From contig CAVQUB010000011.1 in the NCBI GenBank assembly GCA_963716725.1, positions 224,001-288,000 on the forward strand: DNA of 64,000 bases. Direction: 5' to 3'. A program made the position numbers and the translations under genes. Each line of letters opens with the position of its first letter. Within the stretch, counting starts at the first letter, position 1. Of this stretch, positions 1 to 64,000 are shown piece after piece. Below the pieces are notes generated by a model. That model was given only the letters and a program-made list of their open reading frames with translations, was not told the DNA's origin and made no database searches. Origin of the DNA: an uncultured delta proteobacterium. GTDB taxonomy: Bacteria > Myxococcota_A > Polyangia > Polyangiales > Polyangiaceae.

Positions 1-463
1 CGCGTACGTGGTCATGGGTGGCGCCGCCTTCGCGACCTTCGCGGCGGTGGCGGCGACCGGAGAGCCGCTGGTGGGCATCTTGGTCGGCGCCATCTCGGGC
101 ATCGTCGCTCTGCTCGTGCTGTTTGCGCTGGGCGTCGTGATCAACGCCGCACACACGCGCGCCGAGCTCACCGAAGATCTGGGCGAAGCGCTGAAGCTGG
201 GACAGATCATGAGCTACTCGAAGGCGACCTTTGGCCAAGTGCTGCTCAAGAACATCACCTTCGGCTTCATCGCCTTCTGCCTGATCTTGGTCGGCATTTT
301 GCTCTGCTACCTGGGCTTGTACCCAGCCATCGTGGTCGTTCAGATCGCCGCCATGCACCTCAGGTATCAAATCTACTCGGACTACCTGGCCAGGGGCGGC
401 GAGCCCATCACGCTCAAACCCCCGCAGACGCTGCCTTCGGAAGCGCGCGCCGCCGGATATTGA
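1..463 (+). CDS. DUF4013-like membrane protein (5' end outside window)
   Basis: Hydrophobic helices; C-terminus similar to the adjacent paralogue (TRAELTE..., LC...G, HLRYQIY). Confidence 0.65.
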   Translation, partial: AYVVMGGAAFATFAAVAATGEPLVGILVGAISGIVALLVLFALGVVINAAHTRAELTEDLGEALKLGQIMSYSKATFGQVLLKNITFGFIAFCLILVGILLCYLGLYPAIVVVQIAAMHLRYQIYSDYLARGGEPITLKPPQTLPSEARAAGY

Positions 464-466
464 GCC

Positions 467-1309
467 TTGGCCGAGTCGGTTCCGCCGGACGAGGAGCTGT
501 CGAGGCCAGCGCCCCTTGGCGTGCCCGATCGCCTTGCGCCGGGGCCAGCCGAGACCCGAAGCGCGAAGGTCAGCGAGGCGCTCAGCTTCGCCTTCGACGA
601 CAAGCGGAGCTTGCTGGTCGGCGGGCTCTGGCTCTTGGTTCCCATCGCCGGGTTTCTCGCCATCCAAGGCTGGGCCGCCGAGGCGCAACACCGGCTGCTG
701 ATGAACCACCCGGATCCGGTGCCGCGGCTCAGCTTCCGTGACTTCGCCCACTATGCGCGCCGCGGTGGTCCCGCCGCCTTGATCGAAGCGGTGGGGTTCG
801 GCGTGTTCTGGGCCCTCGCCGTGGGGCTCTTCGGTCTCCTGAACGCGAGCCTCCTGGCCGCGGGGCTGGTGGCAGGCTCCGTGGTGGTGCCCCTTGCGGT
901 ACTGTGCGCGGGCCTCGCCGTCGCGCTGACTCTGCTGGGAATGGTCACCGTCGTGTTCAACGCCATGCTCACCCGGGCGGAGCTGACCGAGCGGCTCGCC
1001 GACGCCGCGGCGCTGGGCGAAGCGTGGCGCGAAGCGCGCCCGATGCGTCGCAAGACCTTCGTCACCTACCTGCTGTACGTGCCGGTCACGCTGGCGCTCC
1101 TGATTTTCGGTAGCGCCTTGTGTGGTGTCGGCGTCCTACCAGCCCTGGTGGCGGTCAAGCTCACCGGCGCGCACCTTCGCTTCCAGCTCTACCAACAGCG
1201 CTTGGCGCGGGGCGGCTCGGCGTTGCCGGCCTGTGCGCCGCGGGCCCTGCCCTCGGAGCGACACCTGGTGCCGGTCCTGCAAATCGGCAGCGCGGAGAAG
1301 AAGCGATGA
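467..1309 (+). CDS. DUF4013-like membrane protein
   Basis: 280-aa ORF with 'ALSFAFDDKR..LLVGGL..LVPIAG...GW' N-terminus typical of the family; tandem paralogue of the upstream gene. Confidence 0.7.
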   Translation: MAESVPPDEELSRPAPLGVPDRLAPGPAETRSAKVSEALSFAFDDKRSLLVGGLWLLVPIAGFLAIQGWAAEAQHRLLMNHPDPVPRLSFRDFAHYARRGGPAALIEAVGFGVFWALAVGLFGLLNASLLAAGLVAGSVVVPLAVLCAGLAVALTLLGMVTVVFNAMLTRAELTERLADAAALGEAWREARPMRRKTFVTYLLYVPVTLALLIFGSALCGVGVLPALVAVKLTGAHLRFQLYQQRLARGGSALPACAPRALPSERHLVPVLQIGSAEKKR

Positions 1310-3136
1310 GGGCGGCAGGCGTGGCACTAGTTGCCGTGATGAGCTGCACGCCGAACCCGAATGGCGCGCCCAGCGAAGGAGCCGCGACCCGCACCTCAGC
1401 CACGACCGCGCCGGCGGCGCCGTCGAGCCCGCTGACGGTGTCGGCGTCGGCGTCGGCGTCGGCGTCGGCCGCCCCGCCGCCCGCCCCCGAGACCCTCGAA
1501 TCTCGGCCCGACGCCCATTTTGAAACCCGGCGGAGCGAAGACCGTGCGCGGCACGAACGGGATCGTCGTCGCCGTCGATCCCGAGGCGTCACGCATCGGT
1601 GCACGCGTGCTCGAAGACGGCGGCAACGCGGTGGACGCGACCGTCGCCGTGGCCTTCGTCCTCGCCGTCACCCACCCGAGCGCGGGCAACCTGGGGGGCG
1701 GTGGGTTCATGCTGGTTCGACCCAAGGACGGTCCAACCCAGGCCATCGACTTCCGCGAAACCGCGCCAGCGAGCCTGCCGCGGGCGACCTTCGACGAAAT
1801 GATCGCCAAGGACGGCAGCGGGCCGGTCTCCGTCGGCGTCCCCGGGACGGTCCGCGGACTCGCCCTCGCGCACGAGAAGTTCGGCAAGCTGCCCTGGGCC
1901 AAGCTGGTCGAGCCCGCGCGACGCTTGGCCGAGCAGGGTCACCGCATCCGAAGCCGGGAAGCGCAGACCATCGCGTGGAGCTGGTCCAAGCTGAAGAAGG
2001 ATCCGGCGGCGCGCGCCGAGTTCGGCGATGGGGGCAAGCCGCGCAAAGAGAAGGACACGCTGGTCCGCAAGGATCTCGCCAAGACCCTGGCGCGCATCGC
2101 GAGAGACGGCGCTGCCGGCTTCTACGAAGGCGAGACGGCGAAAGCCATCTCCTCGACGCTGCAGCAACGCGGCGGCACGCTGAGCATGCAAGATCTCGCG
2201 AACTACGCGGCCAAGCTGCGCTCGCCCCTCGAGATCGACTATCGCGGCCTCCGGGTGGAGACCATGCCGCCGCCCTCCGCAGGTGGCGTCGCGCTGCTCC
2301 AGCTCTTGGGAATTCTCCAGCACGAACGCGCGTACACCCGAAGCGCTGGCTCGGTCGAGGACGCCCACCTGTTCCTGGAGGCTTCGCGCCGCGCGCAGGC
2401 CGCCAGGCGCTTCGGTGTCGTCGATCCGGACTCCCTTGCACCCGAAGAACTGGCCGAGCGGATCACTCGCTTCCGCGACGTGCACGCGCTGTTGACCCGC
2501 CTGCCCATCGATCTCGACCGCCCCACACCGTCGGAGAAGGTCCATCCGCTGTACCGCGAGGCGATGCGTGAGCTGGAGCACACCACGCATTTTTCAGTTA
2601 TTGACCAGGGCGGCATGGCGGTGAGCTGCACCACGACTCTGTCGGCGGGGTTCGGGTCGAAGATCGTCGTGCCGAAGACCGGCATCGTGCTCAACAACGC
2701 CGTGGCGTCCTTCGGCAGCTTCGGCGAAAACCAGCCCGTCGGCGGCAGGCGCACGGTGAGCAGCATGGCGCCCACGCTGGTCACCCGGAACGGCGAGCTC
2801 GTGCTCGTGCTCGGCTCCCCCGGTGGCGACACGATCCCGAGCACGGTCGCCCAGGTCTTTCACAACCTGGTGGATCACGGCATGACGCTGGATCGAGCGG
2901 TGGAGTCCGGCCGCCTGCACCACGGTTTCGTCCCGGACGAGATCCGCTACGAACGAGCCCGCCCACCATCGAAGCAAGCGCTCGATGGGCTGAAGAAGCT
3001 GGGCCACGTGATCAGCAAGAAGACCATCCCGATGGGAGACGCCAACAACATCTCGATCGTCGATGGCGTGGCCTACGGGATGGCCGATCCGCGCGAGGGC
3101 GGGCAGGCCGTCGCCGCCCGCGCCCAGCGGCGCTGA
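1306..3136 (+). CDS. ggt: Gamma-glutamyltransferase family protein (lipoprotein), apparent +1 frameshift near 1485-1500
   Basis: GGNAVDA, GNLGGGGF, IDFRE, HTTHFS (Thr nucleophile), SSMAP and GSPGG motifs. Signal peptide MRAAGVALVAVMSC starts at ATG 1306 in a different frame from the catalytic ORF 1520-3136. Confidence 0.85.
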
Positions 3137-3146
3137 CTCGCCGCGC

Positions 3147-3875
3147 TCAGCCCAAGTGTTCGGCGTAGAACCTTCGACGCCACTCGAAGAAGCGCGCGTA
3201 CTTCGCCGCGTCGGCGAAACCCGGAACGCCGATGCCCTCCCATTCCGGCAGCGCAGAGTGACGGGTCTTGGGGAACTCCAGGTGAAACGCCAGCCCCGCG
3301 GCGGCGACGTCGGCGAGAGACGGCTCGTCGCCGCAGAGGTAGCGGTGCTTCTCGAGCCGCTCGCAGAGTTCCCCGAGCAGAATGTGAGTCCGCTCCACGG
3401 ATTTCTCGACGAGGCGCTTGGCCTTGCCCAGACGCATCAGCGGGTGCACCGCCCGCGCCGCCAAGCGTCCGCGACCGAGGCCCCAGACCTCGACCTCGAG
3501 CAGGCGCTCCACGTCTCGGGGGCGCTCGCGCACGATCCAATCGAACCAAGCCACCGGCGCGTAGCTGCCCATCCAGTGATCGATCCGATCTTCGAGCGCC
3601 ATCACTTCTCGGCGAGCATCGGGGCTCGACGGCAAGAGGCGCGGTTCGGGGGTCCGGTCCTCCAGATAGAGCGCGATCTCGGTGGAGTCCGCCACGATGC
3701 GCCCGCCGTCGTCGATCACCGGTGCTTTGCGTTGACCACTGAGCCGATACAGCCCGACCTGCGGCAGCCCGAGCCGACGCTCCTCGATGCGAAATTGGAG
3801 CTTCTTGAACTCGAGCAGCGCTCGTCCCTTTTCGGAGAAGTGACTGAGTGGAAACCGGTAGAGCACGATGGCCAT
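3147..3875 (-). CDS. Glutathione S-transferase family protein
   Basis: LYRFPLSHFSEK, GQRKAPVI, DSTEIALYL, YLCGDEPSLAD motifs. Confidence 0.9.
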   Translation of the reverse strand: MAIVLYRFPLSHFSEKGRALLEFKKLQFRIEERRLGLPQVGLYRLSGQRKAPVIDDGGRIVADSTEIALYLEDRTPEPRLLPSSPDARREVMALEDRIDHWMGSYAPVAWFDWIVRERPRDVERLLEVEVWGLGRGRLAARAVHPLMRLGKAKRLVEKSVERTHILLGELCERLEKHRYLCGDEPSLADVAAAGLAFHLEFPKTRHSALPEWEGIGVPGFADAAKYARFFEWRRRFYAEHLG

Positions 3876-3933
3876 GGGCCGCTCTGCTAGCACGGGCGCG
3901 CGCAGGCGCGGATCGCGTGTAGAGTGGGCGCCC

Positions 3934-4521
3934 ATGTGGGACGACCGTTACAGCGAGCCGGGCTACGCCTACGGCTCTGAGCCCAATGACTTCCTGGTCA
4001 GCGTCGTCGAACGCATTCCACCGGGACCTGTGCTGTGTCTGGCCGAGGGAGAGGGTCGCAACGCCGTCTTTCTGGCGGGCCGCGGCCATGCGGTCACCGC
4101 CGTCGATGCCTCGGCGATCGGACTCGGAAAGGCCCGGTCGCTGGCAGCGGAGCGAAAGGTCACCATCGAGACGGTGTGCTCGGATCTTGCCGACTACACC
4201 ATCACGCCCGATCACTGGGCGGGCATCGTCTGCATCTGGTGCCACCTGCCCGGCGCGCTCCGCGAAAGAGTGCACCGGGCGGCGGCCGCGGGCCTTCGCT
4301 CTGGCGGCGTGATCGTGCTCGAAGCCTACACGCCGGCGCAGCTGGCTCTGGGAACCGGCGGCCCGAAGGTCAGCGAACTGCTCTACACACGCGAGCTTCT
4401 GGAGCGCGACTTCGAAGGCCTCGAGTGGATCATCGCCCGCGAAACCGAACGCGAGATCCACGAGGGCAAGTACCACGGCGGCCGGAGCGCGGTCGTGCAG
4501 CTCGTGGGGCGCAAGCCATAG
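3934..4521 (+). CDS. Class I SAM-dependent methyltransferase (TehB-like)
   Basis: MWDDRY...YAYG.EPNDFL and LCLAEGEGRNAVFLA motif I. Confidence 0.9.
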   Translation: MWDDRYSEPGYAYGSEPNDFLVSVVERIPPGPVLCLAEGEGRNAVFLAGRGHAVTAVDASAIGLGKARSLAAERKVTIETVCSDLADYTITPDHWAGIVCIWCHLPGALRERVHRAAAAGLRSGGVIVLEAYTPAQLALGTGGPKVSELLYTRELLERDFEGLEWIIARETEREIHEGKYHGGRSAVVQLVGRKP

Positions 4522-4530
4522 CGGAGCCGT

Positions 4531-4566
4531 CGCGAGTGCCGCGATTGCCGCGAGTGCCGTGCGGTG
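4531..4566. repeat. Intergenic 9-bp tandem repeat (CGCGAGTGC-like x3-4)
   Basis: CGCGAGTGC CGCGATTGC CGCGAGTGC CGTGCGGTG read directly. Confidence 0.7.
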
Positions 4567-4605
4567 ACCCTTGACGCCGACGACCGTCGCACCCCTACTT
4601 CCGGC

Positions 4606-5046
4606 ATGCCACTCCGAGATCTCGACGTCGCAAAGACCACGCGCATCTTGAACACGATCATCGAGTACGAGCTCGCGGGCGTCGTGCGCTACACCCACTA
4701 TGCGCTGATGGTTGCCGGGCCGAACCGCATCCCGATCGTCGCGTTCTTGACGGCGCAGGCTCAAGAGTCACTGCTGCACGCCCAGCAGGCCGGCGAAGTC
4801 CTCACCGGCCTCGAGGGGCACCCCTCGATGCGCATCGCGCCCCTCGAAGAGACGAATCAGCACTCGATCCAGGCGCTGCTGCAAGAGAGCCTGAATCACG
4901 AGCTCGAGGCCGTGAAGCACTACAAGGCGCTGCTCGAGGCCGTGGAGAACGCGAGCATCTACCTGGAGGAGTTCGCGCGGACCATGATCGGCGCCGAAGA
5001 GCGCCACCAGCTCGAGCTGAAGAAGATGCTCCGCGACTTCAGCTGA
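4606..5046 (+). CDS. Bacterioferritin/ferritin-like protein
   Basis: Di-iron ligand pattern YELAGVVRY, QESLLHA, HELEA, AEERH. Confidence 0.85.
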   Translation: MPLRDLDVAKTTRILNTIIEYELAGVVRYTHYALMVAGPNRIPIVAFLTAQAQESLLHAQQAGEVLTGLEGHPSMRIAPLEETNQHSIQALLQESLNHELEAVKHYKALLEAVENASIYLEEFARTMIGAEERHQLELKKMLRDFS

Positions 5047-5068
5047 GCCCGGGCCCAGCTCGGGCTCA
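5044..5068. terminator. Hairpin spanning two convergent stop codons
   Basis: TGAGCCCG-N9-CGGGCTCA inverted repeat; no U-tract. Confidence 0.4.
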
Positions 5069-6829
5069 CTTCTTGGTGTAGGGGTTGTCGGCGAAGCCGC
5101 CGCCCGCCGTGGGCCCTGGTTTGGGCCCTGGTCTCAGCCCCGGGCCAGAGGTCGGCCGCTTGGCAAACTCGATCACGAGCTCGTCCGAGCTCGATGGGAT
5201 CATGCTGCGCTTCGTCCGCCCATCCGCCGCCACGGCGTCGACGAGGGCGCCGGACGCGGGACGCGCCGGCAACCCGACCTCCGGCGACGCCGGAGTGATC
5301 TTGATGATCTCTTTGCCGATCGTCAGCTTGGCGATGTCGGCGTTGGCCCGAACCATGAAGGGTTGGGGCTTGGCCTCGTTCGGGGTGGGCGCAGGCGCAG
5401 GCGCAGGCGTGGCCGTGGCCGTGGCCGTCGCCGTGCGGGGCGGCTGAGCAGCGCCGACGGCCGACGCCGACGCCGACGCCGACGCCAAAGCATCCGCGGC
5501 CGCACCTCGCCCCATCAACGACACGCTGATCACGCCGAGGAGCACGAATGCGATGCCGGCCCCGCTCGCCACGCCGATGATCGCGGCGCGGTTGCGGCGG
5601 TCCGCGAGGGCGGTCGAGATGGTGCGCTGAACCGAGTCGGTGACTCCGCTGGTCCCCGGCGCGCGGCCACTACCGCCCTGTTCTCTCCAAGCGATGGTGG
5701 CGCCGGTGGTGTCGTCACGGGTCCGCGGTGGATCCGTCTGGGGCTCGAGTTCCTCCTCGGCGGTCATCAGCGACGGCTCGCGATCCCCCGAGAACGACGG
5801 CGACGGCTGGCGCGCAGCCTCGTGCAGTGCGCCGGCGAGCTCCCCCGCGCGGCCCCGCAGGCGGCGGATCTCCTCGACCTTCTTCCGGCGATCAGCGAGC
5901 TTGGGGCCGACCACACGGCGCACGAACTCCGCCACGTCGGTGGTGTCCGCGACGGGATGCGCGGCCAGGAGCCTTCGTCGCAGGGCGTCCGCGCTGGGAC
6001 AGCGCTCCGCGAGCTCTCGGGTCAGCGCCCAGTCCAGCGCGTCGTCGAGCTCCTCGGGCAGTTCGGGCCGAACGCTACGCAGGCGAGGCGGGTCTTCGTT
6101 GACGATCTTGAGCAGCGCACCGATCTCGTCCTCGGTGTCGTAGAGGCGATCCCCAACGATGGCCTCCCAGGCCACAGCGCCGGCTGCCCAGACATCGCAG
6201 CGCTGGTCCACCTTCGCGCCCCGAGCCTGCTCCGGAGCCATGTAGGCGATCTTGCCTTTGATCTTCCCGGTGCGTGTGTGCCCGGCGGTGTAGGCCATCT
6301 TCGCGATGCCAAAGTCCGTGAGGCGGCTCACCCCGTCGGTCCCCACCAGGATGTTGTGCGGTGAGAAGTCGCGGTGCACAACGCCCAGGCTCTCGCCGTG
6401 CTTGCCCTTGAGCTCGTGGGCGGCGAAGAGCCCCGCCAGCGCGTCCGTCACGATCCGGAGCCCGATGGGCGTCGGGATACGCTCACCGAGCCGCTTCATC
6501 GTGCGCCTCAGCCCGGCCAAGGTGTCGCCCTCCACGTACTCCATCACCAGAAAGAGACCATTTGGATCCTCCCCGACGTCGATCACCGGAACCACGTTGG
6601 GGTGGCAGATCTTCGCCGCGAGCTTGGCTTCTTTCAGCAGGTCGTTCGCGAGGTGGGAGTCCGAGTCGGCGGTGCCGTGGATCATCTTCACGGCGACTTG
6701 GCGTTGAAACCCGCCATCGCGTGCGGCGATGCCCAGATACACGGTGGCCATGCCGCCGGCGCCGATGGGCGCCAGCAGCTCGTACCAACCCACGCGCTCC
6801 GGGAATGGAGCCGAGATCTTGGACACCAC
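5066..6829 (-). CDS. Membrane-anchored Hanks-type Ser/Thr protein kinase
   Basis: IGAGGMATVY, VAVK, HRDFSPHN, DFGIAK, YMAPE; TM helix; GTG start at 6829 or 6826. Confidence 0.93.
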   Translation of the reverse strand: MVSKISAPFPERVGWYELLAPIGAGGMATVYLGIAARDGGFQRQVAVKMIHGTADSDSHLANDLLKEAKLAAKICHPNVVPVIDVGEDPNGLFLVMEYVEGDTLAGLRRTMKRLGERIPTPIGLRIVTDALAGLFAAHELKGKHGESLGVVHRDFSPHNILVGTDGVSRLTDFGIAKMAYTAGHTRTGKIKGKIAYMAPEQARGAKVDQRCDVWAAGAVAWEAIVGDRLYDTEDEIGALLKIVNEDPPRLRSVRPELPEELDDALDWALTRELAERCPSADALRRRLLAAHPVADTTDVAEFVRRVVGPKLADRRKKVEEIRRLRGRAGELAGALHEAARQPSPSFSGDREPSLMTAEEELEPQTDPPRTRDDTTGATIAWREQGGSGRAPGTSGVTDSVQRTISTALADRRNRAAIIGVASGAGIAFVLLGVISVSLMGRGAAADALASASASASAVGAAQPPRTATATATATPAPAPAPTPNEAKPQPFMVRANADIAKLTIGKEIIKITPASPEVGLPARPASGALVDAVAADGRTKRSMIPSSSDELVIEFAKRPTSGPGLRPGPKPGPTAGGGFADNPYTKK

Positions 6830-6936
6830 GAAAACTATACCCGACCGCCCTGGCCGCTGCTCCGCCGAACCGGTGCGCCACCCCAGCGGGCGGCTCAGCG
6901 CCGAGCTATACTGCTGTGCGTCCCTCAGAAAACGCC

Positions 6937-7770
6937 GTGAAATACCGCACAACCCGCCAAATCGCCGCCGTGGCTCTGGCCGCGGTGGCGCCCGCCTGCC
7001 TCGGGATCGCGGAGGTGGAGCCGGACGGAAGCGGGGGAGCCACCGGGAGCGGCGGCTCCAGCGTCGACGCGAGCGGCGAGTTCCCCACCAGCTCGGGAGC
7101 CACCGGCGGGGCACTCTCCGACGCGGCGAGCGGCGGATCCGGCGGCTCCGGAGGCAGCGGGGGGTCCGGAGGCAGCGGGGGGTCCGGCAGCGGCGGCACC
7201 GGCGGCACCGGCGGCGGATCCGGTGGCGGCGGCTCGCTGATCTTGAAGCCCGGGCCGGGGCTCAGCGGCGACGGCTTTCTGGCGTTGCTCTCCCTGTGTG
7301 GCGAGAAGGTCCACGACTCGTACCAGCAGGCGAACTACAAAGCGATCCACGTCGGACGCGACCTGCCCTGCGGGAGCAAGGCCACTTACCGCGCGTTTCT
7401 GCGCTTCGGCCTCTCGGCAGTGCCGGCGCCGGTGAAGAAGGCGACGCTGAAGATTTATTACGCCCAGAAGAAAGATCCGACGGCGGGCGTGTCGCTGCTC
7501 GCCATCAGCGACTTCCAGCAGCTCGTCAGCGCGAGCTGGGACGCTGCGGTGCTGACCGACTTGGGCACGATGATCAACCCGGGCACCGCTCCGGGGTGGA
7601 TCGCGACCGACGTATCGGGCCCCGTCCAGGCCGCTCAGGCCTCGGGCGCCGCGGCCTTCGAGCTGCGCTACCAGGACGAAGGCCAGGACCCGGCAGGGAA
7701 ATCCCGCTGGTACGGCGTGGTCGCGACCGAAAATGGCTCTCTGGGCCCCGAGCTAGCAGTCGAATACTGA
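6937..7770 (+). CDS. Lipoprotein with Gly/Ser linker and DNRLRE/CBM96-like beta domain
   Basis: Signal ending APAC, GGSGGS linker, 'YRAFLRF.LS....VKKATLKIY...GPELAVEY'. Confidence 0.6.
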   Translation: MKYRTTRQIAAVALAAVAPACLGIAEVEPDGSGGATGSGGSSVDASGEFPTSSGATGGALSDAASGGSGGSGGSGGSGGSGGSGSGGTGGTGGGSGGGGSLILKPGPGLSGDGFLALLSLCGEKVHDSYQQANYKAIHVGRDLPCGSKATYRAFLRFGLSAVPAPVKKATLKIYYAQKKDPTAGVSLLAISDFQQLVSASWDAAVLTDLGTMINPGTAPGWIATDVSGPVQAAQASGAAAFELRYQDEGQDPAGKSRWYGVVATENGSLGPELAVEY

Positions 7771-7802
7771 CGCCCTTTGTGCTCCAATCTCCCGAGGAGG
7801 AG

Positions 7803-8894
7803 ATGGGCATGCCTCGCATCGCCGTGCTGACATCCGGCGGAGACGCACCGGGAATGAACGCTGCGCTCCGCACCATCGCCAAGGTCGCTGCCGTCCACGG
7901 GGTCGAGGTGATCGGGTTCGAGGACGGCTACGACGGACTGATTGACGGTCGCGTGCGTGCGCTCACGCACCGAAGTGCAGAGGGGCTCACCACGACGCAG
8001 GAGGTCGGCCTCGCCGGCAACCTCGGAGGAACCTTCCTGGGCAGCTCGCGCTCGGCGCGCTTCATGACACCGGAGGGGCGCGCCGGTGCGGCGATTCGCC
8101 TGGACGGCTTCACTGGCCTGATCGTCATCGGCGGCAATGGCTCCCTCACCGGCGCCCACAAGCTCGCCCAAGAGACCGGCGTCAAAGTCATGGGCGTGCC
8201 GGCTTCCATCGACAACGACGTGGGCTGCACCTCCACGGCCATCGGGGTCGACAGCGCGCTCAACGTGATCGTCGAGGCCTGCGACCGCATCAGCGACACT
8301 GCCCGATCGCACCACCGCGCCTTCATCATCGAGGTGATGGGGCGCCACTCGGGCTACCTGGCCATGGCCTCCGCGATCGCCGTCGGCGCCGACGGGATCT
8401 TGTTCCGCGAGCAATCCAGAAACGAGGCCGAGCTGGTCAGCCGGGTCGCCGATCTCTTGCGACGCGGCTTCGCCGATCGCACCGACAAGCGTCGGGTGTT
8501 GGTGATCAAGTCCGAGGGCGTGGAGATCCCGTGCACGCGCCTCGTGCGTTTGGTGCAAGACGAGCTCGCAACGGATCTCCCTGAGGTGGAGGTGCGCGCG
8601 ACGGTGCTCGGGCACCTGGTCCGCGGCGGTAGTCCGTCCTACCAAGACCGCATGGTCGCCGGCCGCCTGGGCCTCGCGGCGCTCGACGCGCTGATGGCGG
8701 GCGAGACGGATCAGATGGTGGCGTGGCTGCCGCAGCAGGTCGAGGGCGGCGTGCCGACCTCGGACCCCGCGGTGCAGCGTTTCACTCTGACGCAGGTGCT
8801 CGACGAGACCCGCGCCTTGCTCGACGGCACCAGCGCCGTGACGCGGTGGCGCGTCGGCATGCTCGAAAAGCTGGAAGGCGCCCTCGGGTTGTGA
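7803..8894 (+). CDS. pfkA: 6-phosphofructokinase (ATP-dependent type)
   Basis: LTSGGDAPGMN, GGTFLGSSR, IGGNGS, SIDND, EVMGRHSGYLA, LGHLVRGG; GAGGAG RBS. Confidence 0.93.
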   Translation: MGMPRIAVLTSGGDAPGMNAALRTIAKVAAVHGVEVIGFEDGYDGLIDGRVRALTHRSAEGLTTTQEVGLAGNLGGTFLGSSRSARFMTPEGRAGAAIRLDGFTGLIVIGGNGSLTGAHKLAQETGVKVMGVPASIDNDVGCTSTAIGVDSALNVIVEACDRISDTARSHHRAFIIEVMGRHSGYLAMASAIAVGADGILFREQSRNEAELVSRVADLLRRGFADRTDKRRVLVIKSEGVEIPCTRLVRLVQDELATDLPEVEVRATVLGHLVRGGSPSYQDRMVAGRLGLAALDALMAGETDQMVAWLPQQVEGGVPTSDPAVQRFTLTQVLDETRALLDGTSAVTRWRVGMLEKLEGALGL

Positions 8895-9025
8895 CCTTCG
8901 GCCCCTCGGGGAGCCGCCGACGATGACCAACAAAGCCGACCGGATACGCTCGTCGCGGCCCGAACCCCGCTACTGGACGGGATCGTCGAGCTGGGGTTCC
9001 GAAGAATAGGGAATCGTTACCGTTG

Positions 9026-9109
9026 TGCGAAGGAGAGGACTTGAACCTCCATGGGAGTTACCCCGCTAGCACCTCAAGCTAGTGCGTCTGCCAGTTCCGC
9101 CACCTTCGC
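9026..9109 (-). tRNA. tRNA-Leu (anticodon GAG), CCA not encoded
   Basis: Minus strand GCGAAGGTGGCGGAACTGGCAGACGCA CTAGC-TTGAGGT-GCTAG, long variable arm, GGTTCAAGTCC, CCTTCGC-A. Confidence 0.96.
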
Positions 9110-9119
9110 GGGTGTCCGG

Positions 9120-9149
9120 AGTGGCAATCGAATGGTACCGATTGCCACT
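9120..9149 (-). promoter_or_regulatory. 11-bp inverted repeat enclosing a TACCAT -10-like hexamer upstream of the tRNA
   Basis: AGTGGCAATCG-AATGGTAC-CGATTGCCACT. Confidence 0.5.
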
Positions 9150-9233
9150 TGGGAGGCCCGGATCTAGCCCAGGGATGGGGCTGACGGCAACCCGTTTCCG
9201 CGGGGCTCCGCGAAGCTCGCCGATCGCCCCATC

Positions 9234-9264
9234 CAGCGGCCCAGCGGCCCAGCGGCCCAGCGGC
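9234..9264. repeat. 8-bp tandem repeat CAGCGGCC x~4
   Basis: Read directly. Confidence 0.75.
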
Positions 9265-9552
9265 AGGACATCGCCGAGATTCACCTCGGCCATTCGCCGG
9301 TTGCCAGTCCCGGTGAAAGTGGTGGGCGCGAACGACCTGACGATAGGCTGAGATGTGCCTGCCGGCGCCCCAGTGCCGCGAGTCCAGGGTGCCGACTTCC
9401 GCAGCGGGATCGGGGTGCCGGGGGGTTACGCCCAGTCTCGACCCTTCGCGCCGCCTTGCGCACGAAAGCGTCGCGGGGCAAGGTGGTCAGGCTGAATCCT
9501 CGGCGTCGCCCCGCATCGAATTCGGGGAGTCGATCCCTTGGACCCCACAAAC

Positions 9553-10212
9553 ATGCCTGAACGCGCCGACGTCCTCGACTCGCTCCTGCGAGTATTTCAC
9601 GAACCTCGGCGTGCGAGTTCCGTCGCGGCGGTGATCTACCTGATGTTCACCGTGCTCTGGCTGATGCAGCTCGCGAGTCCGGGCGCGCTCCAGCGCATCG
9701 CTGGGCAGCCGCTGGGGGCCGCGTTGTTGGGAGCGATGTGCGGGCTCATCGCGCTCTGCGCGGTCTTCATCGCTGGCGCCGTCCTGATTTGGAAACAGCA
9801 GAGCAGTCGCGCCCCGGGCATTGGCGACGCGCTGTTGCACGCCTCGGTAGCTGCCCTCGGGCTGGGACTGCTCTTCGGGAAAGGCCTGCTCTCGGAGCAA
9901 GCGCTGGCCCTCTCGGCGGGTGGCGCGGGCCTGCTCCTGATTGGGGCAGGACTCCTGCAAGGCGTGGTGGCGCTCCGCCGCGCAGAGCAAGGTGGACTGA
10001 GAAGTTGCGCCGTGCGCGGAGCCATCTTCAGCACCGTCGGAGCGCTGGGCTTCGTGACTGCGAGTCGAGATTTCGGTGCGTCGCTCGTCGATGTTCAAGC
10101 CGGTCCCATCGGTATCGCCGTGGTCAGCTTGGGAGCGCTCACGTTCGCGAGCTACGCGGCGCACTCTCTGTGGTACGTCGGCGAGCAAGCTCCGCTCTGG
10201 CACGAAAGCTAG
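9553..10212 (+). CDS. Hypothetical multi-pass membrane protein
   Basis: About 6 hydrophobic segments; no recognised motif. Confidence 0.6.
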   Translation: MPERADVLDSLLRVFHEPRRASSVAAVIYLMFTVLWLMQLASPGALQRIAGQPLGAALLGAMCGLIALCAVFIAGAVLIWKQQSSRAPGIGDALLHASVAALGLGLLFGKGLLSEQALALSAGGAGLLLIGAGLLQGVVALRRAEQGGLRSCAVRGAIFSTVGALGFVTASRDFGASLVDVQAGPIGIAVVSLGALTFASYAAHSLWYVGEQAPLWHES

Positions 10213-10408
10213 ATTGGGCTAGTCCGTCGGCCGCCGACGAAAGCCGGGGCTTGGGGACTCATGAGCAGCGGTGCGCCGACCTCGCGGGTCGGGGGCATCG
10301 CGGGTCGGAAACATCGTCCCGCTGCTACCACCGCGCTCGCGTTGTGCCCTGCCCCATCTGCGCTGAGTCGCGGGACCAGCGGTGCATCTCGTCTGCTATG
10401 CTCGCAAG

Positions 10409-12085
10409 GTGCCGACGGTGAACACACCGAGCCCCTTCGAGCTGGCGGATCGCTACGTCGACGAGAGCGCGGAGCATGATCCAGCGCATGCGACGTCGTT
10501 GGGTATCGCGGGTTTCGATCACGCTTGGGGACAGGCGTTTGGCCTGGAAGGACACGCGGCCCGCATGGATCTGGTGCGGCGCTACCGCGCAGCGTTCGCC
10601 GCGCACGCGGCGCATCCCGACCCGAAGCAGAAGCTCGCCGCCCGCGTGATGCTCGGCTCGCTGGACGAGGAACTCGCGGCCGACGCTGCGGGTGAGCAGT
10701 TCCGCGATCTCGCCCACATGGTGTCGAGCTTCCAGCGCGTCGGGTCGACCTTCGACTTGATGAAGAAGCACGACGAAGAAGCTTGGCGCGCCGTGTGTGC
10801 TCGGCTCGAGTCCGTCGACCAGCCCTACACCCAGCTGCGCGAGCGGCTGCACGTCGGGCGTGAGCGCGGCTACCAGGTTGCCGCCAGGCAGGTGCGTTCG
10901 GTGGCCGATCAAGCGCGCCGTTTCAGTGCGCCCGACTCCGCCTTCGATCGTCTGGCGCGTCAGGGTGCTGCGGCGTTTCCGGAGTTGGCTGTTCGGCTCG
11001 AAGCGGCCGTGCTGCACGCAAAGTCGACTGCGCACGCGTTTGCCGAGCACCTCGAGCGCGACGTCCTGCCCGGCGCACCGACCGAAGACGGCGTGGGCCT
11101 CGAGCGCTACCGGCCCGCGCTCGACCGCGCCATGGGGCTCGATCTCGACCCGATGGAGGCCTACGCCTGGGGTTGGGAAGAGCTGTTTCGCCTCGTCTCC
11201 GAGATGAAGCGGCTCGGTGAGCAGATCCTGCCCGGCGCTTCTTTGGAGGAAGTCACCCACCTACTCGAGACCGATCCCGCTCGCGCCGCGCACTCGCCGG
11301 AGGCCTTTCTGGAGCGCATTCGCGAGCGCCTGACTGACGCGCGGGAGCGCTTGAGCGGCGTGCACTTCGACGTCGATCCCCGCATCGTCGAGCTGAGCGT
11401 CGAGTTGGCGCCGGTCGGAACGCCGTCCAGTGCGTATTACCAGCCGCCGTCGGAGGACTTCTCGCGTCCCGGCGGGGTGCGCTACGCGTTCGGCGACCAG
11501 ACCTTCTTCCCGCTCTACCAACAGATCTCGACCGCGTATCACGAGGGCTTTCCGGGTCACCACCTGCAGATCGGCACCGCGATGACGCGCGCCGACAGCC
11601 TCAGCCGCGCCCATCGCCTCCTGGTTTGGTACTCGGGGTACGGTGAGGGCTGGGCGATGTACACCGAGTGTCTGATGGGGGAGCTCGGCTTCTTCGAGAA
11701 GCCCGAGTACGAGCTTGGCATGCTGGCCAAGCAGCTCTATCGCGCCGCGCGCGTCGTCGTGGACATTGGCCTTCATCTCGGCCTTCGCATTGATTCGGCT
11801 TCCGCCCTCGACCCCGGCGAGGCGTGGACCTTCGAGCGAGCGGCCAACTTCATGCGCGTGTACGGGCATCGCACGCCCGCGCAGGCCGACAGCGAAGTCA
11901 TGCGCTACCTGGGCTGGCCCGGCCAGGCGCCGACCTACAAACTCGGCGAGCGCGAGATCGTGCAATTGCGGAATGAAGCCCGCTCGCGGGTCGGCAACGC
12001 CTTTTCACTGCGCGACTTCCACGCGCGCGTGATCGGCAACGGCGCACTTCGCATCGATCTGTTGCGCGAGCTCGTGCTCGCGTGA
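10409..12085 (+). CDS. DUF885 family protein (zincin-like)
   Basis: AYYQPPSEDFSRPG, YHEGFPGHHLQ, GYGEGWAMY, PGQAPTYKLG; GTG start 6 nt after TATGCT. Confidence 0.92.
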   Translation: MPTVNTPSPFELADRYVDESAEHDPAHATSLGIAGFDHAWGQAFGLEGHAARMDLVRRYRAAFAAHAAHPDPKQKLAARVMLGSLDEELAADAAGEQFRDLAHMVSSFQRVGSTFDLMKKHDEEAWRAVCARLESVDQPYTQLRERLHVGRERGYQVAARQVRSVADQARRFSAPDSAFDRLARQGAAAFPELAVRLEAAVLHAKSTAHAFAEHLERDVLPGAPTEDGVGLERYRPALDRAMGLDLDPMEAYAWGWEELFRLVSEMKRLGEQILPGASLEEVTHLLETDPARAAHSPEAFLERIRERLTDARERLSGVHFDVDPRIVELSVELAPVGTPSSAYYQPPSEDFSRPGGVRYAFGDQTFFPLYQQISTAYHEGFPGHHLQIGTAMTRADSLSRAHRLLVWYSGYGEGWAMYTECLMGELGFFEKPEYELGMLAKQLYRAARVVVDIGLHLGLRIDSASALDPGEAWTFERAANFMRVYGHRTPAQADSEVMRYLGWPGQAPTYKLGEREIVQLRNEARSRVGNAFSLRDFHARVIGNGALRIDLLRELVLA

Positions 12086-12128
12086 CCTGAGGGCCGGCCT
12101 TCGGCCGGAGGACGTTTCTCCGAGGCTT

Positions 12129-13202
12129 TCAGCCATCCGCGAGCAGCGCCCGCAACACCGCGATCACCTCGCCCATTTCGAAGGGCTTGCGGATCCAGGT
12201 ACAAACCTCGTCGTGGCCCAGGTCCGGCGCTCCCGTGGGCGACCCGCTGATGAGCACGACAGGGACGTGCCCGGCTCGCTGACGCAAGAGCGCGATGGCG
12301 CCGCGCGGGTCTTCGGCGATGGGCGAGAGATCGAACAGCACGGCGGACAGCCCCGTGCCCAGGTCGAACGAGGCGATGTCGTGCGAGTTCGTGATGGAGA
12401 TCACGACCGCCCCGCGAGCTTCGAGCGCAAGCTCGATCAATCCCAGCACGGCGGGATCGTCCTCGAGGACCAGCACCCGCGCACCATCGAGTCGAACCGG
12501 CTCCGATGGCGGCCTCGCGTCGGCTCGCCCCGGGCGCTTGGGCCAAAAGAGCTCGAAACAGGCACCGGGTCCGGGTCGGGCCAACCTGAGCTCACCCCCC
12601 CGCTCGCGGGCGGCGGCAGACGAGTGCACCAGACCGATCCCGGTGCCGCCGGTCCGCGTCGATTCGGGTGCGACGAAGAGCGTCGACGCGCGCTCGGGAT
12701 CGACCCCAGGCCCTTCGTCGATCACGCGAAACGCCATCCCGCCGCCGTCCTCGCGCAAGGTCAGCGTGACGACGCCTCCGGCCGGCGAGAAGGCCACGGC
12801 GTTGAGCAGCAGGTTCAGCAGGATCTGCGCGACGGCGTCGGCGTCGGCCACCCAGTCGTCGAGGCTCGTCGTCGACTCGAAGCGCAGGTGGACGCCCTTG
12901 CGTTCGGCGGCCGGGGTGATGCCGAGGACGGCGGCGCGGGCGAGCGTCGCGGCGCTGCGCTCCGCTGCGAAGCCGCCAACACCGTCGCCGTCGCCGCCGC
13001 CGTCGCCGATGGCGCGGCGCGCCACACCGTGCCCGAGCCGCGCGTAGCTGAGCGCAACCTCGAGCGCGTCTCGGGCCGGGCCGGCCTGCACACGACTACC
13101 GACGATGTCGAGCCAGCCGAGCACTACGGTCAGGGCGTTGGAGACCTCGTGCAGCGCCGCGGCCAGCTCTGCCGGTGACGCGCTCGCGGATGGGCGTTTC
13201 AC
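12129..13202 (-). CDS. Sensor-less hybrid histidine kinase/receiver
   Basis: H-box LHEVSNAL, NLLLNA, DEGPG, GTGIGL; receiver LEDD...FDL...KPF. Confidence 0.9.
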   Translation of the reverse strand: MKRPSASASPAELAAALHEVSNALTVVLGWLDIVGSRVQAGPARDALEVALSYARLGHGVARRAIGDGGGDGDGVGGFAAERSAATLARAAVLGITPAAERKGVHLRFESTTSLDDWVADADAVAQILLNLLLNAVAFSPAGGVVTLTLREDGGGMAFRVIDEGPGVDPERASTLFVAPESTRTGGTGIGLVHSSAAARERGGELRLARPGPGACFELFWPKRPGRADARPPSEPVRLDGARVLVLEDDPAVLGLIELALEARGAVVISITNSHDIASFDLGTGLSAVLFDLSPIAEDPRGAIALLRQRAGHVPVVLISGSPTGAPDLGHDEVCTWIRKPFEMGEVIAVLRALLADG

Positions 13203-13262
13203 GATCTGCAGGCTATTACGGTCACCGCCTCAGAACCAGCTTCGGGCGCGAGCGAGGCGAGC

Positions 13263-15089
13263 TCAGTTCAAGTTGGCCGGCAAGAACAAGCGGAACGCGC
13301 CGGTCTCGTCCGCCCGCGCCTCGGCGAGTTGCACCGCCGTGGTCGCTCCAGAGCGGTCGCCGGTGTAGCCCTCGCCGTTGAGGTAGATGAAGGCGCGGAT
13401 CAGGGCTCCGGGGACCGGCAGCGGCGCCTCGGCACCCGGCACGCTGACCTTGCCTTCATAGACGACGGGCAGCGGGAGCTTCATCGGTCCAAGATCGTGC
13501 ACGCCGCTCTGAACTTCGACGCCCGGCCGGACCAGCCATGCGAACCCGGTGCCGTCGGGCGGACGCACCGAGAAATCGAAGACGCCAGGGTCGACCTCGA
13601 AGGAGAAAGCTCCCTCTTTTCCAACCATGCCCGACATCGCCTTCGGCGAGAAGGGAGTGATGCCCACGGCGATTTCGAGGGGCGTGGGCGAGACCGCGGC
13701 GGCGACCGCTTGCACGCTGGCCCCCGTCGCAGCCTTCGCGCCACCGGGGACGAGCACGCTGCCACCGACGTCGGACACGAGCTCGAGCGTCACGCTCTTG
13801 CCACCCTGTTTGGCGGTGCCGGACGACACCGTGAGCTTGGTCTTGGTGGTCGCGAAGCCCGAGTTGGCCGGTGGGGCCACAAACACTTCGTATTGCCCCG
13901 GCAAGAGCTGCACGTTGGTCGCCACGCCGTCGACGATCTCCACCTTCTTCTCGAAGAAGGCCAGCCCGATCTGATCGCCTCCGCTGCTGTCGAGCTCGAG
14001 CTTCGTGGACACGAAGCGAGCCGTCGCTGCGTCCATGAAGGGTGCACCGTTGGTGCCGAACAGGCTGATTTGATCGAGCGTGACCGCCTCCGGCCAGAGC
14101 TGCTTCTGCGCTTCGATCTTGACCGGACCGGTGGTGAACAGGCCAAGGTGCGCGCGCTCGATGACCACCGTCGGTTTGTCGGCCCCGGCCGGCGGCCGGA
14201 GCCGCACTAGCTCCATGCCCGGCGCGACCTTCTGGCCGGTCGCCTCCGAGAACTCGACGGCAGCGACGTAGTGTTGGTTCTTGGCGTCGGTCGGGTCGTC
14301 CACCAGCTCGAGCTTCGCCGGGATCGAGAGTCGGAGCCCCGAGGTCGGGTCGATGACGTCGATCTCCCAGCCAACCAAGGGGGTCTTCTCGGCGACCGAC
14401 ACCGCATCCACCGAGAGCAGCACCTCGATCTCGAGCAGGCTCGGCGCCTGGAGCGGGATCGACGCCTCGACGTCACCCGCTTCGACATGCACGCCGCGAA
14501 CGAGCTGCGGCACGATGCTGCACGACAGGGCGTTCTGGTCTTCGGTGAGCGGCTCCACGTAGACGTCGTAGTCGTCCGGCGGCAGCCAGGCCTCGAATTC
14601 GTAGCGGTTCTCGGCCTTGTTGAAGCTGGTCTTGGCGGTGAAGCGAGGTGCGGGCAGGCCCAGAAGCTTCATGGTCGACGTGAACGTCACCTTGACGGGC
14701 GGCGTTGAGCTCTCGTTCCCCGCGCCGTAGGCGATCATGCAGTTGCCTTGGTGCGCGGCCTTCTGGGGCTTCACCGTGCCGGTGACCTTGCTGACCACGC
14801 CCAGCGCGACGTCCAGCGATCCACCGCCGACCGAGATCTCTTGGGGCACCAGGAAGGACAGCCCACCGTAGCGGTCGGCGTCCGTCGGCGGGGTGATCTC
14901 GAACAGCACCGTCGAGAACAAACCCTGCTCGGCGTGACACATCCCGAGCGCTTGATCGCACTTGCCGGCCCCGCAGTCCGCGTCGCTCGAGCACTGGTTC
15001 TTGGTCGGCTCGAGCGCGGTGTCTTCGAGTGCCTGCACCGAGCAGCCCGACGCGAAGACGATCGCAGCGAGGGCGAGCAGCGCGCGCAT
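13263..15089 (-). CDS. Large lipoprotein with repeated carboxypeptidase-regulatory-like beta sandwiches
   Basis: MRALLALAAIVFASGC lipobox; CSSDADCGAGKC; recurring LPPDDYDVYV/LLPGQYEVFV/VDPGVFDFSV; start overlaps upstream stop. Confidence 0.75.
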   Translation of the reverse strand: MRALLALAAIVFASGCSVQALEDTALEPTKNQCSSDADCGAGKCDQALGMCHAEQGLFSTVLFEITPPTDADRYGGLSFLVPQEISVGGGSLDVALGVVSKVTGTVKPQKAAHQGNCMIAYGAGNESSTPPVKVTFTSTMKLLGLPAPRFTAKTSFNKAENRYEFEAWLPPDDYDVYVEPLTEDQNALSCSIVPQLVRGVHVEAGDVEASIPLQAPSLLEIEVLLSVDAVSVAEKTPLVGWEIDVIDPTSGLRLSIPAKLELVDDPTDAKNQHYVAAVEFSEATGQKVAPGMELVRLRPPAGADKPTVVIERAHLGLFTTGPVKIEAQKQLWPEAVTLDQISLFGTNGAPFMDAATARFVSTKLELDSSGGDQIGLAFFEKKVEIVDGVATNVQLLPGQYEVFVAPPANSGFATTKTKLTVSSGTAKQGGKSVTLELVSDVGGSVLVPGGAKAATGASVQAVAAAVSPTPLEIAVGITPFSPKAMSGMVGKEGAFSFEVDPGVFDFSVRPPDGTGFAWLVRPGVEVQSGVHDLGPMKLPLPVVYEGKVSVPGAEAPLPVPGALIRAFIYLNGEGYTGDRSGATTAVQLAEARADETGAFRLFLPANLN

Positions 15090-15607
15090 CAGTTCACTCC
15101 TCCGCTGGGTGGGCAGTCGCCGAGCAGCGTGGTGCCGTCGTCTTCGACGTTGAGCCACCAGTTGAGAATGGCGGTGTCCGAGCTGAGCGTGGGTTCGTTG
15201 TTGTCGTTGAAGTTGGTGCGATGAGAGACGACCAAGCTGAGCGAGTGGCAACCCGCTACCTGGATCTCCGCGGGCATGCCGATGGCGCGCTTGTCGTCCT
15301 CGAGCTTGCCGGGGGGGACGTCGCGGAAATTGAGCAAGGTCTTCTTCCCGATCACGCCTCGATCGAGCCACAGAAACGCCCTCAGCTCCTCGCCGACGTC
15401 CTCCGAGCTGAACGGCACGTTGACCAAGATGGTGTCCCCCAGGGCGAGGTCGTAGGTGTGCAGAACGTTCGGAGTAGCCTTGTTTGCGTCCAGAAAGGGC
15501 GGAGTCTGCTTGGCCACGCCGTACTCGGCCGGCTCCGAAACGATGCAAGACACGGGGGCCACCAACCCCAGCAGTAGCGACAGGCGTGCCAACCCCACAA
15601 TGCGCAC
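15089..15607 (-). CDS. Hypothetical lipoprotein
   Basis: VRIVGLARLSLLLGLVAPVSC signal and lipobox; coupled to the downstream gene; start uncertain. Confidence 0.7.
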   Translation of the reverse strand: MRIVGLARLSLLLGLVAPVSCIVSEPAEYGVAKQTPPFLDANKATPNVLHTYDLALGDTILVNVPFSSEDVGEELRAFLWLDRGVIGKKTLLNFRDVPPGKLEDDKRAIGMPAEIQVAGCHSLSLVVSHRTNFNDNNEPTLSSDTAILNWWLNVEDDGTTLLGDCPPSGGVN

Positions 15608-15733
15608 AGATCCCTGCGATCCCGCGGTGTTCGGGTGTGACAGTGGTGTCGCGCTGGGGGGCCGCCGATTCATCTGCGCGTCAACCATAGCCTGGCTTTC
15701 CACGGCTGGCTCAGCAACTCGCGAGCGCCGGGG

Positions 15734-18700
15734 TCAGCTGTGGGCAGGCGGCCGCGTGCCGCGCTGGGTCTGCCAACGGGCGGCCGAGTACTCCGAGCTG
15801 GTGGCGAGACGCACCAGGTCGGCAAACGCTGCATGCTCCGCCACGAGCTTGGCCAGGGTCGACGGCGACGCCACGACCTCCGGCGCGATGCCCTCCTGCC
15901 GGCAGGTTTGCCGGAGGGCGACGCCCAGATCACCCGAAACGAACAGGCCCGCTCGCCGTGCGGCCCGGCGCGCGTGCGCCATCCCGGTCTCGAAGTCGAT
16001 CCCGCTGGGCTCGTGGCAGAGCTCGCGCAAGCGCCGCTGCGAGCTCGCGGGGATGCGCTCCCACAGCACCTCGGCCAGGCTCGCCGCGCTGGCGAGATCG
16101 GCCTTGTGCTCGGCGGGCGGGCCGAACGCGAGCAGCATGCTCTTCAGGATGGATTGGGCCTGCTCCTCGCTGGAGCCAAACAGGAGCACGTGCTCGGGCA
16201 AGGACGCGACCAGCATGGCCCCGACGTGATAGCTGAGCTCAGGGGTTTCTCGCGCCACCTCGCCGGCGGCGATGAGCGCCGGCGGGCTGAGCAACGCGAC
16301 CCCGAGCGAGATCGGGCCCGCCGTGCGAGGGTGGAAGAGCGGCGTTCGCGTCAGGCCGAGCACGCGGGCCGCCGCCGCGTAAGTCCGCGCGAGGGGGGTC
16401 GGCGCTTGGATCGAGATCCGCGCCGCACCGGCCACCCCGTAGCTGGCCGGGTCTCGCCGGAACACGTGGCTCGCCCCCTCCCAGACCAGCGAAAGCGCTT
16501 CGCAGACCGGGCTCTGAAGTTCCCGAAACAAGAGCGCTCTCAGCCGTGCCGGATCTTCGGGCTGCTCCGCCAGCCCCGGTGGCGCGGCTGCTTCGGCGCT
16601 CGGATCGAACAACGCCAGCGCGTGCTCGACGGCCCGAGCGTAGACATGGTTCTTGTCGGCGAGAGCCGCGACGTAGAGCTGGCGCAACAGGTCGCGGTCA
16701 CCTGGAGCGTGGCTGACCATGGCGCGGCACACCGCCACCAGATCGTAGGCGCGGCTACGCCGGTTCTCGAGCTGGCGCACGAGCTCGAACCCCGCGTCGA
16801 GTGATCCTTCGGCCAGCTGCGTCAAGAGATCGGCCTCCATGGAGCTCGCCGCCGCAAACGTTCCCGACACGCGCCGCAGTGACGCCGGCATGGCGACCTT
16901 GGCTTCGATCTGCGAATGCGGCTCGGGATCAGTGCCTCGCTCGCGGATGACCGGGGCGGGCGGTGCGCTGTGCTGTTTGGGAGGCGGCTCCGAGGGCTGC
17001 CGGATTTGCTCGGGTGGAGCCGTGGAGTGGTACGTGGTGCTCGGACGGTGCGCCGCCGGTGGCTTCGACGCCAGACGTGGCGGCGGGGAAGAGTCGCGCG
17101 GTCCCACGAACGCTGGAACCGGCTCGGCGCGTGGCAGCCCGGGCTCGGTATCCGTGCGGCGCACGGGCGCGACGTCCCGACGCGCCGACGCCTGTTCGCG
17201 TGCCACCTCGCCGGCCAGCTCCTCAGCCCTCAGCTGAGCGCCCAGCGCCGAGGCGGCGTCGCGTGTGATGGGCTCCGTCGCGGCAATGTTCACAAATCCA
17301 AGGGCACGCCCGAAGTCCCCGGTCTCGCGAGCGGCATCCGCCGCCATGATGGCGACGCGCCCGCGATGGCGAACGCCGCGCAGATCTCCGGACAGCGCCA
17401 GGTCGAACAGGCTCAGCGACTGGCCGTGCTCTCCGCCTTCCGTCAGGCGCTCACCGATGCCCAGCGCGACCAACGGCACATTGCCCAGTTCGGCGGACAA
17501 CTTCATCAGCTCGCGCATGCCTGCGCCGGTGCCCACCGCGCTGTCGAGCGCCTCGGCGATCAAGAAGCCGCGCACCTCCGCCTCTTCGGGCGTCAGCGCT
17601 TCGTCGATTCCCCGGAGAGCTGCCACGACCAAGCGCGCGTGCTCCCGCGTCGTGGGGCCGCGCACACGGTACTCGAGCCAGCGAGCGAAAATCTGGGGGG
17701 CGGCCGCCGCCGGAGCGATCTCCGACGCGCGCTCGGCCAGCGCCAAGGCGTCGGCAGGTTGACCCGCTACGTCGTAAGCCCGAGCCGCTTCGACCAAGAG
17801 CGCGACGTGGCGTTCGACGGGGTGACCGCCTGCGCCCACGAGATCTTCGAGCGCCTGCCCCAGGGCGCGAGCGTCCCCACTGCGGCGCTCCACCGCGACC
17901 GCGAGCTCGAGCAACTCCGGCGACTGCAGCCACGCGCCCAGGCCCTCGATGACACGGCGCGCGGCATCGACGTCGCCGCCGGCAAGATAGGCCTCGCAGG
18001 CGCGCTTCGACAGATCCGCGGCTTCGTCGCGGTTGGTGGTGACCGCGCTCGCTCGCATCCAGAGCGGAGCGGCCCGGAGCGGCGCGCCCAGGCGTTGATG
18101 GAGATCCGCGAGCACGCGAAGCACCGAGAGGTGATCGCCGGTGGCCGCGAGGAGCGCTTCGAGCTCGGTCCGTGCTTCGTCTGCCCGACCGAGGCGCTCT
18201 TCGAGCAGCGTCGCGCGCCTCAGGCGGATGCGCCGCACGTCGTCCACGCGCGACGCCAAGCTCGCGCGACGCCCGAGGAGAGACAGGGCTCGCTCCCAGT
18301 CGCCGCGTTTTTCGGCGGCGAGCTCCATCGCGGCCAGCGCATTGAGGTCGTCGGGATCCATGGCGGACAACTCCGCGAAGCGGCTGCTCGCGCCGGCATC
18401 GTCCCCGAGCTCTGCCAAGAGCGGCGCGAGCTCGCGCAAGAAGCGCAGCTTGGCGCGGTCGTCGACCCGATCGATCAAGTGGCCAAGGGCGGCAGCCCGG
18501 CGCCCGCCGTCCCGCGCCTGATGTGCGAGCGTGACCATGTCCTCGAGCAAGGCGATGTCACCGGGCGCATTGCGCAACGCCTCGTCGAGCACTGCCAGCG
18601 CGCGATCGGGTTTGCCTCGGGTCGCCAACAGCGCCGCGAGATCACGACCTGCCCGAGCCAGCGCGGCCCCGACGAGGTCACCGCTCGTGAGCTCGGACTC

Positions 18701-21700
18701 GATCAGAGTCTCGAGCTTGTCGTGGTGGCCAACCTGTCCGTAGAGTTCGCGCAGCCGAAGTCGCGCGCGCCGACGGTCGTCGGGGACGACCGCTGGATCC
18801 TCCGCGACACGCTCGAACGCCTCGATGGCCAAGAGCGGATCGCCGCTTCGCTCGGCCTGGGCGGCGGACCGCAGCATCGTACCGATCCGCTCGGCGGTGG
18901 GCACGGTGCTCGCGACGCGACCGAGGAGCGCTGGGTCCCCGCTGAGCTGCGCTGCCAAGGCCGCGCGCGCCGCAAGCGGCGCATCGTCGGGGTCGCGCTC
19001 GGCAGCGGCCACGACCAAGGCGCCCGCGCTGGCACCGTCGTCGAGAGCCCGAGCGATTTGTGCCGCCAGCTCCAAGAGCTGGCGCCCGACGTTTCCGTAC
19101 TTGTCGGCGACGGCAGCATTGACGCTGCCCACCAACGCTCGCGCTCGATCGGACTCGGCTGCGAGCGCCGGAGCACGACTGCTCAGCTCCGAGTACCACT
19201 CGACTGCCGCATCGCACTGCGCCGCCCGTTCGAGGGCCGAGATGGCAAGTCCAGCGAGCGAGAGGTCGAGGGCCACGCCAGCCGCCGCGATGCCGGTCCG
19301 GGCACCTTCTGCACCCTCCAGCCGCGGCAAAAGCGACTCGAGGGCATGCTCGAACCTCAGCGCGCCGATTTCACGGTGCTCGTTCGACACCTTCCCGAGC
19401 TCCGCCAGAGCCTTGCCGAGCGAGACCAAGACCGCCGGCTCGGGCCGCACCGAGAGCGCTCGCAACAGCACGTCCACGCGCAAACGGTTGCTGTCTTCGT
19501 CCGAGCCGCCGAAGAGCGCCGCGCGCTTGAGCCAAGTCGAGCGCTGCTGGGGCTGGTGTGCGGCCTCGGCGACCTCCGTCAGGGTGCGGACCACATCGGC
19601 TCCACGCCCGACTCGCTCGGCCAGACGCCCCATGAGCACGAAGGTGATGCCCTCGGCCGGGACCGCGCAGAACGCTCGGATGGCGTGGTCGAGCGCGCGG
19701 GAGTCTTCTCCTCGGCGCTCGAGGTAACGAGCGGCGCGATAGTGAACGGCGCGCTCACCGAAGGTGCCGAGAGCAGCCCGCGACAGCTTCTCGTAAATCG
19801 ATTCGAGGGTCATGACGTCGTCCGCGCCGGCGGCACGCTCGGCGATGGCGATCATGTCCGTATGCGAGGGATCGAGGTCCAGCGCGGCCACCGCGATGCG
19901 CAGCGCCTCGGCGCTCTCTCCGGCGCCGAGCGCCACGGTAGCTGCCATGCCGAGGAGCCGGGATGCGTCCTCCGGGTGGCCCTGCCGCGCCGCATACCTC
20001 TCGAGCTGTTCCAGCGCCGCCGCGGCGCCCGCAAATGAGACCAGGTCCCGCGCCAGGCGATTGACGCCATGAACCGGATCGAGTTCAGCGGCCCGTTGCC
20101 AGGCCTGGACAGCACCATCTGGATCGCCGGCGAGATCCCAGAGCGCCGCGCCAAGCTCACGAAAGGCCCGGCCCCGCGCCTCGGCGTCCGCCTGCGCGTG
20201 CTCCGCGAGGGCCTCGGCGCGGGCCGTCAGCAAGGAGATCTCGCCATCCGAGCTGCGCGCAGGCAGCGCATCCGCCAGCTCGTTGAGGATTCGATCGGCG
20301 GCCGCGCCCTCGGCCTTGGCCCGCGCCAGCGCCCGCGCCACCCCGTCGGCATCGCCGGCTGCACGGCGTCGGGTCGCAATGCTGAGGAGCAACTCGACGC
20401 GCCCCTCGGCGCGGTCGGACACCGCGAGGGTACGTTCGAGCAGCGCCAACGCGAGCCCCGGCTCGTCGCCGGAGTCGGCGACCGCCAACACCGTTTCACG
20501 CAGCTCTTCGGAGCGCGGTCCGAGCACGTCGAGCGCCCGTCGCGCCATCGCCGTTCCGCGTGCGGGCTCGATTTCCGCGAGCCGGAGCAGCGCCGCCGAA
20601 AGCGGCGACGCGAGATCCGAGAGCGGCTGCGGCTGCGACAAGAGCCACGACAGCGCGTCCCCGATACGCTGTCCGTCGCCAGCTTCGGTGACGCGGCCGA
20701 GTAGCGTCCGGGCTGCGCGCACGTCGCCGGGCCGTAGCGCGAGCCAGCGCTGAGTCCAGACCAGCGCGAGGCTCGGATCGCCCAGTGCGTCGTGCGCGTC
20801 GGCGAGCGCTTCACACAGCGCCGCGCGGGGCACGATGAAGCCCATGGCACGTTCCAGCGCGTCGGCGACCGAACGATCTGGCGCGCGCGCCAGGGCGATG
20901 GTCGCGAGCACCGCCACCGGGCGTGCCTGGGACGGATCGGCACGGCTCGCTTGCTCGGCGACGCTCCGCGCCTCGTCGACGTCGCCCGCCGAGAGCAGCG
21001 CCTCGGCGGAGGCCGCCAGCAATACGGCGCGAAATTCCGATGAAAGCGGGGCCGCGAGGCGAAGCAGCGCGCGAGCCCAGAGCCGCGCTTCGCTGAGCCT
21101 GGCCGCGAGCACCAGCGCCATGCCAGAGGCCGCCGGATGGGCCGCCGGCGTGAACAAGAGCGGGGTCACCACCCGCAACGCGGAGGCCTCTTCCCCCCGT
21201 GCGCGCAAGCACAGCGCCAGCGCCAGCGCGACGCGCTCGTAATCCGCACCCGGGTCGCGAGTCAGCGCACGCTCGAGGGCGCCGACGAGCTCGTCGACGC
21301 GGTCCTCTCTGACCAAGACCCGCTCGAGCAATCGTTGCCAGCCGCGGTGCTCACCGGGAACTTCGAGCAACGCGCGTAGCACCGCTAGATATTCGTCGAC
21401 GTGATCGGGACGACTACGTAGCAGTCCTGCGAGTTCTGCGAGGGACTCAGGCTGGCCGCGCAGCTCCTCGATGCGCGACTCTTCGTCCCTCGCCGCGGGT
21501 TCGGACTGCGCGACGAGCTCGGCGAGATCGTCGTCGGGCTCCATGGCCATTGCCGCACGGCCCGCCCACACCACCAGGCCCGGCATCGACACTCGAGTCG
21601 ACGCGAGCTTCGCCAGATCGACCAGCGCGGCACGACGTGACGGGCCACCGCCCCGCGCGACGCGCAAGAGGGCCCCGATGAGCGGAGTCGGATCCCCGGT

Positions 21701-22888
21701 GGCTCCCAGCTCACCGAGTAAGCCCTCGCGCGCCTCGACCGAAGCCGGATCGAGCGCGAGGCACTCGATCCAGGCCTCGACCGCGCGCTCCGGGGACGCG
21801 AGGGGCCCCGAATAAAGTCGCGCGAGCGCGAGCCTCATCGACGCGCGCTCGGTCGTGTGCAAATCGAGCAACGCGAGCTCCCAACGCGCCGCACGGAGTT
21901 CGTGCAGGCCCGCCTGCTCGGCGAGGGGATCGAGGCCGGAGGCGCCTTTTCCCGGCCCGTCATCGAGATCGGCCTCGAGGTGCGCGTCCAGCGCCGCCCC
22001 CAGGGCGCGCGGCGGATCTCCCGCGGAGATTGCCTCGCGCAAGCGCCGCAGATGCACGGCTCGCTCACGACTGCCGCTTGCCCGCGCATGCTCCCGGAGC
22101 ACCTCGTCCGAAGCGCCCACACGCCCGCGTACGGCGAGCGCGCCGGCGAGCCGCTCCGCCGGCAGTGGCTCACCAGGCGCCATCTCGAATGCCCTGAGCA
22201 AGTCTTCGAAGGCAGCCGCGCGATCACCTGCTGCTTCGTGTCGTCGAAACCCCTCGAGGTAACCCTCGGCAGCCCGCTCCGCCGAGACTGCGCTCTCGGC
22301 CCACGCGCCGATGCCGGCCTGAAGCTCCGGAGCGACAGCGTCCGTCGGGTCTTCGCGGGCGGCGTCGAAGAGCGCGTCCGCCGCACCAGCGGCGTCCCCC
22401 AATCGGCCGAGCAGCACGCCAATGCGCGTCAGGATGCGCGCCGCGTCGGCGCCCGACGCGTCGGCCACCAAGGGACGCAGGGTGGCGGCCGCTGGCCCCG
22501 GTTCGCCGAGCGCCGCAAACCATCCCGCGAGCTCCTCGCGCAAGCCCGGGTCGTGTCCGAGCAGGAGCGCTCGCCGTCCGAGCTCGATGGCGGTGTCGAG
22601 GCCGGCACCGCGGGTCACCAGCGCGCGGGCGAGCGCCGTCGCGTTGCTCCGCTCGGACTCGGTGTCTCCCGCGCGCTCGCTGGCTCCCATCCGCGCGGCC
22701 AGCGACGCGAGCTCGGCGCGGGGCCCCGTCCGTCGGGAGACGGCCGGGTCGGCCAGTTGCGCCTCGAAGGTCAGGGACGCCGGCGAGCGTGGACCCTGCG
22801 GGCGGTCGTTCCATTCCGGCGGCCGCAGGGTGCTGACGGGCTTTTTCCCCGGCTCCCGCCCTGATCCGTTGTCCGAAGGTGTGCTCAT
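15734..22888 (-). CDS. Giant (2384 aa) TPR-like alpha-solenoid protein
   Basis: Continuous Ala/Leu/Glu/Arg helical repeats, Pro-rich linker, C-terminal RRAGLFVSGDLGVALR...DLVRLATSSEY domain typical of myxobacterial giant TPR proteins. Confidence 0.85.
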   Translation of the reverse strand: MSTPSDNGSGREPGKKPVSTLRPPEWNDRPQGPRSPASLTFEAQLADPAVSRRTGPRAELASLAARMGASERAGDTESERSNATALARALVTRGAGLDTAIELGRRALLLGHDPGLREELAGWFAALGEPGPAAATLRPLVADASGADAARILTRIGVLLGRLGDAAGAADALFDAAREDPTDAVAPELQAGIGAWAESAVSAERAAEGYLEGFRRHEAAGDRAAAFEDLLRAFEMAPGEPLPAERLAGALAVRGRVGASDEVLREHARASGSRERAVHLRRLREAISAGDPPRALGAALDAHLEADLDDGPGKGASGLDPLAEQAGLHELRAARWELALLDLHTTERASMRLALARLYSGPLASPERAVEAWIECLALDPASVEAREGLLGELGATGDPTPLIGALLRVARGGGPSRRAALVDLAKLASTRVSMPGLVVWAGRAAMAMEPDDDLAELVAQSEPAARDEESRIEELRGQPESLAELAGLLRSRPDHVDEYLAVLRALLEVPGEHRGWQRLLERVLVREDRVDELVGALERALTRDPGADYERVALALALCLRARGEEASALRVVTPLLFTPAAHPAASGMALVLAARLSEARLWARALLRLAAPLSSEFRAVLLAASAEALLSAGDVDEARSVAEQASRADPSQARPVAVLATIALARAPDRSVADALERAMGFIVPRAALCEALADAHDALGDPSLALVWTQRWLALRPGDVRAARTLLGRVTEAGDGQRIGDALSWLLSQPQPLSDLASPLSAALLRLAEIEPARGTAMARRALDVLGPRSEELRETVLAVADSGDEPGLALALLERTLAVSDRAEGRVELLLSIATRRRAAGDADGVARALARAKAEGAAADRILNELADALPARSSDGEISLLTARAEALAEHAQADAEARGRAFRELGAALWDLAGDPDGAVQAWQRAAELDPVHGVNRLARDLVSFAGAAAALEQLERYAARQGHPEDASRLLGMAATVALGAGESAEALRIAVAALDLDPSHTDMIAIAERAAGADDVMTLESIYEKLSRAALGTFGERAVHYRAARYLERRGEDSRALDHAIRAFCAVPAEGITFVLMGRLAERVGRGADVVRTLTEVAEAAHQPQQRSTWLKRAALFGGSDEDSNRLRVDVLLRALSVRPEPAVLVSLGKALAELGKVSNEHREIGALRFEHALESLLPRLEGAEGARTGIAAAGVALDLSLAGLAISALERAAQCDAAVEWYSELSSRAPALAAESDRARALVGSVNAAVADKYGNVGRQLLELAAQIARALDDGASAGALVVAAAERDPDDAPLAARAALAAQLSGDPALLGRVASTVPTAERIGTMLRSAAQAERSGDPLLAIEAFERVAEDPAVVPDDRRRARLRLRELYGQVGHHDKLETLIESELTSGDLVGAALARAGRDLAALLATRGKPDRALAVLDEALRNAPGDIALLEDMVTLAHQARDGGRRAAALGHLIDRVDDRAKLRFLRELAPLLAELGDDAGASSRFAELSAMDPDDLNALAAMELAAEKRGDWERALSLLGRRASLASRVDDVRRIRLRRATLLEERLGRADEARTELEALLAATGDHLSVLRVLADLHQRLGAPLRAAPLWMRASAVTTNRDEAADLSKRACEAYLAGGDVDAARRVIEGLGAWLQSPELLELAVAVERRSGDARALGQALEDLVGAGGHPVERHVALLVEAARAYDVAGQPADALALAERASEIAPAAAAPQIFARWLEYRVRGPTTREHARLVVAALRGIDEALTPEEAEVRGFLIAEALDSAVGTGAGMRELMKLSAELGNVPLVALGIGERLTEGGEHGQSLSLFDLALSGDLRGVRHRGRVAIMAADAARETGDFGRALGFVNIAATEPITRDAASALGAQLRAEELAGEVAREQASARRDVAPVRRTDTEPGLPRAEPVPAFVGPRDSSPPPRLASKPPAAHRPSTTYHSTAPPEQIRQPSEPPPKQHSAPPAPVIRERGTDPEPHSQIEAKVAMPASLRRVSGTFAAASSMEADLLTQLAEGSLDAGFELVRQLENRRSRAYDLVAVCRAMVSHAPGDRDLLRQLYVAALADKNHVYARAVEHALALFDPSAEAAAPPGLAEQPEDPARLRALLFRELQSPVCEALSLVWEGASHVFRRDPASYGVAGAARISIQAPTPLARTYAAAARVLGLTRTPLFHPRTAGPISLGVALLSPPALIAAGEVARETPELSYHVGAMLVASLPEHVLLFGSSEEQAQSILKSMLLAFGPPAEHKADLASAASLAEVLWERIPASSQRRLRELCHEPSGIDFETGMAHARRAARRAGLFVSGDLGVALRQTCRQEGIAPEVVASPSTLAKLVAEHAAFADLVRLATSSEYSAARWQTQRGTRPPAHS

Positions 22889-23035
22889 GAACGCCCGGGC
22901 CCCGCCGCTGTCCCTACCTCTACCGCGACCGCCGGCCTTTTCCGAGATGGATCGAGCGGGCTTGTCCTCGAAATCTTCCGGGTCTAGCCTCCGTCGGGCT
23001 GCGGCAATGGCCGTCGCGGCGCCGGAGGCACGAAC

Positions 23036-24085
23036 ATGGCACGCACGAATTCCGCTTCGTTTTCGAAGGCTCTCGCCCTGATCGTGGCGGGCACTCTCGC
23101 GAGTTCGAGCGCCTTGCCCCTGGCGATGGCTCAGGGCAAGGGCGCCGCCGCGGTTCCCGACGCGAAGAAGCGCGACGCCGCGCGCAAGGCCTACCAGGGC
23201 GGCGAGAAGGACTACAAGGCCGGCAAATACGCCGAAGCCTACGATGGCTTCAAGAAGGCCAACGAGATCCTACCTTCGCCCCACGCCGAGTACTGGATGG
23301 CGATGGCGCTCGACAAACAAGGCAAGTCCGACGACGCGGCCGCTGCCTACGAGAAGCTCCTCGCGCACGCCGAAGTGAGCAAGCTCGGCGACGAGAAGAC
23401 CGGGCAGGTCAAGAGCCGCCTCTCGGAGCTGAAGGGCAAGCAGACGGGCGAGGTGAACATCGCCACGAACCCCGTGGGGGCGTCGGTCACCGTGGATGGG
23501 ACGGCGCAGCCCGGCGAGACGCCGATGATCATCAAGCTGGCGCCCGGCGCTCACACCATCACGATCACCAACCCTGGCTACGAAAAACAAGAGCTCTCGA
23601 TCGACGTGACCGCCGGCCAGCGCGTGGAAAAGAGCGTCGAGCTCAAGGCCGCGGAGCTCGGCCCCGCCGCCGCGCCGGCCGACACGCCGGCTCCCGCGGA
23701 GCCCGAAGAGAAAGCCGAGCCCGCGCCACCGGCGGAGGCCAAGAGCAAGGTCCCCGCGTATGTGACGCTGGGGATCGCCGGCGCAGCCACCGTGGTGGGC
23801 GCCTTCTTCGGGGTAAAGGCCCTCGGAGCCAAAGGCGACTTCAACGACGATCCGACGACTGACAACGCAGACTCGGTGGAGCGCAACGCGCTGATCGCGG
23901 ACATGGCCTTCGGCGTCGCCATCACCCTGGGGGTGACTGGCGTCGTGCTGCTCACGAGCGGCAGCTCGGAGCCCGCAAAAGAGAAGGCGGCCAAGCGCAA
24001 GGCGCTGCCGAAGAAGGCGCGCTTCAACGTCGCTCCCTATGCGACGCCCACCGGCGGCGGCGCGGCCGCTCGCTTCGTGTTCTGA
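23036..24085 (+). CDS. TPR + PEGA domain protein
   Basis: Signal peptide, TPR helices, PEGA-like 'IATNPVGASVTVDG...LAPGAHTITITNPGYE', C-terminal hydrophobic segments. Confidence 0.85.
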   Translation: MARTNSASFSKALALIVAGTLASSSALPLAMAQGKGAAAVPDAKKRDAARKAYQGGEKDYKAGKYAEAYDGFKKANEILPSPHAEYWMAMALDKQGKSDDAAAAYEKLLAHAEVSKLGDEKTGQVKSRLSELKGKQTGEVNIATNPVGASVTVDGTAQPGETPMIIKLAPGAHTITITNPGYEKQELSIDVTAGQRVEKSVELKAAELGPAAAPADTPAPAEPEEKAEPAPPAEAKSKVPAYVTLGIAGAATVVGAFFGVKALGAKGDFNDDPTTDNADSVERNALIADMAFGVAITLGVTGVVLLTSGSSEPAKEKAAKRKALPKKARFNVAPYATPTGGGAAARFVF

Positions 24086-24128
24086 GTCGGGCGAAACCCG
24101 GGGCGCGCTCAGGCCGTAGTGCCTGAGA

Positions 24129-24725
24129 ATGCGCCCCCTCGCTTCCGCCACCGCCCTCGCAGCGCTATGCGTCGCGGGAGGTTGCATGTCGAACAAGACT
24201 GCTGACGTAGAGCAGGTGACGCCCGCCCCCGGCTCCCAGACCGAAACCGCCGTGCTCGCGGGCGGCTGTTTCTGGGGAATGGAGGAGATCCTGCGCAAGG
24301 TCCCGGGCGTGATCGACACCGAGGTCGGCTACGCCGGCGGCACTTCCGTCAGTCCGACCTACGAGGCGGTGAAGGCCGGCACGACGGGACACGCGGAGTC
24401 GGTGCGCATCGTCTTCGACCCGAAGCGCCTCAGCTATGAAGACCTGCTCGAGAAGTGGTTCTTCCGGATGCACGACCCCACCACCAAGAACCGCCAGGGC
24501 AACGACATCGGCAGCCAGTATCGCTCGGCGATCTTCGTCGCTTCTCCCGAACAACGTCGGGCCGCGGAGGCCGTCAAGGAGCGCGTGAGCGCCAGCGGCA
24601 AGTGGCAGTCGCCCGTGGTCACCGAGATCGTCGACGCGGGTCCCTTCACCCCCGGCGAGGGCTATCACCAGGACTACCTGGAGAAGAACCCAGGCGGCTA
24701 CACCTGCCACTGGCTGCGCGACTGA
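24129..24725 (+). CDS. msrA: Peptide-methionine (S)-S-oxide reductase, probable lipoprotein
   Basis: AGGCFWGME, GHAE, HDPT..NRQGND.G.QYRS, YHQDYL..NP.GY.CH. Confidence 0.96.
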   Translation: MRPLASATALAALCVAGGCMSNKTADVEQVTPAPGSQTETAVLAGGCFWGMEEILRKVPGVIDTEVGYAGGTSVSPTYEAVKAGTTGHAESVRIVFDPKRLSYEDLLEKWFFRMHDPTTKNRQGNDIGSQYRSAIFVASPEQRRAAEAVKERVSASGKWQSPVVTEIVDAGPFTPGEGYHQDYLEKNPGGYTCHWLRD

Positions 24726-24748
24726 GAGGCCGGGCCTGGCCCCTCGCT

Positions 24749-25858
<1,110 letters not shown>

Positions 25859-25983
25859 GTCGGGTTCCTCCTCGGGTGAGGCAGGGATTTAACGCGTCGC
25901 GCCGACGGCGCCCAGCCTCGCCGAGCCGGGCTAGAAAATCGCGAGGATCCGCGGCACCCCCTCGGCAAGCGGCCGAGCTGCGT

Positions 25984-27063
25984 CTATTGGCAACACACCG
26001 TGACCGGACCCGCGGGCGCTGCGCTTCCGACCGGCGCGCCGCCACCGGCGACGCACGAGGGAGTGGTGGTCGTGACCTTCACCGAGCGCTGCGCCGTAGG
26101 ACCGTCGACCTCGAGGCAGCTGCCGCCCTTGGGGATGGTGCTTTGAGTGCCTGCGCACCCGCTGGAGTCGAAGTCGTCCACGCTGACGGCGCATGGTCCT
26201 GAATTGTCACAGGTGCACGCGGTACAACCACGGGAGTCGTCGGCTCCCGCGTGGAGGCTGAAGGTCTGGGGGTAAGCAGCTGGGCAGCCGACGATGCCCT
26301 TCTGGAATACGCAGCGCTTCGAGTAGCTCGCGTCGACCTTGGGAGCACAAACCCCGGCTCCGCACCCGGCGCCCGGACTCGACGGAAAACACAGCACGTG
26401 CCGCGCGCTCCAGCTGAGCGGTGGCACGGCGGGTTTGCTCGACGCCATCGGCAGGCAGCTGAGGTTGCCAGAGACTCCGATCACGAAGTTGGCGAACGCG
26501 GGACCGCCCACCGAGATGTCGGTGCAGCCGGCGCCGATGGGCGTGTAGGTTCCATTCACCGTACAGCCGCCGCTGACGTACTTCACCAGCGCCACGCAGC
26601 TCGCCGCACCGACCGTGGTGCACTGGCAGCCCACCGCGCCGCAGTTGGCAGGCGCGGCGCTCAGCCCCGCAAAGAGCTCGAGCCGCCCGAGATCTGGCGC
26701 CCCGCAGGGCGGTGGCTTCTGCGTGCCCGTCCCCGACCACATCACCGCCGGACCCGTGAAGCCGGCGGGCGCCGCAGCCTCGCAGTCGAAGGCGACTTGG
26801 CAATCGGGATCCGCGCAGTCCACCTGCGAGTCGTCGTCGTCGTCGATTCCGTTCAGGCAGTCCTCAGCGCCCGTGAGCCCACTGCCGCCGCTGCCACCGA
26901 CCGCAGCGTCCCCGCCCGAGGCTCCCCCGGAGCCGCCCGTCGCACCGGATCCACTCGGCTCGTCCTGATAGTCCCCGTCGATGCCGAGGATGGACGCGCA
27001 GCCCAGCGAGGCCACCCCCAAGGCCAGCTGTGAGTACCGAAGCATGAACGACCGCACGGCCAT
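25984..27063 (-). CDS. Cys-rich lipoprotein (myxobacterial type)
   Basis: Lipobox SLGC, Gly/Ser linker, EDCLNGIDDDDDSQVDCADPDC, C-terminal VTVCCQ. Confidence 0.8.
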   Translation of the reverse strand: MAVRSFMLRYSQLALGVASLGCASILGIDGDYQDEPSGSGATGGSGGASGGDAAVGGSGGSGLTGAEDCLNGIDDDDDSQVDCADPDCQVAFDCEAAAPAGFTGPAVMWSGTGTQKPPPCGAPDLGRLELFAGLSAAPANCGAVGCQCTTVGAASCVALVKYVSGGCTVNGTYTPIGAGCTDISVGGPAFANFVIGVSGNLSCLPMASSKPAVPPLSWSARHVLCFPSSPGAGCGAGVCAPKVDASYSKRCVFQKGIVGCPAAYPQTFSLHAGADDSRGCTACTCDNSGPCAVSVDDFDSSGCAGTQSTIPKGGSCLEVDGPTAQRSVKVTTTTPSCVAGGGAPVGSAAPAGPVTVCCQ

Positions 27064-27068
27064 GCACC

Positions 27069-28394
27069 TCAAGAGAAGCGCGCGGTGATGGCGTCGACCA
27101 CCTGCCCGTAGTCCGGCTTCAATGTCACCGCCGGGTTCGCCAGGCTGCTCGCGACGCCGGGGACTTGCCCGTCGTGGTAGCGCACCTTGAACTCGGTGAA
27201 CTTGAGCGCGTTGGCGGTCGAAACGCAGACCACGCGATCCTTTCGATTGATCTCGCCGCGCGCGACCAGCTTCTCGATCACGGCCAGCGCGACGGCCGTA
27301 TGCGGGCAGGTGTACATGCCCGTTCGGTCGGCGCGCGCTGCCGCGTCGGCCAGCTCTTGCTCGCTCGCCTGCTCGACCAGGCCGTTCATCGCGTCGAGCG
27401 CTCGCATGGCCCGCGGGGCGCTCACCGGGTTGCCGATCTGAATCGCCGTTGCCTGGGTCGCCTGGGCCTTGATGGGCGCCACCTCGCGCCGTCCCTGGGA
27501 CCAGGCTCGATAGAGCGGGTTGGCGTTCTCGGCCTGCGCCATCACCAGCCGTGGAAATCGCGTGATGAGCCCGAGCTCTCGCATCAGCTCGAATCCGGCG
27601 TGCAGTGCGCTGGCGTTGCCCAGGTTGCCGCTGGGCAGCACGATGACGTCGGGGATCTGCCAGTCGAGCTGCTGCACCACCTCGACCGCGACGGTCTTCT
27701 GCCCCTCGATGCGCAGCGCGTTCATGCTGTTGGCCAGATACACCACGCCTTCTTGGGCGAGTCGCTCGACGATGGCCATGCAACCGTCGAAGTCGGTGTC
27801 GAGCCCCAGTACCAGGGCGCCGTGGGCCAGTGGCTGCACCAGCTGACCCGTCGAGATCTTGCCCCGGGGCAGCAGCACGACCACCGGCAGACCGGCGGCG
27901 GCTCCATACGCGGCGAGGGCGGCGCTGGTGTCACCCGTCGAGGCGCAGGCCACGGCCTTCACCTGGAGGCCGTCGCGCATCGCCCAGCGCAGCACGCTGA
28001 CCAGCACGGTCATGCCGAGATCCTTGAAGCTGCCGCTGTGGCTGTTGCCACAGAGCTTGACCCAGAGCTCGTCGAGGCCAATCTGCTTACCGTAGCGCTC
28101 GGCCCAAAACAGGTTGCTGCCTCCCTCGTACATGCTGACGATGAGGTCGTCCGGCATCTCGGGCATCACCCACTCGCGCTTGCCCCAGACTCCCGAGCCG
28201 TAAGGCCATTCGCTGCGCATGTAGCGATCGTCGAAAAGCTTCATCCACTCGGCGGCGCTCGTGGTCTTCAGCGCCGCGAGGTCGTGGCTGACCTCGAGCA
28301 GCCCCTGGCATTTGGGGCAGCGATAGATGGCCTGGGTGACGGGCCAGGACCCGTCGCAACCCGCGATGCACCGGAACACCGATCTGGGGCTCAT
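27069..28394 (-). CDS. thrC: Threonine synthase
   Basis: SGSFKDLG (PLP lysine), CASTGDTSAALAAY, EGQKT, PSGNLGN, CPHTAV. Confidence 0.95.
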   Translation of the reverse strand: MSPRSVFRCIAGCDGSWPVTQAIYRCPKCQGLLEVSHDLAALKTTSAAEWMKLFDDRYMRSEWPYGSGVWGKREWVMPEMPDDLIVSMYEGGSNLFWAERYGKQIGLDELWVKLCGNSHSGSFKDLGMTVLVSVLRWAMRDGLQVKAVACASTGDTSAALAAYGAAAGLPVVVLLPRGKISTGQLVQPLAHGALVLGLDTDFDGCMAIVERLAQEGVVYLANSMNALRIEGQKTVAVEVVQQLDWQIPDVIVLPSGNLGNASALHAGFELMRELGLITRFPRLVMAQAENANPLYRAWSQGRREVAPIKAQATQATAIQIGNPVSAPRAMRALDAMNGLVEQASEQELADAAARADRTGMYTCPHTAVALAVIEKLVARGEINRKDRVVCVSTANALKFTEFKVRYHDGQVPGVASSLANPAVTLKPDYGQVVDAITARFS

Positions 28395-28624
28395 GACAGC
28401 GGCCAAGTATGGTCGCGAAGGGCCCCGAACGCGAGCGGGCATGAGTGAAGCTTCGAGTCGCGGGGCGAGTTCGACACAGATCCGCACGCGCACCTGGAGC
28501 TCGGAAAGCCCCGCGAGCTGCGGCCGCTCGACCGGGATCCGCGCGCGGTCTGCCCACGGCGGCGGCCGGTCGAAAACCCTGGCTCCGGCATTCGACGCGG
28601 CACCGCGTGCGGCAACGCGATGCC

Positions 28625-28870
28625 TCATTTGCGCGTGACGACCACCGGGCCGCGGTCGGGCACGGCGGCGACAAGGGCGTAGGGCTTGCCCGCGGGCTGC
28701 ACGATCTTCACGCTGACGGGCTTACCGCTCTGCGTGGCGCTCGCTCCGGTCCACGCCGCGCTGAGACCGATCTTGACCGTCAACGGGAAGTCGAACGACC
28801 CGTCGCTCCGACTTGCGATCACGAGTGCCGCTCCCCCACCCCCGTTGACGCCTGCCGGCAGCCGCGTGTA
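28625..28870 (-). pseudogene. Probable 3' gene remnant (beta-rich C-terminal module)
   Basis: GSFDFPLTVKIGL...ATQSGKPVSVKIV...ALVAAVPDRGPVVV reads as real protein, but there is no room for an N-terminus before the divergent gene. Confidence 0.5.
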
Positions 28871-28878
28871 TTCGCTGG

Positions 28879-29835
28879 ATGATGCGCCTGACGACCCCTC
28901 TCCTGTGTGCGCTCGTGATGACCGCCGGCTGCGGTGACGACGGCTCGAGCGGTGGCGGCGGCGGCTCCAACGCTGGCGGCGCCGCCGGCAACGACGCCGG
29001 CGCCACGGGCGGGGCCGCGGGCGCAGGGGCGACCGGCGGAGCGGCGGGCAGTGGCGGAATCGCTGGCTCGGGCGGCAGCGCGGGCAGCGGCGGCAGCGGC
29101 GGCAGCGGCGGTAGCGGCGGTAGCGGCGGTAGCGGCGGTAGCGGCGGTAGCGGCGGTAGCACCCTCAGCTGCATGCAGGAGCTCGACAAGCGCGGCGTCG
29201 GCTACACCACGACCACTGCCAAGGGGGTGGTCGACGCAGTGAAGCTCAGCGGGCAACTCAACGGCGTGTTGATCGCGAAGACCAACACGAATCAGGTCGC
29301 TACCGATCCCATGGCCTGCGAGTTTGTCCTGTACCTGTGGGAAATGGCCGAGGTGCTCAAGGCCCACGGCATTCACAAGATCGGAACCCTCGGTTCGTAT
29401 TGTTATCGCTGCTGCTGCGCGTGGTCGCAAACCAACTTCTGCCGCGGCCCGAGCGATCCCGAGCCCGACTGCAGCGTGGCGCCCTACAAAGGCTACTCGA
29501 ACCACTCCTGGGGCCGCGCCGTCGACATCCGTTACCTCTACAAGGACTCGGGACAGATTTACGACATCGAAAACCCAGCCCACTGGGTCGAGTGGCCAAC
29601 CGCGTCCGAGACTTGTACCAAGGGCCTGGCGGCGCAGACGGGCATCAGCAAAGAGCTGTACTCGCTGGCATGCGAGCTGTCTGCCAAGCACGTCTTCGGC
29701 TCGATCCTCACGCCAAACTACAACTCGGCGCATCGGAACCACTTCCACTGCGACATCGGCCAGAAGGGCGCCCCAACTGGCTGGAACGTGCTGTCGAGCG
29801 AGGCCAGCGTGGACGTGGGGCCGGGCGACGAATAG
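28879..29835 (+). CDS. Extensin-like C-terminal domain lipoprotein (M15/LAS peptidase-like fold)
   Basis: Lipobox TAGC, (GGS)n linker, SNHSWGRAVDI, TPNYNSAHRNHFH. Confidence 0.8.
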   Translation: MMRLTTPLLCALVMTAGCGDDGSSGGGGGSNAGGAAGNDAGATGGAAGAGATGGAAGSGGIAGSGGSAGSGGSGGSGGSGGSGGSGGSGGSGGSTLSCMQELDKRGVGYTTTTAKGVVDAVKLSGQLNGVLIAKTNTNQVATDPMACEFVLYLWEMAEVLKAHGIHKIGTLGSYCYRCCCAWSQTNFCRGPSDPEPDCSVAPYKGYSNHSWGRAVDIRYLYKDSGQIYDIENPAHWVEWPTASETCTKGLAAQTGISKELYSLACELSAKHVFGSILTPNYNSAHRNHFHCDIGQKGAPTGWNVLSSEASVDVGPGDE

Positions 29836-29949
29836 CGCGATCTCTTGGTTGGTCCCCAGTCACGACGATCGCCCCACCCTCGCCTGAGGCAGCGCAGGGC
29901 GATCGGATCGTTACCGACCGATCGCCCCACACCGGAGCCATGTGCGCCC

Positions 29950-30078
29950 TCAGGGCGTGAGGCCGAATAGACCGAATAGCGCCAGGCCGATCAGGACGGC
30001 GGGGATCACCACCCACAGCAGGGTGGCGATCTTCGAGTCCTGCGCCTGAACGGGCGCGGGTCGGGGTGCAGTGCTCAT
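29950..30078 (-). CDS. Small 42-aa single-TM protein (absent from the ORF track)
   Basis: MSTAPRPAPVQAQDSKIATLLWVVIPAVLIGLALFGLFGLTP*, with GGAGG 6 nt upstream of the ATG. Confidence 0.7.
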   Translation of the reverse strand: MSTAPRPAPVQAQDSKIATLLWVVIPAVLIGLALFGLFGLTP

Positions 30079-30210
30079 CTTGAGCCTCCGTGGTTTTCGA
30101 GAATCAGCGATTCACTACGTTTCGCCGCTGAACGACGATGCGGATCGCATCGCGACGCGCTCATCCCTTCGGAGAGCTGGGTCGCGCGCGGAGATGAAAC
30201 CCTGCGCACT

Positions 30211-30579
30211 TCAGACGCGAGCGGAGGCGGCTGGCAGCTCCGGCGGAGCGGTGCGTCGACAGGAGCGGCGGATCGACGCTCGCCGATCGCGCAGCCACAC
30301 GCGGGGCGCGAACGCGACAGCAGCGCCGTCGCTCAGCTCCGGGCGCGGCGACCAGAGCTTGGTCGACGTCGATGGCGCGCCGAGTTCGAGCCGGAACTGC
30401 GACGGCTCAACGGCCAGCGGGGCGGCAGTCTGAGCCGCGCGGATCTCGGTGTCGTGGCCGATCGGATCGGAGATCGTGCTGGTGGCCCAGAGCGACTCGA
30501 ACCACTCGGGCAGGCGCGGCGGGGCGGCGGTCGCTGCGACCAGCACCAGGAGCAACAGGGACGCGACCCAGCGACGCAC
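30211..30579 (-). CDS. Hypothetical signal-bearing protein with C-terminal RRTAPP (possible leader peptide)
   Basis: N-terminal RRWVASLLLLVLVAA, low-complexity middle; TTGACA-N17-CAGATC-N6-GTG; alternative ATG at 30627. Confidence 0.5.
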   Translation of the reverse strand: MRRWVASLLLLVLVAATAAPPRLPEWFESLWATSTISDPIGHDTEIRAAQTAAPLAVEPSQFRLELGAPSTSTKLWSPRPELSDGAAVAFAPRVWLRDRRASIRRSCRRTAPPELPAASARV

Positions 30580-30685
30580 GACGGAGATCTGCGCCAGCCC
30601 CAAGGAGCTGTCAAACTGGGCGGCCATTGGGCCACGTGGTGCGCGGTCCTCCGCGCCTATCCGCCTGGTCGAGCCAGCTGGTCGC

Positions 30686-33016
30686 TCAGCGCTCGTCTTC
30701 CAGGGGCGCGAGCAGGCTCTCGACGTCGTCGGGCAAAAGGCGGACCGTGCCGACCTCCTTGCCGAACAGCATGTCCGCCAGCGCACGCTTCTTCTGTTGC
30801 AGCTCGAGCATGCGCTCTTCCACACTGCCCGCAACGACCAGATTGTGAACGAACACGGGCTGGGTCTGCCCGATGCGGTGCGCGCGGTCCGTGGCCTGCA
30901 GCTGCGCGGCGGCGTTCCACCACGGGTCGTAGTGGATCACCGTGTCGGCCCGGGTCAGCGTGAGCCCGGTGCCGCCCGCCTTGAGGCTGATCAAGAACAC
31001 GTCGACTTCGCCCTCCTGAAAAGAATCGACGAGCTTGTGCCGCTCTTCCGAGGCGCCGGTGAGGGTGACGTGCTTGACGCCGCGTGCCCGGAGCTCGTCG
31101 GACAGGAGGGCGAGCATGCGGGCGAACTGCGAGAACACCAGCACGCGTCGACCGCGGCCGAGCTCTTCGGAGAGAAATGAGTGGAAGGCCTCGGCCTTGG
31201 CGCTGGTCTTCACCTCGCGCGCCGCGTCGACCTTGACCAAGCGAGGATCGCAGCAGACCTGCCGCAGCTTGGTGAGCGCGTCGAGGATCATCAGGCTCGA
31301 GGCCTCGAAGCCCTGCTGCCGGATCGCCGACCGGACCTCGGCGTGGGCTGCCACGCGGATGCTCTCGTACAGATCGCGCTGCTCTTGGCCGAAGCTGACG
31401 TAGCGCGTCAGCTCGGTCTTGGGGGGCAAATCCCGGGCGACGGTCTCCTTGAGCCGCCGAAGCACGAAGGGCGAGACGCGTGAGCGGAGCGCGAGCAGGC
31501 GAGTCTCGTTGCCCTCGCGCTCGATCGGGTAGCGGAAACCCGTGCGGAAGCGCTGCGCGTTGCCGAGCAGGCCCGGCATCACGAACTCGAACAGGCTCCA
31601 GAGCTCGTCGAGGTTGTTCTCGACGGGCGTACCGGTCAGCGCGAGACGGTGACGTGCGCGCAGCGTGCGCACGGCCTGACTGGCCTGGCTCCGCGCGTTC
31701 TTGATGGCCTGTGCCTCGTCGAGGATCACGTAGTGGAACTCGTGCTCGTGAAAGCGCGAGAGATCCCGCGAGAGCACCGAGTAGGTCGTGAGCACGACGT
31801 CAGTGGCAGCGACTTTGTGGAACTCGGCGTGGCGCTTGCCTCCGTGCAACACCAGCACCCGCAGGTGCGGCGCGAACTGCGCGATCTGCCGGCGCCAGCC
31901 CTCGATCAGGCTGGTCGGCACGATCACCAGTGCGGGCAGGTCCATGCGCCGCTGCTCCTTCTCGATGGCGAGCAGCGCGATGGTCTGCAGCGTCTTACCG
32001 AGCCCCATGTCGTCAGCGAGCACACCGCCAACGCCGTGATCGCGGAGGTGGCACAGCCAGGTGAGCCCGTCTTGTTGGTAGGGCCTGAGCTCGGCGTGCA
32101 GCACCACGGGGCGCTCGGCGCCGGCGGGCCCGCGCACCAGCATCTTTCCTCGCTCGACGGCGTCGGCGCGGCCAGTCCAGTGCAAGACCCGCCCGTCGCC
32201 CTCGAGGGCCTGCTCCAGTCGGCCGACCGCCGCCAGGTTCGCCTCGTGCAAGCGCAGCTTGCGCCCCGTGCCGTCGTACAGCTCGGCCAAGACCGAGAGC
32301 ACCGGCTCGAGCCGCTCCCAAGGAATGGCCACGTAGCGGCCCTTGGCCAGCGGGACCGCGCGGCAGCGCGCCACCTGACGGGAGAGCGAAGACAGCCGCG
32401 CGCCCTTCGGTGCTTCCTCCAGCAGCTTGATCAGCGACGGCACGAGATCGACCACCTCGCCGTCGACCTCGAGGCCGAGCTCGAGCTGGAACCATTCGGC
32501 CTTGTCCCGCACGTCACCGAGACGCGCCACCCAGCGCTCGGAGCTGCCCACGACCTGGAACTGGAACTCGGAGTCGATCTCCACGCTCCAGCCCAGCGCG
32601 CGCAGCTCCTCGGCCGCCAGGCCCGAGAACGAGCAGATGGCGTGCACGTTGTCATCCACGTTGATCACGTAGTCGGCCCGTACTCCTACCGGGGCGACCA
32701 TGCCTTCGATGTGGTCGAGCTCGACGGCGCCGTAGCGCTCGATTCGGGCCTGCGCGGCCCGCTCCCCTCGCAAATCGCGCTCCAGAGTCGGCTCGGCGAC
32801 CTCGGGTTCGTCCCAGTCGTCGTCGCGCAGCGGCCCGACGCAGACGCCCCCGTAGTCGAAGCTGAGGGAAAGCACCGCGCATTCGCGCTCCCGCCAGCGC
32901 CCGTCCGGCCCCTCGACGAGCAGACGCTCGGAGAAGACGCGGAGCGCCACCTCGAATGATTTTCCACCTGCCGGGTGAACGGCCCCCGCCGCCTGATCGA
33001 TGTGTTGGGCTTGCAC
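30686..33016 (-). CDS. SNF2-family helicase/ATPase
   Basis: LRPYQ, LADDMGLGKT, LDEAQ, LTGTPVEN, FSQF, SLKAGGTGL, QATDRAHRIGQ. Confidence 0.95.
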   Translation of the reverse strand: MQAQHIDQAAGAVHPAGGKSFEVALRVFSERLLVEGPDGRWRERECAVLSLSFDYGGVCVGPLRDDDWDEPEVAEPTLERDLRGERAAQARIERYGAVELDHIEGMVAPVGVRADYVINVDDNVHAICSFSGLAAEELRALGWSVEIDSEFQFQVVGSSERWVARLGDVRDKAEWFQLELGLEVDGEVVDLVPSLIKLLEEAPKGARLSSLSRQVARCRAVPLAKGRYVAIPWERLEPVLSVLAELYDGTGRKLRLHEANLAAVGRLEQALEGDGRVLHWTGRADAVERGKMLVRGPAGAERPVVLHAELRPYQQDGLTWLCHLRDHGVGGVLADDMGLGKTLQTIALLAIEKEQRRMDLPALVIVPTSLIEGWRRQIAQFAPHLRVLVLHGGKRHAEFHKVAATDVVLTTYSVLSRDLSRFHEHEFHYVILDEAQAIKNARSQASQAVRTLRARHRLALTGTPVENNLDELWSLFEFVMPGLLGNAQRFRTGFRYPIEREGNETRLLALRSRVSPFVLRRLKETVARDLPPKTELTRYVSFGQEQRDLYESIRVAAHAEVRSAIRQQGFEASSLMILDALTKLRQVCCDPRLVKVDAAREVKTSAKAEAFHSFLSEELGRGRRVLVFSQFARMLALLSDELRARGVKHVTLTGASEERHKLVDSFQEGEVDVFLISLKAGGTGLTLTRADTVIHYDPWWNAAAQLQATDRAHRIGQTQPVFVHNLVVAGSVEERMLELQQKKRALADMLFGKEVGTVRLLPDDVESLLAPLEDER

Positions 33017-33055
33017 GCTATGCGCTCGAACTCGTTTCTACTCGCGCATGCGTTA

Positions 33056-33124
33056 GATCAAAAAAAAACGATCTTGTCGATCCTCCATCTGAAAAAAGAT
33101 CCCCGATCGGCCGGCCGATCTTCT
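33056..33124 (-). terminator. Terminator-like or regulatory AT-rich element with palindrome
   Basis: Minus strand AAGATC...GATCTTTTTT enclosing the 16-bp palindrome GATCGGCCGGCCGATC; second T9 tract. Confidence 0.5.
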
Positions 33125-33166
33125 GCAATGGAACCTACATGGACTCACACGCGGTCGCCGCGAGCG

Positions 33167-35173
33167 TCACGGCGCGGGGACCTTGCCCTTCGGATCGTCC
33201 ATCAAGTTGCGCACGAAGCCCGCCGCCTGGGCCATGGCCGCGGGGATGTCGTAGATCACGAAGTGGCCATCGCTGGCGTCAGAGGCCTTCCACTGCACGA
33301 GCACGCCGCTGGCGGCGCCGCCGGCGAGGTTTCCCGAGAGCCCCCCGGCGGGGATGGTCACCGGCGTGAGATCCGACCACTCGAGCTCTTCGATGGGGTG
33401 GATCAACGGAGCCTGCGGCGGCAGCCCCAGGGCCACGGCTTGGACCTCCATGCCGTGCGGCGGGGTGTAGTTGTCTCCCGATCCGTCGGCGTTGACGCCC
33501 TCGGTCATCATCGTCGATTTCGGCGCAAAGCCGGCGCGGGGGCGCCGCACGATCATGGGCACGTAGTGGATCGGATCGGTCGGATCCACGATGCTCTGCG
33601 CCAGTGAGATGGCCGGGTGCAGCAGGTTCAGCTCCTCGACCTCGTCGCCCAAGAGGCCGACGAACACGAGCTTGACCAGACCGGCGATGTCCACGGGCTT
33701 GGTCTTCTCGAGCAGCGCGATGCTGATCATGCTGCCCGAGCCGCTGAGCATGCCGCCCCGCGCTTGATCGTCGACGGCCAGAAACATGGGACCGTTGATG
33801 CCGCCCTGCGAGTGCCCGAAGAACGCCAGCTTGTCGGGGTCGAAGCGGATCTCGGAGCCGCCGGTCACCGCCGCCGGGATCACGATCTTGGTCTCGGTGA
33901 ACAGGCGCGCCTGCTGCACCACGTCAATGGCGGACTGCGGGCCGTTGGCGCGCGCAGCAATCGGGTTCTGGATGTTGAAGAACAAGATCTCGGGAGAACC
34001 CGCCGTCGCCCCAGGGCGATCGCCGTGGAAGATTTGGTCGATGCCCATGGTCGCAACGCAGCGCGTCGCCAGGGCCGGACCCTCGTCGGCAGGACCGATG
34101 AAGCTCCGGTAGTTGCCGCCGGTGCCGTGGGCGTAAACGACGATGGGGTAGCCACTGGCTGGCATCGGGCAGGCGGCAGCGAGCGGCACCGTAATGGCAA
34201 AACGCAGGTCGAACTCGCTCTGCAGCTCGGGCTGCCCGTTCGCGTCGAAGGCGAGCATGCCGCCGTCACCATATTTCACGAAGGGCAGCTTTCCCTTCTG
34301 GTAGTTCGGCGACGGGCCGTAGCGCCCCTCGTAGGTCTCGTAGCCGCTGGTCTGATCCGTCTTCTTCAGCGTGCCGTCGATGATCTTGGGCGCGGCGGTG
34401 CTCTTCAGCACATGATCGCGGATCTTCGCGGTCTCGCCCACCGGATCGTTGGTGGTGAACACCGTGAGGTGCACGATGGACCTCTTGGCGATGCCCGCCG
34501 TCTCGAGCTCGGTGATGGCGTCGGCCCAGGCGGCCTTCGCCGACGACGTCGGACCGCTGGCGCCGCCGGTGCCGAGCACGGCCCGCAGAGCCTTCGCCGG
34601 AGCGAGACTCGCCCCGCTCTCGGCCCGCACGCGATCGGTCACGACCAGCGCGTAGCGGGTGTTCGGCCGGAGTGGGAAGCCGAGCGCCGGCATGAACGCC
34701 AGGGTGTTCGGTCGCCAGTAGGCGCCCTCTTCGGCGCGGAAGAAGGTCGTGACGCGCTGGCGAGCGCCGTGGTCGGGCGAAGCAGGATCGACGTCGATGA
34801 GCTGCACGCTCGCGTCCGTCTCCAGCGATCCCTTCGGCGTGGGCAAGCTGGTCGGATCGAGGCCGACGGTGAAGCGCAGAAAGCCCGACGCGGCCGGCGA
34901 GAAGCCGGTCAACACGCCTTTCATCGAATTGATGTAGTCGATGAGGATCGGCTTCTCTCTCGGGTTCGGGTAGCCCTCGAAGCGTACGGTGCCATCGCTC
35001 TCTTTGCGCAGATCGCTGGGCCACGGCTGATCGAAGAAGGTCTCCTCCGAGAGTTCGGAGAGATCCGCAGGCACGACGAAGATGCTCTGGCCACCCGCTG
35101 ACGAGCCTCCCTCGTCCGTCGAGCCACACCCCAAGGTCAACACGAGCCCCAGCGTCCACCAGCACCCACGCAT
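33167..35173 (-). CDS. Lipoprotein alpha/beta-hydrolase with N-terminal Ig-like region
   Basis: Lipobox TLGC, YAHGTGG oxyanion region, FGHSQGG nucleophile elbow, C-terminal DGHF. Confidence 0.8.
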   Translation of the reverse strand: MRGCWWTLGLVLTLGCGSTDEGGSSAGGQSIFVVPADLSELSEETFFDQPWPSDLRKESDGTVRFEGYPNPREKPILIDYINSMKGVLTGFSPAASGFLRFTVGLDPTSLPTPKGSLETDASVQLIDVDPASPDHGARQRVTTFFRAEEGAYWRPNTLAFMPALGFPLRPNTRYALVVTDRVRAESGASLAPAKALRAVLGTGGASGPTSSAKAAWADAITELETAGIAKRSIVHLTVFTTNDPVGETAKIRDHVLKSTAAPKIIDGTLKKTDQTSGYETYEGRYGPSPNYQKGKLPFVKYGDGGMLAFDANGQPELQSEFDLRFAITVPLAAACPMPASGYPIVVYAHGTGGNYRSFIGPADEGPALATRCVATMGIDQIFHGDRPGATAGSPEILFFNIQNPIAARANGPQSAIDVVQQARLFTETKIVIPAAVTGGSEIRFDPDKLAFFGHSQGGINGPMFLAVDDQARGGMLSGSGSMISIALLEKTKPVDIAGLVKLVFVGLLGDEVEELNLLHPAISLAQSIVDPTDPIHYVPMIVRRPRAGFAPKSTMMTEGVNADGSGDNYTPPHGMEVQAVALGLPPQAPLIHPIEELEWSDLTPVTIPAGGLSGNLAGGAASGVLVQWKASDASDGHFVIYDIPAAMAQAAGFVRNLMDDPKGKVPAP

Positions 35174-35242
35174 GGCGGCGTTCTATCATCATGCGAGGAA
35201 CGCCGCGAGGACGGCCGCCGCAAAACCGGCTAGAAGCTCCCC

Positions 35243-36325
35243 GTGAGCTGGGTGCTCGTGCTCGACCCTCCCCCAGGAGACGCCGCTCGGAAGGTCGGCG
35301 GCCTCGCGCTCGCGCTGCGCCTCGCTCTGGACGCCCAAGCCGGCGGCGCCAGCGCCGTCGTGGTCGCCTCCGAACTCGCCCCGCTCGTGCCCGTGCTGCA
35401 AGACTCCCGCCTGAAGATCCCGGTGGTCTCCGAAGCTCCCGCAGACGCCCGGCGAGTGAGGGTCCCAGCGAGCTTCGTGCTGCACCGTCAGCTCTTCAAG
35501 CTGCTCGCGAGCACCCTCGACTCAGATCGCGATCTCGCTCGCGACCCCTTCCCCATCGACGCGCCCTTCGGCTTCGAGCCCATCGACGTGGTCGACGCTC
35601 CCAGCGCCCGCCGCGCCGAGCGCGCGCTGTTCCGCGCGCTGCGCAAGCCTCAAGACGGCTGGACCAGCCGCTGGCTCAACCGCTACCTGAGCCTCACCCT
35701 CTCGCGACTTCTCGTGAAGACTCCGCTCCGACCCAATCAACTGTCGGTGGGCATCTTGGCCGTCGGTCTGATCGGGGCATGGCTCGCGTCTCGCGGCGAC
35801 TGGGCGTCGATGGCCGCGGGCGCTTTCCTGTTCCAAATGCAGAGCATCCTCGACGGCTGCGACGGCGAGATGAGCCGCATTACCCACCGCGGCTCGCTGA
35901 TGGGCCAGTGGCTCGACACCGTCGGGGACGATCTGACCAACTACAGCTTCTTCGGCGCCACGGGTTGGGGGCTGTACGCCGCGACCGGCAGCTGGGTGTA
36001 TCTGATCGCCGGCATCGTGACCGTGGTGTGCGGACTCATCACCAGCGGCATCGAGTATCGGTACCTGATCAGGATCGGCTCCGGAGATCTGCTCGCGTAT
36101 CCGCTCAGCGCGCCGGGCTCCGAGGCCAAGGGTGGGTGGTTCGACGCCATCCAGCCGCTGTTCAAGCGCGACACCTTCGTCTTTCTCACCCTGCTGGCCG
36201 CCCTCGCCGGGCTGCTCGGACCGATGCTGGTGGTGTTCTCCCTCGGGGGCGTCGGCATCTTGCTGTCGGTCATCGGCGCCGAGCTGCGCATGGCACGGGA
36301 GCGCCGGCAGGCCGCGACGCGCTGA
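35243..36325 (+). CDS. CDP-alcohol phosphatidyltransferase with degenerate N-terminal NTP-transferase-like segment
   Basis: PNQLS, DGCDGEMSR...G..LDTVGD signature. Confidence 0.88.
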   Translation: MSWVLVLDPPPGDAARKVGGLALALRLALDAQAGGASAVVVASELAPLVPVLQDSRLKIPVVSEAPADARRVRVPASFVLHRQLFKLLASTLDSDRDLARDPFPIDAPFGFEPIDVVDAPSARRAERALFRALRKPQDGWTSRWLNRYLSLTLSRLLVKTPLRPNQLSVGILAVGLIGAWLASRGDWASMAAGAFLFQMQSILDGCDGEMSRITHRGSLMGQWLDTVGDDLTNYSFFGATGWGLYAATGSWVYLIAGIVTVVCGLITSGIEYRYLIRIGSGDLLAYPLSAPGSEAKGGWFDAIQPLFKRDTFVFLTLLAALAGLLGPMLVVFSLGGVGILLSVIGAELRMARERRQAATR

Positions 36326-36331
36326 CCCCGG

Positions 36332-37867
36332 TCACTCGCAAGCGCACTGCGACGACCACTGGTCCTGAAAGACGTCGCTGCACGATCCGGTCTTCACCGG
36401 CTTCGCGGGCAGGCAGGCGTCGAAGCTCGACTGCGCCGCCCGGTGGGAGCAGCCCGCGAATCCGAACACGCAACACACTTCGGCGCAGGTGACCCCGGCG
36501 GCGGGAGCGACCTGCCCGAGGTGCTTGCCGTCCGGGCACGGCAGGAAGTGCGCCTTGATCAGCGATTCGTCGACGCCGCCACAGGTCGAGAGCGGGCAGC
36601 CCGTCTTGACCGGGACCTTCGACGACTCGCTGGTGCCGTTGCCGAGTTGGCCCTTCGAGTTCGCGCCCCAGCACACGAGCCCTTGGGATTGGCTCAGGGC
36701 ACAGGTGTGTTCTCCGCCCGCCGACACGCGCGTCGCGTCCGCGATGCCGACCACCGTGACGGGCGCGTTGTGGTCCACGGTCGTGCCGTCACCGAGTTGG
36801 CCAGAGTAGTTGCGCCCCCAACAGCTCAGCGTGCCGCCCTTGCGCACGACGCAGACGTGGCTCTGGCCACCGCTGATCCAGATCGCATCGAAGATCCCCT
36901 CCACGGGGGCGGGCAGCGGGGAATTTTCTACGTTCGAACCGATCCCGAGCTGTCCCGACCCGTTGTACCCCCAGCACTGCACGGCGCCGCTGGCCAATCG
37001 GGCGCACGCGTAGTGATTGCCTGCGACGACTTGCACGGCGTTCGACACACCGCTCACGTTCACGGGCTTGGCGTAGATCTGTGCATCGAGGTTGCCGATG
37101 CCGAGCGCTCCGCTCGCGTTCCAGCCCCAACACTTCACCTTGCCGTTCCACTCCACGGCGCATGAGAAGATGTAGCCGACGCTCACGGCGACGGCGTCTT
37201 CGAGCCCGATCACCTGCTTCGGCGTGAGGCTCGGCGACGTGTCGCCGGTGCCCAACTCGCCCTGGGAATTCTGGCCCCAACAGGTCACCGCGCCATTCGC
37301 GTGCACGGCGCACGCATGCGAGAGGACCATGCCCTGCGAGATGGCCACCGCGTCGCCTGGGCCTTTGACCGCAGACGGCACGGCTTGATCGACGGTGGTG
37401 CCATCGCCCAGCACTCCGAGCGGATTGTGTCCCCACCCCAGGATGTCACCGCTGCCGCGAATGCCCGACGAGTGGTACTCCCCGGCACCGAGCGCCACGA
37501 AGTCGCCCGGGCCCGCGACGGGCTGTGGCGTCGTCGCGCTCTTGCCCGGCTTTCCGTTGCCCAGTTGGCCGAACTGGTTCGACCCGAAACACAGCACCGC
37601 CCCGCTCGAATCGAGGGCGCAGGTGTGATTGCCTCCGAGCACCACGTCCGAGTAGGCGCAGGTCAGCGATCCGCCGACCCCGCCGCTGCCCGCCAGGCCG
37701 CCCGCTCCACCGCCCACGGTGCCGCCGCTGCCGGTGCCGCCGCCACCGAGACCGCCGCCACCGAGACCGCCCGCGCCCGCGCCGGATCCCGGCTCGAGCA
37801 GCCGCGATCGCGAACCGCACGCGAGGATCGTGCTCGCAACTGCGACCGCGAACACCCAACGCAACAT
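36332..37867 (-). CDS. RCC1-repeat lipoprotein
   Basis: Lipobox ILAC; about 7 HTCA...V.CWG.N..GQLG repeats. Confidence 0.92.
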   Translation of the reverse strand: MLRWVFAVAVASTILACGSRSRLLEPGSGAGAGGLGGGGLGGGGTGSGGTVGGGAGGLAGSGGVGGSLTCAYSDVVLGGNHTCALDSSGAVLCFGSNQFGQLGNGKPGKSATTPQPVAGPGDFVALGAGEYHSSGIRGSGDILGWGHNPLGVLGDGTTVDQAVPSAVKGPGDAVAISQGMVLSHACAVHANGAVTCWGQNSQGELGTGDTSPSLTPKQVIGLEDAVAVSVGYIFSCAVEWNGKVKCWGWNASGALGIGNLDAQIYAKPVNVSGVSNAVQVVAGNHYACARLASGAVQCWGYNGSGQLGIGSNVENSPLPAPVEGIFDAIWISGGQSHVCVVRKGGTLSCWGRNYSGQLGDGTTVDHNAPVTVVGIADATRVSAGGEHTCALSQSQGLVCWGANSKGQLGNGTSESSKVPVKTGCPLSTCGGVDESLIKAHFLPCPDGKHLGQVAPAAGVTCAEVCCVFGFAGCSHRAAQSSFDACLPAKPVKTGSCSDVFQDQWSSQCACE

Positions 37868-37937
37868 CCCGGCGATGATACGCGACAAGCCTCGAGTCGG
37901 CGATCGTCCTCGCGTTCGTTGGGGTATCCTGCCGCCA

Positions 37938-39416
37938 GTGCCCCGCCGCCGCCTCTTCTCAATTGGTGCTTGGCTCGCTCTGCTCACCAGCGCCTCGGTG
38001 GCCCGCGCGGCTGGACCGCTGGGACCGGAGGGGTCGCCGATCGCCACCAGCAACTACCGCATCGATCTGACCCAAGGCGTCGTGCTCGCGGGGACCCGGG
38101 TGCTCGGGCTCGCCGGCGCCTACGTCGCCATCGCCGAAGGGGTCGACGGCAACTCCGCGAACCCGGTGGCGCCGGCCATGCGCTCCCCACACTCGCTCGA
38201 CAACTTCGACTACGACGTCGGCTTTGGGTTCACTCTGCCCGCGGCCGTCGGCGGCACCGACCTGTTCAACAGCGGAGACCGCACCGACGTATCGACCTCC
38301 CAAGATGCCGCGCTCTTCCTCGATCTGGCAGGGAACCTACAGTTCGGCCGCTGGGGAACGGGCGTCTCGCTGCACTACACCACCTTCGAAGTCGCGGATC
38401 CCAGCGGCCAGAGCCTCGGACTCAACGCGCGCTTCGGCGGCATTCGACTGCAGGTCGCCCGCGCCTGGCTCGATGGCCAGTTCGTCCTGGGGCTCGGCAG
38501 CCGCGGGACCGGCCTGGTCATTCAGAACAAAGATCCCGAACCGGGCGAGCCGGCTCAGCTCTTCGACATCGCGGGTGCGGCCGCGGAGATTGGCGCGCTC
38601 GTGCGTCCCAACGGAGCGCCCTACCGTATCGGAGTGGCGGTGCGCTCGGCGGTGGTGACCAACGCCCTCTCGAGTGACGTCGCGGCCAACGCCGACGGCG
38701 ACCTCGTCATCTCGCGCAACGGCACCGACCTCTACCTTCCCAACGAGGTGACGCTGCCGTGGGACATCGACCTGGGACTGGCAGTTCAGCTCGGTCCGCG
38801 TCCGCTCAATCCGCGGTGGGTCGATCCCGACGAGGCTATCCGGCGCCTCGACCGCTACTTGGCTTGGAAGGCCCGCGAGCGCCGACGCCGCGCAAGCGCA
38901 ATCTCGCGGGGAGCGACGCCCGCCCGCAACGCAGCCCTCGAGGCCGAACGCGTGGGCGACGAGGCGCTCGACCAAATCCACCGCGAGCGTTCCGCCCGCG
39001 CGATCCGCACCGAACTCAAACGGCGAGCGCGGCAGCTCGAGCGCTTCTACGTGCTCGTCTCCAGCTCGCTTCAGCTCACCGGTCCGGTCGACAACAGCGT
39101 CGGCGTCGAGTCGTTCATCGAGCGCCGGGTCCAGCGCTCCGGCCGCAAGGCGACCTACACGCCGCGGCTCGGTGCCGAGACCGAGCTCGTGCCCAGTTGG
39201 GTGCGATTCCGCGCGGGAACCTACCTGGAGCCCACCCGCTTCGAGTCCCAAGGCGCGAGAGCGCGCTTGCACGGCACGGTGGGTTTCGACCAAAAGCTAT
39301 TCCCGTGGACAGTATTCGGTATCTTCGACGAAGGCACGGAGTGGAAGTTGTCGGCCGCGCTCGACGGCGCACGGCACTACCTGAGCTGGGGCGCCAGCGT
39401 GGGGATCTGGCGATGA
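37938..39416 (+). CDS. Putative outer-membrane beta-barrel (FadL-like)
   Basis: Signal peptide; R.LGLAGAYVAIAEG...NP hatch-like motif; amphipathic strands; C-terminal SVGIWR. Confidence 0.6.
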   Translation: MPRRRLFSIGAWLALLTSASVARAAGPLGPEGSPIATSNYRIDLTQGVVLAGTRVLGLAGAYVAIAEGVDGNSANPVAPAMRSPHSLDNFDYDVGFGFTLPAAVGGTDLFNSGDRTDVSTSQDAALFLDLAGNLQFGRWGTGVSLHYTTFEVADPSGQSLGLNARFGGIRLQVARAWLDGQFVLGLGSRGTGLVIQNKDPEPGEPAQLFDIAGAAAEIGALVRPNGAPYRIGVAVRSAVVTNALSSDVAANADGDLVISRNGTDLYLPNEVTLPWDIDLGLAVQLGPRPLNPRWVDPDEAIRRLDRYLAWKARERRRRASAISRGATPARNAALEAERVGDEALDQIHRERSARAIRTELKRRARQLERFYVLVSSSLQLTGPVDNSVGVESFIERRVQRSGRKATYTPRLGAETELVPSWVRFRAGTYLEPTRFESQGARARLHGTVGFDQKLFPWTVFGIFDEGTEWKLSAALDGARHYLSWGASVGIWR

Positions 39417-40255
39417 AGCTCTGGTGGCTCGCCCTGCTGCTCACCGTCTGCTCGTGCTCCAAGAAGGAGCCCGCGCAGGTCGAGCGCACCGAGCCCTGGC
39501 TCGCCAACCCGCCCGACGCCACCACTGCCTTGCGCGCAAAGTTCGTCGTCACCGACCGGTGTGAAGCGAACCTGCTTCTCAAGGCAAAGGAGGGCTCACT
39601 GCGCGGCGTAGCGCGCGTCTGTAGAGGCGAGCTCGATCTGAACCTGAGCGATCTGAGCGACAGCCGCGGCACCCTCTCGGTGGACATCGCGAGCATCGAA
39701 ATGCGCGGTGACGGCGACGCGGGGCGCGGCGAAGAGCAAACTCGGGAGGCGCAGAACTGGCTCGACGTCGGCGCGAGCCGACCCGAGGCCGAGCGGGAGC
39801 GACTGCGCTGGGCGACGTTCACCATCACCGGGATCACGAACACGAGCCACCCGAACGCAAACGCGGGCCGACGTGAGCGGGTCGAGCCGGAGGCCGAAGA
39901 GCCGCCGTCCCTGCCCGACGACGACGCCGACGGCGCAGCGCCGAACCCCCGCGAGCGCCGCTCCGTGACCATGACCGCACGCGGGCACATGGTGCTGCAC
40001 AAGGTGCGCGTGGACGTCGAGGTCCCCCTCCGCGCAACCTTCCACTACCGCGGCCGCGCCACCGACGACTCGACCCCGAACAAAGTGCAAATCACCACCC
40101 GTCGGCCCTTCTTGGTCTCCCTCGCGGCTCACGACATCAAGCCGCGAGACGCCGCGGGGGTGTTTCAGGCGCAGGGCATGAAACTCATGGGCACCACGGT
40201 GGGAGCCGACGCACGGGTCAGCCTGTCGGCCAGCGCGGTGCTGCAGCAACCCTGA
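39413..40255 (+). CDS. YceI-like lipoprotein
   Basis: MKLWWLALLLTVCSC; G.LDLNLSDL..SRGTLSVD...NWLDV...ATFTI; ATGA overlap. Confidence 0.65.
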   Translation: MKLWWLALLLTVCSCSKKEPAQVERTEPWLANPPDATTALRAKFVVTDRCEANLLLKAKEGSLRGVARVCRGELDLNLSDLSDSRGTLSVDIASIEMRGDGDAGRGEEQTREAQNWLDVGASRPEAERERLRWATFTITGITNTSHPNANAGRRERVEPEAEEPPSLPDDDADGAAPNPRERRSVTMTARGHMVLHKVRVDVEVPLRATFHYRGRATDDSTPNKVQITTRRPFLVSLAAHDIKPRDAAGVFQAQGMKLMGTTVGADARVSLSASAVLQQP

Positions 40256-40297
40256 GAGGTCTGGTTAGGGGCTTCGATCGGGGTATCCTTTGACCAG

Positions 40298-40804
40298 ATG
40301 CCTCCCGCCCAGCGTCGATTCCGCCTGGCGCCCATGTCCCGCGTGTTCTGGGTGATCACGCTGCTCGTCATCGGTCTGTTGCCGTTGTTCGTGATCTTGT
40401 CGCTCTGGGGCGCGCCGCTCTGGACCGGCGCGGCGATCGTCGCCGCGACCTGCGTGGGCACCTGGTTCTGCATGCGGCCCACTGGTTTCGTGGTCGCCCA
40501 CGACTCCATCGAAATCGTCTGGCCACTCCGGCGCTGGCAGATCCAGAAAAGCGCACTGTCCAGCGTGCGCCTGGTTGGATCACCGGAACTCAAGTCGATC
40601 TTGGGGCTGGCGCTGCGCGTGGGCGTTGGCGGCCTGTGGGGCACCTTCGGCCTGCTCTGGACCAGCAAACGCGGCTGGGTCTCCTGCTACGTCTCGCGGG
40701 TCGACGACCTGGTTTGGATCGAGCGGCGCGGCGCCCGTCCGCTGCTGCTCTCGCCGGAGAATCCCCGGGAAGTCGTGCGTTTGCTTTGGCCCTCGGCGGA
40801 GTAG
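40298..40804 (+). CDS. Membrane protein with bacterial PH-like domain
   Basis: Two TM segments, LRVGVGGLWGTFG, LLSPENP. Confidence 0.7.
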   Translation: MPPAQRRFRLAPMSRVFWVITLLVIGLLPLFVILSLWGAPLWTGAAIVAATCVGTWFCMRPTGFVVAHDSIEIVWPLRRWQIQKSALSSVRLVGSPELKSILGLALRVGVGGLWGTFGLLWTSKRGWVSCYVSRVDDLVWIERRGARPLLLSPENPREVVRLLWPSAE

Positions 40805-40819
40805 GATTGCGGGGTCGGC

Positions 40820-42076
40820 TCACTTGACCGACTGCGCGAGCTTCGCGAGGGCCGCGTTGAGCGCGGCCTGCGAGTCCACGTTGGTGTCGTTCCAGCTCGC
40901 GACCAAGTCCAGGCTCTTGATGAAGACCGCCACGCGCTTGCCCCAGTGACCCGACGCCAGCACGGTGTCCTTCGGCGCGTCCTTCCAGTTCAGCTGACCG
41001 CTCTTGTCGGCGCCGTTGGTCCACCACAAGAAGCTGTAGCTGCCAAAGTGATCGCTTTGATCATCAGGGATTTGCGTGGATCCGATGCTGCGTTGCCCGG
41101 GCAACATGTTCGCCTTCACGGCTTTCGTGCGGGGGATCGAGTTGGGCAGCGGGCTCTCGGTGATGGTCTTCGCGACGGCAGCGGGCAACAGCGCGTTGCC
41201 GTTCCAAGTGCCGTCGTTGCGGAACAGCCAGGCGAAGCGCGCGAAATCCCGCGGCGAGATCGCCACCCGACCGGCGCGGTCTCCGGCCCCGAAGGCGAGA
41301 AAGGTCGGCTGATCCTCGCAACCGATGGCGTCGCACAAGCCCACTTTCATCGTGTCGGCATCCACCGTCCCCAGGGTCGACCCGTAGACCTTCAGGAACA
41401 GTGAGTCCCAGAACAAGGCCATCTGGAAATCGTTGTAGTCGAAGGCAGATCCAGGGGCCTCCGACACGCCATAGCAAGAGGTCTGCGTCGCCAGGTGGCG
41501 CCAAGCGATCTTGGCGTCTTTGTTGCCAAGGCTCGGGTTGAGGGTGGCGAGGCCCGGCACGACGCTGACGACCAAGTCGTCGATGCTGCCGAGCTTCTTC
41601 TGCTGCACGGCGCGGAACAAGAAGTACGAGTAGAGCGGCTTGGCAGCGGAAGCGACGTCGCCGCGCTTGGCGATATCGCCCCAGCTGTACGCCAAATGCC
41701 CGCCGCGCACGATCACGCCGCGGCCTCCGATGCTCTTCGAGAGCGCGTCGAGCGCCGTCGCGTCGAGTCCTACGTCGGCCGGAGTCTTCTTGGTCCAGCT
41801 CGCGCCCGGGAAGACCGCTCCGGCAGCGGCGCTGCCGCCCGCGCCGCCGACTTGTCCGCCCGCGCCGCCGACTTGTCCGCCCGCGCCGCCGACTTGTCCG
41901 CCCGCGCCGCCGACTTGTCCGCCCGCGCCCGAGCCGGCTTGTCCACCGGCTCCGCCCATCGCCGCGCTGCCACCGCTACCTGCAGAGCCGCCGGTAGCGC
42001 TGCTGCCAGCGGGATCGTCTTCACCGCCGCACGAAGTGACCCAGAGCGCCAGCACGACGACGACGGTTCCGCGCAT
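40820..42076 (-). CDS. Serine hydrolase, beta-lactamase/class C-like lipoprotein
   Basis: SxxK (SAAK), FDYND, ISPRDFARF, ASGHWG; 21-bp tandem repeats encode (GGQVGGA)n. Confidence 0.85.
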   Translation of the reverse strand: MRGTVVVVLALWVTSCGGEDDPAGSSATGGSAGSGGSAAMGGAGGQAGSGAGGQVGGAGGQVGGAGGQVGGAGGQVGGAGGSAAAGAVFPGASWTKKTPADVGLDATALDALSKSIGGRGVIVRGGHLAYSWGDIAKRGDVASAAKPLYSYFLFRAVQQKKLGSIDDLVVSVVPGLATLNPSLGNKDAKIAWRHLATQTSCYGVSEAPGSAFDYNDFQMALFWDSLFLKVYGSTLGTVDADTMKVGLCDAIGCEDQPTFLAFGAGDRAGRVAISPRDFARFAWLFRNDGTWNGNALLPAAVAKTITESPLPNSIPRTKAVKANMLPGQRSIGSTQIPDDQSDHFGSYSFLWWTNGADKSGQLNWKDAPKDTVLASGHWGKRVAVFIKSLDLVASWNDTNVDSQAALNAALAKLAQSVK

Positions 42077-42151
42077 GGCGAACACTATTCACCGGCAGGC
42101 GCCGGGGCGCGACGGCTTTACTCCAGCGAGCGCCTGCGAAACCATGACTCA

Positions 42152-43579
42152 ATGACGTTTCGGCGAGCGGCTGGGGTGATGATCGCGTGCGGCCTGCTGT
42201 GTTTTGCCTGTGGGGGCGAGGACGAAAGCCGGGGCAACGGTGGCGCGGGAGGCAGCGGCGGAAGCGGCGGAAGCGTCACCGGAGGAAGTGCCGGAGTTGG
42301 AAGCGGCGGGCAGAGCGGCGGAAACGGAGGCGGCGCAGGAGCGGGCGGCAGCGCCGGCAGCAGTGCTACCGGGGGCAGCGGCGGAAGCGGCGGAAGCGGT
42401 GGAAGCGGTGGCGGCACAGCTGGCAAGGGCAGCCTGATCGTGAGCCCGAAGTCTGCGGCGTGGTTTGCGCACTCGGGCGGCGCGCGGCACTTCTTGTGCG
42501 CTGCAGGAGATCCCGAAGGCTTCTTGTACCGCGGCACGCGCCAGCCCGACGGATCACGCGACGGCGATCAATCGGCGTTGATCCAGAAGCTGGCCCCCAC
42601 CGGAGCCAACGGCATCTACCTCATGGCCGTGCGCTCCCATGGCGGCGATGGTGGTCCGAGCGAAAACCCTTTCGTCGACTCCGATCCGGCCAAGGGACTC
42701 GACAACGACATCCTCGACCAATGGGAAACCTGGTTTTCGGCCATGGATGCCGCCGGCATCGTCATCTACTTCTTCTTCTACGACGACTCGGCCAGCATCT
42801 GGGGCGGCAATCAGGTCCAAGGGCCCGAAAAGGCCTTCGTCGAAGCGCTGGTCAACCGCTACGAGCACCACGACCACCTGGTCTGGGTGGTGGCCGAGGA
42901 GTACAGCGAGAAGCTCTCGAAGGCGCGCGTCAGCTCCTTGGCGGCAACGATCCGCGCAGCCGATGCCAAGCAGCACCCGATCGGTGTGCACCAGCTCAAC
43001 GGGCTCGTCTTCGACTTCTCCGGCGACCCCAACGTCGATCAGTTCACGATCCAGCACAACGTGGGGACCGCAGGCGCGTTGCACTCGGGCATGGTGCAGA
43101 CCTTCCAAGCCGCGGCCGGCAAATACAACCTGAACATGAGCGAAGCGGCGGGCTACGGCGCCGGCACCACTGCCCGACGCAAGAGTTGGGCAACGGCCCT
43201 CGGCGGCGCCTACGTGATGATTCTGGGAATGGACATCGCCAGCACCGCCGTCAGCGATCTCCAAGACTGCGGACGCCTGCGCGGCTTCATGGAGAAGACC
43301 CGCTTCGACGAGATGTCGCCTCACGACGAGCTGGCGCATGCCGGCAGCCAATACGTGCTCGCGAAGCCGGGCGAGGCGTACATCGCCTACAGCGCAAGCG
43401 CCGGTGGCGCCCTCGGATTGAAGGCGTTGCCCGCAGGCAAGTACGATCTGACTTGGCTGGACGCGGCGACGGGCACCGAGGTCGTCGAGAGCGGCAAGAC
43501 GTTGCCCGGAGGCGACTCCGCCTTGCCGAAACCGAGCGGCATCGGCGCTGAAGCTGTCATGTACGTCGAGAAGAAGTGA
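42152..43579 (+). CDS. Lipoprotein, GH-A-like TIM barrel (DUF4038-like) plus C-terminal beta domain
   Basis: Lipobox CFAC; VWVVAEEY; NMSE; YVLAKPGEAYIAY...YDLTWLD. Confidence 0.65.
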   Translation: MTFRRAAGVMIACGLLCFACGGEDESRGNGGAGGSGGSGGSVTGGSAGVGSGGQSGGNGGGAGAGGSAGSSATGGSGGSGGSGGSGGGTAGKGSLIVSPKSAAWFAHSGGARHFLCAAGDPEGFLYRGTRQPDGSRDGDQSALIQKLAPTGANGIYLMAVRSHGGDGGPSENPFVDSDPAKGLDNDILDQWETWFSAMDAAGIVIYFFFYDDSASIWGGNQVQGPEKAFVEALVNRYEHHDHLVWVVAEEYSEKLSKARVSSLAATIRAADAKQHPIGVHQLNGLVFDFSGDPNVDQFTIQHNVGTAGALHSGMVQTFQAAAGKYNLNMSEAAGYGAGTTARRKSWATALGGAYVMILGMDIASTAVSDLQDCGRLRGFMEKTRFDEMSPHDELAHAGSQYVLAKPGEAYIAYSASAGGALGLKALPAGKYDLTWLDAATGTEVVESGKTLPGGDSALPKPSGIGAEAVMYVEKK

Positions 43580-43688
43580 TCCATCGGCTCTGTGCCACCA
43601 AGACAGCGCCGGGCGCACCCAGACAGGATCCCGGCCACGCCCAGATCGTGCCCGCGATGGGCTGCCGCGAGCTATAGTGACCGTCGGC

Positions 43689-44579
43689 ATGAACAGACAA
43701 TTGGCCGTGGCCGTGGCGCTGTTCGCCCTGGGTTGCGGAGAAGATCCGGAAGACGTCGAGCTGCTCCCACCCAAGCCGCTCAACGTGATGACCTTCAACG
43801 TGCTCTGCTCGGTGTGCAACCCGAGCGAGTACGATCCCTGGGACGAACGCCTCAGCTACTTCGCGGACATCTTCCAGCGACACGATCCCGATCTGATCGG
43901 CGTCCAAGAGCTGACTCCGCTAGCCGGCGAGGTCGACTCGCTGCTCGCCGCGGCCCCGGGGCATGGCGCGCTGTTCTTCCAGCAAGAAGAGTGGCCGCCC
44001 TATCCGGACGCCACGATCTTCTATCGGAAGTCGCGCTTCCGTGTGCTCGAGCAGGGCGAGTACTGGCTGAGCCCAACGCCCGACGTGCCACGTTCGACCG
44101 GCTTCGCCCAGCCGCAGCTGCCCCGCCTGGTGGTCTGGGCGCGCCTGCTCGACAAGGCGGGAGATCGCGAGATGTTCTTCGCCAGCACGCACTTCGACAA
44201 CAACGCACCCAGCCAAGCGCTGAGCGCACCGCTGGTGCTGGAGCGAACCGCGCCCTTCGCGGCGGCGCTGCCAGTGGTGTTCGTCGGCGACTTCAACTCA
44301 CGACCCAACTCCGAGGCTTACAAGACCCTCTCCACGGACGCCTCCCACGGCTTCGTCTTCCAGAACGCCTACGATCTGGCGCCAAACCCCGGTGTTATCG
44401 AAAACCAAGACCCCGATCCCGTCTACGATCCGGCGGATCGCATCGACCACGTGCTTGTCGCCGGCGCCGGCGTGAGCTGGAGCGCAACGAGCTGGGCCGC
44501 AGATCTCAAGGTCTACGGCAGCAAGAACCGCTATCCGTCGGATCACTTCGCGATCGCGACCACGCTGGACCGACCCTGA
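43689..44579 (+). CDS. Endonuclease/exonuclease/phosphatase family lipoprotein
   Basis: VMTFNV, IGVQE, STHFD, GDFNS, RIDHV, PSDH. Confidence 0.92.
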   Translation: MNRQLAVAVALFALGCGEDPEDVELLPPKPLNVMTFNVLCSVCNPSEYDPWDERLSYFADIFQRHDPDLIGVQELTPLAGEVDSLLAAAPGHGALFFQQEEWPPYPDATIFYRKSRFRVLEQGEYWLSPTPDVPRSTGFAQPQLPRLVVWARLLDKAGDREMFFASTHFDNNAPSQALSAPLVLERTAPFAAALPVVFVGDFNSRPNSEAYKTLSTDASHGFVFQNAYDLAPNPGVIENQDPDPVYDPADRIDHVLVAGAGVSWSATSWAADLKVYGSKNRYPSDHFAIATTLDRP

Positions 44580-44598
44580 CCGCGGGGCCCTGGCGCGA

Positions 44599-45633
44599 TC
44601 ACTCTTCCGCCTTCTTCCACTCGGCTTGGTAGCTCATGCCGAGGGTCAGCAGTCGCTGCAACAGGTGCGAATAGCGGATCCCCGCGAACTCGGCGCTCTC
44701 GGCAAAGTCCTCACCGTACTTCACCTCGGGGTTCGGGTTGGCCTCCAAGACGAAGACGCGCCCGTCCTCGCGCAGCCGCAGGTCCATGCGCGCGTAGCCG
44801 CTGAGCCCGAGCGCGCGGTAGACGCGCTTGGCGATGTGCGCGATCTCTTTCTCCTGAGCCTCGCCCAGGTCCTTCGCGCGACGGGTCCGGATCTTGTACT
44901 TCTGCTGGTAGTCGATGTCCCACTTCAGCTTGGCGGTGGCAATGTGGTGGGTGCCCTCGGGGAGTTTGTCGAAGGGCAGCTCCCAGACCGGAAGCGTCTG
45001 AAGCCGTTGGTTGCCGAGCACGCCGACGTAGAGTTCACGACCCTCGATGAACTCCTCGGCGATGGCGTCCACGCCGAAGGTCTCGTGCATGAAGGTCACA
45101 CGCTCCACGAGCTTTTCGTCGGTGGTCACCACCGAGGCCTGAGAAATGCCCAGGCTCGCCTCCTCATTCACGCTCTTGACGAGCAGCGGGTAGGCCAGGC
45201 GTCGGGGCTTGCGCGGGCGGCGACCCCGGGGAAATACGTGGAACTTCGGCGCCCGGATCCGGTGCGCCGCCATGATCTGCTTCGACAGCGCTTTGTCGCG
45301 CGCCAGCATCATGCCGCGCGGGTTGCAGCCGGTGTAGGGCCTGCGCAACAGCTCCAGGTAGCTGACGACGTGCATGTCGTAGACAGCGACTCCGTGAAAG
45401 TGCACGAGCAGGTTGAAGGTGACGTGCGGGTCGTGCTGGGTGATGGCCGCGCGGATCACGCCGAGATCACTGCCCACCCCCAAGGTGATCACCTCGTGAC
45501 CGAGCTCTTCGAGCCCGGCCAAGACGTCGTACTCGGTGGCCCACTTTGCGATCTCCTTGTCGGAGTAGCCCTCCACGGTCTCGGGCGGCACGAGATCGTC
45601 GTGCATCAAAACGAGGACGCGGAGCTTCTTCAT
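44599..45633 (-). CDS. ATP-grasp ligase, D-Ala-D-Ala ligase-like
   Basis: PYTG, DKALSK, VKSVNEEASLGI, EEFIEGRE, YARMD, LEANPNP. Confidence 0.88.
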   Translation of the reverse strand: MKKLRVLVLMHDDLVPPETVEGYSDKEIAKWATEYDVLAGLEELGHEVITLGVGSDLGVIRAAITQHDPHVTFNLLVHFHGVAVYDMHVVSYLELLRRPYTGCNPRGMMLARDKALSKQIMAAHRIRAPKFHVFPRGRRPRKPRRLAYPLLVKSVNEEASLGISQASVVTTDEKLVERVTFMHETFGVDAIAEEFIEGRELYVGVLGNQRLQTLPVWELPFDKLPEGTHHIATAKLKWDIDYQQKYKIRTRRAKDLGEAQEKEIAHIAKRVYRALGLSGYARMDLRLREDGRVFVLEANPNPEVKYGEDFAESAEFAGIRYSHLLQRLLTLGMSYQAEWKKAEE

Positions 45634-46706
45634 CGCACGAGCCGGTGGTGACCCTCGTGCAGATAGTTCATCGTCTGCACGGTCAACAAGACTAGTGCAT
45701 CTTGCTTGGCAATGTCTTCCGTTCGATCCGTGCGCATGTCCAACTCCTCGCAGCGGAAGATCATTTCTTCGAGCACTTGATCGATCGTGTACTGGTACTC
45801 GCCGGTCCAGCGGGCGACCATGCGACGGATCTCCGGCCGCACCTTGCGCAAGAAGGCCGCGGCGCTCTTTCCCCGCACTCCTTCCGGCAGAGGCGGAAAC
45901 AGTCGCCTCAGGTCGGCATCGTAAAAGTTTGGGTGATCGAGCCCGTAGCGCTTCTTCTTCGCGGCGTAGTGCTCTCCGAGGGTGATTTTGAGCCCGCTGA
46001 GCACCTCGATGCGCGCTCGGGAGCGCAGCACCGGCTTGGCGTCGGCGACGTCTCGCATCAGCTCATCGACGAGCTCGAGCTTCTTCAAAGCGGGCCAACC
46101 GAGGTAGCGCTTGCGCCAGCGCGAGTTGGGGTCGAGCCACACCGCGAAGCTCTCGGCCCAGTCCTCTGCCGGGTGGCTCTGGGCGTACCACATGTCCAAG
46201 TGCTGGACGTAGCTGCGGCTGTAGGGCTTCGGCTTGTAGAATCTGGAGTACGGCGCCGCGAAGCTCCCGAAGGTGTCACGCCAACCTTTTCGGTAGTGCA
46301 AGCGGTACGCTGTGTCGATGGCGTGGGCGGCCTCGTGCCGAAGGAGCCGCATGCACCAGCGCGGCGTGCCGCCCTCCACGTCGAGGATCTGCCGCTGCTC
46401 GAGCTCCATCAGGCGCGGGTGCGCCAGATAGAAAGGGATGGCGATGCCCGGGACGCCATCTGGCGAAAACCACTCGGTCGACAGCCAGACGTGCGGTCGA
46501 AACCCGAGGCCCCGAGCTTCGAGATCGGCGTACAGGCGCTCGACGCGTTCCTCGATCACGGTCCCCTCGATCTCGATGGGCAAATCGCAGAGGCGCATCT
46601 CGAGCAATTTGTCGTCGGCAAGGTCCTTCCAGCGTGACGCTCGGCGTGCCGGTCCCTTGCGACCCGGCGCGGGCGCCGATCGCGAGTTCGTGCGAGGCGA
46701 AGGCAT
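45630..46706 (-). CDS. Putative zinc-binding metallopeptidase (Peptidase_Mx-like)
   Basis: LRHEAAH (HExxH), YAQSHPAEDWAESFAVWL; 4-nt overlap with the ligase gene. Confidence 0.85.
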   Translation of the reverse strand: MPSPRTNSRSAPAPGRKGPARRASRWKDLADDKLLEMRLCDLPIEIEGTVIEERVERLYADLEARGLGFRPHVWLSTEWFSPDGVPGIAIPFYLAHPRLMELEQRQILDVEGGTPRWCMRLLRHEAAHAIDTAYRLHYRKGWRDTFGSFAAPYSRFYKPKPYSRSYVQHLDMWYAQSHPAEDWAESFAVWLDPNSRWRKRYLGWPALKKLELVDELMRDVADAKPVLRSRARIEVLSGLKITLGEHYAAKKKRYGLDHPNFYDADLRRLFPPLPEGVRGKSAAAFLRKVRPEIRRMVARWTGEYQYTIDQVLEEMIFRCEELDMRTDRTEDIAKQDALVLLTVQTMNYLHEGHHRLVR

Positions 46707-46858
46707 CTGGCCACGCTACCACGGCGCTCGGACGCTCCGAGGGCGCGCCAGGCCGACGCGCGGGCTCGGTCGCCGCGCCGGCGTGGCGTGGCTTGGCGGT
46801 GCTGCCTGGACTCGCCGAAAGCTCCGCGCCATAAGCCGGGCAGACCACTGGGGGCCCA

Positions 46859-48440
46859 ATGTTTTCCGAAAAGAACCCTGCCGATCTCTCCCCGCTCTCG
46901 AGGGTCGAAGCGACCAACCTCGAAGAGCTGTCCCGCATCGTCGCTGCTGCCCGGGAGGCGCAGACCGAGTGGGCCGAGCGCTCGGTGGACTCCCGAGCTC
47001 GGGCGTTGCTCTCGCTCGCGCGGACCCTCCTGGAGCGACGGGCGGAGGTCTTGCCGATCTTGTCCGAGGAGACCGGGCGCAGCGAGACCGAGTGCCTGAT
47101 GAGCGAGCTCGCGGGCGCCGTCGAGTTCTTCAAGCAAGCAATTCGCGCGGGCAAGAAGGCCCTCACCCCCGAGAAGATCAAGAATCTCCGCCCTGGACTA
47201 TCCGGGCAAGAAGGCCGTCGTCGAGCTGCTGCCGCGAGGAGTCGTCGGCATCATCGCTCCTTGGAACTACCCCCTCGGCAACTTCATGAAGGCGCTGGTC
47301 CCCGCGCTCTTGAGCGGCAACGCCGTCGTGCTCAAGCCCAGCGAGCAGACGCCGCGCACCGGGGCCTGGCTCGCCAAGGTCGCCGGCGACGTGTTGCCCA
47401 AGAACTTGGTCGGCCTGGTGCAGGGCGCCGGGGACGTCGGCCAGGCGCTGCTCGATGCTCCCATCGACGCCATCGTCTTCACCGGCTCGGTCACGACCGG
47501 CAAGCGCGTCGCGGTGCGCGCCGCTGAGAGACTGATGCCGTACTCGGTGGAGCTGGGAGGCAAGGACGCCGCCATCGTGCTGGCGGACTGCGATCTGGAT
47601 CGCACCGTCGCGGGCATCGCCCAGTGGGGAATGCACAACTCGGGGCAGAACTGCTCGGGTATCGAGCGGGTCTACGTCGAAGCGTCCATCGCCGATGCCT
47701 TCATCGAGAAGCTGGGACGCTTCGTGGCCTCGCTGCGCGTCTCGCCGCAGACCGCGGCGAGCGATCTCGGACCGCTGCAGAACGAGCCGCAACTGCGCAT
47801 CGTCGAGCGCCACGTGAGCGACGCGAAGGAGCGCGGCGCTAGGGTGGTGTGCGGCGGCGAACCGACGGGCAAGGGCTTCGGGTATCGCCCCACCGTGCTC
47901 GACCGCTGCACGCACGAGATGACGGTGATGCGCGAGGAGACCTTCGGTCCGGTGCTGGCCGTGATGCGCGTCGAGGACGCCGAAGAAGCGTTGAAGCTCG
48001 CCAACGACTCGAGCTACGGCCTCAACGGCTCGGTCTGGACGCGGGACATCGCGCGCGGAGCCGCCCTCGCGCGGCGCCTCTCGGTCGGCGTGGCCCTGGT
48101 GAACAACCACTCGATCACCGGCATCCTGCCCGAGACCCCGTGGACGGGAGTCAAGGACACCGGACCTGGCATTGCGTCGAGCCGTCACGCCTACCTGACC
48201 TTCACGCGCCCACGCACGGTGTTCGTGGACACATCGAGCAAGCCGGACCCATGGTGGATGCCCGCGGACGACAACCTGCGCGCGTTCGGCGAAGCGCTGA
48301 TCGAGCGCCAGCTGCACGGCGGATTCGGGGTCCTCCTGCGACTCGGCGGCCTGGTCGGCAAGCGCGTGAAGGCCATACAGGCGGCCGTGAACGCACCGGC
48401 GCCGAAGGCGCTGCCGGCTCCGAAAGATAGGGTGGACTGA
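46859..48440 (+). CDS. Aldehyde dehydrogenase, frameshifted at ~47183
   Basis: PWNYP, KPSE, FTGS, ELGGKD, GQNC, EETFGP; deleting one A in AAGAATC restores KIKISALDYPGKK. Confidence 0.88.
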
Positions 48441-48534
48441 AGCGGGTTTGTCCCGATCCGAAACCATCCGCGCGCCTGGACGTAGCTATCTGGGCGACTA
48501 TTGGTCCAGAATCGTACATAGGAGGTCCCCGGAC

Positions 48535-48897
48535 ATGCCCCACAAGCTCAGCTTCGCCACCATTGCAGCCACTCTCGCCGCTCTCAGCACCGCGGCCTGC
48601 GGTGGCACGAACGCACCCGCGGAAGCACCCGTCGCTGGGCGAGAAATCCCGGCGGCGTCCGAGTCGGCGCCCGAAGCAGCCGCAGCTGAAGACCAAGCCA
48701 CCCCCACCCCGGCCACGGACGCGACCGCGGACCCACCCGCGGCGGGAACTGCGGACGCCAATCCCACGGATCCTGCGGGCGCCGCGACGGTCGCCCCTCC
48801 CCCCGCTCCGGTGGTGAAGAAGGTCACCCCCAAGAAGGTCACCCCAAAGAAGGCTGCCGGAGCCAAAGCCGCCTGCGGCGCTGGGACCTGCGGCTGA
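48535..48897 (+). CDS. Putative MNIO-modified RiPP precursor, lipoprotein with C-terminal CGAGTCG
   Basis: AGGAGG RBS; signal ending TAAC22; Pro/Ala stalk; KKVTP x2; 11 nt upstream of the DUF692 gene. Confidence 0.8.
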   Translation: MPHKLSFATIAATLAALSTAACGGTNAPAEAPVAGREIPAASESAPEAAAAEDQATPTPATDATADPPAAGTADANPTDPAGAATVAPPPAPVVKKVTPKKVTPKKAAGAKAACGAGTCG

Positions 48898-48908
48898 ACC
48901 GGGGCCGC

Positions 48909-49778
48909 ATGTCGCGCGAGGGGCGTGAACTGGACGGAGTAGGGCTCGGCCTGCGCTGGGAATTCCTCGAGGCGGTGCTCGACGGACCAGAATTGGACGT
49001 CGCATTCTGGGAGGTCTGTCCCGAGAACTACATGCACCGCGGCGGCTACTACCCGGACGCGCTCGCTCGCATCGCCGAGCGCACGCCGGTGGTGACCCAC
49101 GGCCTGTCGCTCTCCGTCGGCGCGAGCGATCCCGCGCCGATGGACTACCTGACCGAACTCCGAACGGAAACCCAGCGCCTCGGCACGCCGTGGCACAGCG
49201 ATCACCTATGCCTCTCGAGCGCAGGCCCGCTCATGTTGCACGAGCTCATCCCGCTGAAGCAGAGCAGCGCGAACGCGATTCGCGCCGCCGAGCGGGTTCG
49301 CCGCGCGCGCGACGTGCTGGGACTCCCGATGTTGGTGGAGAATATCACCTGGTACGCGCACCCAGGCCGGCGCGAGATCCCCGAGGCCGATTTCATCACT
49401 GAGGTCGTCGAGCGCGCCGACGCGAGCCTGCTCCTGGACGTCAACAACGTGTGGGTCAACTCCCAGAACCACGGCTTCGATCCGCGAGCTTTCATCGCGG
49501 CGCTGCCCCTCGGTCGCGTGCGACAGATCCACGTCGCCGGCCATACCAAGACCGACTCCGGCTTGATCCTGGACACCCACGGAGCGCCCGTGGTCGACCC
49601 GGTGGTCGATTTGCTCGAGTGGACGCTGGAGCGGACCGGTCCAATGCCCGTCCTGCTCGAACGTGATCATCAGGTTCCCGAGCTGTCTGAGCTGCTCGCG
49701 GAAGTGCGCCGGCTCACCGAGGCTTACAACCGCGCGCTTGCGCGCCGCAAGGAGGCACCGCTTGCCCGAAGCGCTTGA
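48909..49778 (+). CDS. DUF692 multinuclear non-heme iron oxidase (MNIO)
   Basis: GVGLGLR, EVCPENY, THGLSLS, SDHL, VENI, LDVNN, HVAGH, DTH, LERD. Confidence 0.95.
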   Translation: MSREGRELDGVGLGLRWEFLEAVLDGPELDVAFWEVCPENYMHRGGYYPDALARIAERTPVVTHGLSLSVGASDPAPMDYLTELRTETQRLGTPWHSDHLCLSSAGPLMLHELIPLKQSSANAIRAAERVRRARDVLGLPMLVENITWYAHPGRREIPEADFITEVVERADASLLLDVNNVWVNSQNHGFDPRAFIAALPLGRVRQIHVAGHTKTDSGLILDTHGAPVVDPVVDLLEWTLERTGPMPVLLERDHQVPELSELLAEVRRLTEAYNRALARRKEAPLARSA

Positions 49779-50568
49779 GGTCGCCATGGCCAAGCTGGCG
49801 TTCGGCCCGGAGATCGCCGCGGACGACCCGGAAGCCGTGCGCGCCTGGCTCACCGAGAGTCAGGTGAGCGATGACGACGCACGAGCCATGCTGGAAGAGG
49901 GCGTCGAGCGGCTGTTCGTCTATCGCGGGTTGATCCGCTCGACGCTCCGCGAAGCCCTCCGGAGCGCCATCCCACGGACGATGGAGCGCTTGGGCGAGGT
50001 CTTCGACGAGTGCTTCGCTCGCTACCTGCGCGAGGCCGGTCCGCGCTCGCGCTACCTGCGCGACGTCACCACCGAGTTCCTGGACTTCTGCGCTCCGCTG
50101 TGGGCAATCGATCCCCGCGTGCCGGCCTGGGCCATGGACCTCGCGCGGCACGAGGCAGTGCAGATCGTGGTGGCCTCCGAGCGCGCGCGTCTGCCCACGC
50201 GCGAACCGGGCGAGCTCGCGCTCGCCTCCGCCGTCCGCTTCATCGAGGCGACTCGCCTCATGCGCTATGACTACGCGGTGCACCGCCTGAGCGACGCGCT
50301 CGCCGACCGAACTCCGCCCGCAGCAGAGGCGACGGCCCTCTTCGTGTACCGCAGCCCCGAGCACGAGGTGCGCTACCTCGAATTGAGCCCGCTGGCTGCG
50401 GCCATCCTCGAGCGGCTGATCGCAGAAACGCCGCTCGAGAGCGCCATTGTCGGCGCCTGCGACCAACTGGGCGTGGTCCTCGACGACGAGGGCGTGCGAG
50501 GCACGGCGGCCTTGCTCGCCGATCTCGCCGAGCGCGGCGCGCTGCTCGGCGCTCTCGAACCCAGCTAA
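49762..50568 (+). CDS. DUF2063-type MNIO partner (HvfC/BufC-like) with RRE-like C-terminus
   Basis: RLFVYR, PRT..RLG, DLARHE, YAVHR, LFVYR...VRYLELSP; GGAGG plus TTG start overlapping the MNIO gene. Confidence 0.88.
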   Translation: MPEALEVAMAKLAFGPEIAADDPEAVRAWLTESQVSDDDARAMLEEGVERLFVYRGLIRSTLREALRSAIPRTMERLGEVFDECFARYLREAGPRSRYLRDVTTEFLDFCAPLWAIDPRVPAWAMDLARHEAVQIVVASERARLPTREPGELALASAVRFIEATRLMRYDYAVHRLSDALADRTPPAAEATALFVYRSPEHEVRYLELSPLAAAILERLIAETPLESAIVGACDQLGVVLDDEGVRGTAALLADLAERGALLGALEPS

Positions 50569-50577
50569 GGTGACGAC

Positions 50578-52671
50578 ATGACGGCCCCGAGTTCCCGCGT
50601 CCGCGACTCCCTTGGAATTGCCGGTCTGACCATCGATGGCAAGTACCTGATCGAGCGCGCGGTGGGCGAGGGCGGCTTCGCCATCGTGTACCGGGCCGAG
50701 CACGTGATCTGGAAGCAGCCGGTCGCCATCAAGTTCTTCAGCGAGCTGTCCAGCGTTCACGTCGACCAACGCGACGAGATGCAAAGGGCGTTCATCGAGG
50801 AAGGTCGGCTGCTCACCCAGCTCTCGAGCCAGACCGCGGCGATCGTCCAGGCGCGTGACGTCGGGACCTACACCACGCCCGAAGGCCGCTGGATGCCCTT
50901 CATGGTGCTCGAGTGGCTCGAGGGCCGATCCCTCGAAGACCTGATCGTGACGGAGTCCACGGCGGGACGCTCGCGCTTCACCATGGGAGAGGTGTTGAGG
51001 CTGCTCGGCCCGGTCGCGGCAGCCCTCGACGTCGCCCACAGCCAGGGCATCGCGCACCGAGACGTCAAGCCGCCGAACATCTTCGTGTTGGGCGAAGAAC
51101 CCCGGCACGGCGTCGTCACCATCAAGGTGCTCGACTTCGGCGTGGCCAAGCTGATCACCGACAACACCCAGATGAAGGCCGCAATGGCCAAGACGGGGAC
51201 GAACGTCACGTCGTTCACCCCCCAGTACGGCGCCCCCGAGCAGTTCAGCCGAACCTACGGCGCCACCGGGCCGTGGACCGACGTGTTCGCCCTGGCCCTG
51301 GTGGCCGTCGAGATGCTCTCGGGTCGACCCGCGCTGGACGGGGACGACGTCGTCCAGCTGGCCTTCGCCGCAGGCAATCCCGAGACGCGGCCGACGCCGC
51401 GATCCTTCGGGATCGAGCTCGGCGACGCCGTCGAGCAGGTGCTGCGCAAGGCGCTGTCGGTACAGCCCGCCGCGCGCTACGCCCGCGCGGCCGAGTTCTG
51501 GGCTGCGTTCGAGCTGGCCGCGGGCGGCAGCCGGGCCACCGCCGCGGAGGCCCTCAACGCGACAATGGTGATGCCCGATTCACTGCGTTCGGCCATCACG
51601 CCCGTGCGACCCGCGGGGACCGAGGCCCCGCGTGCCGCGGTCACCGTCGACGCCGCGACCATGACGCCGCGGTCCGCCGCACCGAGCCGCAAAGGGCTGG
51701 CGCTTGCCATCGCTGGGATCTGCGCCGCGGCCATCGCCGCCGGTGCGTTCTTCGCGCTGAGGGGCTCGGGACCGAACTCAGATCCCGCCGGGCCTCCTTC
51801 CTCATCCGCCGCGTCGGCAGCCAGCGTCGCGGCCCCGCTGGGGAGCGCCGAGTCGGCAGCCCCCGCCGCCAAGTGTCCCGACGGCATGTTCACGATCCCT
51901 GCCGGACAGTTCTACATGGGCACCGACGACTCGGCAGCGGCGGACAACCAGAAGCCCGCTCACAACGTCACGCTCGACGCTTTCTGCATGGACGCGACCG
52001 AAGTCACCGTCGCCGCCTACCTCGAGTGCAGCCAGTCGGGCGCTTGCCGGCGTCTGAAGCCCGAAGTGGACTACGCCGGCATGAAGGCGGCCGAAGAGAA
52101 GGCCTTCATGCCGCTGTGCAACGTCGAGGCCAGCGACCGCGGCGATCATCCCATGAACTGCGTCTCGTGGCGGGACGCGGAGACTTACTGTCGCAAGACG
52201 GATAGGCGTTTGCCGACAGAGGCCGAGTGGGAGTACGCCACGCGCGGCCCCGACGGGCGTGTGTTCCCGTGGGGCGACGAGAAACCGACGGTGGCGCACC
52301 TCAACGCCTGCGACGCCGAGTGTCTGAAGTGGTCGAAGCGTGCCGACGTCGGCGTGCTGGTGCTCTTCGAGAAAGAGAGCGACGGCTACTCGGGCACCTC
52401 GCCGGTCGGGAAGTTCCCGGCGGGCAATTCGCGCTTCGGCCCACGCGACGTGGTCGGCAACGTGTGGGAGTGGGTCGCGGATTTCGAAGGCAACTACGCC
52501 GCAACCGAGGCCAAGAACCCCAGCGGCCCGGCTAGCGGCGAGAAGCGAGTGCTGCGCGGGGGCGCGTGGAACGGCGCCCGCGAAGAGTGGTTGCACCCGA
52601 GCTTCCGCTTCGCCGCCGAACCCGACCGCCGCCACCCGGCCATCGGTTTTCGCTGCGCCAAGGGCCTCTAG
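50578..52671 (+). CDS. Ser/Thr kinase fused to an extracytoplasmic FGE/SUMF1-like domain
   Basis: GEGGF, HRDVKPPN, DFG, GAPE; TM; F.MG, RLPTEAEWEYA, GNVWEW, RGGAW, GFRCA. Confidence 0.93.
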   Translation: MTAPSSRVRDSLGIAGLTIDGKYLIERAVGEGGFAIVYRAEHVIWKQPVAIKFFSELSSVHVDQRDEMQRAFIEEGRLLTQLSSQTAAIVQARDVGTYTTPEGRWMPFMVLEWLEGRSLEDLIVTESTAGRSRFTMGEVLRLLGPVAAALDVAHSQGIAHRDVKPPNIFVLGEEPRHGVVTIKVLDFGVAKLITDNTQMKAAMAKTGTNVTSFTPQYGAPEQFSRTYGATGPWTDVFALALVAVEMLSGRPALDGDDVVQLAFAAGNPETRPTPRSFGIELGDAVEQVLRKALSVQPAARYARAAEFWAAFELAAGGSRATAAEALNATMVMPDSLRSAITPVRPAGTEAPRAAVTVDAATMTPRSAAPSRKGLALAIAGICAAAIAAGAFFALRGSGPNSDPAGPPSSSAASAASVAAPLGSAESAAPAAKCPDGMFTIPAGQFYMGTDDSAAADNQKPAHNVTLDAFCMDATEVTVAAYLECSQSGACRRLKPEVDYAGMKAAEEKAFMPLCNVEASDRGDHPMNCVSWRDAETYCRKTDRRLPTEAEWEYATRGPDGRVFPWGDEKPTVAHLNACDAECLKWSKRADVGVLVLFEKESDGYSGTSPVGKFPAGNSRFGPRDVVGNVWEWVADFEGNYAATEAKNPSGPASGEKRVLRGGAWNGAREEWLHPSFRFAAEPDRRHPAIGFRCAKGL

Positions 52672-52717
52672 CTGGGGCTTGGGCCGAGCGCCTTCTGTCC
52701 TGTAGACTCCGCGGTTC

Positions 52718-55273
52718 ATGGGCCGAAGCCCCCTCGACCACCCGCGGCTATCCATCATCGATCGCAAGCTCGACGAAGGAGAGCTCGAGGAGGCACAGCA
52801 CCTGCTCGCGCAACTGGGCGACAACTACTTCTTTCGGCACGCCACGACGTACCTGGCGTCGCGCCTGCTGTACTTGCGCGGCACGCTGGACCAGGACGGC
52901 TTGGTCGAGCGTTTGGTCCGAGTCCTCAACGAGACGCACGAATTCCCCGAGGCCGAGGCGCTGCTCGCGCTCGCGCGGAGCGGAACGCTGGAGCGAACCT
53001 CGCACCCGCCGCGAAGCTCGCGCCCTCCCCCGGCGAAGATGACCAGTCAGCCTCCGGGCGCCGAGGTCGAGCTGGCGTTCTCGGGACGCGTCACCGCCGA
53101 AGATCGCAAGCACCTCGTGGCGCCCGAGTTTCCCCGCGCCGGACGCCTTCCGGATCTGGCGGTAGCTCGGGCATCGGATCCGATCCCTGATCTCGAAGTT
53201 CCCGGCTCGGTGCCGCCACCTCCACTCAGTGACGAGCAGCCGGCGCCGCGATCCGCACCGCGACCGGACCGGATGACGCCCGCAGCGCGACCGGACCGGA
53301 TGACGCCCGCAGCCCAACCGGACCGGGTGACGCCCGCAGCGCGACCAGACCGGATGACGCCGGCACACCGACCCAACGACCTGACGCTGGAGCTGCACGA
53401 ACGCAAGGTCCACTCCAAGCGGTCGCAGCCGAACCCCGACGCGAGATATTCGTCACCGACCGGTCTCGAAGAACGCATCCAGCTCACCCGTAAGCCGCAG
53501 GCGAACTCACCTGCGTTCGCGCGACCCGACGCCCGATGCCACACGGAACCGTTGGTCGGCAGCGGAGGGCCGGCGAAGGTCGAGGCCCGCGCCAGTCTGT
53601 TCGAAATCGCCACGTTGCTCGACGCGGGACGAGCCGACGCAGCCCTCGAGGCTTTGTCGGGCCGCTCGGACGCCGACGAGCCGGACCACGCGCTGCTCAG
53701 AGCCCGAGCGCTGGCGCGTCAGGGGCAGACGTTGGAAGCGCTCGCGCTGGCGCGGCGCCTCGGACACGCTCCACTACTGGACCCGACGGTGCGAGCCGGG
53801 GTCGCGCGCCTGGCCATCGAGCTCGACGAGATCGAGCTGGGCCTGGAGCAAGCAGTGCTCGCCCACGAGGATGATCCGACTCAGCCCACCATCAGCCTGA
53901 CCTACGCCTGGGCCGCGCTGAGACGCGCCCGACGAACCGCTGATCCGGAGCTGGTCGCGCGCGCCTCGATGGCCCTGCGCGAGCTGGTCGGAGACGGGGG
54001 TCCCCACGAGGGGCTCCTGCTGGCTCTGCGCGCCTGCGCCGAAGCCCACGCCGGCGATCCGACGCGCGCCCTGAGCTTGGCCGAGCGATCCATCGAGAGC
54101 GAGCCGAGCGCCGACGGACACGCGGCGCTGGCCATGGCTGCCGCGCGCCTCGGCCGACCCAACGACGTGAAGCGAGCGACCGGATGGTTGAAGGCCAATT
54201 GCCCCAAAGAAGCGGCGGCGCTGCAGAAGAGCCTCGACGCTTACGGCGAGCGCTTGTTCGATCTGAGTTCAGCGCCTCATTCGATCCACGCACCGGCGAT
54301 CAACGCCGATCTCGAGGCGTCGATCCTGTGGGGACCGCTCGAACTCGCGGTGTGCGATGGAGACTGGCATCGAGTCTGGGAGACCTTCGCGCAGCTAGCG
54401 GCTGACACCTTCGAACAGATCTCCACGGCGGCCCGCCACGAACCTCCAGCGCTGGCGGCGGTGGCAGCGAGCTTCCTGACCGTCGCGCCGGTCTCCCGCG
54501 ACCTGGCCCCCTATGACCAAACCCCGTGGAGCCTCCGACGCGTCGCGGACCTGCTCGCGCTCTTGGCGCGGGGCGCGTCCGGCGTGCGAGCCACACACCC
54601 GCTGGCGCTCCTGCTGGGCGCCTACGTGGGCGAGACGCTGCGCATGAGCGTGGACGGCCATTGGCAGGGACCGACGAGTGACCCGGTCTCGAGGGAAATC
54701 ATGGGCTCGACTGGGGTCTGGCGTCCCTGCTCGCTGGTCGCCGAGTCGCTCGCGGGCAAGAGCGATCTCGCCGCGGCCGCCGCCGTGGCCGAGCTCGAGG
54801 GCAACCTGCACTCGCTGGCGGCTCATCTGCCCGCGGTGACGCCTATCTGCCCCTGGGATCCGGCGCAATGGCCCGCGCCATCCCGGTTGCCCCACTACGC
54901 GAAGGCCCTGGAGCAATCGGTGATCTCGGTCCTCTGTGCCGGGCGATCGGGGCACCGCCTCGACGGCTCTGTCGCCAGCCTGCTCGCCATCGACGAGCAC
55001 CTCGAGCGAATCTGCCCACGAGCGGCCCCTCCCCAGCCCGACGCGCGATGGTCCCGCCGCGCGACCGTGCTCATCGGTGCCTATCTGGGCGAGACGCTGC
55101 GCCGCGAGACCCCCGGCGAGTGGTCCCGACGCGACGGCCTGGATCTCGGCCCGTCGAGCTACCGGCTCGTGCTGTCGACGGGCCGCGAACTGCGACCCGT
55201 CGAGCACGTCTTCGAACGCCTGAACGCCGGCGCGGATCCGCTTCACGAGTACGCGCTGCGTTCGCTCGGCTGA
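52718..55273 (+). CDS. Hypothetical TPR-like protein with Pro-rich repeats and duplicated C-terminal GAYxGE domains
   Basis: 851-aa ORF; helical middle; LGAYVGETLR and IGAYLGETLR. Confidence 0.75.
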   Translation: MGRSPLDHPRLSIIDRKLDEGELEEAQHLLAQLGDNYFFRHATTYLASRLLYLRGTLDQDGLVERLVRVLNETHEFPEAEALLALARSGTLERTSHPPRSSRPPPAKMTSQPPGAEVELAFSGRVTAEDRKHLVAPEFPRAGRLPDLAVARASDPIPDLEVPGSVPPPPLSDEQPAPRSAPRPDRMTPAARPDRMTPAAQPDRVTPAARPDRMTPAHRPNDLTLELHERKVHSKRSQPNPDARYSSPTGLEERIQLTRKPQANSPAFARPDARCHTEPLVGSGGPAKVEARASLFEIATLLDAGRADAALEALSGRSDADEPDHALLRARALARQGQTLEALALARRLGHAPLLDPTVRAGVARLAIELDEIELGLEQAVLAHEDDPTQPTISLTYAWAALRRARRTADPELVARASMALRELVGDGGPHEGLLLALRACAEAHAGDPTRALSLAERSIESEPSADGHAALAMAAARLGRPNDVKRATGWLKANCPKEAAALQKSLDAYGERLFDLSSAPHSIHAPAINADLEASILWGPLELAVCDGDWHRVWETFAQLAADTFEQISTAARHEPPALAAVAASFLTVAPVSRDLAPYDQTPWSLRRVADLLALLARGASGVRATHPLALLLGAYVGETLRMSVDGHWQGPTSDPVSREIMGSTGVWRPCSLVAESLAGKSDLAAAAAVAELEGNLHSLAAHLPAVTPICPWDPAQWPAPSRLPHYAKALEQSVISVLCAGRSGHRLDGSVASLLAIDEHLERICPRAAPPQPDARWSRRATVLIGAYLGETLRRETPGEWSRRDGLDLGPSSYRLVLSTGRELRPVEHVFERLNAGADPLHEYALRSLG
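53261..53368 (+). repeat. 27-bp coding tandem repeat x4 (RPDRMTPAA)
   Basis: CGACCGGACCGGATGACGCCCGCAGCG and variants. Confidence 0.9.
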
Positions 55274-55280
55274 CCCCACA

Positions 55281-55421
55281 CTACGTCTGGCAACAACTCC
55301 GGCACGCACCCGGATGGCAGTACTGGTTCTTGCAGCACGAAAACCCCGAACCACAGGTGGTGTTTCCGCACTTCGCGGTACCGGCATCGACGGTGATGCC
55401 AGCGTCAGGCTGCTGGCACCA
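55281..55421 (-). pseudogene. Start-less Cys-rich coding fragment
   Basis: WCQQPDAGITVDAGTAKCGNTTCGSGFSCCKNQYCHPGACRSCCQT*. Confidence 0.55.
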
Positions 55422-55434
55422 CCGAGAGACAGCA

Positions 55435-57051
55435 TCACGGATGGATGTGAACCAGCGTGCCTTGCCGGAGACTCATGGCGCCGTGCCAGCCGCGAGGCAC
55501 GGGCGGATCGGTCCAGTGGAACAACCAGCGCGCATCACCGGGTGAGAGGTTCACGCACCCGTGGCTCTTCGGTCGCCCGAAGGAGTCGTGCCAGTAGGCC
55601 GCGTGGAAAGCGTACCCTTCCTGGAAGTACTGCACGTAGGGCACGTCGCGAAGATCGAACTGGTCGCCGATCTCGTCGCCGCTCATGGTCGCCGTCACGT
55701 GTTTCGTATGGATTAGAAACTGCCCGCGGGGAGTCGAGTGCGTCTCCTTCGGATCGCCGAGGCCATCCGCTCCCGTGGACACCAAGGTCACGTAGGCCGG
55801 CTTCTGCCCCTCGTAGGCCACCAGGGTCTGCCTCAAGATCGACACATCGACCCAGGTGCGCCCATCGGTTGCCCACCCCGGTCGTTGGCGCATGGGCTCG
55901 ACGCGGACGAGTGACTCCTCTTTGAGCCAGTCCCCGCCGGTGGTCTGAGCGTAGCCGACTCCATTGCGACGAACGCGGATCGCCGTGACCGGCAAGACTT
56001 CTCGAAAGGCCAGCGGTCGCAGCGACGCGAGGCCGGTCGTCCGCGGATCCCCCGAATAGAGGTGCGCCCCTTTGGACATTACGAACACCACCGGCAGCGT
56101 GGTTTCGGCGTCCAGCGACAGCCCGCGGAACGCGCTCGGAGCGACGCGACGCATGCGGTCGAGGGGGATCACGTCGAGATCCACGCTGAGCCCGAACCTG
56201 CGCCCCTCGTGCTCGAAGAAGTCCAAGAACGCGAACCCGCTCTTGGGCACGGCGCGGCCGATATACAGGCTGCCCGGCGAGTGCCGTACGCCGTTCCAGT
56301 TCATCACCTGACGACCCTCGCCGATCATCTCCGGGATGGCCTCGAAGGGAACGTCGTCCCAGGCCGGATCGGGCGTCTTGCGAGCGTGGTGAACCAGGTC
56401 CTGCTCGACGCGCCGCTGCTCGGCAGGGCTGGGCACCTTGGTGTACAGCGGCGGCGACGGAAATGCGGACATGCCGTAGGCGTAGGGCATGGAGTTCTGG
56501 CGATCCGGACGCCGGCGCGATGCCGTAACCAACGGATGCGTGACGTCCAAGGTCGCGTTCTTTCCCACGCAGACGAAGCCCTGCGGCGCGATGCGATACC
56601 AGCCACCGGCGCAGCCGACGTTGCCTACCGGCTCCGGAGAACGCTGAACCACGCCGCCACCCCGGAGGTATCCGATCTTCTTCGCGCGCCAGCTCGGGGA
56701 CGCGTAGACGAAGGTCTCCTTGGCGGTCGCGGCCAGCGCAAGCTCGGAGTCAACGGACGTTTCGGAGTCCGCTATCGGGGCGTCCCCGGGACCCTCCGCC
56801 TCCGAACCACCCGCGAGCACGTCGCCGGTCTGATAGCTCGCCGGCTCCGTCTCCGGCTGGGTCGGCTCCTCGACGATCGGCGCTGGCTCGGCTCGAACGC
56901 GGGCCGCAGCGTCTTGCACCAAAACCCGCGCGTGGGCCGATGGCCGGCGTAGGCGGCGCGGCGGTCCGAGCTCGTCCCCCACGAGGCAGCTCGCGAACGA
57001 CAGCCCGAGCAGGGCCAGCGCGAGCGTGGCGAAGCGGCGGCCAAAACCCAT
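55435..57051 (-). CDS. L,D-transpeptidase (YkuD family)
   Basis: VSTG, TPRG.F, AFHAAYWH..FG...SHGCVN. Confidence 0.93.
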   Translation of the reverse strand: MGFGRRFATLALALLGLSFASCLVGDELGPPRRLRRPSAHARVLVQDAAARVRAEPAPIVEEPTQPETEPASYQTGDVLAGGSEAEGPGDAPIADSETSVDSELALAATAKETFVYASPSWRAKKIGYLRGGGVVQRSPEPVGNVGCAGGWYRIAPQGFVCVGKNATLDVTHPLVTASRRRPDRQNSMPYAYGMSAFPSPPLYTKVPSPAEQRRVEQDLVHHARKTPDPAWDDVPFEAIPEMIGEGRQVMNWNGVRHSPGSLYIGRAVPKSGFAFLDFFEHEGRRFGLSVDLDVIPLDRMRRVAPSAFRGLSLDAETTLPVVFVMSKGAHLYSGDPRTTGLASLRPLAFREVLPVTAIRVRRNGVGYAQTTGGDWLKEESLVRVEPMRQRPGWATDGRTWVDVSILRQTLVAYEGQKPAYVTLVSTGADGLGDPKETHSTPRGQFLIHTKHVTATMSGDEIGDQFDLRDVPYVQYFQEGYAFHAAYWHDSFGRPKSHGCVNLSPGDARWLFHWTDPPVPRGWHGAMSLRQGTLVHIHP

Positions 57052-57143
57052 GATCACCCCCCGTCGCTAGCGTCCCCGACGGCAATTGGCCCACTTTCCG
57101 GCGGGGGCTCCCCTCGCCCGGATGCCGTGATAAACCGCCGCGC

Positions 57144-58328
57144 ATGGCCACCGACCCGATGCCCCTGGATGTCCTCAGCGCCCTCGACGCCCACCTCAGC
57201 GAGGACGAGATCATGGTGCGCGACGCCGTACGCCGCTTCGTGCGCGAGCGGTACCTGCCGCGCGCGGCGCAGCTCTTCGAGGACGAGCAGTTCCCCATGG
57301 ACCTGATCCCCGAGATCGCGGAGATGGGCCTGCTCGGGGCGGGCCTGGAGGGCTACGGCTGCGCCGGCATGAGCCCCGTCCAGTACGGCCTCATCTTGCA
57401 GGAGCTCGAGTACGGCGACAGCGGTCTGCGCAGCTTCGCCAGTGTGCAGGGCTCCCTCGCGATGTACTCGATCTGGGCCTACGGCAACGAGGCGCAGAAA
57501 CAGAAGTACTTACCGAAGATGGCCAAGGGCGAGTTGATCGGCTGCTTCGGCTTGACCGAGCCGGACAGCGGCTCGGATCCGGGATCGATGACCACCCGCG
57601 CGCGACGCGACGGCACTGGCTGGGTGATCAGCGGCACCAAGATGTGGATCACCAACTCGCCGCTGTCGCACCTCGCGGTGGTGTGGGCCAAGGTGGACGA
57701 CGGCGGCGCCGAGTCGATCCGGGGATTCATCGTGGAGCGCGGCACCAAGGGCTTCGAGACGCCGACCATCCACGGCAAGATGAGCCTTCGCGCCAGCTCC
57801 ACCGGCGAGATCGTGCTCGACGAGTGCCGCGTCGCCGAAGACGCGATGCTACCGAACGGCGTATCGCTCAAGGCCCCGCTCGGCTGCCTCACCCAGGCGC
57901 GCTTCGGCATCGCCTGGGGCGCCCTCGGCGCCGCCAAGGCCTGCTTCGACTCGACGGTGGACTACGCGCGCAACCGCGTGCAGTTCGGCGTTCCGATCGC
58001 CTCGAAGCAGCTCATCCAAGAGCAGTTCGCCGAGATGGGCAGCGAGATCGTCAAAGGCGACATCATGGCCCTGCACTTCGGCCGCATGAAGCAGAAGCAC
58101 GGCAAGATCCGCCCTGAGCAGGTCTCGCTCTGCAAGCGCAACAACGTGCGCGTGGCCCTCCAGGTCGCCCGCGCCTGCCGCGGCATCCTGGGCGGCAACG
58201 GCATCCTGCTCGAGTACCCCGCCATCCGCCACATGCTCAACCTCGAGAGCGTCTACACCTACGAAGGCACGCACGAGATCCACACCTTGGTCCTGGGCAA
58301 GGCGTTCACGGGCATCAACGCGTTCTGA
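57144..58328 (+). CDS. gcdH: Acyl-CoA dehydrogenase, glutaryl-CoA dehydrogenase-like
   Basis: DSGLRSFASVQGSL, CFGLTEPDSGSDP, KMWITN, NLESVYTYEGTHEIH. Confidence 0.85.
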   Translation: MATDPMPLDVLSALDAHLSEDEIMVRDAVRRFVRERYLPRAAQLFEDEQFPMDLIPEIAEMGLLGAGLEGYGCAGMSPVQYGLILQELEYGDSGLRSFASVQGSLAMYSIWAYGNEAQKQKYLPKMAKGELIGCFGLTEPDSGSDPGSMTTRARRDGTGWVISGTKMWITNSPLSHLAVVWAKVDDGGAESIRGFIVERGTKGFETPTIHGKMSLRASSTGEIVLDECRVAEDAMLPNGVSLKAPLGCLTQARFGIAWGALGAAKACFDSTVDYARNRVQFGVPIASKQLIQEQFAEMGSEIVKGDIMALHFGRMKQKHGKIRPEQVSLCKRNNVRVALQVARACRGILGGNGILLEYPAIRHMLNLESVYTYEGTHEIHTLVLGKAFTGINAF

Positions 58329-58350
58329 CGCGAGGCGCTGGACCGAGAGA

Positions 58351-58386
58351 CGCGAAGCACGCGGAGCACGCGGAGCACGCGGGGAG
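58351..58386. repeat. Intergenic 9-bp tandem repeat CGCGGAGCA x~4
   Basis: CGCGAAGCA CGCGGAGCA CGCGGAGCA CGCGGGGAG. Confidence 0.75.
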
Positions 58387-58490
58387 AATTTTCGGGTTCG
58401 GAGGTGAGCTGCGACGCGAGCTCGAGTCCGACGGCGCGGGTTCAGCGCGAGACGGTCGAGCTGTCACAGGACCCGCCTGGCCCACGGCGC

Positions 58491-59003
58491 CTACTTGGGC
58501 GCAACGAGGTTGCTGCATACCCGCGACGCGTACTCGGCACTCTTCCTGTGGATCGTGATGATGCGGCAGCTGAGCCAGGCCTTCGGTGCGCAAGGAATGC
58601 TGCGATCGACGAAGTAGTACTTCCTTCCCTGCCTGTCGAAGTCTCCTTCGAGCGCGTAGCCGTCGTCGGGGAGTTTCTCGTCGACAGTGAATCGAAGGTT
58701 CTCGGCGGAGGGCTCGATCGACTTGTCGTAGATGCTCACGATCCCGTTCACGACGAGCACGCTGGGATCGGTCATCGCACGGCCTCCCTTCACCTTGACG
58801 GTGAAGCCTCCCTTGCTCGCGTCCACCACCTCCGAATCGCTCGGAATGGTGACGGGGCACTGCGCGAACGGAACGGAGATCGGCGCCGACAGCGCCTGCG
58901 TCGAGGCGGAACGCTCGGTGGTGGCGGTCGGCGCGCCATCGGCCTTGCTACAGGCCATGGGGGCGGAGGCCACGAGCACGATCAGGGCTGCGCGAACAAC
59001 CAT
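58491..59003 (-). CDS. Hypothetical lipoprotein
   Basis: MVVRAALIVLVASAPMAC signal, then a globular region. Confidence 0.65.
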   Translation of the reverse strand: MVVRAALIVLVASAPMACSKADGAPTATTERSASTQALSAPISVPFAQCPVTIPSDSEVVDASKGGFTVKVKGGRAMTDPSVLVVNGIVSIYDKSIEPSAENLRFTVDEKLPDDGYALEGDFDRQGRKYYFVDRSIPCAPKAWLSCRIITIHRKSAEYASRVCSNLVAPK

Positions 59004-59095
59004 CGCACCGCGGTAGCTGGCTGCCACCTGCCCGTCAAACACGGCGCGGGAGCATGGCCCCGAAACGGGGAAGTTGGCTCCGACGCTGGGCGCGC

Positions 59096-59542
59096 TCACT
59101 TCTTCTCCGCGATCTCGCAGGAGACGATCCAATTCGCGGTGCGCAGGGTGCCCTTGAACGTCACCTTGGTCTTGGCCTTGATCTGGGTCGGCTCCTTCAG
59201 CATGCACTGGATGGAGTTGGTCTTGTTTTCGTCGTCGGCAACGTAGGCGTTGTGCTGCTTCTCGCCGTTGAGCGTGACAGATTCGAAGTGGTACATGACG
59301 CCCTCGCCGGCCACTTGCTTGCCCATCAGCGCGCTGAAGCTCTGCTTGATCGCTCCGGGCGTCAGGTCGGTGGTCTTGACCTCCGGCTTGGCGGTCGCCG
59401 TCGCAGCGGGGGGCGCCTCCGCAGCCGCGCGAACCGTGGCGGATGTTGCCGAGGAGGACGAGGTGGCGTCCAGCTTACTGCAGCCAAAGACGCAGAGAAT
59501 GCACGCCGCCGAAATGGAAACCAGAGTTTGTCGATGGATCAT
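59096..59542 (-). CDS. Lipoprotein with probable OB-fold (tRNA_anti-like)
   Basis: VFGC lipobox; GKQVAGEG...IQC...KVTFKGT...SCEI. Confidence 0.6.
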   Translation of the reverse strand: MIHRQTLVSISAACILCVFGCSKLDATSSSSATSATVRAAAEAPPAATATAKPEVKTTDLTPGAIKQSFSALMGKQVAGEGVMYHFESVTLNGEKQHNAYVADDENKTNSIQCMLKEPTQIKAKTKVTFKGTLRTANWIVSCEIAEKK

Positions 59543-59761
59543 GGGTGCGTGATACGACGCACGACACGAGTTCTTCCCCGGCAGCAAGGGCCCGCTCCGG
59601 TTCCTCGGCGGCAGCGTCGTGTGGCCGCCCGAGGTCGGCCTGCGCCGGCAGGGATTGCAGGCCCGCGGCTGCACCGCGTGAGCGCCTGCACACCGGCGTG
59701 GACGCCCTGGCACGGGTCGCGTGCAATGCCGTCTTGCCGTCGCAGCCATGGATCCCCAACG

Positions 59762-60819
59762 ATGAGCACGCATTCCAAAGGCAGCTTCGAAGATCTGGAA
59801 GCGATCCTCCGCCACCTGGTCCTCCTCCGCGAGCTACGCGCCGACGCGATGCAGATCGAGTCCGACGTGCAGCGCGCCGGTCGGCTGTGGCCCGAGGTGG
59901 CCTCGGAGCCTGATGCGCTCGAGCGCCAGTGGCCGCCCGAGCTCGTGTCGGCCGCCGAGGAGCTCGGCATCCTGGTCGCGGAGCGGAGCGGAGCGGGAGC
60001 GGCCCCCCGGCAGCGCGCCTTGGCGCGAGCCCCAGCGCGCTCGCGGACGGGGACGCCGGAGCAGCGGCGCAGCGCCAGGCGGGCTATGAGGCCACCGACT
60101 ACGCGGCTCTGTTCGAAGGCGCGGGGCCGTTCCTGGTCACCGTCGCCCCCGGCCGCTTCGCCCTCCGACCGGCAGCGGAGGTCAGCGCAGTCGGCCACCT
60201 TCGTGTCAGGCAGGACCGCCTGTGTACCTTCGACCCCCTGGACTCGGCGCACCGCGACCGGACGGTGATGTCACTGGACCGCGACGTGCCGGCAGGCGAG
60301 CACCCCGTGCACGTGGCCCGCGTCGGCGGCGCTCTGGCGGCGGCCCTGGTGCTTTTTGGCGACGCTCCGGTCCACGCGTGGGCGCCCGTGCGATTCGACG
60401 CGGAGCAAAACCCAATGCCGATCCCGCCCGTCCTGCCGATGGCGCAGGTGCGGTACTCCCTGGGCCTGGGCGATGCGGCCACCATCGAGGAGCTGGTCGC
60501 GGACGCCACCCGGCCGTGGAGCCACGCGCAGGAGAACATTCTGCGCGCGGCGATGGGGGAGGAGCTGCTCGCGGCCGACGACGTCGCGCCCGACGCGGTG
60601 GTCGACGAGATCCCCGACCTGCTGGCTGCCCTGGTCGACGAACTGCGGGGGTCTCAGATCGCCGTGGTAGGCGGCGTGTTCGGGGCGCCGGTGGAGGGCC
60701 CCGCTCCGGCGAGCTGGGGGCTCGATGAGAGCGGCGCGGTGGCGGCCGTGGCTGCCATCCGGCCCGGCGCTGTTTCACTGGGGTTCCGACAAGAGGCGCT
60801 GGAGCGCGCCTCCCGGTGA
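59762..60819 (+). CDS. DUF4241-like protein, frameshifted near 59980-60010
   Basis: N-part MSTHSKGSFEDLE... is in one frame and C-part GHLRV..DRLCTFDP...VPAGEHPV...AAALVLFG is in another. Confidence 0.55.
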
Positions 60820-61120
60820 GTGGACTCTCGTCCGGCTGCGCTACCCGGCCCCGAGCCGCGCTGGTGTGCTCTTGGAACGGCGGAGCTTGGCGCGGCGGCT
60901 CTGGCAGCAGCAGTCTGCGCCCGATTCGCCCTGGGATCTCGCCGGGCGCCCGAGATCCAGGGCACCGTGATCTACGAGCTCCACCACCCGAAGCTGTCGT
61001 TCTCGCAGGACCTGACCCGAGTCGAGGCGACTTGGTCGAGCCACACCGACACGTCGAGCTGAGGCCGCGGCGTCGGTCTGGCGGCTCGTCGCCGCGGGGA
61101 TCGGCGCCCTCGCGGGGCAG

Positions 61121-61876
61121 CTACGGGTCCTTCAAGAAGGATCGGAGCACCGTCTTGGTCCCAACCTCCGGGAACATCACTTCGACCTTGTCACCTTCGA
61201 CGGTGCGCTCAATGGTCCCGAGTCCGAACTTGGGGTGGCGTACCATGACCTTCGGTCCGGGGGGCGGTGGGCGGTCATCGACGACTCTGACCAAGAAGTC
61301 GTCGGCAATTGGCCTGGTATCGGCCTGCGCCGCGGCGAGGGCCTCCAGCCAGTGGATTCCGTGGGTGGAGTAGCGGCGCGAGAGGCGTCGCTCCAGGAAG
61401 GCGGAGAGCATTTCCGGTGAAGTGGTCTCGGTGCTGTCTCGCGTGCGTACCGCGACATCCGTCGTCCGATCGTGAGTTCCTTCTGCAACGCAGAGCAGGG
61501 AGTCCACTCCCCAGAACGCTGGCGGAGCGTCGTCCTGCATCGAGTGCTCGCCGAACGACGCCACGGCGATCCACCCGCGAGGCGCCCCGAAGGATCCGGC
61601 GCAATCTCGCACCACATTCGCGATCTTTGCCACGCTCAATCCCGTGGCGCGCAACAAGGCGGGAATGCGAAGCACTGCCGTCGCCCAAATGTCATTCGGC
61701 AACGTGGCTCCGATCGCGGCCTCGGTGCTCTCGATGAACGCGACCCCTACTTCTCGCCCGGTCGGCTGAAACTCCTCGGCCTGCGCTGGCAGGTGTTCTC
61801 GTAGAGCGCGTAGCAGGTGCAGCGTCTCATGGAACGCCTTGCTCGTTGGAAGGACTCCGGTCTCGAGCTCGCCCAC
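61121..61876 (-). CDS. SMI1/KNR4-like domain fused to a PcrA/UvrD-type C-terminal Tudor-like domain
   Basis: IESTEAAIGATLPND; C-terminal VRHPKFGLGTI...DKVEVMFPEVGTKTVL; start uncertain. Confidence 0.6.
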   Translation of the reverse strand: MGELETGVLPTSKAFHETLHLLRALREHLPAQAEEFQPTGREVGVAFIESTEAAIGATLPNDIWATAVLRIPALLRATGLSVAKIANVVRDCAGSFGAPRGWIAVASFGEHSMQDDAPPAFWGVDSLLCVAEGTHDRTTDVAVRTRDSTETTSPEMLSAFLERRLSRRYSTHGIHWLEALAAAQADTRPIADDFLVRVVDDRPPPPGPKVMVRHPKFGLGTIERTVEGDKVEVMFPEVGTKTVLRSFLKDP

Positions 61877-61932
61877 GGGGTCAAGTGTGCCGTCGACTTG
61901 CCGATCATCGCAAGCGCCGCGCCCACTCTGGC

Positions 61933-62259
61933 TCAGGCTGCGGACCTCAGCACGAGAGCTCCCAGACAAGGACCAACGATGTCCTCGCAGCAGCGGCGCG
62001 CCAGGGCGCGCAGGGTCGGCGTGCTGGGCACGCCGAAACGCTCGAGCCTGCTGCTCGATTCGGCCTCGAGGCTTGGCAACTTGTAGATCAACCCGGCAAA
62101 GGCCTGCTGCAACGCTGGCAGCACCCCCGGGTCCCGGGCCACGCAAAACGCGAGGACTCGGCACGCCAGCTCGGCGTGGCGCAGTTCGTCAGCGGCGATC
62201 CGCCGCAGCATGCGGCGCAAGGCCCGCGTCTCCGCCACGTTCGCCAGGTGGTCTGCCAT
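61933..62259 (-). pseudogene. C-terminal fragment of a myxobacterial ferritin-like protein
   Basis: LRRIAADELRHAELA carries only one ExxH; in-frame stop just upstream. Confidence 0.5.
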
Positions 62260-62289
62260 TGGGGGGCAGGATGCACCCTAGGGGTGTCT

Positions 62290-63015
62290 TCACTTGCCCG
62301 GCGGCACGCAGGCGCCGGTGTTCGGGTGCTTCGTATACCCGTCCGTGCACACCCGGCACTTGCCCGAGTTGTCGTACGCAGTGCCCTTCGGACACGCGTC
62401 GAGGCATTTGTCGATGACCAGGACCTTGCCGGCGGGGCACGTCACCGGCGGCACGCAGGCGCCGGTCTTCGGGTGCTTCGTGTACCCGTCCGTGCACAGC
62501 GTGCACCTGCCCGTGTTGTCGTGCGCTGTGCCCTTCGGACACGCGTCGAAGCACTTGTCGATGATCAGAACCTTGCCGGCGGGGCACGTCACCGGCGGCA
62601 CGCAGGCGCCGGTCTTCGGGTGCTTCGTGTACCCGTCCGTGCACAGCGTGCACTTGCCCGTGTTGTCGTGCGCTGTGCCCTTCGGACACGCGTCGAAGCA
62701 CTTGCCGACGACCAGGACCTTGCCGGCGGGGCACGTCACCGGCGGCACGCAGGCGCCGGTCTTCGGGTGCTTCGTGTACCCGTCCGTGCACAGCGTGCAC
62801 TTGCCCGTGTTGTCGTGCGCTGTGCCCTTCGGACACGCGTCGAAGCACTTGCCGACGACCAGGACCTTGCCGGCGGGGCACGTCGGTGGCGCCACGCACT
62901 GGCCCTTCCCGTTGGGCACGGTCCCATCCGCACAAGGGGGTCCCGCGTACGCCACGAGCGCCACCAGGGAAGTCAGCACGGCGATGATCAGTAGGCGCAG
63001 AGGTCGTCGGTTCAA
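62290..63015 (-). CDS. Secreted Cys-rich protein with four 49-aa repeats
   Basis: Signal peptide; CPAGKVLVVGKCFDACPKGTAHDNTGKCTLCTDGYTKHPKTGACVPPVT x4. Confidence 0.85.
   Translation of the reverse strand: MNRRPLRLLIIAVLTSLVALVAYAGPPCADGTVPNGKGQCVAPPTCPAGKVLVVGKCFDACPKGTAHDNTGKCTLCTDGYTKHPKTGACVPPVTCPAGKVLVVGKCFDACPKGTAHDNTGKCTLCTDGYTKHPKTGACVPPVTCPAGKVLIIDKCFDACPKGTAHDNTGRCTLCTDGYTKHPKTGACVPPVTCPAGKVLVIDKCLDACPKGTAYDNSGKCRVCTDGYTKHPNTGACVPPGK
62298..62885 (-). repeat. 147-bp near-identical tandem repeat x4
   Basis: GGCGGCACGCAGGCGCCGGT recurs at 147-bp spacing (62300, 62447, ...). Confidence 0.92.
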
Positions 63016-63173
63016 GGTATCGCTCCCGGTAGAGTGGGTAAGACGGAGTCCCCGGCCAGGGCATGCAGCGGAGCGCCCGCGGACCGGAAGGTGGCGACTC
63101 TAGCTCAGCGCGGGGCGCCGTGTCAGGACTGAGCCGAGATCCGAAGCGGGATGCCGCCCTGATCGCGCTGCCT

Positions 63174-63779
63174 CTACGGCGATCGCTCGAGCTTGCTGCC
63201 CACCAAGAACACCTCGGAACTCACCGAGCGCGTCCCCGACGGACGGATGGTCTGCTCCTTCTGGTAGGCGGCCTTCAGCGCGGCACGCGCAGCCTGAAAA
63301 TCGCTGCTCATGAACAGCTTGCCGACGAACGCGCTGCCCGGCTTGCCGAGCGCGACGGCGACCTCGAGGGCACGCATGAACAGCTCGAAGGAGAGCGTCT
63401 GATCGCGTGCCTTGGTGCCGCTGGTGTTCGGCGCCATGTCGCTCAACACCACGTCGTAGGGAGCAAACTTCGCGAGATCTTCGTTCGCGAGATCGAGAGC
63501 GTCGCCGCGGATCACGCTGACGTTGTCGGGAAACACCTGGTCGATGGGCGAGAGGTCGACGGCCAGCACGCGCCCCCGGGGACCAACCTTCTGCGCCGCG
63601 TACAGCGTCCAGCTGCCGGGCGCCGAACCCAGGTCGAGCACGCTCTGTCCCGGGGCGAGCAGGCGCACTCGGCGGTCGATCTCTTCGAGTTTGAACACGC
63701 TGCGCGCGGGGTATCCCCTCGCCTTCGCCTCGAGGGTCCGCGCGTCGGGGCGCGCGTACGGGTTCCTGCGCCCTTTCAC
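63174..63779 (-). CDS. rlmE: 23S rRNA 2'-O-methyltransferase RlmE/FtsJ
   Basis: GYPARSVFKL.EID, LDLGSAPGSW, VLSDMAPNTSG, FVGKLF, SSEVF; GTGA overlap with the upstream gene. Confidence 0.93.
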   Translation of the reverse strand: MKGRRNPYARPDARTLEAKARGYPARSVFKLEEIDRRVRLLAPGQSVLDLGSAPGSWTLYAAQKVGPRGRVLAVDLSPIDQVFPDNVSVIRGDALDLANEDLAKFAPYDVVLSDMAPNTSGTKARDQTLSFELFMRALEVAVALGKPGSAFVGKLFMSSDFQAARAALKAAYQKEQTIRPSGTRSVSSEVFLVGSKLERSP

Positions 63780-64000
63780 GGCGTGGACCAGACGTAGCCC
63801 GTGATTCCCTCGTCCTTGTAACCGAGCGCGCTGACAGCGTTGTTCTTCTCGGCCAGGCTCGTCGTATAGAAGTGGCTGCTCGTGGGGTGACTGGTGCGAT
63901 ACAGGGGCACCGCACCGCAAACCGCGCTCGGGGCCAGGTAGCCCATGACGCCCTCGAGCGTGCTGCCCGCCGCGCCCTCGCAGCTCGCGCTCGGCGTGTA
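63776..64000 (-). CDS. C-terminus of a DUF5648-like protein (gene starts outside window)
   Basis: LEGVMGYL...VPLYR...HFYTTS..E...GYKDEGITGYVW*. Confidence 0.75.
   Translation of the reverse strand, partial: YTPSASCEGAAGSTLEGVMGYLAPSAVCGAVPLYRTSHPTSSHFYTTSLAEKNNAVSALGYKDEGITGYVWSTP

Follow-up and report, generated by a model that had tools for sequence, protein, structure and literature searches.

The closest described systems are the DAG-RiPPs, defined in 2026 by Chen et al., in which lipo-DybA and lipo-NedA were shown, and the captophorins, made by MNIO-PME1 pairs. Lipo-NedA, a peptide of the EGKCG type, is triacylated and has every one of its EGKCG motifs modified by the MNIO (PMC13056109). 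As described in PMC13097082, all characterised MNIO-PME1 pairs install 5-thiooxazole, to which oxazolin has been reassigned (10.64898/2026.06.05.730506), and the products generally bind Cu; fontiphorin with seven rings binds up to four Cu, and EGKCG peptides aggregate when loaded with Cu and have proved refractory to crystallisation (PMC13097082). Among the bufferins, ~ 16% of Buf2 precursors are predicted lipoproteins (PMC12452194). Two groups have been left uncharacterised by their authors, namely Cluster X, with lipoprotein precursors carrying CxxxxC (Chen 2026, PMC13056109), and a family of CxxxxC precursors (Antoine 2025, PMC12452194).

Gene cluster layout

In the window, that is the whole stretch of 64,000 nucleotides analysed here, three tightly coupled genes on the forward strand encode a precursor, a DUF692 enzyme and a DUF2063 partner, and both the reading frames and the Pfam domains agree with the preliminary description. 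The precursor gene (48535..48897) has AGGAGG upstream and encodes 120 residues comprising signal, lipobox, tether and core. It is followed by the genes of the 289-residue MNIO (DUF692) maturase (48909..49778; PF05114, E 3.8e-87) and of the 268-residue PME1 partner (49762..50568), composed of DUF2063 and NGO1945_C/RRE, with PF09836 and PF22106 above cut-off. The partner probably begins at a TTG start at 49762 behind AGGAGG, this start overlapping the MNIO stop, and its relatives show LPEALE or MQEALE at the N-terminus. This three-gene pathway is real and is conserved in myxobacteria.

The host genome, which is 84% complete, holds three MNIOs, the second of them directly after a Buf2-type lipoprotein precursor. 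DoxX and ECF sigma genes had been reported as not adjacent to the cluster and indeed neither is: the single DoxX match of the genome lies on another contig and none was present among the 10 next-downstream genes scanned, which are 5 kinases and 5 genes without Pfam match. Furthermore, no copper-specific gene was found in the annotated loci.

Comparison with described systems

With lipo-NedABC of Neisseria dentiae the cluster shares an SPII lipoprotein precursor, an MNIO without secretion signal, a substrate-binding partner and the C-G-x-G-x-C-G spacing, but NedA has three EGKCG motifs whereas here a single KAACGAGTCG unit stands at the end of an 80-138-residue tether, the MNIO belongs to another clade and there is a YceI-like neighbour. 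Following our own sequence rule, the SPII signal comes with a conserved lipobox Cys separate from the putative modified core, as in DAG-RiPPs. The captophorins oxazolin (HvfABC), fontiphorin (FonABC) and gonophorin display the same precursor-MNIO-PME1 order, the conserved iron ligands and catalytic Asp, and Cys-Gly dyads five residues apart (PMC13097082). The captophorin elements that can be read from sequence are found here, namely an MNIO with iron ligands and catalytic Asp, an adjacent PME1 partner and an exported Cys precursor, the latter with only two core Cys. In contrast to the described captophorins, there is no EGKCG repeat, Ala/Thr precede the Cys, Lys occupies position 1, a lipid anchor is present, DoxX is absent, and the enzyme sites equivalent to Arg16 and Phe250 hold Trp and His/Asn.

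The named families fit less well. Neither the precursor nor the scanned Polyangia and Myxococcaceae relatives have an NCBIfam match, as would be expected of oxazolin/Buf_EGKCG precursors, unlike locus L063, which matched NF050137. The MNIO falls below the NCBIfam cut-offs for HvfB (270.7 against 360 bits), BufB (263.8 against 310) and ChrH (41.5 against 600). The bufferins Buf1/Buf2 (BufABC) are likewise MNIO-PME1 systems, some Buf2 are lipoproteins and the Buf2 cluster of the host lies behind the same promoter motif, but the Cys pattern and the MNIO clade are different, with no DUF2282 and no 6/12-Cys Cys-Lys pattern here. Chryseobasin/DybAH shares the lipoprotein precursor with a two-Cys C-terminal motif, but has CPxCGxG, an extra helical domain and no PME1, unlike the present cluster.

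The signal or lipobox together with a conserved CxxxxC beside an MNIO, typical of Cluster X and of the CxxxxC family, is found here, and the present cluster, compared by description only, may belong to Cluster X. In the CxxxxC family Lactamase_B_2 neighbours occur in 54% of clusters, whereas there is none among the 10 downstream genes scanned here. In the same survey (PMC12452194), the Polyangiaceae and Corallococcus rows shown score 0 for named precursor families, for one Corallococcus genome that has a related cluster the MNIO and the partner are entered and the precursor is missing, and the Corallococcus-type precursor accessions are absent from the lists, the family members being almost without accessions. 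The Gadgil precursor set (PMC13097082) contains five CGAGTC rows, none with the present architecture, and lipoprotein-like rows of Myxococcaceae and Polyangium type whose cores are different.

The membrane-tethered RiPP first proposed from this DNA hence stands as regards the conservation of lipobox and core beside MNIOs, but not as regards novelty, since DAG-RiPPs, lipo-NedA and lipoprotein Buf2 have been described. The minimal form and its conserved partner gene of lipid-binding fold appear not to have been described before in the sources consulted, although survey supplements may list the family. The additions are the minimal one-site design, an altered pocket, a shared ECF promoter and the YceI neighbour; no new class is established. 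By analogy, the cluster would work like a lipidated captophorin in its chemistry and metal, yet it lies outside the oxazolin, bufferin and chryseobasin families. The explanation that we consider fairly probable is a Polyangia variant of captophorin and DAG-RiPP, with 5-thiooxazoles on a lipid tether, about one Cu site, ECF control and a YceI-fold partner.

Precursor peptide

Of the three Cys in the precursor, C22 belongs to T-A-A-C and C114/C119 to the CGAGTCG at the C-terminus. The lipobox-like TAAC, the Pro/Ala/Thr stalk and the restriction of the two further Cys to CGAGTCG, all noted in the initial account, are thus confirmed in the sequence. Residues 1-21 form an SPII-type signal with Cys22 as lipobox Cys, residues 32-40 a conserved PV..E[VI]P motif, Pro/Ala/Thr make up 64% of residues 23-94, and in the C-terminal part a Lys-rich stretch leads into the core KAACGAGTCG. 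In the AlphaFold2 model the signal helix (7-18) is the sole folded element (pTM 0.20), and no match was found in Pfam or NCBIfam. The three strain differences inside the gene (48627, 48630 and 48882) are all synonymous third-position changes.

A profile search returned 54 further precursor homologues at E<=1e-5, all of them lacking Pfam domains and informative functional names, and because of these homologues the reading frame is not a chance one. It is hardly credible that the precursor is SPI-cleaved and soluble, or an unrelated lipoprotein that happens to lie beside an MNIO: the TAAC is a non-canonical lipobox, where relatives have LVAC, AVAC or LTGC, but an alignment of 49 members shows Cys22 and the core to be invariant and the middle to be variable, the lipobox is kept in all 32 precursors of the clade defined below, and the precursor type tracks the MNIO tree. 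No convincing stand-alone precursor was found elsewhere in the genome, nor beside unlinked YceI-like genes (20 stretches). Three Myxococcota clusters in the ESM Atlas (scores 0.92, 0.92 and 0.88) have low recognition value and are given as a lead only. Contigs of 147-164 nt in two metatranscriptome assemblies of one study were set aside as a sign of precursor expression, being shallow, possibly DNA and found with the same stretch.

Conservation across MNIO loci

In all, 266 MNIO loci were gathered, of which 265 gave a tblastn match and 254 were left after duplicate removal. They came from the best 80 of 173 query relatives, from 149 of the matches listed in a search of 401 genomes of the phylum (122 more being unlisted), from 30 gammaproteobacterial loci and from smaller added sets, a sample biased toward query-like sequences. 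Among the matches listed, the nearest named relatives are Polyangiaceae MAGs with 78-84% identity. In a FastTree tree of the 254 MNIOs the query belongs to a clade of 46 tips (0.988) made up of Polyangiaceae and Nannocystaceae, with an inner clade of 23 tips (0.971) around it, and HvfB-type (27 tips) and bufferin-type (74 tips) MNIOs are separate.

A precursor lies directly upstream of the MNIO in 32 of the 46 clade loci. These precursors, chosen by the MNIO tree, have a lipobox in 32/32 cases, called by our own sequence rule and not by SignalP, and a terminal CGxG[TS]C in 28/32, the core being 87-138 residues past the lipid Cys; the conservation of lipobox plus C-terminal CGxGxC beside orthologous MNIOs, which the preliminary description had put forward as a check, is hereby observed. 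Among the 14 loci with no adjacent precursor, three have it displaced by ~ 2.3 kb through an inserted gene, one ends at a contig edge, one (L019) has a core-less lipoprotein and one (L017) has lost it. A reverse-strand search near six precursor-less loci gave no match, while in L023 and L025 the precursor looks, by eye, divergently encoded. The PME1 profile matches after the MNIO in 35/46 clade loci, and three of the 11 others are near locus ends.

Pooling the family gave 85 sequences, for which lipobox counts are partly circular in the case of profile-found members. The tether measures 80-138 residues, an E[VI]P-type motif follows soon after the lipobox in 75, 82 have Gly or Ala as residue +2, 80 have a terminal core and 64 have just two core Cys. 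Among the 80 with a terminal core, the position three ahead of the first core Cys is most often Lys (37), the chain ends within one residue of the last Cys in 67, and the 18 residues before the core contain a median of 5 Lys/Arg, with at least 4 in 75. This basic stretch would be expected if lipid and tether were an export and holding device only, from which a protease cut in the Lys-rich stretch frees a short soluble metallophore, and a release of this kind has been proposed for a Bacteroidota DAG-RiPP cluster that includes a prolyl oligopeptidase. Such a release is very unlikely in our view: a protease is absent among the 10 next-downstream genes scanned, and the basic stretch may just as well pair with the acidic residue that follows Trp in the MNIO.

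Other myxobacterial clades have lipoproteins with SCGEGSCG, SCGAGSCG or KCGEGKCG units, some of them mixed within one chain. The core can therefore be seen as a drifted EGKCG-type unit. Indeed, the likeness in CxxxxC spacing to EGKCG precursors, pointed out at the outset, is an identity with EGKCGEGKCG, and three myxobacterial intermediates (L107, L120 and L140) carry both SCGEGSCG and KCGEGKCG.

MNIO enzyme and its pocket

The MNIO has no signal peptide, and its closest solved structure is 3BWW (E 5.5e-45). Its metal-ligand motifs had been described as intact, and in the alignment of 254 MNIOs the ten metal-ligand and active-site positions checked, as well as the catalytic Asp, do hold the consensus residues. 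FonB selectivity is set by Arg15/Arg16 and Phe250 (PMC13097082); these sites were mapped by motif, FonB itself being outside the alignment, and correspond here to R-W-E at Arg15/Arg16 and D-H at Asp249/Phe250. With the same mapping, the HvfB-type clade has Arg at the Arg16 site in 26/27 and Phe at the Phe250 site in 21/27, and bufferin-type enzymes have Asp at the latter in 52/74. The inner clade shows Trp at the Arg16 site in 23/23, followed by Asp or Glu, with Asn or His at the Phe250 site, and over the whole clade Trp is found in 39/46. A natural Arg16-to-Trp, Phe250-to-His/Asn enzyme offers a direct test of the published selectivity model.

FonBC tolerates Ala or Thr in front of Cys, as in EAACGEGACG, and requires Gly/Ala behind it (PMC13097082), a substrate range that fits the A-C-G and T-C-G of the present core. 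Arg at position 1 blocks turnover by wild-type FonB (PMC13097082), and Lys stands at this position here. The residues give a hint that the altered pocket fits a Lys-led core, Lys replacing Glu before the core, albeit with one origin only. Co-evolution between the Arg16 site and an acidic position 1 was considered and rejected: there are 4 independent pairs only, for which a sign test is not significant, and the Sandaracinaceae-like clade, which lost the Arg and kept Glu at position 1, counts against it. The mean acidic fraction at position 1 is 0.12 with Trp (n=26), 0.70 with Arg (n=58) and 0.66 with other residues (n=60).

In a 44-row IQ-TREE tree the query clade lies outside the group of HvfB-type and bufferin-type enzymes (support 86, with a long-branch outgroup). 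The 5-thiooxazole chemistry is thus not bracketed by the tree and a different chemistry is possible on the terminal Cys pair, either a DybH-like cross-link or macrocycle or a rearrangement of the C-terminus at its penultimate Cys. The changed selectivity residues and a core that consists of just one terminal pair and contains an invariant Thr, mostly at the very chain end, go in this direction. We nevertheless judge it quite unlikely, given that CPxCGxG is lacking, the ChrH score is far under its cut-off, the 289 residues leave no C-terminal bundle, a PME1 partner is present, and the internal unit repeats or 3-8 extra residues of some family members fit heterocycles formed at each Cys.

ECF-type promoter

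An ECF-sigma-type promoter, GAAAC-N16-CGTA, is found on the forward strand at 48460..48484 and starts 75 nt before the precursor start; it was missed in the first sequence reading, as was the YceI-like gene. TGAAAC/CGTA is the SigW-type ECF consensus (PMC5758882), and the promoter matches this envelope-stress consensus. The motif G[AT]AAC-N16-CGTA is present upstream in 15/16 inner-clade and 19/32 clade loci against 0.03 expected from shuffles, and on the reverse strand of the clade loci in none. Since the motif was first spotted by eye in this clade, its count there is not independent. Independent sites are those of the Sandaracinaceae-like clade (18/32 loci, ~ 190 nt upstream), those before the displaced precursors of L010, L015 and L028, and that before the bufferin-2 cluster of the host genome. 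Elsewhere the motif occurs in 6/44 other myxobacterial, 3/58 bufferin-type and 0/23 HvfB-type loci. It also precedes the YceI gene in three tightly coupled loci and in three Corallococcus loci.

The genome contains 26 strict matches, most of them inside genes, the convincing ones being those of the cluster operon and of the Buf2 cluster only. A scan for sigma-70 promoters found none, and sigma region-4 matches number 61 in the genome. No link of the motif to copper was found in 20 listed matches of sigma-70 type or in the parts of the literature examined. The shared promoter provides a route to the inducer and the sigma factor.

YceI-like neighbour

A divergent YceI-fold lipoprotein gene (39413..40255, forward strand) was recognised from a weak Pfam YceI match, an AlphaFold2 model, Foldseek and linkage. 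In close relatives this gene lies directly upstream of the promoter; here it is 8.2 kb away, split off by an insertion of unrelated genes (40243..48443) whose boundaries were set by blastn and which is absent from relatives L004 and L005. Most of the inserted block is covered by contigs from run X5. The Pfam match is below cut-off here (E 0.0035) and above it in L004. In the model (pLDDT 89.7), the protein is predicted to have the extended eight-stranded beta-barrel of YceI/BcnA, and Foldseek matches YceI/BcnA structures at E 5e-9, with probability 1.00 and 10-13% identity.

Other loci were searched with a profile from seven seeds, some of them having only 1.5 kb of flank so that misses are possible. 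A same-strand YceI-like gene is upstream in 30/45 informative clade loci, 20/23 in the inner clade, mostly 20-210 nt from the precursor, compared to 0/68 bufferin-type, 0/24 HvfB-type, 0/35 Sandaracinaceae-like and 4/44 other myxobacterial loci, the four being all Corallococcus. In eight further loci of several clades it is downstream of the MNIO. Most copies have a lipobox, and their tree broadly follows the MNIO subclades; the Corallococcus YceI is of a different subfamily (pairwise E 0.23). Among the 18 family genomes that have the gene, 5 carry it away from any clade MNIO, and the host genome has one unlinked paralogue. Three unlinked copies (L270, L277 and L280) have retained the promoter motif, an observation in favour of co-regulation rather than of a physical complex. 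Among the papers listed, no literature coupling YceI with DUF692/MNIO was found, the main text of three MNIO surveys being without YceI, and the linkage hence indicates a partner absent from those texts. Among the matches listed, no DUF692 literature naming myxobacteria was found.

Given this neighbour, the same lipidated, MNIO-modified peptide could, along with the YceI-fold protein, serve to defend the envelope in redox terms or against lipid peroxides instead of chelating copper. The conserved partner has the predicted fold of BcnA, which protects against lipid peroxyl radicals (PMC9113575), the promoter is of the envelope-stress type, the distinct YceI subfamily at the same Corallococcus position suggests repeated recruitment, and one site per chain makes a poor bulk Cu sink. 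Such a role is unlikely all the same, as characterised 5-thiooxazole peptides generally bind Cu and the promoter is common to the Buf2-type cluster. Copper and oxidative stress overlap, so that both roles may coexist.

Proposed mechanism

Under the captophorin/DAG-RiPP explanation, an unlinked ECF sigma factor acting at the observed motif would transcribe the precursor, MNIO and partner genes as well as the bufferin-2 cluster. In the cytoplasm, the MNIO-PME1 pair would oxidise Cys114 and Cys119 to 5-thiooxazoles (-4 Da each), like the characterised pairs. Sec, Lgt, LspA and Lnt would then export the peptide and lipidate the conserved Cys22, as for NedA and DybA. The Gly at +2 would speak against inner-membrane retention; based on the M. 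xanthus sorting rules used, Lys/Asp at +2 and Ala at +7 (PMC3222651), neither of which is present, we infer an outer-membrane or periplasm-facing location. The product, by analogy, is probably a peptide anchored to the membrane, whose long flexible tether ends in a single copper-binding tip, i.e. an unstructured chain of ~ 99 residues whose one two-heterocycle site would hold about one copper ion. Within the envelope it would act as a buffer against surplus Cu or related redox stress, and the linked YceI-fold lipoprotein could be a co-regulated envelope-protection partner where other clusters have DoxX.

More speculatively, and with a limited chance of being right, the two lipoproteins may form an envelope device of Polyangia in which the tip is a copper capture-and-hand-off arm across the periplasm or at the surface rather than a sink. 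The co-evolving YceI-fold lipoprotein would carry the lipid anchor of the peptide or give quinone-based redox support in place of DoxX, and the re-tuned pocket (Arg-Trp-acid; Asn/His) would take Lys-led Ala/Thr-Cys-Gly cores that FonB-type enzymes refuse, possibly with other chemistry. The tether of this arm is never shorter than ~ 80 residues.

Whichever the role, the precursor is the simplest natural captophorin-like substrate in the sample, one two-Cys unit ending a dispensable-looking tether. Considering that EGKCG peptides aggregate with Cu and resisted crystallisation, a one-site peptide could give a first clean Cu stoichiometry and structure. Low-complexity tethers as such are common in the host genome, being found in 171 of 468 crudely predicted lipoproteins.

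Genes adjoining the main operon

The MNIO operon is preceded in the window by an aldehyde dehydrogenase gene split into two ORFs (46859-48440). One base, at 47183, is missing from the contigs of two other runs, so the split reflects a frameshift of the window strain or of its assembly. The 8.2-kb inserted block also carries, on the minus strand, neighbouring genes for a D-Ala-D-Ala-ligase-like ATP-grasp protein and a putative zinc metallopeptidase (44599-46706). On the 3' side of the partner gene lie a Ser/Thr kinase carrying an FGE-sulfatase domain at its C-terminus and then a TPR protein (50578-55273), and the kinase occupies the equivalent position in several inner-clade relatives.

Related sites elsewhere in the genome

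As in the window operon, the GAAAC-N16-CGTA motif is present upstream of a second MNIO cluster of the same genome, which has a Buf2-type lipoprotein precursor (contig C32, locus L001, 2380-2650, minus strand). A further match, on contig C21 near 167581 (plus strand), lies 5' of a lipoprotein gene with a CxxC thioredoxin-like motif, a possible candidate member of the same regulon. An unlinked paralogue of the YceI-like lipoprotein (contig C34, 123579-124517) clusters with copies from other Polyangiaceae in which the gene is linked to an MNIO.

Precursor variation among MNIO loci

In one myxobacterial MNIO clade, the lipoprotein precursors carry GCP repeats (GCPAGCPT..., GCPGTTA...; loci L150, L171, L176, L187, L194, L197 and L210), a core that is not among the types named in those portions of the published MNIO-precursor literature that were compared. 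Judged by the published study of FonB (PMC13097082), this enzyme would reject the Pro that follows Cys in these repeats.

Within the clade of the window enzyme, the Cys core is lost from the upstream lipoprotein, or the lipoprotein is absent, at L019 (3497-3919), L017 and L030/L031, while the MNIO is retained and usually the partner too. At L008, L010, L015 and L028 an IgGFc-binding-domain gene is interposed between precursor and MNIO, and promoter-like GAAC/C-N-CGTA sites are visible 5' of each of the two separated parts.
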